From assembly GCA_964618485.1 (NCBI GenBank), contig CAZUBB010000001.1:1-54395 (forward strand): 54,395 bases of DNA, written 5' to 3'. Shown here one piece after another: positions 1 to 54,395 of the stretch. The notes beneath the pieces were generated by a model. The model saw only the letters and a list, made by a program, of their open reading frames with translations, had not been told where the DNA came from and ran no database searches. This DNA comes from an uncultured Pirellulales bacterium. Lineage in GTDB: Bacteria; Planctomycetota; Planctomycetia; Pirellulales; JALHLM01. The stretch's first letter is position 1; every line of letters begins with the position of its first letter. A program made the position numbers and the translations under genes.

Positions 1-33
1 TCGCTGGGGATCCATGGTTTGGGCCTGGCGAGG

Positions 34-921
34 TTACGAGGCGCGGGGGAGTTGGGTGTTGGATGGGGTGAGGGATTCGACGTAGGCGACGAGTTGACGG
101 AGGTTATCGCCGTGGGCGGCGAAGGTGAGTTGTTTGCGGATCGGTTCCGTGAGGGCATGACCGCCGAGGATGATGGCGGGACGGGGGTTCAGGTTTTCGT
201 AGAACGCCTCATATTGCTGGACGAACGCCGCACCGTCTTCGAGGAACGAGATGCTGAGCCAGAAGAGGCGGGGGCGATAGCGAGCGATTGCCGCGGCGAG
301 GGTCGCAAACGGGAGGTTGGAGCCGAGCGAGATCGCATGCCAGCCGAGTTCGCGTAACACCAGTTCGACAAGGAGCGTAGGAAGCCGGTATTGATCGCCG
401 GCGGGGGCGGCGCCGAGCGCGATGGGGGCGTTCGCCGGCGGCTCGGGGAGTAACGCCCTGAGCTCGTGGAGGATGCGATTCGTGATCTCGCACGCGCGGC
501 GCTCCTGATAGACCTCGGCCTCGCCGCATTGCCAACGGCGGCCGATTTCAAGCAATACCGAGTGGATGAGCTGATCTGCAATGTCCGCCAGTGGGTGGCG
601 GGCGAGATAGAGATCGAAGATCACCTGCCGGGCAATGTCTTCATCGCCGGCAACGAGCGCCGCCAGAAAGCGGGACCGCGATCGTTCCCAGGTTCGATCG
701 CCCTGGCCGATCGCGGCCGGTAAGCCGAGAACTTCGGGCCGGACAATCGCGTGCCCTGAGTCGCGCAGGAACGCCAGGACCCCGGCGAGCGGAATGCGGC
801 GATGTCCGCCGGCCGTTTTCACCGTTTCGATTGTGCCGCGATCGCACCATCGCTTCAGCGAGGACTCGCTGACCCCGATGGCACGGGCAACTTGCTTCGG
901 GGTCAGGAGGGAGGAAGGCAT
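34..921 (-). CDS. MerR-family transcriptional regulator with a C-terminal B12-binding-domain-like module (CarH/LitR-like, His-less variant)
   Basis: 295-aa ORF. The N-terminus carries a MerR-type HTH, LLTPKQVARAIGVSESSLKRWCDRGTIETVKTAGGHRRI. The C-terminal half is laid out like a cobalamin-binding module: helical bundle IGRRWQCGEAEVYQER, then Rossmann-like LVELVLRELGWHAISLGSNLP...RPRLFWLSIS. Confidence 0.8.
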   Translation of the reverse strand: MPSSLLTPKQVARAIGVSESSLKRWCDRGTIETVKTAGGHRRIPLAGVLAFLRDSGHAIVRPEVLGLPAAIGQGDRTWERSRSRFLAALVAGDEDIARQVIFDLYLARHPLADIADQLIHSVLLEIGRRWQCGEAEVYQERRACEITNRILHELRALLPEPPANAPIALGAAPAGDQYRLPTLLVELVLRELGWHAISLGSNLPFATLAAAIARYRPRLFWLSISFLEDGAAFVQQYEAFYENLNPRPAIILGGHALTEPIRKQLTFAAHGDNLRQLVAYVESLTPSNTQLPRAS

Positions 922-930
922 CGCGGGTGG

Positions 931-949
931 TGAATTATTTGAACGAATT
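931..949. repeat. Copy 1 of a 19-bp direct repeat (TGAATTATTTGAACGAATT), a candidate operator or promoter element 10 nt upstream of the MerR-like start codon
   Basis: Read directly: 931-949 TGAATTATTTGAACGAATT versus 1164-1182 TGAACGATTTGAACGAATT. 17/19 positions are identical and the last 13 nt are identical. Both copies lie in the 373-bp intergenic region between the divergent MerR-like and fasciclin genes. Confidence 0.6.
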
Positions 950-1163
950 TAGCGCGCGGCACGTTGTCGGTTTTCAGTGCTCCGTTTTCACGGTGTGGCA
1001 CTGAACATGCCATTCGGGGGACATTATTAGTATTGTTCGGGGCTCAGGCGGCGGCGAGCCCTGAATGGGGGAAATCTGGATGAATTTCGGCCAGGGGGAT
1101 AGAAATGGACGATTTGGATGATTTTCCTAGTTGCCGGCATGGTGGCCGGCGGCTAGACTGCTG

Positions 1164-1182
1164 TGAACGATTTGAACGAATT
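1164..1182. repeat. Copy 2 of the 19-bp direct repeat (TGAACGATTTGAACGAATT), about 113 nt upstream of the fasciclin start
   Basis: Same evidence as copy 1. Internally it is a tandem TGAACGA-n2-TGAACGA. The half-site TGAAC also resembles ECF-type -35 elements. Confidence 0.6.
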
Positions 1183-1294
1183 ACAGTTCTTCGTTCCGCC
1201 GGCCAGGCTGTGGCCAGGAGGCGGGCAGGTTCCTCGCGGCGTTTCGCCGCGGCTGCCAGGGGTCCTGTGGTTGGAGTTATGAGGAGTCAGCACC

Positions 1295-1855
1295 ATGTTG
1301 CGGAGCAGTTTGGCATTGGCGGCGGGGTTGGTCGTGGCCTTGGGGGGCGTCGCGGTAAGCGACGCGGGAACGTGCGCCAAGTCGAAGACGACGACGGTCG
1401 CCTATCACAAAGCGGAACCGAAGGCAAAGGCTAAGGCGGAGGCCGAGAAGCCGAAAGACATCGTCGACACGGCAGTCGCGGCGGGGTCGTTCAAGATCCT
1501 GGCCAAGGCGTTGACTGAGGCGGAACTGGTCGACGCGCTCAAGGGGGAGGGGCCATTCACGGTATTCGCGCCGACCGACGAGGCGTTCGAGAAGCTTCCG
1601 GAGGGGACGCTCGAGGCCGTGTTGAAGGACAAGGAGAAGCTGATCGCGATTTTGAAGTACCACGTGGTGGCCGGCAAAGTGATGGCCAAAGACGTGGTGA
1701 AACTGGAAGAAGCGGAAACGCTGTTGAAGGACGCCAAGGTGAAGATCGATGCGAAGGATGGCGTGAAGATTAACAACGCCGAAGTCGTCACGGCCGACAT
1801 TGAATGCACCAACGGCGTGATTCACGTGATCGATACGGTGTTGATTCCGGAGTAA
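1295..1855 (+). CDS. Secreted fasciclin (FAS1) domain protein
   Basis: 186-aa ORF with a classical signal peptide ([24 protein letters not shown]), a Lys/Ala-rich linker and FAS1 signatures [27 protein letters not shown] and [13 protein letters not shown]. Confidence 0.9.
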
Positions 1856-1881
1856 CGCTGGGAGTCCGACCGTTCGCAGTT

Positions 1882-1922
1882 GCGCCGCCGGGGAACTGCC
1901 CCCTCGGCGGCGCGTATTTTCT
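1882..1922 (+). terminator. Rho-independent terminator after the fasciclin gene
   Basis: GCGCCGCCG (1882-1890) pairs perfectly with CGGCGGCGC (1905-1913). The loop is 14 nt and is followed by GTATTTTCTTG. The structure starts 27 nt after the stop codon. Confidence 0.65.
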
Positions 1923-1970
1923 TGTCAGTCGGTGGGCTAGGTTGATGAATCATCTCTGCGAGGCGCGACC

Positions 1971-2894
1971 ATGGTGAGTTCAGGATGCACGAAGGAGCGA
2001 CGTGCCAGTCGGCGCGGCACTCGCGAGGCCTTCGAACGATTGAGCGCCGAGCGAATCGAGTACATTCCGAACGAGGCGTTCGATCGCGGCGACGCTGCGG
2101 AGATCGTACTGGCGCGGGAATTGACGCCGCTCCGAATGACCATCGCGGCGACCGCGACGACGCCGCGAAGAGTGAGCCGGATTCGCCGCCTGGCGGATTT
2201 CGAACTACTGCCGCGCGACGAGGAGGCGGAGACGTTCCGCCGGATGAACTACTGGAAGCACCAGGCCGTGACGCTGCGGGATCAGATGAAGCGCACGTCG
2301 CCCGATGCCGCTTCGGTGCGGGACATGGAAACGATGTTGCGGCGGGCGCGCGAATTGCGCGACCGCATCGTGCAGGCGAATCTGCGGCTGGTGATTTCGG
2401 TAGTGAAGAAGTTCGTCGACGCAAACAACACGCTGGACGATCTGTTGAGTGAAGGGACAATGTCGCTGTTGCGGGCCGTGGAGAAGTTCGATTGCGCGCG
2501 AGGGTTTCGCTTCAGCACATATGCGACGTACGCGATCCGGAGGAACCTTTACCGCTTCGTGGTGGCGCGACGGCAGGAGCGGTCGCGATTCGAGCGGCGG
2601 GCGGAGGAGTTCGCAGCAGATCTTCCGGACGAGGCCGAAGGACGCATCACCGAAGGGCGGTGGAATGAATTGCATCGCCGGTTGACCACGATTCTGCGGC
2701 GGCTCGATCCGCGGGAGCAGATGGTCATCCGGGCGCGGTTCGGCTTGGACGACCTGGCGGAGTCCGAGACGCTGCAGAGCCTGGCGGATCGGATGGGGGT
2801 TTGCAAGGAACGCGTGCGGCAACTCGAGAAGCGGGCGATGCTGAAGTTGCGGAAGATGGCGGGGGAGGCGGCGCTGGAGGATCCGGGGGAGTAG
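1971..2894 (+). CDS. RNA polymerase sigma factor, sigma-70 family
   Basis: 307-aa ORF. Region 2 is NLRLVISVVKKF...LLSEGTMSLLRAVEKFDCARGFRFSTYATYAIRRNL. The region 4 HTH is ETLQSLADRMGVCKERVRQLEKRAMLKLR. The start codon is uncertain; an internal Met at 2137 is possible. Confidence 0.85.
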   Translation: MVSSGCTKERRASRRGTREAFERLSAERIEYIPNEAFDRGDAAEIVLARELTPLRMTIAATATTPRRVSRIRRLADFELLPRDEEAETFRRMNYWKHQAVTLRDQMKRTSPDAASVRDMETMLRRARELRDRIVQANLRLVISVVKKFVDANNTLDDLLSEGTMSLLRAVEKFDCARGFRFSTYATYAIRRNLYRFVVARRQERSRFERRAEEFAADLPDEAEGRITEGRWNELHRRLTTILRRLDPREQMVIRARFGLDDLAESETLQSLADRMGVCKERVRQLEKRAMLKLRKMAGEAALEDPGE

Positions 2895-3007
2895 CCCGCT
2901 AAACTCGCAATGTACGCGAAAACGTGGGCGATTCGGCGTTGGCCCCGAGTTGTTGCGTCGGAACGGGGTGGGATAATCGTTTTTAATGGAAAAGTTGCGA
3001 CGGTTGC

Positions 3008-3037
3008 TTGACCCATCTTGTGACTCGTAATTAGTAT
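3008..3037 (+). promoter_or_regulatory. Candidate sigma-70-type promoter for the giant gene (TTGACC-18-TAGTAT)
   Basis: TTGACC at 3008-3013, an 18-nt spacer, then TAGTAT at 3032-3037. It would give a GC-rich leader of about 350 nt before the ATG at 3395. This is a pattern match only. Confidence 0.3.
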
Positions 3038-3394
3038 GGCGCTGCCGGGCGGGGCATAGGCAGTCGATAGGATCCGGCAGGGGCCAGCGGGCGTGGTTTT
3101 CCACGCGGGGTCGTTTTGCGCGGTTCCATTGAAAGCCGCGTCCCGCCGTGTTGACCAGGATGGTCGCTGACAGCGGTCGCGTCAGCGAAGGTAGGCCCTG
3201 CGCTCTGACCTGCGGGCTTGCTTCGAGGCGACTTCCGCGCGCCGCCGTCGTGATGAGCGCGTGATGCTTGCGCTCCGGTGTGGTTTCTGGTCCCACGGTG
3301 ACTTTGCGCCGACGACTTTCCCGGTAGCTGCTCGCCGCGCGATCGGCGGCACCCTCGCTCCGCTGCTGGGAAGCCTCCTCCCCTGAAAGACATC

Positions 3395-6300
3395 ATGATT
3401 AAATCCATTGCGCGCAGGCGGTTCGAACGGAAACAACGCAAGCAGCGGTCGTTGAGTCAGGAACGTTTGGAAGCTCGGCAATTGTTGTTCGGCACGCCGC
3501 TGGGGCAGTTTGTCGACGCCGCTTATCAGGATGTGCTGCTGCGACCGGCCGAGGCGGGGGGATTGGAGTATTGGACCGATCGCCTTGGGGCGAACAGCAT
3601 CACGCGCGGCGCCGTGGCGAACTCGATTCTCATTTCGGGCGAGCATGCGCAGGCGACGGTCAGCGAATTGTACAACGACGTGCTGGGGCGGCCGGCCGAT
3701 CCGGCGGGGCTGAGTTATTGGGCCGGCGCGATTCAGACGGGGACGAGCGAGCTGGATGTCGAAGCCGGGTTCCTCGGCTCAGCGGAGTATTTTCAGAAGG
3801 CCGGCGGAACGAACGAGACGTTTATCGCGGCCGCATATCGGGACATTCTGGGGCGCGTGGCGGGGCCGAGCGAAACTTCGTTTTGGCTGGGGCAATTGAA
3901 CGTGATTTCGCGCGAGCAGGTGGCGCGGAATGTGATCTACAGTCCGGAGCATTTGAGCCAGGAAGTAAATGCGTGGTACCAGACGTACTTGCATCGCTCG
4001 CCGGACAGTGGCGGATTGGCGTACTGGACCGGGTTGCTCGGTGCGGGGACGAACCCGAATTCGATTCAGACGGGGTTCATTGCCAGCCCTGAGTATTACG
4101 AGCGCGAGACGGCGCCGGCGATTCGCGTGCCGGGCGCGGCGGGGAGCACGATCGAGACCAAGATTCACTGGGGCGGCCGCACTGATCTGCACAGCGAGGT
4201 GGGGCTGTTCGTCGTCGAGAACGACGCGGGCATCGTGAACGGGTTGGCGCCGAGCCAACCGGATTATACACAGACGATCCTGGCGAGCGCCACACGGCAG
4301 GTGATTTTTTCGAGCGATCAGGCGCCAACGAATACGAGCGTCGATCCGACCACGTTGCCCAACAGTACGACGTTAAATCTTCCGGCCGGCGCATTGATGG
4401 GGATTTACCTCGTGCAGGATGGGTCGGCGGCGGACGCCTTGCCGCCGACGCCGCGCGCGCAGCGCCCTCCCGTGTATGTGAGTTTCCCCAGCGGCAATGG
4501 GGACTCATTCGATCACTACCGTTACGGCAACTACGTCATCGTGGGGATCGAGGACTTGACCGGCGGCGGCGACAAGGATTTTGACGACGCCGTGCTGCGG
4601 TTTGAATTTCCGAAAGACACGACGACGCCTCCGGTGAATCAACCGCCGGCGATCGAGCCGATCGCGAATAAGTCGATTCCGGAACAGTTGGCGATGCAGT
4701 TGCAGGTCGCGGCGACCGATCCGGACGGGCCCGCGAGTGCGATTCGGTATTCGGTCGATGCAGCGAGCGCCAACCTGGGGATGGCGATCGATGCGGTGAG
4801 CGGGTTGCTGACGTGGACGCCGAACGAGGCGCAGGGGCCCGGGACATACGCGGTGACCGTGAAGGCGACCGACGGCGGGAGTCCGGCGGCGAGCAGCGAG
4901 CGGACGTTTTCGATCAACGTGACTGAGGTGAATCGCCCGCCGGTGCTGGTGGATATTGCTTCGCGGACGGTGAGCTCCGGGACGAACGTGGCGTTCACGG
5001 CGTCGGCGACGGATCCTGATCTGCCGGCGAATACGCTGCTGTACACGCTGATCAACGGCCCGGCGGGGGCGACGATTAACTCGGCGACGGGGGCGTTTCA
5101 ATGGACGCCGACTGAAGCGCAGAACGGAGAGACCTACACCATGACGGTGCGCGTCTCGGACCAAGGGAACCCTGCAGCGACGGACGAAACGACGTTTGGG
5201 ATTACGGTGGAGGACTGCTCGTTCGCCAGCGATCCGGAGGTGTGGACGAGTTTCGAGGACGGCGGGAGCGCGAGCGGCAAGGGGACGACGACGGTCGAGG
5301 AGATGCTGGGGACGATCGTGGAGGGGGATTCGTTCGTTGTCGGGATGGAGCGGACGATTGCGATCCCGAGCGTGGCGTCGCAGTTGCGGTTCAGTGTTGT
5401 CAGTTCGGTCTTTGACACGAGCGCGACGGGAGGGATTCGCGACGCGTTCGAAGCGGCGCTCGTGGACGACCAAGGGCGGCCCGTGGTGCTGCCGTTTGCG
5501 GCGGGGCGGGATGCGTTTTTCAATCTGACGGAGGGAATTCCCGCGGCGATGGGGCCGGGGGTGACGTTTGACGGGAGCACGGCGATCGTCGACTTGTCGG
5601 GCGTGACGGTCACGAGCGCGCGGTTGGTGTTCCGACTGGTGAACAATGATGAGGATAGGGCATCGACGGTTGCGCTGACCTGCGTGCAGGTGGAGGCGAC
5701 CGCGACGCCGCTGCGGGCTGCACCGTTGACGGCGCCGGCGACAGGGAGCGGGAATGGCGGCTCGCAAAGTGGATCCCGTGGAAGCAGCGCGGAAACGCAG
5801 GTGGGGCCCGCGCTCCCGCCCGGGGTGTTGCCAAGAAGTGCGCCGACGAATGGCTCCACGAATGGAGGGGCGAGCGCGGCAACGCCGGCGCCCACCGCGG
5901 TGACAGCGCAGAATGATTTGCTGCCGGTGAGCGCGTTTTCGATCGACAACCGCGGGACCGATTTCTGGGTGGGGTTTGCGGACAATTTGCTTGAAGGAGG
6001 CAACCAGGCCACGAAGACGTTGTTCATCACCGGCGACATCGCCACGACGGGGACGGTGAGCGTGCCGGGGTTGGGGTTCTCGGAAGACTTTGCCGTGAAT
6101 CCCGGGGAGGTGACGGCGATCGTGCTTCCGACGTTGGTGGAGGTGGAGTCGCTGTTCGACGTGCAGGATCTGGGCGTGCACGTCGTGGCGGACGAGGAGG
6201 TGACGGTCTACGGCTTGAACCGCGCGCAGTCGACGACCGACGCGTATCTGGCGCTGCCGACCGAGTCGCTGGGGACCGAGTACATCAACCTCACGTACCG

Positions 6301-9300
6301 GAACGACGGATATTTTCTGGCGTTCATCGCGGGGACGCAGTTATTGCTGGTCGGAGCGCACGACGATACGCACGTGACGATCGCGCCGGGGCAGTATTCG
6401 ATTCCGACGGCGAACAGCAGCGTCAACTGGGTGGGGCCGGCGAACAACACGATCTTCAACATCGGCAACGGCACGGACAGCAACTTGTTCGTCGTCGACA
6501 CGGCTGGCAACTACAAGCTGACCGTGACGCCGCCCACGCTGGGGTACGCCGGGACGTACCAGTTCCGGATTCTGGATCTGGCGACGAACTCGACGGCGCT
6601 GGCGATCGGTGCGACCGCGAGCGGCAGTTTGCCGACGGGTCAGGAGACTGTCGCTTATCGCTTTGCTGGCGCGGCAGGGCAGCGGGTGTTGATCGATGGG
6701 CAGAATCCGGCGTACGTTCCCAATCTTGACTATCGATTGCTTTCGCCGTCAGGCGTTTTGCTCACGCAAACGGGCCTGGAGAGTAACTCGGAGATCCTGA
6801 CGCTCGCAGAGTCTGGCGACTACTACGTGCTGGTTTCGGGGGCGGTCAACATGCCCGCGACTTTTCAGTTCCGCGTGCACGATGTGGACGACGCAACGCC
6901 GATGGCTCTGGGAAGCGTGATTTCGGGAACGATGCCGGCAAACGCGCGGCGGACCGATCTGTTTGAGTTCAACGGGACGGTCGGACAACAGGTCGCCTTT
7001 GATGGGCAATCGCTGGGGCGCGGGACCGACGTCGTGGTGTACGCGCCCGGCGGCGCGATGGTGGCCAACTTTGTCTCGGCGGATGATCGCTATCCTGTCA
7101 CGCTGCCCACGAGCGGTACGTATACGATCACGGTCGACGGCCGGATTCCGGGGGAAGACTATCGCTTTCGCGTGGTCGACTTGAGCGGCGCGACGCCGGT
7201 TGCGTTTGACACGGTGGTGAACGCGGCGAGCGTGAATGATCGCGAGTTGGGGGTCTTTGCGTTCAACGGCGTGGCGGGCGCGGCGATTCAGTTTGATGCG
7301 CTCGGCGCGCTGGGGCAGGACTTTCAGGTGTTCGGGCCGGCGAACACGCAGCTCTTCACGGGGCGGACGAATGTGGACAGCAACGTCTGGACGTTGCCGG
7401 TGACGGGGACGTACGTGATGTACGTGCAGGGGAACGCGACGGGACCGACTGCGTTTCCATTCCGGCTGCTCGACCTGGCGAACGCAACGGAGTACACGCT
7501 TGGCGCGACGGCAACGGGGAACCTGGGGGCGTTTGAGTCGCGGGCGTATCGTTTCGACCTGGCCGCCGGTATGCCGTTGTACTACGACGGGCTCGACGGC
7601 GACTTTGACAATGTGCGCGCGCGGGTGACTTCGCCCGCGGGCGAGTTGATCGGCAGTTTCTTCAATGCCGACAGCGACAGCGGCATCGTTTACTCGACGA
7701 CCGGCGGCGATGGTTATTTGTTTGTGAGCAACGACCAGGCCGTGGCGGCGAACTATGGGCTCGTGCTGAGCGATCTTTCGGCGGCGCCGGTTTTGCCCCT
7801 GAACACGGACATCACAGCGAACTTGCCGACGGGGCGCGAGACGGCGATTTATCGCGTGGACGCTGCGGTAGGTGATCGGCTGATTTACGACGGGCGGGTT
7901 GGCTCGGGGAGCATTCCGGTGCGGTTGATCGGGCCGAACGGGCAGGCGATCTACCAAGCGAATTCGAATGGCGACAGCCCGGTGACGACGATTTTGGATG
8001 AGGGGAGCCACTACCTGTTGGTGCTGGGCGGCGTGAATGGCGCGACGAGCGTGCAGTTCCGGATGCACGACATCGACGCCGCGCCGGCGCTGCCGCTGGG
8101 CGTTGATACGCCGGTGTCGTTTACTCCGGGAAACGGCGCGGCGGCGTATACGTTCAACGGCACGGCCGGGCAGCGGTTGTCGCTCGATAACTTATCGGTG
8201 GCGTCGCCGGGGTCGGGTTCGTCGTCGCTCGTTGCCCCGAACGGCACGACGGTGGTGACGCGGAATATTGAAGTCGATTTCACCGCGGACATCACTCAGA
8301 CGGGGCAGTACGCGCTGGTGTTTTCGGGGAACGGTTCGCAGGCTTCGGTGCAAGCGACGTTCCGCGCGACATTGACCACGCCCGGCGTGGTCGCGCCGAG
8401 CGGTTTTGGTACGACCCAGACGCTGTCGATCCTCGCGGGTCAGTCGGCGACGTATCAATTCACTTCGCCGGCGGGACGGGTGGCGTACCTCGATAGCCTC
8501 AACACGGCGAATCAGAATCTGCGCGTCGAGCTGCGCGATCCGAGCGGCGTGACGCTTGTTTCGACGAATGACTTCACAGATCAGGGACCGATCACGTTAC
8601 CGTCGGCGGGGACGTATAGCGTGGTGCTGACGGGGAGCTCGCCTTCGCAAACGGGGAACTACAAGTTCCGGGTGCTGGACTTGAATAGCGCGCCGGCGCT
8701 GACGTTCGACACTTTGAACGAGGGGACGACGGGGCCGTTCGAGGCCGCGGCGTACCAGTTCACTTCGGCGGTCGGGGACGAGTACGTCTATAACGGAGTC
8801 GACACCGACTTTGACAATGTGCTGGCATTGGTCGTGCTGCAGAGCGGCGTGCGAGCAGCACAGTTGAATGCCGATGGCGAGTCGCGGATCGGGCCGATCA
8901 ACGAGGCCGGGACGAGCTTTGTCGTCCTGCAGAACAACCAAAATGCTTCGCCGGACTACCGGTTCCGGCTGCTGGAGACCGGGCACGCGCCAACGCTCAC
9001 GCTAGGGGCGGAGACGACAGGGACGTTTCCTGTGGGGACGGAGACGATCCAGTACCAGTTCCAGGGGACTGCGGGGGAACGCGTGCTGTACGACGGGTTG
9101 GAAGGCGACGTCGATAACGTTTCCGCGACGCTGCTGGGACCGGGAAACTCGATCCTGTTCTCGCTGAACGCCGATTTCCAGACGGCGCCGACGGTGCTCA
9201 CGGCGACGGGGACCTACACGCTGGTATTGCAAGCGAACACGACCGCGGGAGCGGATTATCGGTTCCGGCTGTTGAACTTGAATGCGCCGACCGCGATCGA

Positions 9301-12300
9301 CGTCGGCGACACCGTGACCGGAAACGTGGGGGCCAATGGGCGCGAGGTGAGCTATTTCTCGTTCGAGGGGACGACCGGTCAGCAGATTTTCTACGACGCC
9401 CTCGACGGCGATTTTGACGGGACGTTCGCCTCGATTCGCGATCCGTTCAACAACGAACTCCGCGGCGCGAATGGCGACTTGGACTCGGGCGTGTTGTCGC
9501 TGACCGTGGATGGGACCTACCAGGTCATCATGTACGGCAGCACGCCGAACGCCGATTTTGCGTTCGTATTGCGCGACCTGGCGGACGCCGCGCCGTTGGC
9601 GGTCAATGCGGAAGTGACGGGGCAGACTTCGCCGGGGCGCGACACCGTTATGTACACGTTCGATGCCGTGGCGGGGCAGACGCTGTACTTCAACGGGCTG
9701 GACAACGACAACGACGCGACGCAGGTGTTCATTCAGAACGCGAAGTTCCAGACGGTGTTGCAGCGAAACAGTTCGGCGGAGGATGGGCTGTTCACGGCGA
9801 ACGCCACGGGACGCTATTACGTGTTCCTGGTCGGGCGGACCGACGCGGCGGAGGACTATCGGTTTGCGATCCGCGATGTTTCCGGCGCGACGACGATCGA
9901 TTACGGCGACGAAGTGGCGGGGACGCTGGCGCTGGGGACGAACCATGTCGTGTATCGCTTCGACGGCGCGGCGGGGCAGCGGATTTACTTCGATGGGCTC
10001 GACACCGACTCTGATGCGGTGAACGCGCGGATTCTCAGCCCGACTGGAGTGACGTATCGCCACTTGAACGCGGACGACAACTCAGGGGTGTTTTCGCTGG
10101 GAGAGACCGGCGCGCATTATGTGATCGTCGAAGGGAACGCGGCGGCGGGGGCGGATTATCGCTTTCAACTGTTGGACGTCGACGCCGCGCCGGTGCTGAC
10201 GTACGGCGTCGACATCAGCGCGACGCTCAATCCGGGGCGCGAGGTGCAGGTGTATCGCGTGCCGGGCGTGCCGGGGAACGCGGTGTTGTTCGACAGCCTG
10301 GGAGGGACCGGAGGGAACGCGAGCTGGATTCTGTTCGATCCCGCCAATCGGCAGGTGGTGGGCACGGATCAGACCGTGGACTTTACGTCGACGCTCCTTT
10401 ATCACGGCGACTACGTGCTGGTCGTGTCGGGCAATGCACTGGCGCCGGTGAATTATTCGTTCCGGGCGACGAGCACGACGCTGCCGAGTGCGCCTTTGAC
10501 GGGCTTTGGCGTCAATCAGACGGCGGAGCTGGGGATCAATGAATCGGCGACGTTCAATTTCTCCGCGCCGATCGGGGCGCTGTTGTATCTCGACGTGTTG
10601 CAGAGCACGTTCGAGGTGCCGACGCATACGATCACGTTGAATGCCGGCCAGACGTACCTGGTGCGCGACGCGCTGGGGTCGAACGACTTGACCGGCACCG
10701 TGATTACGGCCGACAAGCCGGTGGCGGCGTATGGTTCGCACTTGTGCGGGTTTGTGCCGGACTTCACGGGGTTCTGCGATCACCTCGTCGAGCAGTTGCC
10801 GCCGACCGATGCCTGGGGGCGGGAGTTCGTGACGGTGCCGCTGGCGACGCGGCTGAACGGCGATACGTTCCGGTTCTTGGCGCAGGACGACGACACCGAA
10901 GTGCGGGTGAACGGCGCGCTCGTGGCGACGCTCGATCGCGGCGAGTTTCACGAGCGCGTACTGACCGTGGCGAGCGAAATTTCGGCGACGCGTCCAATTC
11001 TGGTGGCGCAGTATTCGAACGGTTCGACGTTCGACAACGTGACCAGCGATCCGTTCATGGTGTACCTGCCGCCGTACGAGCAGTTCCTCAGCAACTACAC
11101 GGTGACGACGCCGGCGACTGGGTTTCCGATCAATTATGTGAACGTGGTGGCGTCGGCGGCGGACGTGGGCTTGATTGAGTTGGATGGTATGCCGATCGCG
11201 GCGAACTTGTTTTCGGCGATCGGCGCGAGCGGCTTCTTCGGCGCGAAGGTGGCGGTGGAACTCGGCTCGCACACGCTGGCGGGACCGTCGCCGTTCGGGT
11301 TGACGGTGTACGGTTACTCGAATTTTGACTCGTACGGCTACGTCGGCGGGCAGTCGCTGGCGCCGGTGGCGGCCGCGGCTTCGCTGGACGTGACCGTGCA
11401 GCAATCGGTCGTGCCAATCGGCTCAGAGGCGGTCGTACGGGCGACGGTGCGCGACGATCAGGGAGCGCCGCTCGCCGGCGTGCGCGTCGACTTCGCCGTG
11501 GCGGGGGCGAATCCGCAGACGGCGTTCGCGTTCACCGATGACGACGGCGTGGCGACGTTGCGCTACGTGGGCACGGTCGATGGGTTGGACACGATCGACG
11601 CCACGGTGAGCAACCTGGTGGACACGGCGACGATCACGTGGGGCGCGGCGATCGGCGGGCCGTCGATTTCGATTCTCACGCCGGAGGAGGGCGCGGAGAT
11701 CGCCGCGGGAACTACGGTCGCTGTGGCGGGGTTGGCGGAGGCGGATCGGCCGTTCGCGTCGGTGATTCTGGTGACGGTGAACGGGCAGCCGGTCGAGGCG
11801 CTCGACGCCGCGGGGAATTTCTTCGTGCGGCTGGCGGTGCTGCCGGGGGACAACGTTTACGAATTCGAAGTGACCGACTCGCGCGATCAGACGGCACGGA
11901 CGACGCTGGTGCTGAAGGGAGAGCAACGCGCGGCCGGGGACGTGGCGTTTGACTTGTTGAGCAATGTTTCGGCGAGCTTTGCGCCGCAATACGCGCGGAC
12001 GTCGCTTAAGGAGGACGAGGATACGTTGTTTGCGGACATCTCGATCCGCAACGACGGGCAGTATCCGGCCGATGCGCCGCTCTTTGTGGCGATCACGAAT
12101 TTGAGCGATCCGACGGTGCGGGTGCTGGACGCCGACGGCTACACGCCGGACGGTGCGCCGTATTACGACTTCACGGGACTTGTCACGGGCGGGACGCTCG
12201 CGCCGCGGAGCGCGACGGGCTTTCTGGCGGCGGCGTTTTCCGCGCCGGGGCGGACGCAGTTCACGTATGACTTGAAGTTCTTCGGGAAGCTGAACACCGC

Positions 12301-15300
12301 GCCGGCGTTTGCGACGACGCCGGTGGTGGATGGGCTGGCGGGACGGAGCTACCGCTACGAGGCGTTCGCTACGGATGACGACGGCGATACTGTGGCGTAC
12401 TCATTGCCGGTCGCGCCGGAAGGGATGCTGATTGACAGCGCGACGGGCGCGATCGATTGGTTGCCGGAAGCGGACGATCGGGGCGTTCATGAAGTAATCG
12501 TGCTGGCCGACGACGGGCGCGGCGGGACGACGGAGCAGCGCTTCCTGGTGATGGTGGTGACGCCGCCGCCGAACCGGCCGCCGGTGTTCAGCACGTTGCC
12601 GGTGGTGTCGGCGGAGTCCGAGGCGGCGTATCGCTACGACGCCGATGCAAGCGACGCCGACGGGGATGCGCTCGTGTTTACGCTGACGACCGCGCCGGTC
12701 GGGATGACGATCGACGACGCGACCGGGGTGATTACCTGGACGCCTGGTGCGGGGCAATTGGGAGATTTCAACGTCGCGGTGCTGGTCGACGACGGCGCCG
12801 GGGGCGTGGCGACGCAGCAATACGTGGTGTGCGTGCAGCCGAGTTCGTCGAATTACGCGCCGGTGATTACGAGCGCGGCGGAGTTGTTCGCGACGGGGGA
12901 TTATGAGTACCAGGTGCAGGCGCTCGATGCGAATGGAGATGCGCTGGCTTACTCGCTCGAAGTGGCGCCGGCGGGAATGACCATCAATCCGGCGACGGGG
13001 TTGATCACGTGGGCGACGACGCCAACGGATGAAAGGACGCATGACGTTGCGGTGCGCGTGGTGGATGGGCGGGGCGGGAGCGATACGCAGACGTTCACAT
13101 TGACGGTCAACGACAACGTCGCGCCGACCTTTACCACCGCGCCGGTGACGGCGGCGACCGTGGGCGTGCTTTATGTGTACGACGTCAACGCGGTGGACGC
13201 CGACGCGATCAATTACTCGCTCGCACAGGGGCCGTCGGGGATGACGATCGACGCCGCCAACGGCGTGATTCAGTGGACGCCGGGGGCGACGCACTTCGCG
13301 CAGGAGCGCGTCGTGGTCGAAGCGAACGACGGCCGTGGCGGGAAGACGCAGCAGGCCTTTGTGATTCAATTGGCGAATGGGCTGAGCCTGGCGGGGAACG
13401 TTGCGCCGAAGTTCATCACCACTGCGCCGACGAGCGGCGCGGCGCGGCAGGTATATCGTTACAATGCCGTAGCCATCGATCCGAATGGCGACCCGGTGAC
13501 CTACGATCTGGCGCTGGCGCCGGCCGGGATGGCGATCGATCCGGCGACGGGGGCAATCGCTTGGACGCCGCGCGCGGAGCAAGTAGGGGTGCAGCAGTTC
13601 GTCGTTCGCGCTAAAGACAACCAAGGGGGCGTGACGCTGCAATCGGTGAGCGTCACGATCGGCGCGGCGAACCACGCGCCGGTGTTCTCGAGTACTGCTG
13701 GGACGCAGGCCGTGGTGGGCGCGGCGTTTGGGTATATGGTCGCGGCGCAGGACGCCGACGGCGACACGCTGAGCTTTACGCTGATCGACGGCCCGGATGA
13801 CGCGACGCTGGGCGAGGTGTTCGGCGTGCCGAATCGCGGGATTCTGGTGTGGTTTCCCGACGCCGCGGGGCCGGAGTCGTTCACCATCGAGGTGCGCGAC
13901 GGCCAGGGGGGGACGGCGACGCAGCAATTTGTCGTCACCGCCGTGGCGACCGCGCCAAATCATGAACCGGAGATTACGACTGAGCCGCGGGCATCGATTC
14001 CGCTCGGGCGGACATGGTTTTACTTGCCTGAGGCGAGTGATGAGGACCATGACCGGTTGTTGTACGCGCTCGACGAAGGCCCGGCGGCGATGTCGATCGA
14101 TCCGGTGACGGGGCAACTGATTTGGACGCCGAACGCGGTAGGCGTGACGCAGGTGACGCTGCGGGTGAGCGACGGCCGCGGCGGCGAGATGTCGCAGGCG
14201 TTCGAGATCGAGGTCACCGCGGAAGAGGCGAACGGCGCGCCGACGATCGTTTCCGTGCCGTTGACGTCGGCGGTGGTGACCGATTCCGAGTTCCGGTATC
14301 ACGCGCGGGCGGTCGATCCGGATCATGATCCAGTGGCTTGGAGTTTGGTCGATGGGCCCGAGGGCGTGTCGATCGATCCGCTGAGCGGCGAGGTGCGTTG
14401 GACGCCACGGGCCGATCAGTTGGGCGCGCAGACGATCGTGATTCAGGTCGTCGATCCGTTCCTGGCGAGCGCGACGCAGACGATTCATGTCGTGGCGACG
14501 TGCTGCAATCAGCCGCCGGCGATTTTGTCGCGGCCAGTGACGACGGCCAACGCCGATGCGCGGTACATCTACGGCGTGCGGGCGATCGACCCTGAGAACG
14601 CGACACTGACGTATTCGTTGGTCGACGCGCCGAGCGGGATGACGATCGACGCGGCGACGGGAGTGATTCGCTGGACGCCGACGGTGGCGCAGTTGGGCGT
14701 CGCGGACGTGCGGGTGCGCGTGACTGACGCGAGCGGCGCGAGCGCCGAGCAGGCGTATGCGATCGACGTGACGCAGGTGATTCCGGACCTGGCGCCGATT
14801 TTCCGATCGCGGGCCGTATTCCGCGCGACGGTCGGCGCGCCGTACGAATACGAGGCCGAGGCGGTCGATCCCGAGGGGACGTTGGTGACGTATTCGCTGT
14901 TGAGCGCACCGGCGGGGATGACCATCGATCCGAACAGCGGTCTGATCGCGTGGATGCCTGCGGCGGCGCAGGCCGGGCCGCATGTGGTGATCGTGGCGGC
15001 GGACGACGCGGCGGGAAATCGCGGGCAGCAGCGCTATGCTCTGCTGGCGCGGGTGAATCAAGCGCCGGAGATTGTTTCGGAGGCGCCGACAACGATTTCG
15101 GCGGGCGCGGTTTACTTGTACGACGTGCAGGTGGACGATCCCGAAAACGATCCGATTACCTTCACGCTGCTCGAAGCGCCGGAAGGGATGACGATTGACG
15201 CCTTGGGGCGGATCGCGTGGACGACGGCGCTCGCGAACCTCGGCACGCACGCGGTGACGGTGCAGGCGGCGGATGCGCATGGGTTGGTCGACACTCAAAC

Positions 15301-18300
15301 GTTCACGCTCACCGTCGCGCCGGATACGATTGCGCCGCGGGTGAGCGTGACGTTGAGCTCGCCGCGTGTGGCGATTGGTTCGCCGGTGGTGATTACCGTG
15401 CAGGTGATGGACGACGTGGGAATCGCGCATCTCGCGCTGACGATCAACGGCCAGCCGGTGACGCTGAGCGAGCAGGGGACGGCGATTTTCACGCCGGATG
15501 CGCCGGGACAGTTGAACGTGGTGGCGACGGCGACCGATGCGGCCGGAAACGTGGGCCAAGGGAATGCTTTGCTGCGGGCGTTCGATCCGGCCGACACGGA
15601 CGGTCCGCTCGTGGAGATCACGAGCCCGAGCGACGGTACGGTCGTGACGAGGATCACCGAAGTTTTCGGCACCGTGAGCGATGCGAACTTGCTGTCGTAT
15701 CGCGTGGAGTATGCCCGGGCCGATCTGGTGGATGTGAACGATCCGACAGCGGACGACCCGGATTGGAAGTTGATTGTGGAGTCGAGCACGTCGGTGGTGA
15801 ATGATACGCTGGGCGCGTTTGACCCGACGATGCTGTTGAATGACAGCTATGTGGTGCGGGTGATCGCGGAGGATTCGAGCGGGAATCTCACGGCGCGGAC
15901 CGTGGCATTGAGCATCGACGGCGATTTGAAGCTCGGGGAGTTCGCGATTTCGTTTGTCGATCTTGCCGTGCCGGTGGCGGGGATTCCGATTACCGTGCGC
16001 CGCACGTATGACACGCGGCAGGCGGGCGAGAGCGGTGATTTTGGCTTTGGCTGGACGCTCGATTTGCAAAACGGACAGGTGCGGGAGTCGGTGCCGGTGA
16101 GCGACCTTGAGCTGCAGGGGCTGTACTTCGGCGCGAATCCGTTTGAGTTCGGCACGCGCGTGTTTATCACCGGGCCGGACGGTCGCCGGCGCGGATTTAC
16201 GTTTGAGCCGACGCCGCAGTTCAGCCTGTTCGGCGGCGGTTATTGGTTGCCGGCCTTCCGGCCGGACCCGGGCGTGTATGACACGCTGGAAGTGGATCCC
16301 ACGCCGTTGCAACTGCGCGCGGATGGGACATTCGGTCAGCACTTGGTCGGGTTTCCGTACAACCCGTCGGTCTATCGGCTCACATCGCGTGAAGGGACCG
16401 TGTATCAGTACGATCAGTTTTTCGGTTTGCAACAGGTGACCGATCGGAACGGGAAGACGTTGACGTACAGCGGGGATCGGATCGTCAGCTCGACCGGCAA
16501 GGAGGTGCGGATCGAACGGGATTCGTTCGGGCGGATCGCGCAGATTGTCGATCCCGCTGGGCGGGCGATCCGTTATGCGTACGATGCGCAGGGGAATCTG
16601 GTCGAGGTGACCGACCGCACCGGCGAGAGCACGAAGTACGAGTACCACGCCACACAGGCGCACATTCTGGTGAAGGAGATCGACCACGCGGGGCGCGCGA
16701 CGCTGACGGCGGAATACGACGCCGCAGGACGGCTCATCGGACTGGCGGGGCCCCATGGGTCTGCGTCGCAATCGATCAGCGATCCCGATGCGCAGACGGA
16801 GTTGCTCACTGACCCTGAAGGGCATGCGACGCTGGTGACGTACGATGACCGCGGGAACGTGATTGCTTCGCGCGACCCGATCGGCGGCGTGTGGAACAGC
16901 AACTACGACGCGGCGGGGAACCTGCTTTCGGCGAGCGACCCGAGCGGGAATACGATTACTCGGGAGTTCGATGATCGCGGCAATGTGGTGCGGATGACCG
17001 ATCCGTTCGGCGGCGTGTATCTGACGGAATACAACGCCTTTAACCAGATTACGAGGCTGACCGATCCGCTGGGGCGCGTGGCGACGTACGAGTACGACGC
17101 GCGGGGGAACCTGGTCGCGATGATCAACCCGGCGGGGGAGCGGAGCGAGTTGGAAGTCGACGCCGAGGGGCGGACGATCTCGCAGACCGACGTGATGGGG
17201 AATGTGACGCGGCTGGTGTACGAGGAGGGGACGCAGCCGACGGAGCAGATTTTCGCCGATGGCACGCGGCGGCGCGTGGAGTACAACTCGAGCGGGCAGG
17301 TGACGCGCGAGATCGACGAGAACGGGCACGCCACGGACTACACGTACGACGCGGAAGGGCGGCTGGTGAAGATCGTGGACGCGATCGGCCGCGTGACGAC
17401 GATGACGTACGACGGGGACGAACTCGCGACGTCGACCGATGCGCTGGGCGTGGTGACGCGTTACGAGCGCGACGAGGCGAAGCGGATTGTGCGCCTGGTG
17501 CGAAACGCCGCGCCGACGACGACGCTCGTGAGCATCAACGCCGTGGAGGATGCGCCGGAGAGCGTCACGCAGTTCGAGTACAACGACAACAACCAGGTGG
17601 TGGCCGAGATCAGCCCGATCGGCGGAAGAACGGAGTACACGTACGACGATCGCGCGTTGCTGGCGACGATTACCGACGCGCTCGGCTACGTGACGCGGCT
17701 GGAGTACGATCCGGCGGGGAATCTGAGCAAGATCACGGACGGTCGCGGCAACGCGGTGATCTATCGCTACGACGCAATGAACCGGTTGATCGAGCAGGAG
17801 GACGCGTTCGGGTTCGTGCAGAAGTACACGTACGACGCGCTCGGGAATCAGACGAGCTACACCGATCAACTGGGGCGGATGTCGACCTTCGAGTACGACG
17901 CGTTCAATCGCCTGGTGAAGGCGATCGATCCGCTGGGAGCGGTGCAGCGGAAGGCGTTCGACGCGCACGGCAATGCGGTGGAGTACGTCAACCCGAACGG
18001 CGAGTCGTCGCACGCGGAGTACGATGCGCGGCATCGCATGACGAAGTTGACCGACGCATTGGGACAGGCGATCACCTACACGTACGACGCGGCCGGTAAT
18101 CGTGAGACGATCGCCGATAAGCTGGGCGAGACGTGGACCTACACATACGACGCGGCGAATCGCCTGATTTCGACGCTCGATCCGCTGGGGGGCGTCGAAG
18201 ACTACGAGTACGATGCGCTCGATCGGATGGTGACGCAGACCGACGTGCTCGGGCGGACGCAGCGTTGGACGTACAACGAATTGGGCGACACGACGTCCTA

Positions 18301-23334: not shown

Positions 23335-24371
23335 CGACAGCGCATCAATTCATCGAGCGATTGACTGGTACGGTTCGCGATGAGCCGTTGTACGGCGACC
23401 GGTGGATTCGCTGCTTATACTCGCCGGCGCTTGAGCGCAGCGGCGCGCTGTTCGCGATGCTCACTGGCCGGCGGTGGAGCCGGTGGATCGCGAGTTGGAA
23501 TTACGACTCGCTGCTGGGGCAGCGCTTCAGCGGCGGGCGGCGCTTTCTGCGGGACATGGCGGTCGATGTAGCGGAATGCCTCGATCCGCCGGAGTCGCTC
23601 GATACGTTGCGGAAGATTTTTGAGCGGCGGATTTGCTATTGGGACTGCCGCCCTATGCCTGAGGATGAACGGACGATTGTGTCTCCGAGCGATGCGCGGA
23701 TGCTGCATGGATCGTTGCGGGAATCATCGCAGCTTTATCTGAAAGAGAAGTTTTTTGATTACGGCGAATTGTTGGGGAGCGAATCGCGATGGCTCGAGAC
23801 GTTTCGCGACGGCGACGCGGCGGTGTTTCGGCTGACGCCGGAGAAGTATCACTACAATCATTGTCCGGTCTCGGGGCGCGTGGCGGCGATTTATCGCGTG
23901 GACGGGCGGTTTCATGCCTGCAATCCGGCGGCGGCGGTGGCCGTGATTACGCCGTACTCGAAGAACGAGCGCGTCGTGACGATCATTGATACCGACGTTC
24001 CGGGGGGAACCGGCGTCGGCAAGGTTGCGATGGTCGAGGTGGCGGCGATGATGATCGGCGATATCGTGCAGGCCTATTGCGCTGCGCGCTACGACGCGCC
24101 GCGCAACATCGAGCCCGGCATGTGGCTGGAGCGGGGGCAGCCGAAGAGCTTGTTCCGGCCAGGGGCGAGCACCGTTGTGCTGCTGTTCGAACGCGGGCGG
24201 GTGGCCTTCGCGGATGATCTCGTGGCGAATCTGCGCCGGCCGGTGCGGAGCCGTTATGCGCTTGGTCTGGGCGTTTCGCTGACGGAAACGGACGTGGCGG
24301 CGCGATCGTTGATCGCGCACGCGGCGAGCGGCGTAGGCGCTTACATGTGCAAACTAGGAGAAACGACGTGA
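23331..24371 (+). CDS. Phosphatidylserine decarboxylase-family protein (atypical GAST processing site)
   Basis: 346 aa. The PSD motif set appears in canonical order: VSPSDA (for SPxDG), RLTPEKYHYNHCPVSG (for RLxPxDYHRxHxPxxG), SKNERVV, VEVAAMMIGDI and LFRPGASTVVLLFE (for GSTV). Confidence 0.8.
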   Translation: MTTAHQFIERLTGTVRDEPLYGDRWIRCLYSPALERSGALFAMLTGRRWSRWIASWNYDSLLGQRFSGGRRFLRDMAVDVAECLDPPESLDTLRKIFERRICYWDCRPMPEDERTIVSPSDARMLHGSLRESSQLYLKEKFFDYGELLGSESRWLETFRDGDAAVFRLTPEKYHYNHCPVSGRVAAIYRVDGRFHACNPAAAVAVITPYSKNERVVTIIDTDVPGGTGVGKVAMVEVAAMMIGDIVQAYCAARYDAPRNIEPGMWLERGQPKSLFRPGASTVVLLFERGRVAFADDLVANLRRPVRSRYALGLGVSLTETDVAARSLIAHAASGVGAYMCKLGETT

Positions 24372-25396
24372 GCAATGCAGTCGTGCTTTCGATGCTCGGC
24401 GGGCTGACGGCGATTGTTTACGCGTGGGCTTTTCGTCACCTGCCGTCGGACGGATGGCAAGTGCTGGCGGCCGTTCCGCGGAGTCGCGATGCGCGCGGCG
24501 AGTGGCGCGGGATGAACCTTACGTGGTATGGGTTCCTCACGGCGAGCGCATACGTGATCGCGGTGATGATCGCCACGTTGCCCGCTTCGCTCGGCGCGGC
24601 GACGGCGCTGGTGGCAATGACGTTGGCGTGCTGCGTGCCGGCCTCGCGTTGGGTTTCTCGAGTGATTGATCGCAAGCCGTACGGCTTCACTGTGGCGGGG
24701 GCGTATACGCTCGGGGCGGCGCTGTTACCGCTCTTCGCGATGGTGATCAATTCGACGGCGGAAGAGTCGCGCATCTTGCTGGGGCCGACGTTGGCGGCGG
24801 CTGGGATTGCGCTGGCGCTGGGGGAAGGAATCGGGCGTCTGGGCTGCATCAGTTTCGGCTGCTGCTATGGGATTCCGCTGGCGGAATGCCCGCCGATGAT
24901 TGCGAAGCTGATTTTCCATCGCGGTTTTCGGTTTCTGGGGGAGACCAAGAAGGCCTCGTACGAAGGTGGGCTTAGCGGCGTGCTGCTGGCGCCGGTGCAG
25001 GCGATGTCGACGGTCGTGTTGACCGTTACGTCGTTCGTGGCGGCGCTCTTGTTCCTGCAGGGCTGGTACCGGGCTTCCTTCGTGACGTCCATCGTCGTCA
25101 GTCAATTGTGGCGGTTTGCCTCAGAACAACTGCGGGCCGATGACCGCGGTGCGGGGCGCATTTCGGCCTATCAGTGGATGGCGCTGGGGCTCGTGGTGCT
25201 GTGTTTGATCGGCGCGCCGTTGATCTCCGTGTCGCCGCCTCCCGCCGTTGGACTGGCGGAAGCTGCGTTGGAGTTGTGGAACCCGCTGGCGCTCGTCGCG
25301 CTTCAAGCGTTGTGGGTGGTGCTGTTTGTCTACACCGGATGCAGCCGCACGACCGCTTCGTCGCTGCGGTTGCACGTGTGCCGCGATAGCGTCTGA
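24347..25396 (+). CDS. Polytopic membrane protein, prolipoprotein diacylglyceryl transferase (Lgt)-like family
   Basis: About 349 aa with 7-8 hydrophobic helices. It has the Lgt-like signature GEGIGRLGCISFGCCYG (compare GRxGNFxNxExxG) and a downstream FASEQLRADDRG (compare the RxxxExxRxxD region). The start is GTG 24347, or GTG 24368, which forms a GTGA overlap with the PSD stop. Confidence 0.55.
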   Translation: MQTRRNDVSNAVVLSMLGGLTAIVYAWAFRHLPSDGWQVLAAVPRSRDARGEWRGMNLTWYGFLTASAYVIAVMIATLPASLGAATALVAMTLACCVPASRWVSRVIDRKPYGFTVAGAYTLGAALLPLFAMVINSTAEESRILLGPTLAAAGIALALGEGIGRLGCISFGCCYGIPLAECPPMIAKLIFHRGFRFLGETKKASYEGGLSGVLLAPVQAMSTVVLTVTSFVAALLFLQGWYRASFVTSIVVSQLWRFASEQLRADDRGAGRISAYQWMALGLVVLCLIGAPLISVSPPPAVGLAEAALELWNPLALVALQALWVVLFVYTGCSRTTASSLRLHVCRDSV

Positions 25397-25451
25397 GCGC
25401 GGCGCTAAGTTCTTTCTTGCTGTACTTTCCGTCCCGCCGCGAGGAATCATC

Positions 25452-26072
25452 GTGAGTCTTGCCACCGATCGCACCGTGAAACCGGACGCGCCGCGCGTGT
25501 CGTTTCTGAGCAAGTTCCGGCAGCATGGCATGCAGGTGGCCATGTTGCGGCCGTCGAGCGCCTATCTGGCGCGGGCGCATTGCGCCTTCGTCACTCCGGA
25601 GCGTCCGCAGACGATCATCGAGCTCGGCGCCGGGACCGGGCCGGTGACCGAGGCGGTTTGCGAGCGGATGCATCCGGAATCGCGGTTGTTTGCGCTGGAG
25701 ATCGACGCGGATTTCGCCGCGGTGCTGCGGGAGCGATGCCCTCGGGCGACGGTGCTGGTGGAGGACGCCGGCAATCTGATCGACATCGCGGTGCGGCATC
25801 ACATCGAGCGGATCGACGTGATGATCTCCTGCCTGGCGCTGCCGTACATTCCGCGCCGCGCCGTGGCGGCGATCTTCGGCGCGTTCGCTGCGCTGGGGAG
25901 CGAGGGGTGGTTCACGCAGCAGACGCTGGTGCCGCTCGTGTACCGGAGGATGTACACGCGGATGTTCGAAGAAGTGCGGTTTCGCGGCGTGGCGCGGAAT
26001 CTTCCGCCTGGGGGCGTGTATCATTGCCGGCGTTTGCGGCCGATGTATCGCGATGTGCTTCCAGGACGATGA
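25452..26072 (+). CDS. Class I SAM-dependent methyltransferase, phospholipid N-methyltransferase-like (COG3963 type)
   Basis: N-terminal FLSKFRQHGMQVAMLRPSSAYLARAH, SAM motif I IIELGAGTGPVTEAV, then LFALEIDADFAAVLRERCPRATVLVEDAGNL. The chosen start is GTG 25452, preceded by GAGGA at 25441-25445. The tracked ORF start (25248) would overlap the previous gene by 149 nt. Confidence 0.7.
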   Translation: MSLATDRTVKPDAPRVSFLSKFRQHGMQVAMLRPSSAYLARAHCAFVTPERPQTIIELGAGTGPVTEAVCERMHPESRLFALEIDADFAAVLRERCPRATVLVEDAGNLIDIAVRHHIERIDVMISCLALPYIPRRAVAAIFGAFAALGSEGWFTQQTLVPLVYRRMYTRMFEEVRFRGVARNLPPGGVYHCRRLRPMYRDVLPGR

Positions 26073-26122
26073 GGCCGGTCGTCTGGCGCGCCGGATAAGC
26101 AAAGGTCGCGATTCAGTGATAC

Positions 26123-26270
26123 GGTGGGTGCCTGGGGCAGGGCCAAGCAGATTGACGTGTCGAAGTCCTATCGACTGGGGCTTCGTCAATTGTGTTCGGA
26201 GTACACCACGATGCCCCAGTGTTTGCGACTTGGCCGTCTCTAACTTTCGCCCCAGCCCCAGGCACCCACC
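26123..26270. repeat. 148-nt nested inverted-repeat element between convergent genes (candidate structured RNA or MITE-like element)
   Basis: The outer arms are perfect 16-bp repeats: GGTGGGTGCCTGGGGC (26123-26138) and GCCCCAGGCACCCACC (26255-26270). Nested inside are GGCCAAG (26141-47)/CTTGGCC (26229-35), ATTGACG (26151-57)/CGTCAAT (26184-90) and GTCGA (26159-63)/TCGAC (26171-75). Confidence 0.55.
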
Positions 26271-26308
26271 TTCTTACTCCAATCAGAAATCTGGGATTCG
26301 ACGTAGCA

Positions 26309-29300
26309 CTAGCGTGGAATTGAACGCGCGAACGCTTGGCGCGTTCTTGGTCTTGCCGAGAACGGCAGGTCTGCAGATGTTACATCAGCGAAAAGCACGT
26401 CCGCGGCGTCGCCAGCATCTGTCCGTTCGCGCCAGGCGATGGTGGTGGCGAAGGCTTGGTCGCGGGCGGTGGATTCGGGCTGTAGAGGTTCGGTTTTCAA
26501 CGGCGCCGTGAGTGATGGGCCGGTCCACGACGTGAGCGGTCCGCGGCGCGTGTTGGCGAAACCGACGCGGCCGAAGTTGTTGCGGACATCGTTCAGGTCG
26601 TTCAGATCGACGACGCCGTCGCCATTGGCGTCCCCAAGGCCTTCGCCGCCGAAGTTGTTGCGGACATTGTTGAGGTCTTCGAGATCGACTTTGTTGTCGT
26701 TGTTCGTATCGCCGGGAAGCGGGCCTTGCACGTCGAAGTGGACCGTGGCGATCGCCGATTGCAGCGTGCCGACCAATTCTAAATCGAAGCTCAGGTCAGA
26801 ACTGTTGCCGGACGATTGATGGATTTCGACGGCGATCACGTTGTCACCGGCGACGAGATCGGCCGGGTCGACGGTGAATTCGATGAATGATTCTTCATCG
26901 GCGTCTTGGATAGCGCTGTTGGCCAGATCATCGAAATCCGCGCCGGCATTCAAGTTGGTGTAGCCGACGAGTTGCCCGTTGAGGAACACGCCGGCGCCGT
27001 CGTCGCGAAGGATGCGCAGCTTGAGCGTGGCGTACTTATCTGGATCATCGATCTGAAAGTGATGGCGGAAGTACGTGGTGATGTATTTCTGCGAACCGTT
27101 CGGGCCGAAATTGACCGTGGCGGTTTCATCGCTGTCGCCATAGCCGAGCTGTGCCGCGCCGGTGGCCCAGGCGCCGTCTGTGAACTCGCGCAGCCGCCAG
27201 GCCGTACCCTGGTTGGAACCGTTATCCAGATAGCGCCACGATGAGCCGAGCGGAACGACGTTCGTCGGCACGCCTTGCACGGCGCGGTACGTGAAGCTGT
27301 CGACGCCGACGAAATCGGCGGCCGGGAAGTAACGGAAGGAACCGTCGGGGTTCAATTCGACCGTGCCGTTGGTTGGCGCGGCCACGAGCGCCGCGCGAAA
27401 TGGATCGAGTTGCGCATCGAAGTCGTTGCCGAGCACGCCCAGGCCGCCGACCACGCGTTCCGTGTTCTTGGTGGCGGTGTAGGCGTCGTCGACCGGCGTG
27501 GGGCGCGTGTCGTCGAGGCGGACGAACTCGATCCAGTTGATGTTGAACAGACTTCCGCCAGCGCCGTGAAATACGAAGAATAACTCGTGGCTGCCGGCGA
27601 CGTGCGTCATCGGCGCGGTGACGTTCTTGTAGATCTGCCAATCGCCCGTGGGAGTGATGTTGGCGGTGCTGATTACCGGTCCGTCTGGAGAATCGATCCG
27701 GGCTTCAATGGTCCCGCCGGCGCCGGCCGAGGCGACGCGATAGCGGATGGCGTCGACGTTCGGCGCGTGAATCGGCGTGAAGGACAGGTAGTCGCCGTCT
27801 TCGATGAAGCCGACGTTTTCGCCTCCGCCGGCGCGGTCTGCGGTGGCTTCGACCTGGATGCCGTTTTGGGAATCGTAGTGCTCCGCCTCGATGCGGCGCG
27901 GTTGCAGCACCGCGGCCTGGCGCGCAGTGAACGGTCCGACGCCCGGCGCGCCGCGATCGGTGTAGCGGGCTTCGACGATGAGGAACAAGTCATCGCCGTC
28001 GCCGCCGTGGTCCGCGGGGGCCTGAATGGTGCCGATGCAGCCGCTGTATTCGTCCAGCGGATGCGAGTGCGTATCGTGCCCCTGGAACAACTGCACAACG
28101 ACGTCGCCGCAGGCAATGCCGCCGTCCTCGGTATTGCCGTCTTCGGCGTCGTAGACCTGCACGCGATAGGTGATGAGATCGCCCCAATCGTAGATCAAAC
28201 CGTCTTGCGGCGCGATCAACGTAATCACGGGCGCAGTGTTGCCAGCGGCGATGGGGACCGTGGCGAGCGCGGTGTGGCCATCGAGATCCGTGACGGTCAG
28301 CGTGGCCGTATAGTTGCCGGCCGTTGTGTAAGTGAACTCCGGGTTGGGTTGTGTGGAATCGACCACGCCGTCGGTGGTGAAGTCCCAAGCGAAGGTGACG
28401 GGGCCGCCGTCGCCGTCGCGCGAGCCCGAGCTCGAGAATTGCACGGTCAACGGCAGCGGGCCTGCTTGTTGGTCGGCGCTCGCGACCGCGATGGGGGGGC
28501 GATCATTGAGCAGGTATTCGATGCGGATCAATTGCGAGTCGGCGTTGTTGCCGCCGAAGCCGGTTCCCCATTCGATCATGTAGATGGCGCCGTCGGGACC
28601 GATCGTCATGTCCATGGGGCGGCGCAGGTCGAGGCTGGGGAGGAACGGATTAATCGCCAGGACGTTGCCAGCGTCATCGAGTTTGATTTCTTTGATCCAG
28701 TTGCGCGACCATTCGTAGATGAACACCGTGTCGTCGTAGTAGCCGGGCAACTTGTTGGGGGAAACGAGGTCGGCGTCGTAGTGGTAGACCGGTCCGCCCA
28801 TCGCCGTGCGCCCGCCGGAACCGAGCTGCGGGAATTGCGGCGAGGTATCGTACGGATACCAAATCCAGGCGGGCTGCGCGGCGGGAAGTTGTTGCGCGCC
28901 GGTGTTATTGGGCGAGTTGTTGATCGGCGCGGCGGGGTTGAACGACGGGCCCGAGGCGCCGGTGGCGAAGTCGTATTCGCGGTACGGCTGGTTATTGCCG
29001 ACGAAATGCGGCCAGCCGAAATTGCCAGCGGCGCGGGCCTGGTTGAACTCATCGTAGCCGCGCGGTCCGCGCGTGGCGTTGTCGCTGCCGGCGTCGGGGC
29101 CGACTTCGCCCCAGTAAAGCCAGCCGGTCTCGGAGTCGACGCTGATCCGGAAGGGATTGCGATTCCCCATGACGTAGATTTCGGGACGCCCGTTGGAACC
29201 GTCAGCGAGGAACAGATTCCCTTCCGGAATTGTGTAGCCTCCTTCGTCCGTGGGGCGAATGCGGCTGATCTTGCCGCGGAGGTCGTTGGGATTGGCCGAG

Positions 29301-30577
29301 CTTTTCTGCGCATCCCAGGCGGAACGGCCAGGGCGCTCGTCGATCGGCGCGAAGCCGTCGGACTCGAAGGGATTGGTGTTGTCGCCGGTGGAAATGTAGA
29401 GTGATCCATCGGGACCAAACGTAAGCGAGCCACCGGAATGGCAGCACTGTTGGCGCTGCGTAGGAATCTCCAGCAGGACGCGCTCGCTCGGCAGATTAAG
29501 TTGCGAACCTTCGAGCGTGAAGCGCGCGACCCGTTGCCGCGCTGCGCCTGATGCGGGGGAATAGAACAGGTAGATCCACTGGGTGGCGTCGAAGTTGGGA
29601 TCGAGCGCGATGCCAAGCAGGCCGTCTTCCTGGCCGGTGAACACGGAGAGCTGGCCGAGTGTGGTTGTGCCGCCGACCGTGGGATCGTAGACCTTGACTG
29701 CGCCGCCGCGCTCGACGAAGAAAACTCGCCCGTCGTTGGCGACGGCGAGTTCCATGGGGTTGTTGGTGTTGCTATCGAGGACGACTTTCTCGAAGTTGCT
29801 CTCGATCGTGGCGCCGCAATCGCCTTCGACGGCGCCGGCGGCCCATTCGATGCCGCCCAGGAGGTGTTGGCGATAGAGCGGTTCGCTGTAGCTCGACGCG
29901 GTGTGGCCCAGGCCGGTGTACCAGGAGCGGCCGCCGTCGTAGGCCTGGCACCAGGAGATGGGGTGATCGTAACCCATCGTGCCGCCGGCGTAGCTGGTTT
30001 CGTCGAGCGTCGCCAGGACATGCACGTTGCCGCGCGGATTGGTGGCGAAGTTGTACCACTCGTCAGTGCGAGCCCATTCGGTCGGGAGACCCGCCGTCGA
30101 GGGATGGGCCTTGTCGAGCACTTGCACCGTGGCGGCCGCGGTGCCAGGGGGATGACTCTGAAAGTAAGCGCCGACCAGTCCGCCGTACCAGGACCAACTG
30201 TATTCGGTGTCGGCCGCTGCATGCACGCCGATATAGCCGTGGCCGGCCTGAACGAAGCGCTCGAAGGCCGCTTGCTGCGCTGCGCTTAAGACGTCGCCGG
30301 TGGTATTGAGGAACACCACGGCTTCGAAATCGGCGAGGCCCGCATCGGTGAAGACAGCGGCGTCTTCGGTGGCCGTGACGTTGAACTCGTGCTCCACGGA
30401 CAGCGCTTGGATGGCGGCGATGCCTTCATCGATGGAATCGTGCCGGAAGCCGGCGGTCTTCGAGAAAACGAGGAGATCGAAGTCGCCATGCAGTAGGCGG
30501 CGATCTTCGAGGAGTTCCAACTGCAACGGCAGACGGGCGCGCAGCAAGCGCGACGCGCGGAGGTGGGAACGCGACAT
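26309..30577 (-). CDS. Multidomain exoprotein: ThuA-like + PQQ-dependent sugar dehydrogenase beta-propeller + PKD + CBM6/35-like + cadherin-like + jelly-roll + dockerin-type repeat pair
   Basis: 1,422 aa. The N-terminus is MSRSHLRASRLLRARLPLQLELLEDRRLLHG. Modules: ThuA-like (LLVFSKTAGFRHDSIDEGIAAI); GSDH-like (GLLGIALDPNF...CCHSGGSLTFGPDGSLYISTGD); PKD (LTVQFSSSGSRDGDGGPVTFAWDF...GNYTATLTVTD); CBM-like (RIEAEHYDSQNGIQVE...INWIEF); dockerin-type (DTNNDNKVDLEDLNNVRNNFG, DANGDGVVDLNDLNDVRNNFG). Confidence 0.9.
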   Translation of the reverse strand: MSRSHLRASRLLRARLPLQLELLEDRRLLHGDFDLLVFSKTAGFRHDSIDEGIAAIQALSVEHEFNVTATEDAAVFTDAGLADFEAVVFLNTTGDVLSAAQQAAFERFVQAGHGYIGVHAAADTEYSWSWYGGLVGAYFQSHPPGTAAATVQVLDKAHPSTAGLPTEWARTDEWYNFATNPRGNVHVLATLDETSYAGGTMGYDHPISWCQAYDGGRSWYTGLGHTASSYSEPLYRQHLLGGIEWAAGAVEGDCGATIESNFEKVVLDSNTNNPMELAVANDGRVFFVERGGAVKVYDPTVGGTTTLGQLSVFTGQEDGLLGIALDPNFDATQWIYLFYSPASGAARQRVARFTLEGSQLNLPSERVLLEIPTQRQQCCHSGGSLTFGPDGSLYISTGDNTNPFESDGFAPIDERPGRSAWDAQKSSANPNDLRGKISRIRPTDEGGYTIPEGNLFLADGSNGRPEIYVMGNRNPFRISVDSETGWLYWGEVGPDAGSDNATRGPRGYDEFNQARAAGNFGWPHFVGNNQPYREYDFATGASGPSFNPAAPINNSPNNTGAQQLPAAQPAWIWYPYDTSPQFPQLGSGGRTAMGGPVYHYDADLVSPNKLPGYYDDTVFIYEWSRNWIKEIKLDDAGNVLAINPFLPSLDLRRPMDMTIGPDGAIYMIEWGTGFGGNNADSQLIRIEYLLNDRPPIAVASADQQAGPLPLTVQFSSSGSRDGDGGPVTFAWDFTTDGVVDSTQPNPEFTYTTAGNYTATLTVTDLDGHTALATVPIAAGNTAPVITLIAPQDGLIYDWGDLITYRVQVYDAEDGNTEDGGIACGDVVVQLFQGHDTHSHPLDEYSGCIGTIQAPADHGGDGDDLFLIVEARYTDRGAPGVGPFTARQAAVLQPRRIEAEHYDSQNGIQVEATADRAGGGENVGFIEDGDYLSFTPIHAPNVDAIRYRVASAGAGGTIEARIDSPDGPVISTANITPTGDWQIYKNVTAPMTHVAGSHELFFVFHGAGGSLFNINWIEFVRLDDTRPTPVDDAYTATKNTERVVGGLGVLGNDFDAQLDPFRAALVAAPTNGTVELNPDGSFRYFPAADFVGVDSFTYRAVQGVPTNVVPLGSSWRYLDNGSNQGTAWRLREFTDGAWATGAAQLGYGDSDETATVNFGPNGSQKYITTYFRHHFQIDDPDKYATLKLRILRDDGAGVFLNGQLVGYTNLNAGADFDDLANSAIQDADEESFIEFTVDPADLVAGDNVIAVEIHQSSGNSSDLSFDLELVGTLQSAIATVHFDVQGPLPGDTNNDNKVDLEDLNNVRNNFGGEGLGDANGDGVVDLNDLNDVRNNFGRVGFANTRRGPLTSWTGPSLTAPLKTEPLQPESTARDQAFATTIAWRERTDAGDAADVLFADVTSADLPFSARPRTRQAFARSIPR

Positions 30578-30829
30578 GACCTGCTTCTCCTCTGGCCTCA
30601 GCGAGCGCCGCGAGAACTGAGGCTACTGCGATGTGGGCGATGCGATGACTTCGCAAAAGGGACGCGGGCGGCGACTCGATTGCTGAATATAAACGCCCGG
30701 AAAGTCGAGAAGAAAGCAAAAAGACTTGTTAGGATTTGATGTGGTCGATCGCCCGCCCGGCGAGGTGGAGCGACAGATGCGAACTACCGCATGGGGACGG
30801 GATGCAGCGAACTGGCGGAAAAACGGTCG

Positions 30830-30859
30830 TTGAGCGATGGATCGGGGCCCTCGTATAAT
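30830..30859 (+). promoter_or_regulatory. Candidate sigma-70-type promoter (TTGAGC-18-TATAAT) for the CotH-family gene
   Basis: TTGAGC at 30830-30835 and a perfect TATAAT at 30854-30859. A purine-rich GGGGGGAGAGG ends 4 nt before the ATG at 30905. Confidence 0.45.
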
Positions 30860-30904
30860 CGGGCGGCGCGGACAGGGACGAGGCATCCAGGGGGGAGAGG
30901 CTTG

Positions 30905-33900
30905 ATGCGGTCGAAACGTCGGTTTCTGGGCGGGGGTTCGCGCTTCGATCATCGGTTGCGTCGCCGTGGCTGGCATTTGGAGTGGCTCGAATCGCGGCGT
31001 CTGATGGCGGGCGTGGTCGCGATTTCCGAGATGATGGCGTCGAATTCGGACGGCCTGGAGGACGAGGACGGCGATAACTCAGATTGGGTTGAGCTACACA
31101 ACTTGACGTCGGCGCCGGTCGAGTTGCTGGGCTGGCATTTGACCGATGACGACGATGACTTCACGAAGTGGACCTTCCCGGACGTGACGATTCCGGGCAA
31201 TGGTTATCTGGTGGTGTTCGCGTCGGACAAGGATCGGATGCCGACGACGGGCGAACTGCATACGAACTTCCGGCTCGATGCGACGGGCGAGTTTCTGGCG
31301 CTCGTGCGGCCGGATGGCGTGACGGTGGAATCGGGTTTCCATGCGACGTATCCGCTGCAGGCGGCGAATGTCAGCTACGGGCTTGCGCAAGCGAGCGCGG
31401 AGCCGGTGACACTGCTGGAAGAGGGCGCGCCTGCGCAGGCGTTGACGCCGACGGAGGCGATCGCCAGCGCGATTGGGGACGCTTGGAAGGAAGTGGACTT
31501 CGCGCCGGATGGTTGGCGGTTGGGGACGACCGGCGTGGGGTTTGAACGGGCCGCGGGTTACGCGGATTTGATTGGGCTGGATGTGGGCGAGGCGATGTAC
31601 ACCGTGAATCAGACGGTGTACGCGCGCGTGCCGTTTGAGGTGGCGGAGCCGGGGCGGTTGTCGGGATTGACGCTTTCGATGCGCTATGACGACGGCTTCG
31701 TGGCGTATCTCAACGGGCAACTAGTGGCGCAGCGCAATGCGCCGAGTGAGCTGGCTTGGAATTCCGGCGCGACGGCGCAGCATCCGGACTTTGAGGCGCT
31801 CGAGTATGAGGGGATTGATATCTCGGCGTACCTTGGCGCGTTGCGGCCGGGCGCCAACATGCTGGCGGTACATGGGTTGAATGCGGGCGCGGCGAGCAAT
31901 GATTTTCTGATCTCGCCGAAGTTGACCGCCGTACGTCAGACTACCGCGGGGGAAGCGGCGTTTCGGTATCTGACGACGCCGACGCCCGGTGCGGCCAACG
32001 TGAGCGATTGGTACGACGCGTTGACGCCGGCGCCGGCGCTTGACGCGGCGAGTGGCGTGTACGACAGCGCGATCCAGGTCGTGTTGCGATCGCAATCGCC
32101 GGGCGCGACGTTGATTTACACGTTGGATGGCTCGACGCCCTCGGTGACGAATGGGCATACGGTCGCGCCGGCGAATGCGGGGGCGTTTGCGCAAGTGACG
32201 TTGCCGGTGAGCAACACGACGACCGTTCGCGCGCTGAGCGTGAAGGAAGGGGCGTTGGCATCGGAGCTGGCGGCGGCGAGTTATGTAATTCTGTCGTACG
32301 TGGCGCAGCAGCCGGCGAATCCGGCGGGATTCAATATGTCGTGGGCCGGCTATCCGGCGGACTATGGGATGGATCCCGACGTGATCAACACGACGCTGCC
32401 GGGATACGACTTGCACACGGCGCTGGTGTCGCTGCCGTCGCTCGTGGTGGCGACGCCGGTGGAAGATCTGTTCGGCACGACGGGCATTTACGCGAACAGT
32501 GGCGCGCGCGGCCAGGAGCGGCATGCGTCGATCGAGCTCGTTTATCCGGACGGCAGCCCTGGGTTTCAGATCGACGCGGGCTTGCAGATGCACGGCAACT
32601 CCAGCCGCGACCATAATTTCACGCCGAAGAATCCGATTCGCGTGCTGTTCAAGTCGGAGTACGGCGCGAGCAAGTTGCGTTACCAGGTGTTTCCCGACTC
32701 GCCGGTGGAGCGGTTCGACGAATTGCTGCTGCGCGCGGCTTCGACCGATTCCTGGCCGGTGATTGAAGGGTATCCGGTGCTGGGAATTCAACGCTGGTCA
32801 CCGCGGCATGCGACGTACATTCGCGATGAGTATATGCGCCGCACGCAGCTCGCGATGGGGCATGCTTCGGGACATGGGATTTTCGTGCATCTGTATCTCG
32901 ATGGGTTGTATTGGGGCGTTTACAACCTGGCCGAGCGTCCGGGGGATTCGTTCAACGCGGAGACGTTCGGCGGCGAGAAGGAAGAATATGACGTCATCAA
33001 GGATTACTCAGAGTTGGAAAGCGGCAATCTGACCGCGTGGAACCGGCTTATCGGCCTGGCGAATGCGGGGCTGGCGAGCGATGCGGCGTATCAGTTCATT
33101 CAGGGCAACAACCCCGATGGCTCGCGCAATCCGGCGATCGAGCGGCTGCTCGACGTGGAGAATCTGATCGACTACATGATCTTGCACATCTACTCCGGCG
33201 CGGAGGATTGGCATGATCACAATTGGTGGGGCGCGCGACGCCGCGGGCCGGAGAGCGAAGGGTTTCGCTTCTTTGTATGGGACCAGGAAATCAGCAACGA
33301 TTCACTCGTGCGGACGCACGGCGTGTTTTCCACTCGCTTTGAAGACCCCGCGAACGGGTATTCGCCTTCGTACCTGTATGGCAAGTTGCTGGCGAACACG
33401 ACTTTTCGGGAGAAGTTCGCGGATCGGATTCAGCAATGGTGCTTCAACGGCGGCGTGCTGTCGCCGGAGGTGAGTTCCGCGCGGTGGTTGTCGCTGCAAG
33501 AGGAAGTGGATCACGCGATCGTGGCGGAATCGGCGCGCTGGGGGGACGCGCGGCGCGCGGTTCCGTATAAGCGCGAGGTGGAGTGGCTGGCCGAGATGAA
33601 CTTCATGCGCGACACCTATTGGCCGGGCTTGCTGCCGGTGGCGCTGGAACGATTTCGCCGCAAGGGGTTGTTTCCCGACACGCTGGCGCCGGAGGTGCTG
33701 GTCGATGGGACGCCGATGTTGGGAGGACGCGTGTCGCCAGGCGCGCAACTGGAGTTGCAGGATCCGAGCGGGCCCGGGAGCGCGATTTATTACACGCTCG
33801 ACGGCGCCGATCCGCGGGCGGCGATCACGGCGCTGGAGACGTTTTCGCTGGTGACGACGGAGAGCGCCGTGAAATACGTGGTGCCTAGCAGCAATAGCGA

Positions 33901-35746
33901 CGACGGTGAGTGGTTTCAGGGCGAGTTCGACGACAGCGTCTGGCGCGAAGGCGTGGCTGCGCTGGGCTTCGAGCGGGCGAACGGCTATCAGGATTATTTC
34001 GACACCGACCTGGCCACAGAGATGTTCAATATCCGCCAGAGCGTGTACGTGCGCGTGCCATTTTCGTTGGACGAGGTGCCGACGTTCGATACGCTCACGT
34101 TGCGGATGCGCTACGACGATGGTTACGTCGTTTACTTGAATGGCGAGCGGATCGCGGCGCGGAATGCGCCGGCTACGTTGCGCTGGGACTCGGGGGCGAC
34201 GGCGCAGCATGCCGATTCGGCGGCGATTGTGTTTGAAGATGTCGACGTGATGGAGTTCGCTCATTTGCTTCGGGCGGGCGAGAATGTGCTGGCGATCCAC
34301 GGACTCAACGCCGGCGTGGGGAGCAATGATTTTCTGCTGGCGCCGGAGCTGATCGCCGTTGATACGAGCGGTGATCTGTCGCCGCGCGCGCTCCTGTACA
34401 CCGGCCCGCTGACGATCGACCAAGAGACGTTCGTGCGCACGCGCATCAAGCGCGCCGGCGAATGGAGCACGCTCATTGAGGCGGCGTTTACGGTGCCGTC
34501 GGCGTTGCGGATTTCGGAATTGATGTTCCATCCGCCGGACCCTGCGCCGGGAAGCTTGTTCGCAGCCGAGGAGTTTGAGTTCGTGGAGTTGGTCAATACC
34601 GGCACCCAGCCGTTGGCGCTCGTGGGTCATCGGTTTGCTGAGGGGATTGAATTTACGTTCGACGACTCGGCGGGCGAGTTGCTTCCTCAAGAGCGGGTGC
34701 TCTTGGTGAAGAACCGCGCGGCGTTTGAATCTCGTTATGGGTTGGGGTACAACATCTCCGGGGAGTATGAAGGGCAGCTCTCGAATAGCGGCGAGCGGCT
34801 GCAACTGGTCGATGCGCTGGATGCGACGGTGCTGGACTTCGTGTTCGATGACGGCTGGGAACCGGATGCCGATGGCGGCGGGCGCTCGCTGGTGATTCGC
34901 GATGCGACGCAGCCAGAGAATAGTTGGGGCGACCGTGACAGTTGGACGGCGGGGCGGCTGGCGCTCGGCACGCCGGGGTTGCCGGAAACGCGAATCGCGG
35001 GCGACTCTAACGGCGACGGACGCGTCGATTTGATCGATCTGAATCTCGTGCGCAATCGCTTCGGCGCTATGGGATGGGGCGATACGGATGATGATCGCGA
35101 CGTTGATTTGGAGGATTTGAATGCGGTGCGGAATTCGTTCGGCGCCGTGGCTGAGAGCCTCAGGGCTGATGCTGATTTAACGTCTATCTGCCAGGGGGAC
35201 GACATGCTTTCGATCAGCGACTACCTTTCCGAGCCAGGCATTGACAAATGGGTGGCGGAGCTCGGTTGCACCAGCGCGCCGATTCCGCGGCAGAATATCA
35301 AGACAGCGCTTTCATTCTTTGCAAGCGAGATGCCGACGTTGACCGTGCCTGATGCCGTTGGATTTCTGGCCGCGATGGATCTTTCCAAGCAGGTGGCGGC
35401 AGAGATGCTGCCGGCCGGCGAGCGATTGATCGGCTTTCGCACGGGAACTGAATCGCCCTTCAAGCTCTTTTTCGCCCGGCGCGGCGCGTCACCGCAATCG
35501 TCGGGAATCAACTCCGCGCAGCGCGGGCCGGTGCATTTCGTCGTGCGCACGCCGGTACGAGCTTTGGCATCATTTACGACGGGGGCCAAAGATACCTGGA
35601 CACGGATGGCGCCTGGCCAGCCGGTCAGCGTGACGCCGCGGGCGAAAAAATGGTACGGGCAGGAATTCGGCGTGATGGTGGCCGGCGGCGGCGGGCAGTT
35701 GATTATTCCGGAGTCGTACAAGCATTTGCTGGTTGAGGAGGGTTAG
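30905..35746 (+). CDS. LTD-CotH-LTD-dockerin exoprotein (CotH kinase-family core) with an extra C-terminal 180-aa module
   Basis: The preferred start is ATG 30905 (MRSKRRF...), based on the upstream promoter and SD-like signals; the ORF itself opens at 30791. Modules: lamin-tail-like (ISEMMASNSDGLEDEDGDNSDWVELHN); CotH core (GNSSRDHNFTPKNPIRVLFKSEYG, IRDEYMRRTQLAMG, LYLDGLYWGVYNLAERP, NLIDYMILHIYSGAEDWHDHNWW); a duplicated jelly-roll flanking the core (MRYDDGFVAYLNGQLVAQRNAP / MRYDDGYVVYLNGERIAARNAP); a second LTD (LRISELMFHP...FEFVELVNTG); and a dockerin-type pair (DSNGDGRVDLIDLNLVRNRFG, DTDDDRDVDLEDLNAVRNSFG). Confidence 0.85.
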   Translation: MRSKRRFLGGGSRFDHRLRRRGWHLEWLESRRLMAGVVAISEMMASNSDGLEDEDGDNSDWVELHNLTSAPVELLGWHLTDDDDDFTKWTFPDVTIPGNGYLVVFASDKDRMPTTGELHTNFRLDATGEFLALVRPDGVTVESGFHATYPLQAANVSYGLAQASAEPVTLLEEGAPAQALTPTEAIASAIGDAWKEVDFAPDGWRLGTTGVGFERAAGYADLIGLDVGEAMYTVNQTVYARVPFEVAEPGRLSGLTLSMRYDDGFVAYLNGQLVAQRNAPSELAWNSGATAQHPDFEALEYEGIDISAYLGALRPGANMLAVHGLNAGAASNDFLISPKLTAVRQTTAGEAAFRYLTTPTPGAANVSDWYDALTPAPALDAASGVYDSAIQVVLRSQSPGATLIYTLDGSTPSVTNGHTVAPANAGAFAQVTLPVSNTTTVRALSVKEGALASELAAASYVILSYVAQQPANPAGFNMSWAGYPADYGMDPDVINTTLPGYDLHTALVSLPSLVVATPVEDLFGTTGIYANSGARGQERHASIELVYPDGSPGFQIDAGLQMHGNSSRDHNFTPKNPIRVLFKSEYGASKLRYQVFPDSPVERFDELLLRAASTDSWPVIEGYPVLGIQRWSPRHATYIRDEYMRRTQLAMGHASGHGIFVHLYLDGLYWGVYNLAERPGDSFNAETFGGEKEEYDVIKDYSELESGNLTAWNRLIGLANAGLASDAAYQFIQGNNPDGSRNPAIERLLDVENLIDYMILHIYSGAEDWHDHNWWGARRRGPESEGFRFFVWDQEISNDSLVRTHGVFSTRFEDPANGYSPSYLYGKLLANTTFREKFADRIQQWCFNGGVLSPEVSSARWLSLQEEVDHAIVAESARWGDARRAVPYKREVEWLAEMNFMRDTYWPGLLPVALERFRRKGLFPDTLAPEVLVDGTPMLGGRVSPGAQLELQDPSGPGSAIYYTLDGADPRAAITALETFSLVTTESAVKYVVPSSNSDDGEWFQGEFDDSVWREGVAALGFERANGYQDYFDTDLATEMFNIRQSVYVRVPFSLDEVPTFDTLTLRMRYDDGYVVYLNGERIAARNAPATLRWDSGATAQHADSAAIVFEDVDVMEFAHLLRAGENVLAIHGLNAGVGSNDFLLAPELIAVDTSGDLSPRALLYTGPLTIDQETFVRTRIKRAGEWSTLIEAAFTVPSALRISELMFHPPDPAPGSLFAAEEFEFVELVNTGTQPLALVGHRFAEGIEFTFDDSAGELLPQERVLLVKNRAAFESRYGLGYNISGEYEGQLSNSGERLQLVDALDATVLDFVFDDGWEPDADGGGRSLVIRDATQPENSWGDRDSWTAGRLALGTPGLPETRIAGDSNGDGRVDLIDLNLVRNRFGAMGWGDTDDDRDVDLEDLNAVRNSFGAVAESLRADADLTSICQGDDMLSISDYLSEPGIDKWVAELGCTSAPIPRQNIKTALSFFASEMPTLTVPDAVGFLAAMDLSKQVAAEMLPAGERLIGFRTGTESPFKLFFARRGASPQSSGINSAQRGPVHFVVRTPVRALASFTTGAKDTWTRMAPGQPVSVTPRAKKWYGQEFGVMVAGGGGQLIIPESYKHLLVEEG

Positions 35747-35869
35747 ATCAAGGAGTCGAACGGATTGGCCCTCCGAATCTGAAATGACGCTCGCAGACCG
35801 ACGCGAGGAAGCGTATCATGGCAGCGCCGTAGTGGTGGAACATCCGGGAAGCAGCAAGGGAGCGAACCC

Positions 35870-36142
35870 ATGCCCAAGTTTGTGATCGAACGCGAAATCC
35901 CTCGCGCCGGGAAGTTGAGCGCCGCTGATTTGCAGGGGATCTCGCAGAAGTCGTGTGCGGTGCTCAAGGAGCTTGGCCCGGCGATTCAATGGGTTGAGAG
36001 TTATGTCACCGATGACAAGGTGTACTGCGTGTACATTGCGCCGAGCAAAGACCTGATCGAGCGGCACGCGGCGCAAGGCGGGTTTCCGGCGAATCGCATT
36101 TCGGAAGTGCGCGCGGTGATTGATCCCACGACGGGGGATTGA
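35870..36142 (+). CDS. DUF4242 family small protein
   Basis: 90 aa: MPKFVIEREIPRAGKLSAADLQGISQKSCAVLKELGPAIQWVESYVTDDKVYCVYIAP...GGFPANRISEVRAVIDPTT. This matches my recollection of the DUF4242 consensus along its whole length. Confidence 0.8.
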   Translation: MPKFVIEREIPRAGKLSAADLQGISQKSCAVLKELGPAIQWVESYVTDDKVYCVYIAPSKDLIERHAAQGGFPANRISEVRAVIDPTTGD

Positions 36143-36230
36143 GGGGAATGCCGCGACGGCTGGGGATCGACTGTCCGCGAAACACGCTGAACACGCGAAA
36201 GAGGGCGGCGGGAAAAGTTGTCCACAGAAT

Positions 36231-36270
36231 ACACGGAAGTACGCGGAAGGGGACGGATGGAGGCGGAAGG
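36231..36270. repeat. Four 10-bp-phased direct repeats nnnCGGA(A/T)Gn upstream of the TPR gene
   Basis: CGGAAG at 36234-39, CGGAAG at 36244-49, CGGATG at 36254-59 and CGGAAG at 36264-69, with an exact 10-nt period. The array ends about 105 nt upstream of ATG 36375. Confidence 0.6.
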
Positions 36271-36374
36271 CAGAGTTGAAGGGCTTGGGCACTAAGCGTG
36301 TTGCGGGTGCTGACGCGTCTGGCTCGCTTTGGCGTGAAGTCACTTCGGTCGAATGGGGCATTCGTTGCTGGCTC

Positions 36375-37457
36375 ATGGAACGCGACAAGGCTGAAGTTCC
36401 CCGTTATCGCTGGCGGAATTTGGTGCGGGTGCTGGCGATGCTGGGCTACCTGGTGGTGGCGGCGCTGCCGATTGTTCGCGTTTGGGAGGACTTGTACGCG
36501 TTCGTGATGTTCGCCGGCGCAATGTCGATCGGGCTGGGCGTGGAGCGGCAGGTCGGCGGGCCGGGGTATATCGGGGCGGCGCTCGGCGCGATGCTGGGGG
36601 CGGCGGTTGGCGACGCGCGATTCTCGTTCAGCTTATTGGACGGCCTTGACCTGTGGGGACGCGGCTGGGCCGCAGGGGCCGCCGCCGGATGTGGTGCGGT
36701 GTTGGCGCTGCCGTATGCATGGATCTGGCGCCGGCTTGATCCGGATTGGGGGAAAGTAGTAGCCGCCAAGGCGCAACGGACGTTGGAGCGCGGTCACGCC
36801 GACGGAGCGCTCGCGCAGTATTCCTACGCGATCGAAGCGCATCCCGGCGACCCGGTGCATTTCAATAATCGCGGACTGGCGTATATGAAGCTTGGTCGCC
36901 ATGCCGAGGCGATGCAAGATTTCACGGACGCAATTGAGATCAACCCCAGGCTCGCGGCCGCGTACTGTAATCGCGCGATGTCGCTGCTGCATCTCGGCGA
37001 AACGCAACGGGCGCTTGAGGATCTCGATGCCGCGCGGGAGCGCGAGCCGCAGAACGCGACGGTCCATTACCAGCGCGGCATTGTCTTTCTGCAAGTTGGC
37101 GATCCACGCAAGGCCCACGAGGCGCTCAGCCAGGCAATTGCGCTCGATCCCTCGATGGCCCAAGCGTATTACGAGCGCGCGGCGGTCGCGGCGCGGCAGA
37201 ATCAGGCCGCCGCTGCGATTGAAGATCTCAATCGCGCGGTGTGGATTGCTCCGGAATACGCCCGGGCGTATTTCTTGCGCGGGCAAGTTTACGTGGCGAA
37301 GCGAAACCTCACAGCGGCGATTCAGGACTTCAGCGCCGCGATCCGACTGGAGCCCGCGAACGCCGAGTTTTATCGCGGACGCGCGGCGGCCTATCAGGCG
37401 GCGAGCTATTTCGCGGAGTCCCGCGCGGACCTCGATCGGGCGGATCAGTTGGGGTGA
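36375..37457 (+). CDS. Membrane-anchored TPR-repeat protein
   Basis: Start chosen at ATG 36375 (MERDKAEVPRYRW...). Three or four N-terminal hydrophobic helices are followed by about 6 TPR units (NNRGLAYMKLGRHAEAMQDFTDAIEINP, YCNRAMSLLHLGETQRALEDLDAAREREP, FLRGQVYVAKRNLTAAIQDFSAAIRLEP). Confidence 0.8.
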   Translation: MERDKAEVPRYRWRNLVRVLAMLGYLVVAALPIVRVWEDLYAFVMFAGAMSIGLGVERQVGGPGYIGAALGAMLGAAVGDARFSFSLLDGLDLWGRGWAAGAAAGCGAVLALPYAWIWRRLDPDWGKVVAAKAQRTLERGHADGALAQYSYAIEAHPGDPVHFNNRGLAYMKLGRHAEAMQDFTDAIEINPRLAAAYCNRAMSLLHLGETQRALEDLDAAREREPQNATVHYQRGIVFLQVGDPRKAHEALSQAIALDPSMAQAYYERAAVAARQNQAAAAIEDLNRAVWIAPEYARAYFLRGQVYVAKRNLTAAIQDFSAAIRLEPANAEFYRGRAAAYQAASYFAESRADLDRADQLG

Positions 37458-37609
37458 CGGCGCGTTAAATTGGCCGGCAATTTGCATATAGCGCGTCCGC
37501 GAAAGGAAATCGGCTGCGGCGCGAAGTTGGCCTCACTCCAGGCGCTGACGCTTCCGGCTCGCGATTTGGGCGTGAAAGCTATATTTAATATTGATAAGCG
37601 GCGCACGAA

Positions 37610-39490
37610 GTGCTTTCAGGATTTTACATGACGGTCGATTATCAGCATTGGTCTGCAGAGGTGCGACGCCTGGCCGAGGCGGTCGAGGGCCTTGCGCCGC
37701 GTGCTGCGCGGATCGAGGTGGCCCGACCGGACGGCGAGGAATGGCACGAGTTGCTCGTGCGCAAGTTGCTACCGGACGCGCAGGCCGCGCCGATTCTGAT
37801 TGTGGCGGTCGTAGGCGGGACAAACATCGGCAAATCGCTGTTGTTCAATCACCTCGCTGGCGAGAATGCCAGCGGCGTGAGTCGCCTGGCCGCGGGGACG
37901 AAACATCCGGTCTGCCTCGCGCCGGCGCCGTGGGCGGACGAAGCAAAACTGGCGGAGCGCTTCGAGGGATTTCGCCTCCAAAAATGGAACTCGCCGGAAG
38001 ATCCGCTGGGCGAAAGCGCCGAGCATCGATTGTATTGGCGGCAAGGCAAGAACGTACCGCCGAGGCTGCTGCTGCTCGATACGCCGGACATCGATTCCGA
38101 TGCGGTGGTCAACTGGCAACGGGCCGATCACGTGCGGCAGGCGGCCGACGTATTAATCGCGGTGTTGACGCAACAAAAATATAACGACGCCGCGGTGAAG
38201 CAGTTCTTTCGCAAGGCCGCGGACGCCGACAAGCCCGTGATCGTGGTCTTCAATCAATGCGACTTGGAAGCCGATGCCGAGTACCTTCCGCTGTGGCTCC
38301 GCACGTTTGCCGAAGAGACCGGCGCGCGACCTGAGTGGTGCTACGCCGTGCCGTACGATCGGCGCGCGGCGGAGTCGCTGCAACTGGAGTTTCATCGACT
38401 GTCACCGGAGGGGAAGCCGTTGGCAGAGCCTGGCGCTTCACTGCGTGAGCAGTTGGCGGATCTGCAATTCGACGCGATTAAGCTGCGCACGTTTCGCGGC
38501 GCGCTGGAGACCGTGCTCGACCCCGCGCGCGGTGCGCCGGCGTATCTCGATCGCATTCGCCGCGCGAGCGATCGCTTCGTCGAGGCGGCCGCGGGGCTCG
38601 CACACGAAGAAGTCGCGCGACTGGATTGGCCGAATCTGCCGCCACAGTTGCTCGTCGAGGAAATCGGGCGCTGGTGGGAGCCGCGCCGGCCGGGTTGGGT
38701 GCAGGGCATTCACGGTTTTTATCGCGGCATCGCCGGCGTGGTCACCGCGCCGATTCGCATGGGTTGGCGCATGGTAGCTGGGCCGACGGAAGATCCCCTA
38801 GCGGCGTTTCGCGCGAGGGAACGCGATACCATCGTTCGCGCGCTGGCGCGGTTTCTCGATGACTTGGAGCGACTCGGAACCGTCGGCAACGAGATTCTCA
38901 AGCCGCGCGTCGAGCGACTTCTCGGCGGTCGGGCGCGGGTGTCACTATTGGACCGTATTCGTCAGGCCTACGACGAACTGCCGGCGCTCGGGCAGGACTA
39001 TCGCGAGTTCGTGGCGCAAGAGCTCGACACGTGGGCCAATGACAACCCGGCCGCGGTGTCGATTCTTCGTTCGCTCGATGGCGCCACGGCAGTGGGGCGT
39101 CCGGCGATCACGGTAGCGCTCGTGTTGAGCGGCGTCGCTTGGACCGGGGCCGATCACGCGCTTGTGCAGGCGGCCGGCGGAGCGATCGCGGAATTGGTGA
39201 AAGACACGCTGATCACTACGACCGTCACCGGCGGCGGCGAGGCGGTCGTGGCGGTCGCCGGCGAAAGCGCGAAGCAAGCGGCGGCCCGGCTCTTCGCGCG
39301 GCTGCAATCGGGCTATGCACGGCTCCGCGCCGGCTGGCTGGCGTCGCTCTTGGAGCGCGAACTGCTCGGAGAATTGCTGGCGGAATTGCGTTTGGGGGCC
39401 GAAATGACGCAGTCGCCGGAGTTTCGCGCGGTCGAAGACGCGACGCGCAAACTGTCACGCACGTTCGCGGCGATAGAACGAGCGACGTGA
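37610..39490 (+). CDS. P-loop GTPase (MMR_HSR1/dynamin-like) with a long helical region and a C-terminal hydrophobic hairpin
   Basis: G1 is VVGGTNIGKSLLFNHL, G3-like is LLLLDTPDIDS and G4-like is VVFNQCD. The C-terminal hydrophobic segments are GRPAITVALVLSGVAWTG and TLITTTVTGGGEAVVAVAG. The start is GTG 37610 or ATG 37628. Confidence 0.7.
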   Translation: MLSGFYMTVDYQHWSAEVRRLAEAVEGLAPRAARIEVARPDGEEWHELLVRKLLPDAQAAPILIVAVVGGTNIGKSLLFNHLAGENASGVSRLAAGTKHPVCLAPAPWADEAKLAERFEGFRLQKWNSPEDPLGESAEHRLYWRQGKNVPPRLLLLDTPDIDSDAVVNWQRADHVRQAADVLIAVLTQQKYNDAAVKQFFRKAADADKPVIVVFNQCDLEADAEYLPLWLRTFAEETGARPEWCYAVPYDRRAAESLQLEFHRLSPEGKPLAEPGASLREQLADLQFDAIKLRTFRGALETVLDPARGAPAYLDRIRRASDRFVEAAAGLAHEEVARLDWPNLPPQLLVEEIGRWWEPRRPGWVQGIHGFYRGIAGVVTAPIRMGWRMVAGPTEDPLAAFRARERDTIVRALARFLDDLERLGTVGNEILKPRVERLLGGRARVSLLDRIRQAYDELPALGQDYREFVAQELDTWANDNPAAVSILRSLDGATAVGRPAITVALVLSGVAWTGADHALVQAAGGAIAELVKDTLITTTVTGGGEAVVAVAGESAKQAAARLFARLQSGYARLRAGWLASLLERELLGELLAELRLGAEMTQSPEFRAVEDATRKLSRTFAAIERAT

Positions 39491-39497
39491 CTCACCG

Positions 39498-39519
39498 CAT
39501 TGTTAATATATTAACGATG
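39498..39519. promoter_or_regulatory. 22-bp AT-rich near-perfect palindrome CATTGTTAATATATTAACGATG
   Basis: The core GTTAATATATTAAC (39502-39515) is a perfect palindrome. It lies 8 nt after the GTPase stop and about 110 nt upstream of tRNA-Ala. Its AT-richness stands out in GC-rich DNA. Confidence 0.5.
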
Positions 39520-39557
39520 CCCCGCTTGTCTTCAATGCACTTTGCGCGCCCCGCACC

Positions 39558-39586
39558 TTGGCGACGCGGGGAACGCGAACTAGACT
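39558..39586 (+). promoter_or_regulatory. Candidate promoter for tRNA-Ala (TTGGCG-17-TAGACT)
   Basis: TTGGCG at 39558-39563, a 17-nt spacer, TAGACT at 39581-39586; 42 nt upstream of the tRNA 5' end. Confidence 0.35.
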
Positions 39587-39628
39587 GGAGTCTTGTGCCG
39601 GCGGCGCTCTAGCAAGCGGCCGCAGCAA

Positions 39629-39701
39629 GGGGACGTAGCTCAATTGGGAGAGCACCGGCTTTGCAAGCCGGGGGTTGAGGGTTCGATCCCCTTCGTCTCC
39701 A
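39629..39701 (+). tRNA. tRNA-Ala (anticodon UGC)
   Basis: 73-nt cloverleaf folded by hand. Acceptor stem GGGGACG/CGTCTCC with the G3:U70 alanine identity pair; D arm GCTC-AATTGGGA-GAGC; anticodon arm CCGGC-TTTGCAA-GCCGG; T arm GAGGG-TTCGATC-CCCTT; discriminator A. CCA is not encoded. Confidence 0.93.
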
Positions 39702-39806
39702 GTCTTATCTGACAACGACTTACGTCGAGGCGGTTTTCTCAGAATCGCCGGTTTGTCACCGCTCTTGTCACCCGAAATCGGGCTAAACTTGAGCGAAGAC
39801 AATCAA

Positions 39807-39950
39807 ATGCGTGAACCGAAGCCCTACTGGAAGCGGTCCCATTCCTGCTGGTACTTGAAGCTGAACGGCCAGCACATCGCCTTGATCCCGACAAGGAGAT
39901 CGCATGGCGCATGTACTACGGGATGATGAGCGGCGTCTCCGTCGCCGATG
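39807..39950 (+). pseudogene. Frameshifted N-terminal stub of a tyrosine-integrase-like gene next to tRNA-Ala
   Basis: MREPKPYWKRSHSCWYLKLNGQHIAL in one frame continues as (L)DPDKEIAWRMYYGMM in another frame after about 39880. Together these resemble the KPWYRKxRxxWYVxLxGKQxxLGxDKxEAxxRYHxLM N-termini of planctomycetal phage-type integrases, from memory. No catalytic domain follows. Confidence 0.4.
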
Positions 39951-39996
39951 GGACAGACGCCGGCGTCACCAACCGTGTTGATGCTGCAAAGCCCAC

Positions 39997-40024
39997 CCCA
40001 TCGGCGACGGAGTCGCCTCCTACA
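39997..40024 (+). repeat. REP-like intergenic element, copy 1 (CCCATCGGCGACGGAGTCGCCTCCTACA)
   Basis: Identical over 26 nt to 43609-43634 and 27/28 identical to the reverse complement of 50563-50590. It contains the hairpin GGCGAC-GGA-GTCGCC. Confidence 0.8.
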
Positions 40025-40035
40025 GCTTGGCAGCG

Positions 40036-40803
40036 CTATGGCTTCAATGGAACTGGCGTCAGCCGAACCTGCAGTTTCGACGATTCAGGCGGAAAGGCCG
40101 GTGCCACACCCTTCTCTTGCGGAACTGCGAGCACATCAAGGAGATTCACCGCCTCATCAGCTTCGAACGTGTCAGTCGCATAACTTCCAGCGACGTGGAA
40201 TTTCCTTCGCCATTCCTGTGTCAGCCACGGCAAGCTCGACAATGGTAAGTCTTGAAACGTGCTTTCCGTGTCCTGGTCCGCGGAGGCCAGTGTCAGTGCC
40301 GTATCCCAGCGACCGTCATCGACATTGCTATTGTACTCATACCAGATTTTCCATTCGCCCGGCTTGAGCACGAATTCTCGTCCCGGCGGAAAAGTGAATC
40401 GGGTCGGAGCGCCCGGCTTGGCAACAGAGACGTCGTCAACGTCGACGCTCAAGCGATACGAAGTACCTGGCGGTACATAGACGCGCCAAAGAAACGCCTT
40501 CTCGCGCGGGACGGTGGTTTGCTGCGCTCTGACATGAAGCTTGGTCGAATCTCGAACAACCAATTCACCAGTTTCACGTCGTAATTGCAGTAGATTCTCG
40601 CGGGTGCGGTGCAACTCGCGCGATGTGTTCCAATGCGAGATGCCGAGTATCAAGATGACCGTCACGGCGATCATCGACCGCAACGAGAAGCGGAACCAGC
40701 GGTGGCGATTGTTGGCGGTCGGCTCGGTCAATCTTCCTTGTCCCCTCCGCGTCTCAGCGCCTCCGCGGTTCAAAAATCCGAACCGCCTACGCCTCTTCCA
40801 CAT
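40036..40803 (-). CDS. Hypothetical membrane-anchored protein
   Basis: Start chosen at ATG 40803 (MWKRRRRFGF...). It has a single TM, RFSLRSMIAVTVILILGISHW, a typical planctomycetal N-terminal anchor pattern. There are no recognisable domains. It overlaps the der stop by 17 nt. The tracked ORF extends upstream to 40977, inside der. Confidence 0.5.
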   Translation of the reverse strand: MWKRRRRFGFLNRGGAETRRGQGRLTEPTANNRHRWFRFSLRSMIAVTVILILGISHWNTSRELHRTRENLLQLRRETGELVVRDSTKLHVRAQQTTVPREKAFLWRVYVPPGTSYRLSVDVDDVSVAKPGAPTRFTFPPGREFVLKPGEWKIWYEYNSNVDDGRWDTALTLASADQDTESTFQDLPLSSLPWLTQEWRRKFHVAGSYATDTFEADEAVNLLDVLAVPQEKGVAPAFPPESSKLQVRLTPVPLKP

Positions 40804-42169
40804 GCTCCGGCGTCTCAATATCCTCGTCCCCGCCCCGGTTCCCGCGACCTTCCTGGCTGCGGCGGAGGTAGAGCTTGATCGGCACCTCGCTGAACGGGAG
40901 ATGCTCGCGGAAGACGCCGAGGAGATAGCGCTGATAGGTATGATCCAGCGACTTGGGGTCGTTGGCGAAGAGCACAATTGTCGGCGGCTGCGTGCCGACT
41001 TGCGTGGCGTAATAAATCTTCGGCCGGCGATTCTGGTACAGCGGCGGCGGCGTCCGCTGGAGCGCCGCGCGAACCAGCTTATTCAGATCGGCCGTCGACA
41101 CGCGTTCCAGCGATTGCTTGTGCAACATTTGCGCGTGGTTCAAAAGCGCCTTGACGTTCTTCCCGGTCTCGCCGGTGATGAACGCGATCGGCACGTGCCA
41201 CATGGTGCGGAACGTGTCGCGCAGATACGTGACCCACTTCTCAGTCGGCATGGAGCCGTGCAGTAGGTCCCATTTATTGACCACGAACACGCATGGCTTG
41301 TACTGCTGCGAGATGTAATCGCACAGTTGCTTGTCGACCATGCTGATCTTCTGCGAGGCGTCGAAAAACAGCAGCACGACGTCGGCCCGGCGAATGCTCC
41401 GCTGGGCGCGATGCGTGCTATAGAAGTCGAGGTCCGTCGTGATCGCCTTGTTACGCCGCAGCCCCGGCGTGTCGATGGCGATGAACGTCTTGCCGTCGAG
41501 TTCGAACCGCACGTCGATGCTGTCGCGCGTCGTGCCGGGAACTTCGCTCGCGATCACCCGCTCCGCCTGCGCGAGCGTGTTGACGAAGGTGCTCTTGCCG
41601 GTATTGCGGCGGCCGACGATCGCCACCTTCATCGTCGGTTCGGCCGGCGGCCCGTCCGCCTCATAGACCTTGGGCGGCAAATGGTCGACGATTTCGTCCA
41701 GGAGCAGCATCCGATTCCGATTTTCCTGGACGCTCACCTTGATGAGCTTCCCGCGGCCGAGCTTGTAGAACTCGTCCGAGAGGTTGTCCATGCTCGGCGC
41801 GTCGGTCTTGTTGGCGACGCACAGAATCGGCACGTCGACGTACCGCAGCCGGCGCGAGACCTCCTGGTCGAGCGGCGTCAGCCCATCCCGCGTATCGACG
41901 ACGAACACGATCACGTCGGCCGAGTCAATGGCGATTTCGATCTGCTGCTCGATGTGCTCGGTCAGGTTGTCGGAATCGGTAATGCCGATCCCCCCGGTGT
42001 CAACCAGCTCAAAATACCGGTCGCGGTGCTCCATCAGGTACGTGAGGCGATCCCGCGTCACGCCGGCGACGTTATCCACAATGGCCAACCGCCGCTGGGC
42101 CAGCCAGTTAAAGAGGCTGGATTTCCCAACGTTGGGCCGGCCGACGATCACGACTTGAGGAACGCTCAT
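40787..42169 (-). CDS. der: Ribosome-associated GTPase Der (EngA)
   Basis: 460 aa with two tandem GTPase domains. Domain 1: VVIVGRPNVGKSSLFNWL, DTGG, NKTD. Domain 2: VAIVGRRNTGKSTFVNTL, DTPG, NKWD. A KH-like C-terminal domain follows. Confidence 0.95.
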   Translation of the reverse strand: MSVPQVVIVGRPNVGKSSLFNWLAQRRLAIVDNVAGVTRDRLTYLMEHRDRYFELVDTGGIGITDSDNLTEHIEQQIEIAIDSADVIVFVVDTRDGLTPLDQEVSRRLRYVDVPILCVANKTDAPSMDNLSDEFYKLGRGKLIKVSVQENRNRMLLLDEIVDHLPPKVYEADGPPAEPTMKVAIVGRRNTGKSTFVNTLAQAERVIASEVPGTTRDSIDVRFELDGKTFIAIDTPGLRRNKAITTDLDFYSTHRAQRSIRRADVVLLFFDASQKISMVDKQLCDYISQQYKPCVFVVNKWDLLHGSMPTEKWVTYLRDTFRTMWHVPIAFITGETGKNVKALLNHAQMLHKQSLERVSTADLNKLVRAALQRTPPPLYQNRRPKIYYATQVGTQPPTIVLFANDPKSLDHTYQRYLLGVFREHLPFSEVPIKLYLRRSQEGRGNRGGDEDIETPEHVEEA

Positions 42170-42353
42170 AAGCCCTTCATCATACTCGCCCAGCGACCTT
42201 TCGTCATTCGGGCCACCGAACTAGCCCGGAGCGCCAGCGAGGGAGAGCGGACGTCGCAAAAGAAAACGGGCGATTTCGGGAGAATTCCCCTCCACCGCTG
42301 CCCCCTAGATCGCCGCCTACGCGCACCGGCGCCACGCAAGAATAAAACCCGGC

Positions 42354-43574
42354 CTAGACCGCTGCGGTTTCGCGCCGGGCCCGTTGTGTCGGCTTTTTAA
42401 CCTTGGCGGTGGAGGCCGAGTCCGCGCGTCGGGCGTACAAGAATTCGATCAAATCCTGGTACCCCTCGACCATCCGGCTGAGCGAGGCGTTCGCCAGGAC
42501 GAAAACCCGCCCCTCCCGCCCCATTTCCCGCCGTCGCGGACCGTCCAGCAACAACTCCTCGATCCGCTCCGCCAATGGCGACGCCTGGTGCGGTTCGACC
42601 AGGTAGCCGGTTAGGCCATCGCTCACCGTGTCCGGAATCGAACCCACACGCGGCGCGACCACCGGGACGCCGCAGGCCATCGCCTCAAGAATCGACACCG
42701 GATTGGCTTCCATCCGCGAACTGAGCGCGAACACATCGCACAGGTTCAGCCACTGGGGCACGTCGTCCCGGTTCCCGAGAAAATGCACCGCGTCGTTGAG
42801 CTTCAACTGGTGCGCGAGGGACAACAACCGCAACCGCTCCGGACCGTCGCCAATCACCAGGAACCGCGTCCCCGGCACGCGCTCGCGGACTTTCGCGGCC
42901 GCCTCGATGAACAAGGCGTGATTCTTCTCCGGCCGCAGCGCCGCGACGATGCCGACCACGCGTTCATGGTCCGCGATTGATAGCTCCGCCCGTTGCGCAG
43001 CACAATCCAAATTGGGCCGGAAGCGAAACACGTCCACGCCGTTCGGGATAACGAACACCTTCGCGGCCGGGAAACCTTCGCGCTCGATCAAGTGTCGTCC
43101 ATGCGACGGCGCCACGGCGATGAATCCGTCCGTGATGTTCGTCAGCCAGCGATTCGGCCGTTCGATGCAATCGGGCCAGCCGGTCGAGTGGAGCGCCGAC
43201 AGCACGACGGGCACGCCCGCCTTGGCCGCGGCGAGGCGCCCCCAGAACATCTTGTCCCCCGCGCCGACGGTCACGACGGCATCGACCTTGCGATCCGCAA
43301 ACAATTTCGCCAAGCGATCGCGCACCCGCACGTCGTACTTATTTCGCAACAGCGAATGAAACGCCGGCACGTCGACGGCCAATTGCTCGCCAATCGGCCC
43401 CAGTTCCTTGAGACAGCAAATTTCCGGCGCAAACCGGGCCCGATCCATCCGCCGTACTAGATTCAACAACAACGTCTCCGCCCCGCCGACCGGCAGCGAA
43501 GTGTTGACAAACATCACGGTCAACGGTCGCTGATCGGCGTCGCATTCGTCAAGAATTGTTCGATGCACGGCCAT
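42354..43574 (-). CDS. Glycosyltransferase, GT4 family (GT-B fold)
   Basis: 406 aa. The C-terminal Glycos_transf_1 signature is FALSSRMEANPVSILEAMACGVPVVAPRVGSIPDTV (EX7E type). Confidence 0.9.
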   Translation of the reverse strand: MAVHRTILDECDADQRPLTVMFVNTSLPVGGAETLLLNLVRRMDRARFAPEICCLKELGPIGEQLAVDVPAFHSLLRNKYDVRVRDRLAKLFADRKVDAVVTVGAGDKMFWGRLAAAKAGVPVVLSALHSTGWPDCIERPNRWLTNITDGFIAVAPSHGRHLIEREGFPAAKVFVIPNGVDVFRFRPNLDCAAQRAELSIADHERVVGIVAALRPEKNHALFIEAAAKVRERVPGTRFLVIGDGPERLRLLSLAHQLKLNDAVHFLGNRDDVPQWLNLCDVFALSSRMEANPVSILEAMACGVPVVAPRVGSIPDTVSDGLTGYLVEPHQASPLAERIEELLLDGPRRREMGREGRVFVLANASLSRMVEGYQDLIEFLYARRADSASTAKVKKPTQRARRETAAV

Positions 43575-43608
43575 GTTTCGCCCACCTCAAGAAAACGCAG
43601 ATCAAGCG

Positions 43609-43634
43609 CATCGGCGACGGAGTCGCCTCCTACA
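43609..43634 (+). repeat. REP-like intergenic element, copy 2
   Basis: CATCGGCGACGGAGTCGCCTCCTACA lies between the GT4 start (43574) and the GNAT stop. The GNAT stop codon (43630-43632) falls inside the element. It is followed by the tandem CTCCGTACTCC(TTG/GTG) units at 43638-43669. Confidence 0.8.
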
Positions 43635-44844
43635 CTTCTCCGTACTCCTTGCTCCGTACTCCGTGCTCCTTCCCTCCCGCTCCTGACTCCTGGCTCCTTC
43701 CGAGCGCATGAATCTCCGGCAACGGCGCCGGCGCCTCCGGACGCCATTTCGATTTCCATCGCTTCGCCGCCACGAGGCCATCGAAGAGCTGCTTACTGCC
43801 AACTGCCGCCGTCGAAACGAGCGACTTGCCCAGGGGATACGCCCGCGTCGACCACCGCGCGGACGCGTCCATCAGCGGACCGTAGAAATCCACCAGCGAC
43901 GGCGTCCCTTCGTTCGCGTGCTGTGCGTGCAAGCTTTCCAGCCAGCGGTGCATCAGCACATGCCAAGGGCTGAACTTCGCCATCGCCGGGTCGTACGCGA
44001 TCTTGGCCGGAAAGAGCGTTCCCTTGCCGGAGAACACGAGCTGAAATGCGGCGTCGCTCCCGGCATGTTGCAGGAAATGCAACTCCGCCCCTTGCCAGAG
44101 CGACAATTGCCGCACGAGCTTCAGGTAGAAGTCGTACATGCCCGGCGTGCGCAGAATCGACGTTCCTTCGCTCCCTTTCCAGCTCCGGTCTTCCACTTCG
44201 CAGCCGCGCCGCAACAGCGGCGCCAGCTTGGAACTGACCGTCTCGGTCGCGACCACCAGCTCGGTTGGCCCTTGTTCTTCAATCCGCCGGCCCATCTGCC
44301 GAAAATGCTTGCGATGGTTCTTCGAACGACTGCTCTCGTAGTCATGCCAGTTTCCAGCAATCTCCACCTGGCCGATCATGTAGCGCAGCCGCGAATCCAC
44401 TTCACTTCCCGCAGCCTGGAGCGCCGCCAGCAGCATCCGCCACGACGGCGACGCAAGCGGAATCTCGTTCAGCATCACGAGCGACCACGGGCCGCTGCGC
44501 AATCCCTCGGCCAGCAGCTCGCACACTCCGGCCGCATCGGCGGTACGATCGATCAGCAACTCGCCCGTCACACACCACGGATTGTTCGTCAGCGTCGCGA
44601 CGTGCCACGCCCCCATCCAGCGCGTCCGCACGAGGGGCAGCGCGCCCACGTAGCGCCCGTTCTGCGCGACGACGAGCGCCTGGAAGTTCGCCTCGCGCGC
44701 AAACTGTTCCAACCACAGCGCGACGGTCTCGGCGCGGCACGTCGGCAGCGCGACGTCGCTCCGCCACCACAAGTCGTCCCAGTCGGCGGCGACTTCGCGC
44801 AACTCCTCGACGGACGACAGAATCCGCAACGTGAGGTCAGTCAT
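43630..44844 (-). CDS. CelD/BcsL-like (FemAB-type) GNAT acyltransferase, paralogue 1
   Basis: 404 aa. Its layout and length match the paralogue at 47481-48671: N-terminal W...LW....P...P.W..W..F block and C-terminal FxxxGxxxAxxxxxxxxG-type GNAT half. The last ~25 aa (GAGGKEHGVRSKEYGEV) are encoded by repeat-derived DNA. Confidence 0.7.
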   Translation of the reverse strand: MTDLTLRILSSVEELREVAADWDDLWWRSDVALPTCRAETVALWLEQFAREANFQALVVAQNGRYVGALPLVRTRWMGAWHVATLTNNPWCVTGELLIDRTADAAGVCELLAEGLRSGPWSLVMLNEIPLASPSWRMLLAALQAAGSEVDSRLRYMIGQVEIAGNWHDYESSRSKNHRKHFRQMGRRIEEQGPTELVVATETVSSKLAPLLRRGCEVEDRSWKGSEGTSILRTPGMYDFYLKLVRQLSLWQGAELHFLQHAGSDAAFQLVFSGKGTLFPAKIAYDPAMAKFSPWHVLMHRWLESLHAQHANEGTPSLVDFYGPLMDASARWSTRAYPLGKSLVSTAAVGSKQLFDGLVAAKRWKSKWRPEAPAPLPEIHALGRSQESGAGGKEHGVRSKEYGEV

Positions 44845-44888
44845 GAAAGCAAATCTTCCTCGGCGACTGGGCGCCGTGTTTTGTTTTG

Positions 44889-45029
44889 TTCACCACAGAG
44901 GCACAGAGGTCACAGAGGAGAAGATGGGACTCGCGCCATTGGGTTTGTCGACGCGCGGCATTGCAACGGAATCTACGTCTCGCCCTCTCTTCTTCTTTCT
45001 CTCCGTGAACTCCGTGCCTCCGTGGTGAA
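44889..45029 (-). ncRNA. 141-nt long-stem hairpin in the flippase-GNAT intergenic region (structured mRNA element, minus strand)
   Basis: The arms are TTCACCACAGAGGCACAGAGGTCACAGAG (44889-44917) and CTCCGTGAACTCCGTGCCTCCGTGGTGAA (45001-45029). 25/29 positions are Watson-Crick. Three of the four mismatches are A-C on the plus strand, which become G-U wobbles on the minus strand. Confidence 0.5.
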
Positions 45030-45046
45030 TCCGAACTCAATGTCAT

Positions 45047-46615
45047 TTATCCAACGGAAGCGCTCGACGCCCTGCGCGAGAATCGCTCGCGCAGCGCCTG
45101 AACGGCGCGTTCCACGGGCCTCAGATACCCTACTAGCGCCGCGACGATCGTCCGGCGTTCCTCGGCGGCGAGGAGCCAGTTGGTGCTGAGCCCAATCGTG
45201 GCGATCGTGACGAGCGTAACGGTCGCGACGATGGGGCCAAAGCAGATCAATCCTGGCAACATCGAAGCGACAGCCGCGCCGCGATCGAGTTTCATGCCCA
45301 GGGAGCGATTCGCCGCAAACACGAGCATGAGCGCCGTGGCGGTTCCGAACATCGTGGCCGCCACCGCGCCGTGCAGCCCCCACTTCGGCAGCCACCAGAG
45401 GTTCAGCAAGATATTGACGATCAGCCCCACGAGTAGCGACAGACTCGCCAGCCGTGCTTTCTCCGCACACCAGAGATAGTTCTGTGCGACGGAACTTTGC
45501 GCACCCCACAGACAGTAAGTGAGCGTCATCGGCAGCACTGCCAGCCCGGCGCTGAACTTGCCGCCGAACGCGCTCCCGAACATCCACGGTGCGATCCATA
45601 GCACCGCCACGGCGCCGGCGGTCATCACGAATGCGAAGGTCTTCAGAATCAGGTTCAGTCGCTGCCCGACCGCCTCGCGCCGGCCATGTTCCCAGTCGAA
45701 ACTCAGATGCGGCGTGATCATCGCCGCCATCAGCTCTGCGAGTCCGACGAACAACAGTGGAATCAACCGCGCGCTGTGGTACTGCCCCACCTGCGCGAGC
45801 GCCTCGTCGGCCGGCAGCCCACTGTGGTGAACGAGCATGTAGCGATCGGCCACCTCAAACAAATTCGTTAGCCAGTTCGTGGCCCAGAGCCAGACGGCAA
45901 ATGGGAACAGCTTTCCCCAGAACGCCCGTTGCGAAATCGGCGCCACGGCCGTTTCCACGCTCCGCCACGTGCGCACCAACAGCGGCAAGGCGCCTGCCGC
46001 CGAGAGCAAACAGGCTGCGCCGTAGCCGACGATCACGCCCACGGCGTCCATCCGCCAGCACCAGAGCAGAGCCAGGCTCAGCGTCGCGAACAAAATCGTG
46101 CTCGCAAATTGAATCCCAGAGACGACGCGATACTGCCGCAGCGCCGTAAAGAGCGACACCAGATAATTCTGCCCCACGACCGCCGCGAGGCAGAACGTCA
46201 GCCAGCCGATCAGCGCCGCGCTCTCGCGATCGCCAAAGACGACGACGCTCCAGTAGTCGGCGTTCCAGCACAGTGCAGTCGCGCCGATCGCGACCATCGC
46301 GACCGTGAACAACGTCGCGCGGCGCAGAAACACCGCCATTTGCCCCTGCCGGCGAAAATACTCCACGTACCGGCCGAACGAGCCGGGAATACCGAGCACG
46401 AGCACCGGCGCGGCTAGCATCAGAAAACCGAACGCCAAGTCCCATCGCCCGAGTTGATCGGGGTCCAGCCAGCGGCAGACGAGCACGCTCCGTCCAAAGC
46501 CCACGGCGCGCTGCAGGAACGTGATCGCAAACAGAATCAGCACGCTCGAGGCGAGCGAATCCCCCGCCAGCCTGTCGGTCGGCGCCGGCGTGCTTGCCGC
46601 GGTCAGGGCGCTCAT
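45047..46615 (-). CDS. Polysaccharide/oligosaccharide flippase (MOP/Wzx-like)
   Basis: 522 aa, hydrophobic throughout with about 12-14 predicted helices. It lies between sugar-modifying genes, and its start overlaps the upstream deacetylase stop by 4 nt (46612-46615). Confidence 0.75.
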   Translation of the reverse strand: MSALTAASTPAPTDRLAGDSLASSVLILFAITFLQRAVGFGRSVLVCRWLDPDQLGRWDLAFGFLMLAAPVLVLGIPGSFGRYVEYFRRQGQMAVFLRRATLFTVAMVAIGATALCWNADYWSVVVFGDRESAALIGWLTFCLAAVVGQNYLVSLFTALRQYRVVSGIQFASTILFATLSLALLWCWRMDAVGVIVGYGAACLLSAAGALPLLVRTWRSVETAVAPISQRAFWGKLFPFAVWLWATNWLTNLFEVADRYMLVHHSGLPADEALAQVGQYHSARLIPLLFVGLAELMAAMITPHLSFDWEHGRREAVGQRLNLILKTFAFVMTAGAVAVLWIAPWMFGSAFGGKFSAGLAVLPMTLTYCLWGAQSSVAQNYLWCAEKARLASLSLLVGLIVNILLNLWWLPKWGLHGAVAATMFGTATALMLVFAANRSLGMKLDRGAAVASMLPGLICFGPIVATVTLVTIATIGLSTNWLLAAEERRTIVAALVGYLRPVERAVQALRERFSRRASSASVG

Positions 46616-47484
46616 CCCCGGACCGCCTTCGGCGCCGGCTTCGCCGCGGCGCGCGGCGCGTAGTCGTAACGCGGTAGGTGCAGCTTGCGCGGATCGACCG
46701 TCAACCAGTTCCTCAGTCGCACGAGTTCCGGGTCGCCATGGATGCGCTGCAAATGGAACGCGTCTTCGCCGGGAAAGTTGTAGCCGCCGTAGGCCGAGCA
46801 GACGCCCGCCAGGCCGGCGTCGCGCGCAATCTCAAAAGCCCGCGCGTTCAGGTTGTTCCATTGCCCGTAGGGGAAAGCGAAGTAACGAATCGGCATGCTG
46901 AGCAGGTCAGCGAGGTCCTCCGCCGAGCCGACGATCTCGTTGAACAGCGTCCCGTCGTCGCCGATCTTTCCTAAATCGACGTGCCCCCGCGTGTGCGCGC
47001 CGATCTCAACGCCCCACGACGCCATCTCGCGCAGTTGCTCCGGCGTGTTCGGCGCCAGAGGACGGCCGAGCGCCACGTCGTGCGGGAACGGCTTCCGCTC
47101 CAACACAAAACGGGAAGCGACAAAGTAAGTGCACGGAATTTGCTCTCTTACCAAGAGCGGCAGCGCATACTCCATGTTCTCCGCGTAACCGTCGTCGAAC
47201 GTAATCGCCACGGCCGGACGCGCGTTCTGCCCCGATTGAATCCGCGCCTGCGCCTCGGCGAGCGAAACGACGTCGCAATGCGACTTGATCCAGGCGATCG
47301 CCCGAGCAAAGTCGCGCCGCGAGCAGGTCCAGGAATTCGTCACATCGTCCGCCACGCGGTGGTAGAACAGCACCATCACCGGCGCCCGCGCAGCGGCCTG
47401 CCATTGCGCCTGCGCCCGGCGTCGCCAGGGGACGCTCGACAGGTAGTACAGTTCCAGGAGCAATTCGCGCCATCGCTTCATCAT
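46612..47484 (-). CDS. Polysaccharide deacetylase (NodB homology domain)
   Basis: 290 aa with NodB motifs: AITFDDGYAENMEYALPLL (TFDDG type), GVEIGAHTRGH, FAFPYG. Confidence 0.85.
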   Translation of the reverse strand: MMKRWRELLLELYYLSSVPWRRRAQAQWQAAARAPVMVLFYHRVADDVTNSWTCSRRDFARAIAWIKSHCDVVSLAEAQARIQSGQNARPAVAITFDDGYAENMEYALPLLVREQIPCTYFVASRFVLERKPFPHDVALGRPLAPNTPEQLREMASWGVEIGAHTRGHVDLGKIGDDGTLFNEIVGSAEDLADLLSMPIRYFAFPYGQWNNLNARAFEIARDAGLAGVCSAYGGYNFPGEDAFHLQRIHGDPELVRLRNWLTVDPRKLHLPRYDYAPRAAAKPAPKAVRG

Positions 47485-48671
47485 GTCGTGCTCACCTTGG
47501 CGGTCGCGGCGATTCCCCGGCCTGCATCGCGGGCCTTGCGCAGCCCCCTCTTAATCCAGCGCTTCATCTTGTTTTGGGCCAACCAGACGCCATGCGCGAT
47601 GCGCGTGGCTGCCCGCGGCGCGGCGACGCGCACGTCCCACGTCGCCTGCGGTTCCGCTCGCCAGTTCTTCTTGTAACTCTCGTCGCCCCTAAGGTAGTCG
47701 AAGCGGCGGATACCGTGTTCGATCGCCCAACGCTTGCTGGCCAACTGCGTCATGCGCCCCGGCTCCAATTCGAGCGCCGCGGGATCGAGGCCCGATTGAT
47801 AGGCGTACAGCGTTCCCTGATGCACGAATTGGTGTTCTGCGGAGACGGGTTCACCGCGATGCTCCAGCCACCACAGCCGCAGTTCGCCCCGCGCCAGGAG
47901 CCGCCGCGCGACGTCGCGGTGGAATTCCGCGAACAGCCGCGAGGCAAAGCAGCCCGCCTCGCCTAGACTTTCCCAGCGCCGCTGATGCAATTCGACGAAA
48001 ACGTCCCAGCCGTGATCGAATTCGACGTCGCTTTCAACCGTTCGCACTGCGAACTCGTTCTCGTCTTCGAGGCGCGCGAGCGCTTTGCGCGCCTGCGCCC
48101 GGCGATTCTTCGAGAGCTTCGCCAGGAACGCTTCCAACGTGTCGGGCAGGCTGATCAGCCAGCAGTTCAAACTCGCCCGGCAGTGAACGAGGCAGCCGCG
48201 CGCATCCAATTGCATCAGCAGCCGCTGCATCGCCACGTCGTCGCGATCGACGCACTCAAAACTCAGATGATCCCAGCGATCATACGCCTGGCCGGTGAGC
48301 CAATCGGAAACGGTCGGGCGGTCGTCGGCCAGCCAATCCGCGACGGCGTCAGCAATCTCCTCTTCATGGCCCGGGAGGCAAAGCAACGACGGATGGTCGG
48401 AACAAACTTCTCCGTCCCCCAGGAAATGAACGGTTCCGGTCCCGGCCAGCGATCGTTCCAGGTACCAGGGCGCAACCCCGACGACGCGTCCATGCCCGTC
48501 GTATACCAGCAAGGTGTACAGTTCCAGGCGACGGCGGCGGTCGCGCGCATAATGCCGCCACCAGCACTCGATCCATGTCCAGGTGGCGAAAAACCGACCA
48601 GCCGCGAGCCGGTCCCATTCCGCAGGGGAAAGCGGTAAATCTTCCAACGACGTGGCGCGCGTGACGTACAT
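47481..48671 (-). CDS. CelD/BcsL-like (FemAB-type) GNAT acyltransferase, paralogue 2
   Basis: Start chosen at ATG 48671 (MYVTRATSLEDLPLSPAEWDRL...), giving 397 aa. The tracked 664-aa ORF extends upstream through low-complexity sequence that overlaps the divergent Wzz-like gene. Confidence 0.7.
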   Translation of the reverse strand: MYVTRATSLEDLPLSPAEWDRLAAGRFFATWTWIECWWRHYARDRRRRLELYTLLVYDGHGRVVGVAPWYLERSLAGTGTVHFLGDGEVCSDHPSLLCLPGHEEEIADAVADWLADDRPTVSDWLTGQAYDRWDHLSFECVDRDDVAMQRLLMQLDARGCLVHCRASLNCWLISLPDTLEAFLAKLSKNRRAQARKALARLEDENEFAVRTVESDVEFDHGWDVFVELHQRRWESLGEAGCFASRLFAEFHRDVARRLLARGELRLWWLEHRGEPVSAEHQFVHQGTLYAYQSGLDPAALELEPGRMTQLASKRWAIEHGIRRFDYLRGDESYKKNWRAEPQATWDVRVAAPRAATRIAHGVWLAQNKMKRWIKRGLRKARDAGRGIAATAKVSTT

Positions 48672-48843
48672 ATATCGCAAGTCTTTGTCACGGCGACGAG
48701 AATGCAAACCCCAGCGGATGGATACCTGTTCACGACCCGCCGCGCCCCCGCCGCACGGCGCCGGTCGTGTGCAACATTCACAAAGTAACGCGCATGTCGA
48801 GCAATACGCCGTCAGCCAGGAAGCGGCCGGCGGAATGACCGAT

Positions 48844-48876
48844 CGCGACCGCGTGTGGCGAAATCGCCACGTCGCG
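48844..48876. promoter_or_regulatory. Palindrome in the divergent GNAT/Wzz promoter region
   Basis: GTGGCGA-AA-TCGCCAC (48855-48870) is flanked by CGCGAC (48844-49) and GTCGCG (48871-76). Confidence 0.35.
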
Positions 48877-49068
48877 GACATCGGACAAGGGCCAACGCAA
48901 CTCCGCCGCCGGGTGAAGTCCCACTCGCAAGAGAAGCCACCGCAAAGAGATGCCGCCACGACCGTTTGAGGTTTTTTCATCGCGTACCGATGTGGTCCCG
49001 GAATTGCACCCCGTTGTCGAACCCTCGACAGCCTGGACACGCCGCTCGATTTTTTGAAGGTCGCCACG

Positions 49069-50526
49069 ATGACGAATGAACGGAACGCCAAAACACTCAG
49101 CCCGGCCGAGGTCGTCCACATCCTGACCGCACGCCGCTGGCAATGGCTCGCACCAGCCGCCGCCTGCACGCTGTTGGCTCTCGTCGCGGCGCTGGCGCTC
49201 CCTCGCACCTGGCAAGCGTCGCAGGCCATGGTCGTCCGCGACGAAGCCGCCGGCGCCGGTGCAGGGGATGGCCGTTTTCGTGGCTTGGACGACATGAAAG
49301 CAGCGCAGGAAACCGTGATGGAGCTCGCCAAGAGCCGCGCAGTGCTGGAAAGCGCGCTCCGCCTCGTCGGCCCGCCGAACGGCAACGCCACGACGCTCTG
49401 GCCGACCGCGCAGGCCGTTTCCGATCTTCGTGACGCCGTCTCCCTCACACCTCCCAAAGGCGCTGAGTTCGGCAAGACCGAGGTGTTTTACCTGCAGGTG
49501 AAAGATCAATCGCCTGACCGAGCCGTCGCGCTCAGCAAAGCGATCTCCGCGGAGCTGCGGAATCGCGTCGGCTCGCTACGCGACGAAAAAGCCCAGAGCA
49601 TGGTCGCCGAGCTGGAGCGCGGCGTAGCCCTCGCCGAAAAGGACCTCGATCACGCGACGGAGGCGTTGTCAGGACTCGAATCGCAGGTCGGTGGCGATCT
49701 CGCCGAGCTGCGGCTCCTCAACGCCGGCAACAATGGCGACAGCGACCTCCGTCGAAAGACCGTGGAAATCGAAACTGAGCTCCGCACTGCCAGGTTGCTG
49801 CGTCAAGAAAATGAAAAACTGTTGACCTTGTTGCAGGCGGCGCAAAACGACCAGGCGAAACTGCTGGCGACTCCCAACCGCTTGCTCGAGTCACAGCCGG
49901 CGCTCCGCCGCTTGAAGGACGGCCTCGTCGACGCTCAACTTCGCACCGCGCAACTGCGCGGCAATATGTCCGACGCGCACCCCTTGGTCGCGGCCGCGGT
50001 GCTCGCCGAAAGAAACGTCGCCGACCAGGTTCACAACGAGCTGGAAAACGCCGTGCGCGGCGTGGCCGTTGACCTCGATCTCAACGCCGCGCGGATCGCC
50101 TCTCTGGAAACCCAGGTCAATGCGAATCATCAGCGCCTGCAGAATCTCGCCGGCCTCCGCGCGAGCTACTCCAACCTCACCGCCGACGTCAACCAGCGAT
50201 CCGAATCGCTGCAGAAGGCCCGCCGCGAACTGTCCGAGGCGCAAGCCAATCAGGCCGGCGCCAAGGGCCCTGGAGTGATCACGCTGATCGACGGCCCCGA
50301 CACCGGCGACCGCCCCGTCGGCCCGAGCCGCGCGATGATCGTCCTTGGCGGCCTCGTCGGCGGCCTGACGATCGGCTTCGGCCTCGTCTTCCTGACGGCC
50401 ACCGCTTCCGAAAGCGGGTCCAACGTTCCTGCCGGCGATCGCACCCGCGCGGCCGTGGGCCCCGGCGCCGGCCTCCGCGGCGCTTTGGAATCGATCGCCA
50501 CCGGCCGCTGGGCCCCCGGACGGTAA
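49069..50526 (+). CDS. Polysaccharide chain-length determinant (Wzz/GumC-like PCP, no kinase domain)
   Basis: N-terminal TM WQWLAPAAACTLLALVAALAL, a long coiled-coil periplasmic region and a C-terminal TM IVLGGLVGGLTIGFGLVFL. The start is ATG 49069, or TTG 49054. Confidence 0.7.
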   Translation: MTNERNAKTLSPAEVVHILTARRWQWLAPAAACTLLALVAALALPRTWQASQAMVVRDEAAGAGAGDGRFRGLDDMKAAQETVMELAKSRAVLESALRLVGPPNGNATTLWPTAQAVSDLRDAVSLTPPKGAEFGKTEVFYLQVKDQSPDRAVALSKAISAELRNRVGSLRDEKAQSMVAELERGVALAEKDLDHATEALSGLESQVGGDLAELRLLNAGNNGDSDLRRKTVEIETELRTARLLRQENEKLLTLLQAAQNDQAKLLATPNRLLESQPALRRLKDGLVDAQLRTAQLRGNMSDAHPLVAAAVLAERNVADQVHNELENAVRGVAVDLDLNAARIASLETQVNANHQRLQNLAGLRASYSNLTADVNQRSESLQKARRELSEAQANQAGAKGPGVITLIDGPDTGDRPVGPSRAMIVLGGLVGGLTIGFGLVFLTATASESGSNVPAGDRTRAAVGPGAGLRGALESIATGRWAPGR

Positions 50527-50562
50527 CGTAAACTTCCGCCAGCACTCCACACCCATTGAACC

Positions 50563-50590
50563 TGTGGGAGGCGACTCCGTCGCCGATGGG
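50563..50590 (-). repeat. REP-like intergenic element, copy 3 (inverted orientation)
   Basis: TGTGGGAGGCGACTCCGTCGCCGATGGG is the reverse complement of copy 1 with one mismatch. It lies between the Wzz-like stop (50526) and the likely O-antigen-ligase-like start. Confidence 0.8.
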
Positions 50591-50597
50591 ACTTTCG

Positions 50598-52007
50598 ATG
50601 GACTTCCTCCTCGCAATCGCCGCGCTCGCCGCCGTGATCTGGGGGACGGCGCTCGTCCTCCGCGGCTCGCTGATCGGCGGTTGCCTGGTCTTTCTGTTCG
50701 CGCTCTGTTGCCTGGGACACGACTTCTTCGCCTTCTCGGTCGGCCCGCTGCCGCTCACCATCGATCGCCTCGCGCTCCTCGGCGTCATCGCGGCGTACGT
50801 CGTGCAGCGACGGCTCGGCAAGGCCGATCCCAAGCCGATGACGCCGCTCGACTGGCTGCTGCTCGCTTTCCTGGCATCGCTCACCATCAGCATGCTCCTC
50901 GCTGGCTGGCAGGCGAGCCCCCATGAAACCTCGCCCGTCTGGAGACTGGCCGGCGGTTACTTGATTCCCTTCTGCGTCTATTGGATCGCGCGGCAGTCGC
51001 CGCTGTCGGAATCGCGCCTGCGGCACGTGCTCGGCGCCATGGTCGCCTTCGGCGCGTATCTCGCCGTCACCGGTCTCTGCGAAACGGCGGGGCTCTGGTC
51101 GTTCGTCTTCCCGCGTTACATCGCCGATCCCAACGTCGGCCTCCACTTCGGCCGCGCCCGCGGCCCGATGGTCCACTCCGTCACGTACGGCGTGTATCTC
51201 TCCACGGCGCTCCTGGCGCTTTGGCAGTTGCTCCGTACGGCGCCGACGCGACCGCGAAAACTCGCCCTCGCCGCGCTCGTCCCACTCTTCGCCGCGGGGC
51301 TCTACGTTTCGCTCACGCGCAGCGTTTGGATGGGCGCGGGCATTGCCGCGCTCGTCGTCGTCGCGATGACGTTCCCCGCGCCATGGCGGCGGCTCGCCTT
51401 CGGCGGTGCGATCGCCGGCGCGCTGTTCCTGCTGGTGTTCAAGCTCGATTCCATCATCGGCCTGCAGCGCGAAGGCTCCGTCGCCGACACCCGCAACTCG
51501 GTCGACATGCGCGGTAGCTTCGCCTACGTCTCATGGTTGATGTTCCAGGATCGCCCGATCTGGGGCTTCGGCTTCGGACAGTTCCCCACGGCGAAGCTCG
51601 ATTACCTCGCCGATCGCACGAGCGACCTTCCCCTGGAACAAATCCGCGGCTACGTCCACCACAACGGCTACCTGAGCCTGCTCACCGAGACCGGGCTCGT
51701 CGGATTGGGCCTGTTTCTGGCGGTCCTGACCGGCTGGTCGCGCCGCGCTTGGTTACTCTCCCGCGACGCCGCCGAACCCGATTGGGCTCGCGCGCTCGGC
51801 CCGCTCGCGCTCGGCGTGTTCGCCATCTACGCGACGCAGTTGATGTTCCACGAGCTTTCCTACACGCCGCTCGACCACGCGCTCGTATTCTTCATCGCGG
51901 GGCTCACCGCGAACCTGACCACGAGCGCCGCCCTCGCTCGCCGCGCGAAAGCAACTAGCAGTGCGCCAATCGCCTTGAATCTCTCGCAGGCCCCCGCGAC
52001 CGCCTAG
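50598..52007 (+). CDS. O-antigen ligase / polymerase-like (Wzy_C domain) membrane protein
   Basis: About 10-12 helices. The loop YVSLTRSVWMGAGIAAL and a large periplasmic loop are typical of the family. Start chosen at ATG 50598, because 50556-50590 is occupied by the REP-like element; ATG 50586 is also possible. Confidence 0.7.
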   Translation: MDFLLAIAALAAVIWGTALVLRGSLIGGCLVFLFALCCLGHDFFAFSVGPLPLTIDRLALLGVIAAYVVQRRLGKADPKPMTPLDWLLLAFLASLTISMLLAGWQASPHETSPVWRLAGGYLIPFCVYWIARQSPLSESRLRHVLGAMVAFGAYLAVTGLCETAGLWSFVFPRYIADPNVGLHFGRARGPMVHSVTYGVYLSTALLALWQLLRTAPTRPRKLALAALVPLFAAGLYVSLTRSVWMGAGIAALVVVAMTFPAPWRRLAFGGAIAGALFLLVFKLDSIIGLQREGSVADTRNSVDMRGSFAYVSWLMFQDRPIWGFGFGQFPTAKLDYLADRTSDLPLEQIRGYVHHNGYLSLLTETGLVGLGLFLAVLTGWSRRAWLLSRDAAEPDWARALGPLALGVFAIYATQLMFHELSYTPLDHALVFFIAGLTANLTTSAALARRAKATSSAPIALNLSQAPATA

Positions 52008-52050
52008 CGCGCAATTTGCCGCGGATCGCGCGATGATTTAGACTCGGGGA

Positions 52051-52914
52051 ATGCCAATCCCCTTCACCTGCCCGCACTGCCGCGCCACGACCGATGTCGA
52101 CGATCACTTCGCCGGCCAAAGCGGGCCATGCAGTCATTGCGGGAAGCTGATTACGATTCCATCAGCGCCCGCCGCAGAGAACTCCTCAGCGCGGGAAACA
52201 CACGGCCAATTCGGTCCTGCCGGCGGACTGATTGGAATCATCGTCTTGCTTGTTATCGGCGTGGTGATGGCGTTATTGCTCATGGCGGCGTTGACTACTC
52301 CGCATGCAGCCCATCGTCAGGCGCAGTCGTTCAATAACCTCAAGCAAATCGCGCTCGCGCTTCACACATACAATGCGAAGTATCGCACCTTTCCGCCCGC
52401 ATACATTGCGGATGAAAACGGTCGGCCCATGCACAGCTGGCGGGTGTTGATCCTGCCCTACATGGATCAGCAAGCCTTGTACGACCAATACCGTTTCGAC
52501 GAGCCGTGGGACGGTCCCAACAACCGGCGGCTGCATGCGCTGATGCCACCCATGTACGCCGATCCGAGCTTTCCCGACGACACGAGTTCACACACAAACT
52601 ATGCGGTCATCACGGGCGAAAACACGATGTTCCCCGGCGCGAAGGCCGTCAAAGTTCGAAACGTGCGCGATGGTCTAAGCACAGTCCTTGCCGTCGTGTC
52701 GATCGGCGAGTCTGACATCGTCTGGTGCGAGCCGCGCGACCTGGAGTTTGACAAGATGAGCCTAAAGATCAACGACCCGACGCGGCCAGGCATAAAAAAC
52801 GAGACCTTCAGCGGGGCGCCGGTCGCTATGGGCGACGGAAGCGTGCGCGAACTCGAGGAAGAGATGCCGGAACAAGAGGTCAAGTCCCTCATCCTTCGCA
52901 ACGACGGGAAATAG
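52051..52914 (+). CDS. Zinc-ribbon-TM-DUF1559 protein, paralogue 1
   Basis: MPIPFTCPHCRATTDVDDHFAGQSGPCSHCGKLITIP (CxxC...CxxC), TM LIGIIVLLVIGVVMALLLMAAL, then DUF1559 core NNLKQIALALHTYNAKYRTFPPAYIADENGRPMHSWRVLILPYMDQQALYDQYRFDEPWDGPNN. Confidence 0.8.
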   Translation: MPIPFTCPHCRATTDVDDHFAGQSGPCSHCGKLITIPSAPAAENSSARETHGQFGPAGGLIGIIVLLVIGVVMALLLMAALTTPHAAHRQAQSFNNLKQIALALHTYNAKYRTFPPAYIADENGRPMHSWRVLILPYMDQQALYDQYRFDEPWDGPNNRRLHALMPPMYADPSFPDDTSSHTNYAVITGENTMFPGAKAVKVRNVRDGLSTVLAVVSIGESDIVWCEPRDLEFDKMSLKINDPTRPGIKNETFSGAPVAMGDGSVRELEEEMPEQEVKSLILRNDGK

Positions 52915-53000
52915 AGTCCAAGGGACGAATTTGCTTCCCCCCGCGGAATCCGCTACATTCCCCTGGCGATCGTTAAGACCACTCACGCCGGGGCCGTACC

Positions 53001-53879
53001 ATGCCGATTCCGTTTACCTGCCCGCATTGTGGCGCGCAAACCAGCGTGGACGATCGATTCGCCGGGCAGAGCGGGCCGTGTAGTCACTGTGCGAAGCCGA
53101 TCACGATTCCGTACGCCGCGGGGGCGATGCCTTCCGCGGCCCCGCCCACGCGAAGCGGCGGCGGCAGCGGAGTCGCGATTGCCGTGGCGGTGGTGGGCGG
53201 GCTGTTCGCGCTCGTCGTCTGCGGCGGAATCATGATCGCCCTGTTGTTGCCGGCGCTGCAGGCGGCGCGGAGCGCCGCGCGGAAAGCGCAGTCGACGAAT
53301 AACCTCAAGCAGATCGGCCTGGCGCTCCACACCTACCAGGCGACGTATGGCACGTTGCCGCCGGCTTACATCGCCGACGAAAACGGCAAGCCCATGCACA
53401 GTTGGCGCGTGCTGATCCTGCCATTTATCGAGCAAAAGGCGTTGTACGACCAATACGACTTCGACGAGCCGTGGGACGGCCCCAACAACCGCCGGCTGCA
53501 CGACGTGATGATGCCCCTGTTCGTAGATCCGAACTCTCCCGATGACTCGGCAATGTACACGAACTACGTGGTCATCACCGGCGAGAGGACCATGTTCCCC
53601 GGTGCGGAGAGCGTCTCGTTGAACGGCGTCACGGATCCTTACGGCAGCACGATTCTAGTGACGACGATCGGCGAATCCGACATCATCTGGTGCGAACCGC
53701 GCGACATCGAGTTTGATTCGATGAGCTTCGCCATCAACGATCCGGAGTTCGAGAGCATCTCCAGCGACGGCCCCGGTCCCGTGCCAGTGCTCTTCGGTGA
53801 CGGCCGGGTCACGCAGGTGCAGGAAGGGACGCCGGAGGAGGAAATCAAGTCGATGATCCTCCGCGACGACGGGAAATAG
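53001..53879 (+). CDS. Zinc-ribbon-TM-DUF1559 protein, paralogue 2
   Basis: Same architecture as paralogue 1. It retains a pilin-like helix, IALLLPALQAARSAARKAQSTNNLKQIGLALHTY, but has no prepilin cleavage motif. Confidence 0.8.
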   Translation: MPIPFTCPHCGAQTSVDDRFAGQSGPCSHCAKPITIPYAAGAMPSAAPPTRSGGGSGVAIAVAVVGGLFALVVCGGIMIALLLPALQAARSAARKAQSTNNLKQIGLALHTYQATYGTLPPAYIADENGKPMHSWRVLILPFIEQKALYDQYDFDEPWDGPNNRRLHDVMMPLFVDPNSPDDSAMYTNYVVITGERTMFPGAESVSLNGVTDPYGSTILVTTIGESDIIWCEPRDIEFDSMSFAINDPEFESISSDGPGPVPVLFGDGRVTQVQEGTPEEEIKSMILRDDGK

Positions 53880-53890
53880 CCTGGCGAGGG

Positions 53891-54395
53891 TTAATCCTCG
53901 CTGCCGTCCGCTTCTTCCATCATCAGATCGACGTCGGTTTTCAGATCGTCCATGTAGTTGCGCCAATCGCGCGTGAGCTTGTCGCGATCGATCTTCACGG
54001 CCTCGTCGAAGGTCTTGTGCAGCACCTCCGGCGAGAAGATCACGTCCGGCGGCATCTTCCCCAGTCGATCGTAAAACGCCAGCATCTCCAGCGGGTGTTC
54101 CTCGAGCATGAAGTGCGTTAGCGCCCAGGCCTGACCGTACGCGTGCAATCTGCCGGCATGCGTTGCCGCGAGGTCAAAGATCTGATCGCTCACGATCCAC
54201 TCCAGGCTGGAGACTTCCTTTTGGCCTCGTTCCAGCGCGCGATACCATTCCAAGCGTTCTTCGTTCACCGCACCGATCCCCGACCACGACGCGTCCTTCG
54301 GGCATTCAAAGTACGTGGCCAACCCTTCGTGAACCCAGGAGGGGACCATCACATGCCGCGGCAAGAGGCCGGTGTTGCCCGCCATCTGGTGGACG
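53891..54395 (-). CDS. DUF1570-like putative zinc metallopeptidase (5' end outside the window)
   Basis: The reading frame stays open to the window edge (...VHQMAGNTGLLPRHVMVPSWVHEGLATYFE). The HQ...EGLAxYFE pattern fits the HExxHQ...EGLA arrangement of DUF1570/MA-clan-like proteins. Confidence 0.6.
   Translation of the reverse strand, partial: VHQMAGNTGLLPRHVMVPSWVHEGLATYFECPKDASWSGIGAVNEERLEWYRALERGQKEVSSLEWIVSDQIFDLAATHAGRLHAYGQAWALTHFMLEEHPLEMLAFYDRLGKMPPDVIFSPEVLHKTFDEAVKIDRDKLTRDWRNYMDDLKTDVDLMMEEADGSED

Follow-up and report, generated by a model that had tools for sequence, protein, structure and literature searches.

Results

A single, conserved frame of 5,811 codons

The window, a stretch of 54,395 nucleotides from an uncultured Pirellulales bacterium, contains at positions 3395..20830 of its forward strand, on which all features with window coordinates below also lie, a single open reading frame of 5,811 codons that starts at an ATG. 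The ORF listing and the translation contain no internal stop, in keeping with the uninterrupted frame of the original prediction, and annotation with Pfam, which that prediction had proposed as a check, and with NCBIfam recovered every domain it had named. A gap of 143 nt separates the 3′ end of this giant gene from a gene of 786 aa, and scans for promoters and terminators at both ends gave nothing useful. Its neighbours, a sigma factor gene, a MerR/B12 regulator gene and the 786-aa gene, lie beside none of the retrieved orthologues; the giant gene therefore has no conserved partner.

The source genome is a MAG in 351 contigs and about 70% complete, a state that would suit the alternative that the single frame consists of repeats joined during assembly rather than of one gene. 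However, the internal DNA repeats are short and just 60–83% identical, and long exact copies are absent. Orthologues of the same length in independent assemblies are collinear and align end to end: P0002 (5,803 aa, 75% identity) and P0010 (5,789 aa) each align to the giant protein as one HSP, and a collinear orthologue of 5,670 aa lies on the closed chromosome of an isolate, Singulisphaera sp. PoT. The gene is also under purifying selection, with a dN/dS of 0.23 across 2,497 codons in comparison with a same-genus MAG. Since the dissimilar repeats, the dN/dS value and the independent end-to-end alignments together make a repeat artefact unlikely, we give an assembly chimera hardly any credence. 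Judged from these sequence comparisons, the frame represents a genuine planctomycete gene that has been conserved, and not a repeat artefact.

A basic N-terminus with a putative export motif

The N-terminal segment (3395..3496) is basic and lacks a hydrophobic h-region, as had been predicted; the maximum for any Kyte–Doolittle 19-mer in the first 60 aa is 0.76. It carries an export-type motif (MIKSIARRRFERKQRKQRSLSQERLEARQLLFG) in agreement with the.E.LE.R.LL part of RRLxxExLExRxLLA, the motif described for planctomycetes (PMC8567305). When 23 N-termini of the source genome that bear the motif were combined into a PSSM, this segment scored 14.4 bits, which just 45 of 3.73 million windows attain; 42 of these lie no more than 110 aa from the start of an open frame. 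The motif is statistically specific in this genome, where at least 44 frames bear it, both large neighbouring genes included. In the Tuwongella proteome, eight of the ten longest proteins bear it, and of 20 motif proteins that were detected, 8 occurred in the SDS fraction and nowhere else (PMC8567305). Two results count against the export reading: of the proteins that bear the motif, the giant one has the lowest-scoring N-terminus, and the Pfam PF07595 HMM gave no report on it. The matches of this HMM to the large neighbours (E ~0.003) stay below the cut-off. The basic N-terminus resembles the export motif of the PF07595 type known from planctomycetes, and on this resemblance the protein would be exported.

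Directly behind this segment stands a cassette of four DUF4214 stretches (3494..4110; aa ~34–237; Pfam E 7e-38, with matches over aa ~40–240), a candidate anchoring or docking module. The same cassette of about 200 aa recurs at 12 other loci of the source genome, mostly at the extreme C-terminus of a frame, and three of these frames also bear the N-terminal export motif. Since a dozen other proteins have the cassette at a terminus, and several of these also bear the motif, it may serve to hold the giant protein at the surface of the producing cell. A comparison of homologue architectures showed that relatives have dockerin or FG-GAP/VCBS modules in the equivalent N-terminal slot.

A stalk with a repeat array nested in an IgGFc_binding-like domain

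The stalk modules of the original prediction were all found, beginning in the Pfam annotation, after the four DUF4214 stretches, with DUF4114 (aa 329–404) and two cadherin/He_PIG Ig-like modules (aa 434–605), which together occupy 4379..5212. An IgGFc_binding-like domain follows in two pieces, as had been noticed. The N-terminal piece (6239..6445; aa ~949–1017) covers profile positions 1–61 with 27.4 bits against a cut-off of 25.6, and the C-terminal piece (10622..11314; aa 2410–2640) covers positions 63–297 with a Pfam E of 1e-61 and is the best-conserved part of the stalk (84–88% identity to P0002 and P0010). Between them, an iterated HMM resolved the predicted array of about 14 PPC-like repeats into 13 full and 2 partial units of ~100 aa (6401..10654; aa ~1003–2420). 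The remainder of the stalk (11423..15541; aa ~2677–4050; Pfam) comprises a Big_1/TTR-like module (Big_1 at aa 2677–2748, with a weak TTR match), a Glucodextran_B-like module, an unnamed beta region, 11 He_PIG/Big_9 modules (aa ~2990–4010) and Big_13. The motif GMTIDxxTGxIxWTP recurs in the giant protein with 2+10 regex matches plus one variant over the 2+11 cadherin-like modules.

Matches of Pfam PPC over the array are weak and sub-threshold (E 2e-4 to 0.04). An AlphaFold (AF2) model of one repeat unit reached a pLDDT of 96.5, and Foldseek aligned it with the ColG collagen-binding domain (1nqj; TM 0.70/0.79) and with a PPC domain (5sv5; TM 0.71/0.74); PliG was also matched. The modelled repeats would thus belong to the fold class of the collagen-binding domains of collagenases and the pre-peptidase C-terminal domains. 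Nine orthologues (41–77% identity) contain 13–15 copies, and across Pirellulales and Isosphaerales loci the insertion falls into classes of about 8, 14 or 16 repeats. At about 55 loci in other phyla, the N-terminal piece of the IgGFc_binding domain lies just 12–20 aa from the C-terminal piece. That the 14-copy array sits within a loop of the IgGFc_binding-like domain, with a conserved copy number, is a point that is new here.

An Rhs cage exchanged together with its cargo

The cage (15605..19873) consists of a Glucodextran_B-like module, a DUF6531 plug (aa ~4178–4225), YD/RHS repeats and an Rhs-associated core, and ends at aa 5493 in DPLG-x20-DPLG. The ~1,300 aa of YD repeats and the canonical Rhs core that had been read from the sequence are backed by HMMs: RHS_repeat (PF05593) matches with E 1e-123 over at least 25 stretches, TIGR01643 with E 5e-102 and Rhs_assc_core (TIGR03696) with 79.9 bits against a cut-off of 32.5, and there are partial matches to TEN_YD-shell. 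The model of the E. coli-type RHS element core (NF041261) gives 289 bits, where at least 2000 are required. The core sequence, YYDPQAGRFISEDPLG...NSPQNASDPLG, includes R5453, D5466 and D5490, whose spacing (−13, +24) equals that of R2103/D2116/D2140 in BiTLP (PMC13018210). The giant protein has two of the features that define Rhs/YD polymorphic toxins, a tandem-repeat cage and a core with PxxxxDPxG and the catalytic Arg/Asp/Asp set.

Among PDB sequences, the cage matches T6SS Rhs cages, among them 7q97, 8cp6 and 8qja, and the bacterial teneurin-like protein 9ifo. The best match is 7q97 (E 1.6e-65), compared with 6e-44 for the bacterial teneurin-like protein and 1e-17 for animal teneurins. Neither an NHL nor an FN-plug domain gave a match at E ≤ 1 in aa 4050–4500, where ~150 aa separate the plug from the first RHS repeat. 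The suggestion that the protein is architecturally closer to teneurin-like proteins does not hold in this respect.

Stalk and cage differ in their history. In the stalk, P0001, P0002 and P0010 are pairwise 77% identical; in the cage, P0001 and P0002 remain 73% identical, but P0010 is just 42–43% identical to both. The shift in identity marks a recombination breakpoint zone at 16445..16744 (aa ~4350–4450), between the conserved stalk and a swapped cage plus cargo. This pattern, also new here, indicates that cage and cargo have been swapped as one cassette.

A two-part cargo and the downstream gene

The 318 aa behind the cage fall into two parts. The first (19874..20375; aa 5494–~5660; alignment A2) is a family-shared ‘pre-toxin’ segment with a Gly-rich beta stretch and an amphipathic helix, and is weakly similar to the C-terminal regions of P0010, P0021, P0023, P0025, P0036 and P0049. 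The second is an orphan tip of ~150 aa (20376..20830) with conserved ..IxxHG.. and C-x-I-C-Y-x-G; it is common to P0002 only and absent from the other orthologues, and identity to P0002 drops to 36% in the last window of the comparison versus 75% overall. Pfam and NCBIfam contain no toxin family matching the cargo, and PDB sequences yielded nothing meaningful; matches to xanthine dehydrogenase (E ~0.005) are confined to the Gly-rich stretch and were taken as chance. An exhaustive HMMER search against 1.84 billion representatives returned one weak match, in the pre-toxin part. An AF2 model of the 318 aa from a nine-row alignment reached a pLDDT of 40, too low to be of use. The sequence pattern of the tip (beta strand-HG ... 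hydrophobic-C-x-I-C-Y-x-G) prompted a caspase-like reading, which is not claimed.

Most orthologues share one C-terminal type, made of the pre-toxin segment, a Pro/Gly linker and a small Cys-rich tail; the cargo accordingly varies less than it does in classical Rhs systems. Neither is there an immunity gene downstream of the giant gene, nor a same-strand small ORF at this place in two orthologue loci; the 786-aa gene was considered as an immunity protein and set aside. The missing immunity gene is unusual for an antibacterial polymorphic toxin and counts against the toxin reading.

These observations would be accommodated by a non-toxic surface protein for adhesion or cell–cell recognition, a functional analogue of the metazoan teneurins, in which cage and conserved C-terminal region are structural or signalling elements and an immunity protein is therefore not needed. 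The absence of the downstream ORF in three loci, the single C-terminal architecture of most orthologues with no swapping of enzymatic toxins, a cargo matching no toxin family, and a stalk of binding-type folds with conserved repeat number all agree with it. However, the R/D/D autoprotease motif that would release the cargo is intact, whereas mammalian teneurins lack it (PMC13018210). Giant Rhs relatives with related stalk modules bear nucleases and the TNT NADase; the genuine toxin domains at their ends include Endonuclease_NS_2, AHH, Tox-HNH-EHHH, Ntox28, GH-E, Tox-GHH, TNT and PT-HINT. In addition, the tip has changed far more rapidly than other parts of the protein and the cage–cargo unit has been exchanged by recombination, both of which are typical of conflict systems. 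We regard a non-toxic role in adhesion or recognition as rather unlikely, although it is the most credible of the alternatives, and favor a toxin-type protein.

Secretion context

Pfam and NCBIfam found no PAAR, VgrG or TcB in the giant protein, and no T6SS or Tc families occur among the ten neighbouring ORFs scanned, which bears out the predicted absence of such signatures. Nor is there, in the protein or these ORFs, the PAAR or the linkage to VgrG, DUF2169 or Eag that characterizes T6SS Rhs effectors. The accompanying view that T6SS is not typical of Planctomycetota does not hold here: the source genome encodes TssA/B/C/E/F on contig C168, and a sample of 151 genomes from the order contains 51 (34%) with TssC. 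On contig C141, moreover, lies a separate, canonical VgrG-DUF2169x2-Rhs locus, whose Rhs gene stands behind a VgrG fragment and DUF2169.

Could the giant protein, then, be loaded on the T6SS of its genome or co-operate with it? Besides the presence of the system, its cage is nearest in sequence to T6SS Rhs structures and has a DUF6531 plug, and TssC was found in 6 of 6 orthologue-bearing Pirellulales genomes of the order sample and in 12 of 15 planctomycete orthologue genomes, against the background of 34%; these are raw counts that ignore phylogeny, with three of the six order genomes from one genus and many being Pirellula MAGs. The giant gene and the T6SS genes, however, are on different contigs, no gene for a spike component or adaptor of the kinds named above is adjacent, and a stalk of 4,100 aa with an N-terminal export motif is not known from any spike cargo. 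Furthermore, T6SS does not accompany the giant protein wherever it occurs. TssC is missing from the closed chromosome of Singulisphaera sp. PoT and from two other planctomycete MAGs that have an orthologue, as well as from seven of nine genomes of Acidobacteriota and others with an IgGFc_binding–Rhs fusion. Dependence on T6SS is accordingly an improbable explanation in our assessment, and the giant protein very probably needs no T6SS, though its genome encodes one.

A second route would be release. DUF4214 often occurs in RTX-type type I substrates, and a cargo of 318 aa in a cage of 1,320 aa resembles Tc cocoons in size more than it does T6SS Rhs proteins. Together with the fact that the giant protein showed neither a membrane anchor nor a lipobox or sortase-type signal, this speaks for an untethered toxin that leaves the cell through type I secretion or another system and acts remotely like a Tc-type BC cocoon, with the stalk serving in receptor binding only. 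Against it, RTX repeats are absent, Pfam detects neither SpvB nor TcdB mid domains, and a search of four genomes, conducted without a positive control, found no TcA TcB-binding domain (PF18276). DUF4214 stands at protein termini in many proteins of the source genome and a dockerin takes the same slot in relatives, which points to docking rather than release. We consider a released toxin unlikely.

Discussion

Taken together, these results make it probable, in our view, that the giant gene encodes a T6SS-independent, exported, stalk-mounted protein of the Rhs polymorphic-toxin type in a Pirellulales planctomycete. The self-contained surface or contact effector of the original prediction is upheld as far as the architecture goes, through the export motif, the lack of PAAR, VgrG and TcB, and the orthologue genomes free of TssC; the kinship with teneurins is not.

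We envision the following sequence of events. The N-terminal motif of the RRLxxExLExRxLLA type would send the protein to the cell surface, where the DUF4214 cassette would keep it on the producer. About 35 beta-sandwich modules (the 2+11 He_PIG modules, the IgGFc_binding-like domain with its 14 nested PPC/collagen-binding-fold repeats, Big_1 and others) would make up a stalk whose composition is fixed; this stalk would carry the C-terminal end outward, by a rough estimate over more than 100 nm if extended, and would probably also bind a ligand on the target. The distal 1,320 aa would fold into a closed Rhs/YD cage plugged by DUF6531, whose aspartyl autoprotease (R5453, D5466, D5490) may cut after DPLG5493 and leave the 318-aa cargo inside. 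Contact would then lead to release of the cargo, with the Gly-rich ‘pre-toxin’ half as the likely membrane-translocation part and the orphan 150-aa tip, with its conserved His and Cys, as the likely effector.

A more specific interpretation, which we offer tentatively, is that the protein represents undescribed ‘stalked Rhs’ contact devices of planctomycetes, combining a phylum-specific export signal, DUF4214 docking, a stalk with a fixed set of modules and an exchangeable cage plus cargo. Pre-toxin and tip might in such devices be directed at non-self targets (other phyla, eukaryotic hosts or grazers) or serve recognition, and for that reason no immunity gene would be needed.

In our verdict, the giant protein is probably a surface-displayed Rhs polymorphic toxin of a variant that has not been described. 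The gene is one member of a large, uncharacterised group in which a complete Rhs cage sits at the far end of a chain of binding domains, here of ~4,100 residues. Giant Rhs proteins are less rare than had been implied: we retrieved more than 1,100 of 3,200–10,000 aa, many with the same domain set. Nothing is overturned in this regard, as databases already hold numerous giant stalked Rhs proteins. Rhs cages have mostly been studied as holders of T6SS or Tc cargo, and the display of bacterial cages on adhesin stalks has been in the literature only since 2026, for teneurin-like proteins (PMC13018210). The locus adds a clean example from planctomycetes, in which the canonical T6SS Rhs locus of the same genome acts as internal control, and a conserved, collinear family to work on, one member of which comes from a strain that is in culture and has a closed genome. 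It also poses the questions of how a planctomycete N-terminal motif could export a protein of 600 kDa, why the number of stalk modules is fixed, how a whole cage can be swapped and why an immunity gene would be dispensable.

Comparison with known systems

The Rhs/YD toxins, such as P. protegens RhsA (7q97), Tse5 (8cp6) and the Sec-exported WapA (PMC3482391), share with the giant protein the YD cage, the DUF6531 plug, a core with PxxxxDPxG and two catalytic Asp residues, and a cargo behind the cleavage site. Unlike them, it has ~4,100 aa of stalk ahead of the cage, a planctomycete N-terminal motif where they have PAAR/VgrG or a Sec signal, no immunity gene beside it and a 318-aa cargo outside the known families, and its close relatives exchange the whole cage, not just the tip. 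Planctomycete Rhs toxins with non-T6SS export were listed by Zhang et al. 2012 (PMC3482391).

The ‘Planc_extracel’ (PF07595) giants (Studholme et al. 2004; PMC8567305) are likewise very large multi-domain proteins with a basic N-terminus and an LExLExRxLL-type motif; the giant protein differs in having a weak variant of the motif (QERLEARQLLFG) and in ending in an Rhs cage. The Tuwongella proteome paper contains no mention of Rhs/YD proteins (0 occurrences; PMC8567305). With the Tc BC cocoons (TcdB2-TccC3, YenB-YenC2), the giant protein would have in common a closed YD cocoon, an aspartyl autoprotease and an enclosed cargo of ~30 kDa, unfolded in the cocoons, and its core region matches them weakly (E ~1e-11 to 1e-14); it is, however, a single chain with a stalk and without the BC-specific domains.

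A parallel in layout is BiTLP (9ifo/9pt5; Raoelijaona et al. 2026, PMC13018210), in which N-terminal adhesion domains (BIG, TTR) precede a YD shell around a self-cleaved C-terminal toxin, with DPxG-x20-DPxG and the conserved Arg at identical spacing. Teneurin-like proteins (TLPs) have been reported from six phyla, Planctomycetota not included; they use Sec SPI/SPII signals, nearly all have an immunity gene directly downstream, and their C-terminal domains average ~15 kDa (PMC13018210), compared with ~30 kDa for the cargo here. Of the TLP superfold of FN-plug, NHL beta-propeller and YD shell (PMC13018210), the giant protein has the YD shell only and is plugged by DUF6531 instead. What it shares with teneurin-like proteins is a working principle, namely an adhesion stalk, a YD shell and an enclosed C-terminal domain, rather than membership.

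One gene encodes a giant Rhs protein

The frame at 3395..20830 (+) opens with ATG and, by ORF listing and translation, continues as a single frame of 5,811 aa. Pfam and NCBIfam profiles, run on overlapping pieces of the protein (P0001), recovered every domain that the original prediction had named in this 17.4-kb frame. In order, these are DUF4214 x4 (aa 34-237), DUF4114, two cadherin/He_PIG modules, two pieces of an IgGFc_binding domain (aa ~949-1017, profile positions 1-61; aa 2410-2640, profile positions 63-297), Big_1, eleven He_PIG/Big_9 modules (a number obtained by motif count), Big_13, a DUF6531 plug, at least 25 RHS repeats and the Rhs-associated core. The core scores 79.9 bits with TIGR03696 (cut-off 32.5), and the catalytic-type residues R5453, D5466 and D5490 are present within YYRARYYDPQAGRFISEDPLG-x20-DPLG. 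The gene also holds a 2,585-aa antisense open frame (window 12401-20158 (-)), presumably a by-product of the coding strand's high G+C.

The source genome is a metagenome-assembled genome (MAG) of 351 contigs, about 70% complete, and the window is its entire contig C1. An identical 5,811-aa protein is also recorded from a contig 89,564 nt long, compared with 54,395 nt here, which suggests that a second, longer assembly of the locus exists. Strong, if indirect, evidence argues that the giant frame is one real gene. Its internal DNA repeats are not prone to collapse, as they are short and only 60-83% identical, and dN/dS against the same-genus locus is 0.23 over 2,497 codons. The homologue search proposed with the original prediction returned collinear proteins from independent assemblies, each aligned with P0001 in a single HSP: P0002 (5,803 aa; 75% identity over 5,818 columns), P0010 (5,789 aa; 68%) and P0023, P0025 and P0049 (41-42% over >5,300 columns). 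P0023 is encoded by Singulisphaera sp. PoT, whose chromosome is closed.

More broadly, a search among proteins of 3,200-10,000 aa, with the cage as the scored region, found at least 1,105 significant giant Rhs proteins. Many share the Pfam set DUF4114, He_PIG, Big_9, IgGFc_binding, Big_1 and RHS, and many open with the LExLExRxLL motif; isolates among the matches include Limnoglobus roseus, Singulisphaera, Stieleria and Pan216. Because the C-termini of these relatives include Endonuclease_NS_2, AHH, Tox-HNH-EHHH, Ntox28, GH-E, Tox-GHH, TNT and PT-HINT, the giant Rhs proteins, taken as a class, are polymorphic toxins.

A putative export motif at the N-terminus

As originally described, the N-terminus is basic and, over its first 60 residues, nowhere hydrophobic. 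In many large frames of the source genome, LExLExRxLL comes after an initial Arg-rich stretch. This is the planctomycete N-terminal motif RRLxxExLExRxLLA, which goes back to Studholme et al. (2004) and has the Pfam entry PF07595 (PMC8567305). In the Tuwongella immobilis proteome it occurs in 52 proteins, including 8 of the 10 longest (4,016-10,566 aa), and of the 20 motif proteins detected, 8 were seen in the SDS-soluble fraction only (PMC8567305). The giant protein carries a weak variant, QERLEARQLLFG, on which the 20-position PF07595 HMM reported no match. Two large neighbours, a ThuA-GSDH-PKD-CBM6 protein (26309-30577 (-), 1,422 aa) and an LTD-CotH protein (30791-35746 (+), 1,651 aa), have a clear N-terminal LExLExRxLL, and even these reach only E ~0.003 with that HMM. 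By a genome-specific PSSM trained on 23 clear N-termini, the N-terminus of the giant protein scores 14.4 bits, a value reached by only 45 of 3.73 million windows across all open frames; 42 of these 45 start or lie no further than 110 residues into a frame. We take it to be a diverged member of the PF07595-type motif.

A stalk with a nested repeat array

The source genome has the ~200-aa DUF4214 x4 cassette at 12 further loci (contigs C196, C99, C14, C178, C294, C124, C71, C46, C52, C67, C166 and C23), at most of which it forms the extreme C-terminal end of an open frame; three of these frames also bear the N-terminal LExLExRxLL. In relatives of the giant protein, dockerin or FG-GAP/VCBS modules fill the slot after the N-terminal motif. 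Together, these placements suggest that the cassette behaves as a terminal docking module, with a putative role in anchoring.

The stretch that separates the two IgGFc_binding pieces consists of repeats of ~100 aa, 13 of them full and 2 partial. One unit, modelled with AlphaFold from an alignment of 45 repeats (pLDDT 96.5), superposes on the collagenase collagen-binding domain 1nqj (TM 0.70/0.79), on the pre-peptidase C-terminal domain 5sv5 (TM 0.71/0.74) and on PliG. Their earlier description as PPC-like is thus borne out for the fold, while the Pfam PPC sequence match is sub-threshold. The IgGFc_binding pieces are separated by 12-20 aa at some 55 loci spread over Actinomycetota, Bacteroidota, Acidobacteriota, Chloroflexota, Pseudomonadota and Verrucomicrobiota, as they are in a Gemmataceae MAG. 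In Pirellulales and Isosphaerales loci the spacing is ~810-830, ~1,390 or ~1,606 aa, or about 8, 14 and 16 repeats. This makes a clean case of a PPC-fold array inserted into a loop of an IgGFc_binding-like domain (window 6239-11314). Nine orthologues keep 13-15 copies at only 41-77% identity, so the make-up of the stalk is kept constant.

Cargo and cage exchange

The 318-aa cargo after DPLG5493 has two parts. The first, ~170 aa with a Gly-rich beta stretch and then an amphipathic helix, is weakly common to the orthologous family. Most family members (orthologue C-termini P0008, P0010, P0017, P0019, P0021, P0023, P0025 and P0049) share an unusual cargo, which runs from a pre-toxin domain through a Pro/Gly-rich linker into a Cys-rich tail some 50-70 aa long, in several with a motif like R-S/T-Y-L; this cargo matched no named family. 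P0001 and P0002 differ in ending with a tip of 150 aa in which ..HG.. and C-x-I-C-Y-x-G are conserved; searches of Pfam, NCBIfam, PDB sequences and 1.84 billion protein representatives gave this tip no relative elsewhere. The structure model of cargo and tip was unusable.

Profiles of identity along the protein reveal a sharp mosaic. Across stalk aa 600-4300, P0001, P0002 and P0010 are 77% identical in each pair. In the cage (aa 4400-5400), identity is still 73% between P0001 and P0002, but drops to 42-43% between P0010 and either of them, which makes P0010 as distant as any other lineage. The break falls at about aa 4350-4450, directly past the plug, and stalk and cage identities are closer in other close pairs (79/81, 53/57 and 51/61). 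Thus one lineage has had its whole cage and cargo (~1,450 aa) replaced.

No immunity-type ORF lies downstream of the giant gene, where a 143-nt gap leads to a 786-aa gene, nor is there one in the orthologue loci of genome G008 and Singulisphaera; no neighbours are syntenic between the window and the fetched orthologue loci. Since no immunity gene follows and the C-terminal architecture is family-wide, a role in recognition or adhesion, or a cargo with a non-self target, stays in play. We lean towards a T6SS-independent delivery device: the protein would be exported and docked at the surface, its stalk would hold the cage, and self-cleaved cargo would be delivered on contact.

Relation to the type VI secretion system

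The original prediction held T6SS to be atypical of Planctomycetota, which is false for the source organism: contig C168 (1-10434) encodes TssA, TssB, two TssC, TssE and TssF. Contig C141 (1-8000) carries a VgrG end, two DUF2169-like proteins (one Pfam-confirmed), an unnamed ORF that looks PAAR-like by eye without a Pfam match, and a 1,140-aa DUF6531-Rhs protein whose C-terminal region has no assignment; the small ORF downstream of it is a candidate immunity gene. This locus is a textbook T6SS Rhs and serves as our yardstick. Scans of the giant protein and of ten neighbouring ORFs found none of its companions, in line with the predicted lack of PAAR and VgrG there.

Across the order, TssC occurs in 51 of 151 genomes and Rhs cores in 108. 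The IgGFc_binding-C + Big_1 module served to trace orthologues, and cage and core matches further downstream confirmed them. They occur in six of the 151, all TssC-positive; in the species collection, TssC is present in 12 of the 15 planctomycete genomes with an orthologue. A T6SS link would draw on this enrichment, which is real as a raw count and confounded by relatedness. Co-occurrence is not obligatory: Singulisphaera sp. PoT, whose genome is closed, has the orthologue but no TssC, and so do two more planctomycete genomes. Of 9 genomes from Acidobacteriota and other groups with an IgGFc_binding-Rhs fusion, 7 likewise lack TssC. We consider the link unlikely for the giant protein. Some large planctomycete Rhs proteins may be linked to T6SS; in another genome of the order (G071:C17:132871-145320), a TssC gene and a 3,444-aa open frame with an Rhs core are ~11 kb apart.

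Comparison with Tc toxins and teneurins

Pfam and NCBIfam scans found no TcB domains in the giant protein, and a TcA search of four genomes, run without a positive control, gave no match. The components and the general concept of a stalked Rhs toxin are already known; the searchable literature does not describe this family, its nested repeat array, whole-cage exchange or immunity-gene absence. In a PDB sequence search, T6SS Rhs structures are the best match to the cage (7q97, 1.6e-65); the bacterial teneurin-like protein 9ifo comes next (6e-44), with animal teneurins behind both (~1e-17). Bacterial teneurin-like proteins are defined by an FN-plug, NHL and a YD shell, carry Sec signals, are followed almost without exception by an immunity gene, and are reported from six phyla, Planctomycetota not among them (2026 paper, PMC13018210). 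A Pfam scan found neither NHL nor FN-plug in the giant protein. Its R/D/D geometry (-13, +24) is the same as that of BiTLP R2103/D2116/D2140 (PMC13018210). The proposed closeness to teneurin-like proteins is not supported: the giant protein has this geometry and the working principle in common with them, but is not a member of that group.
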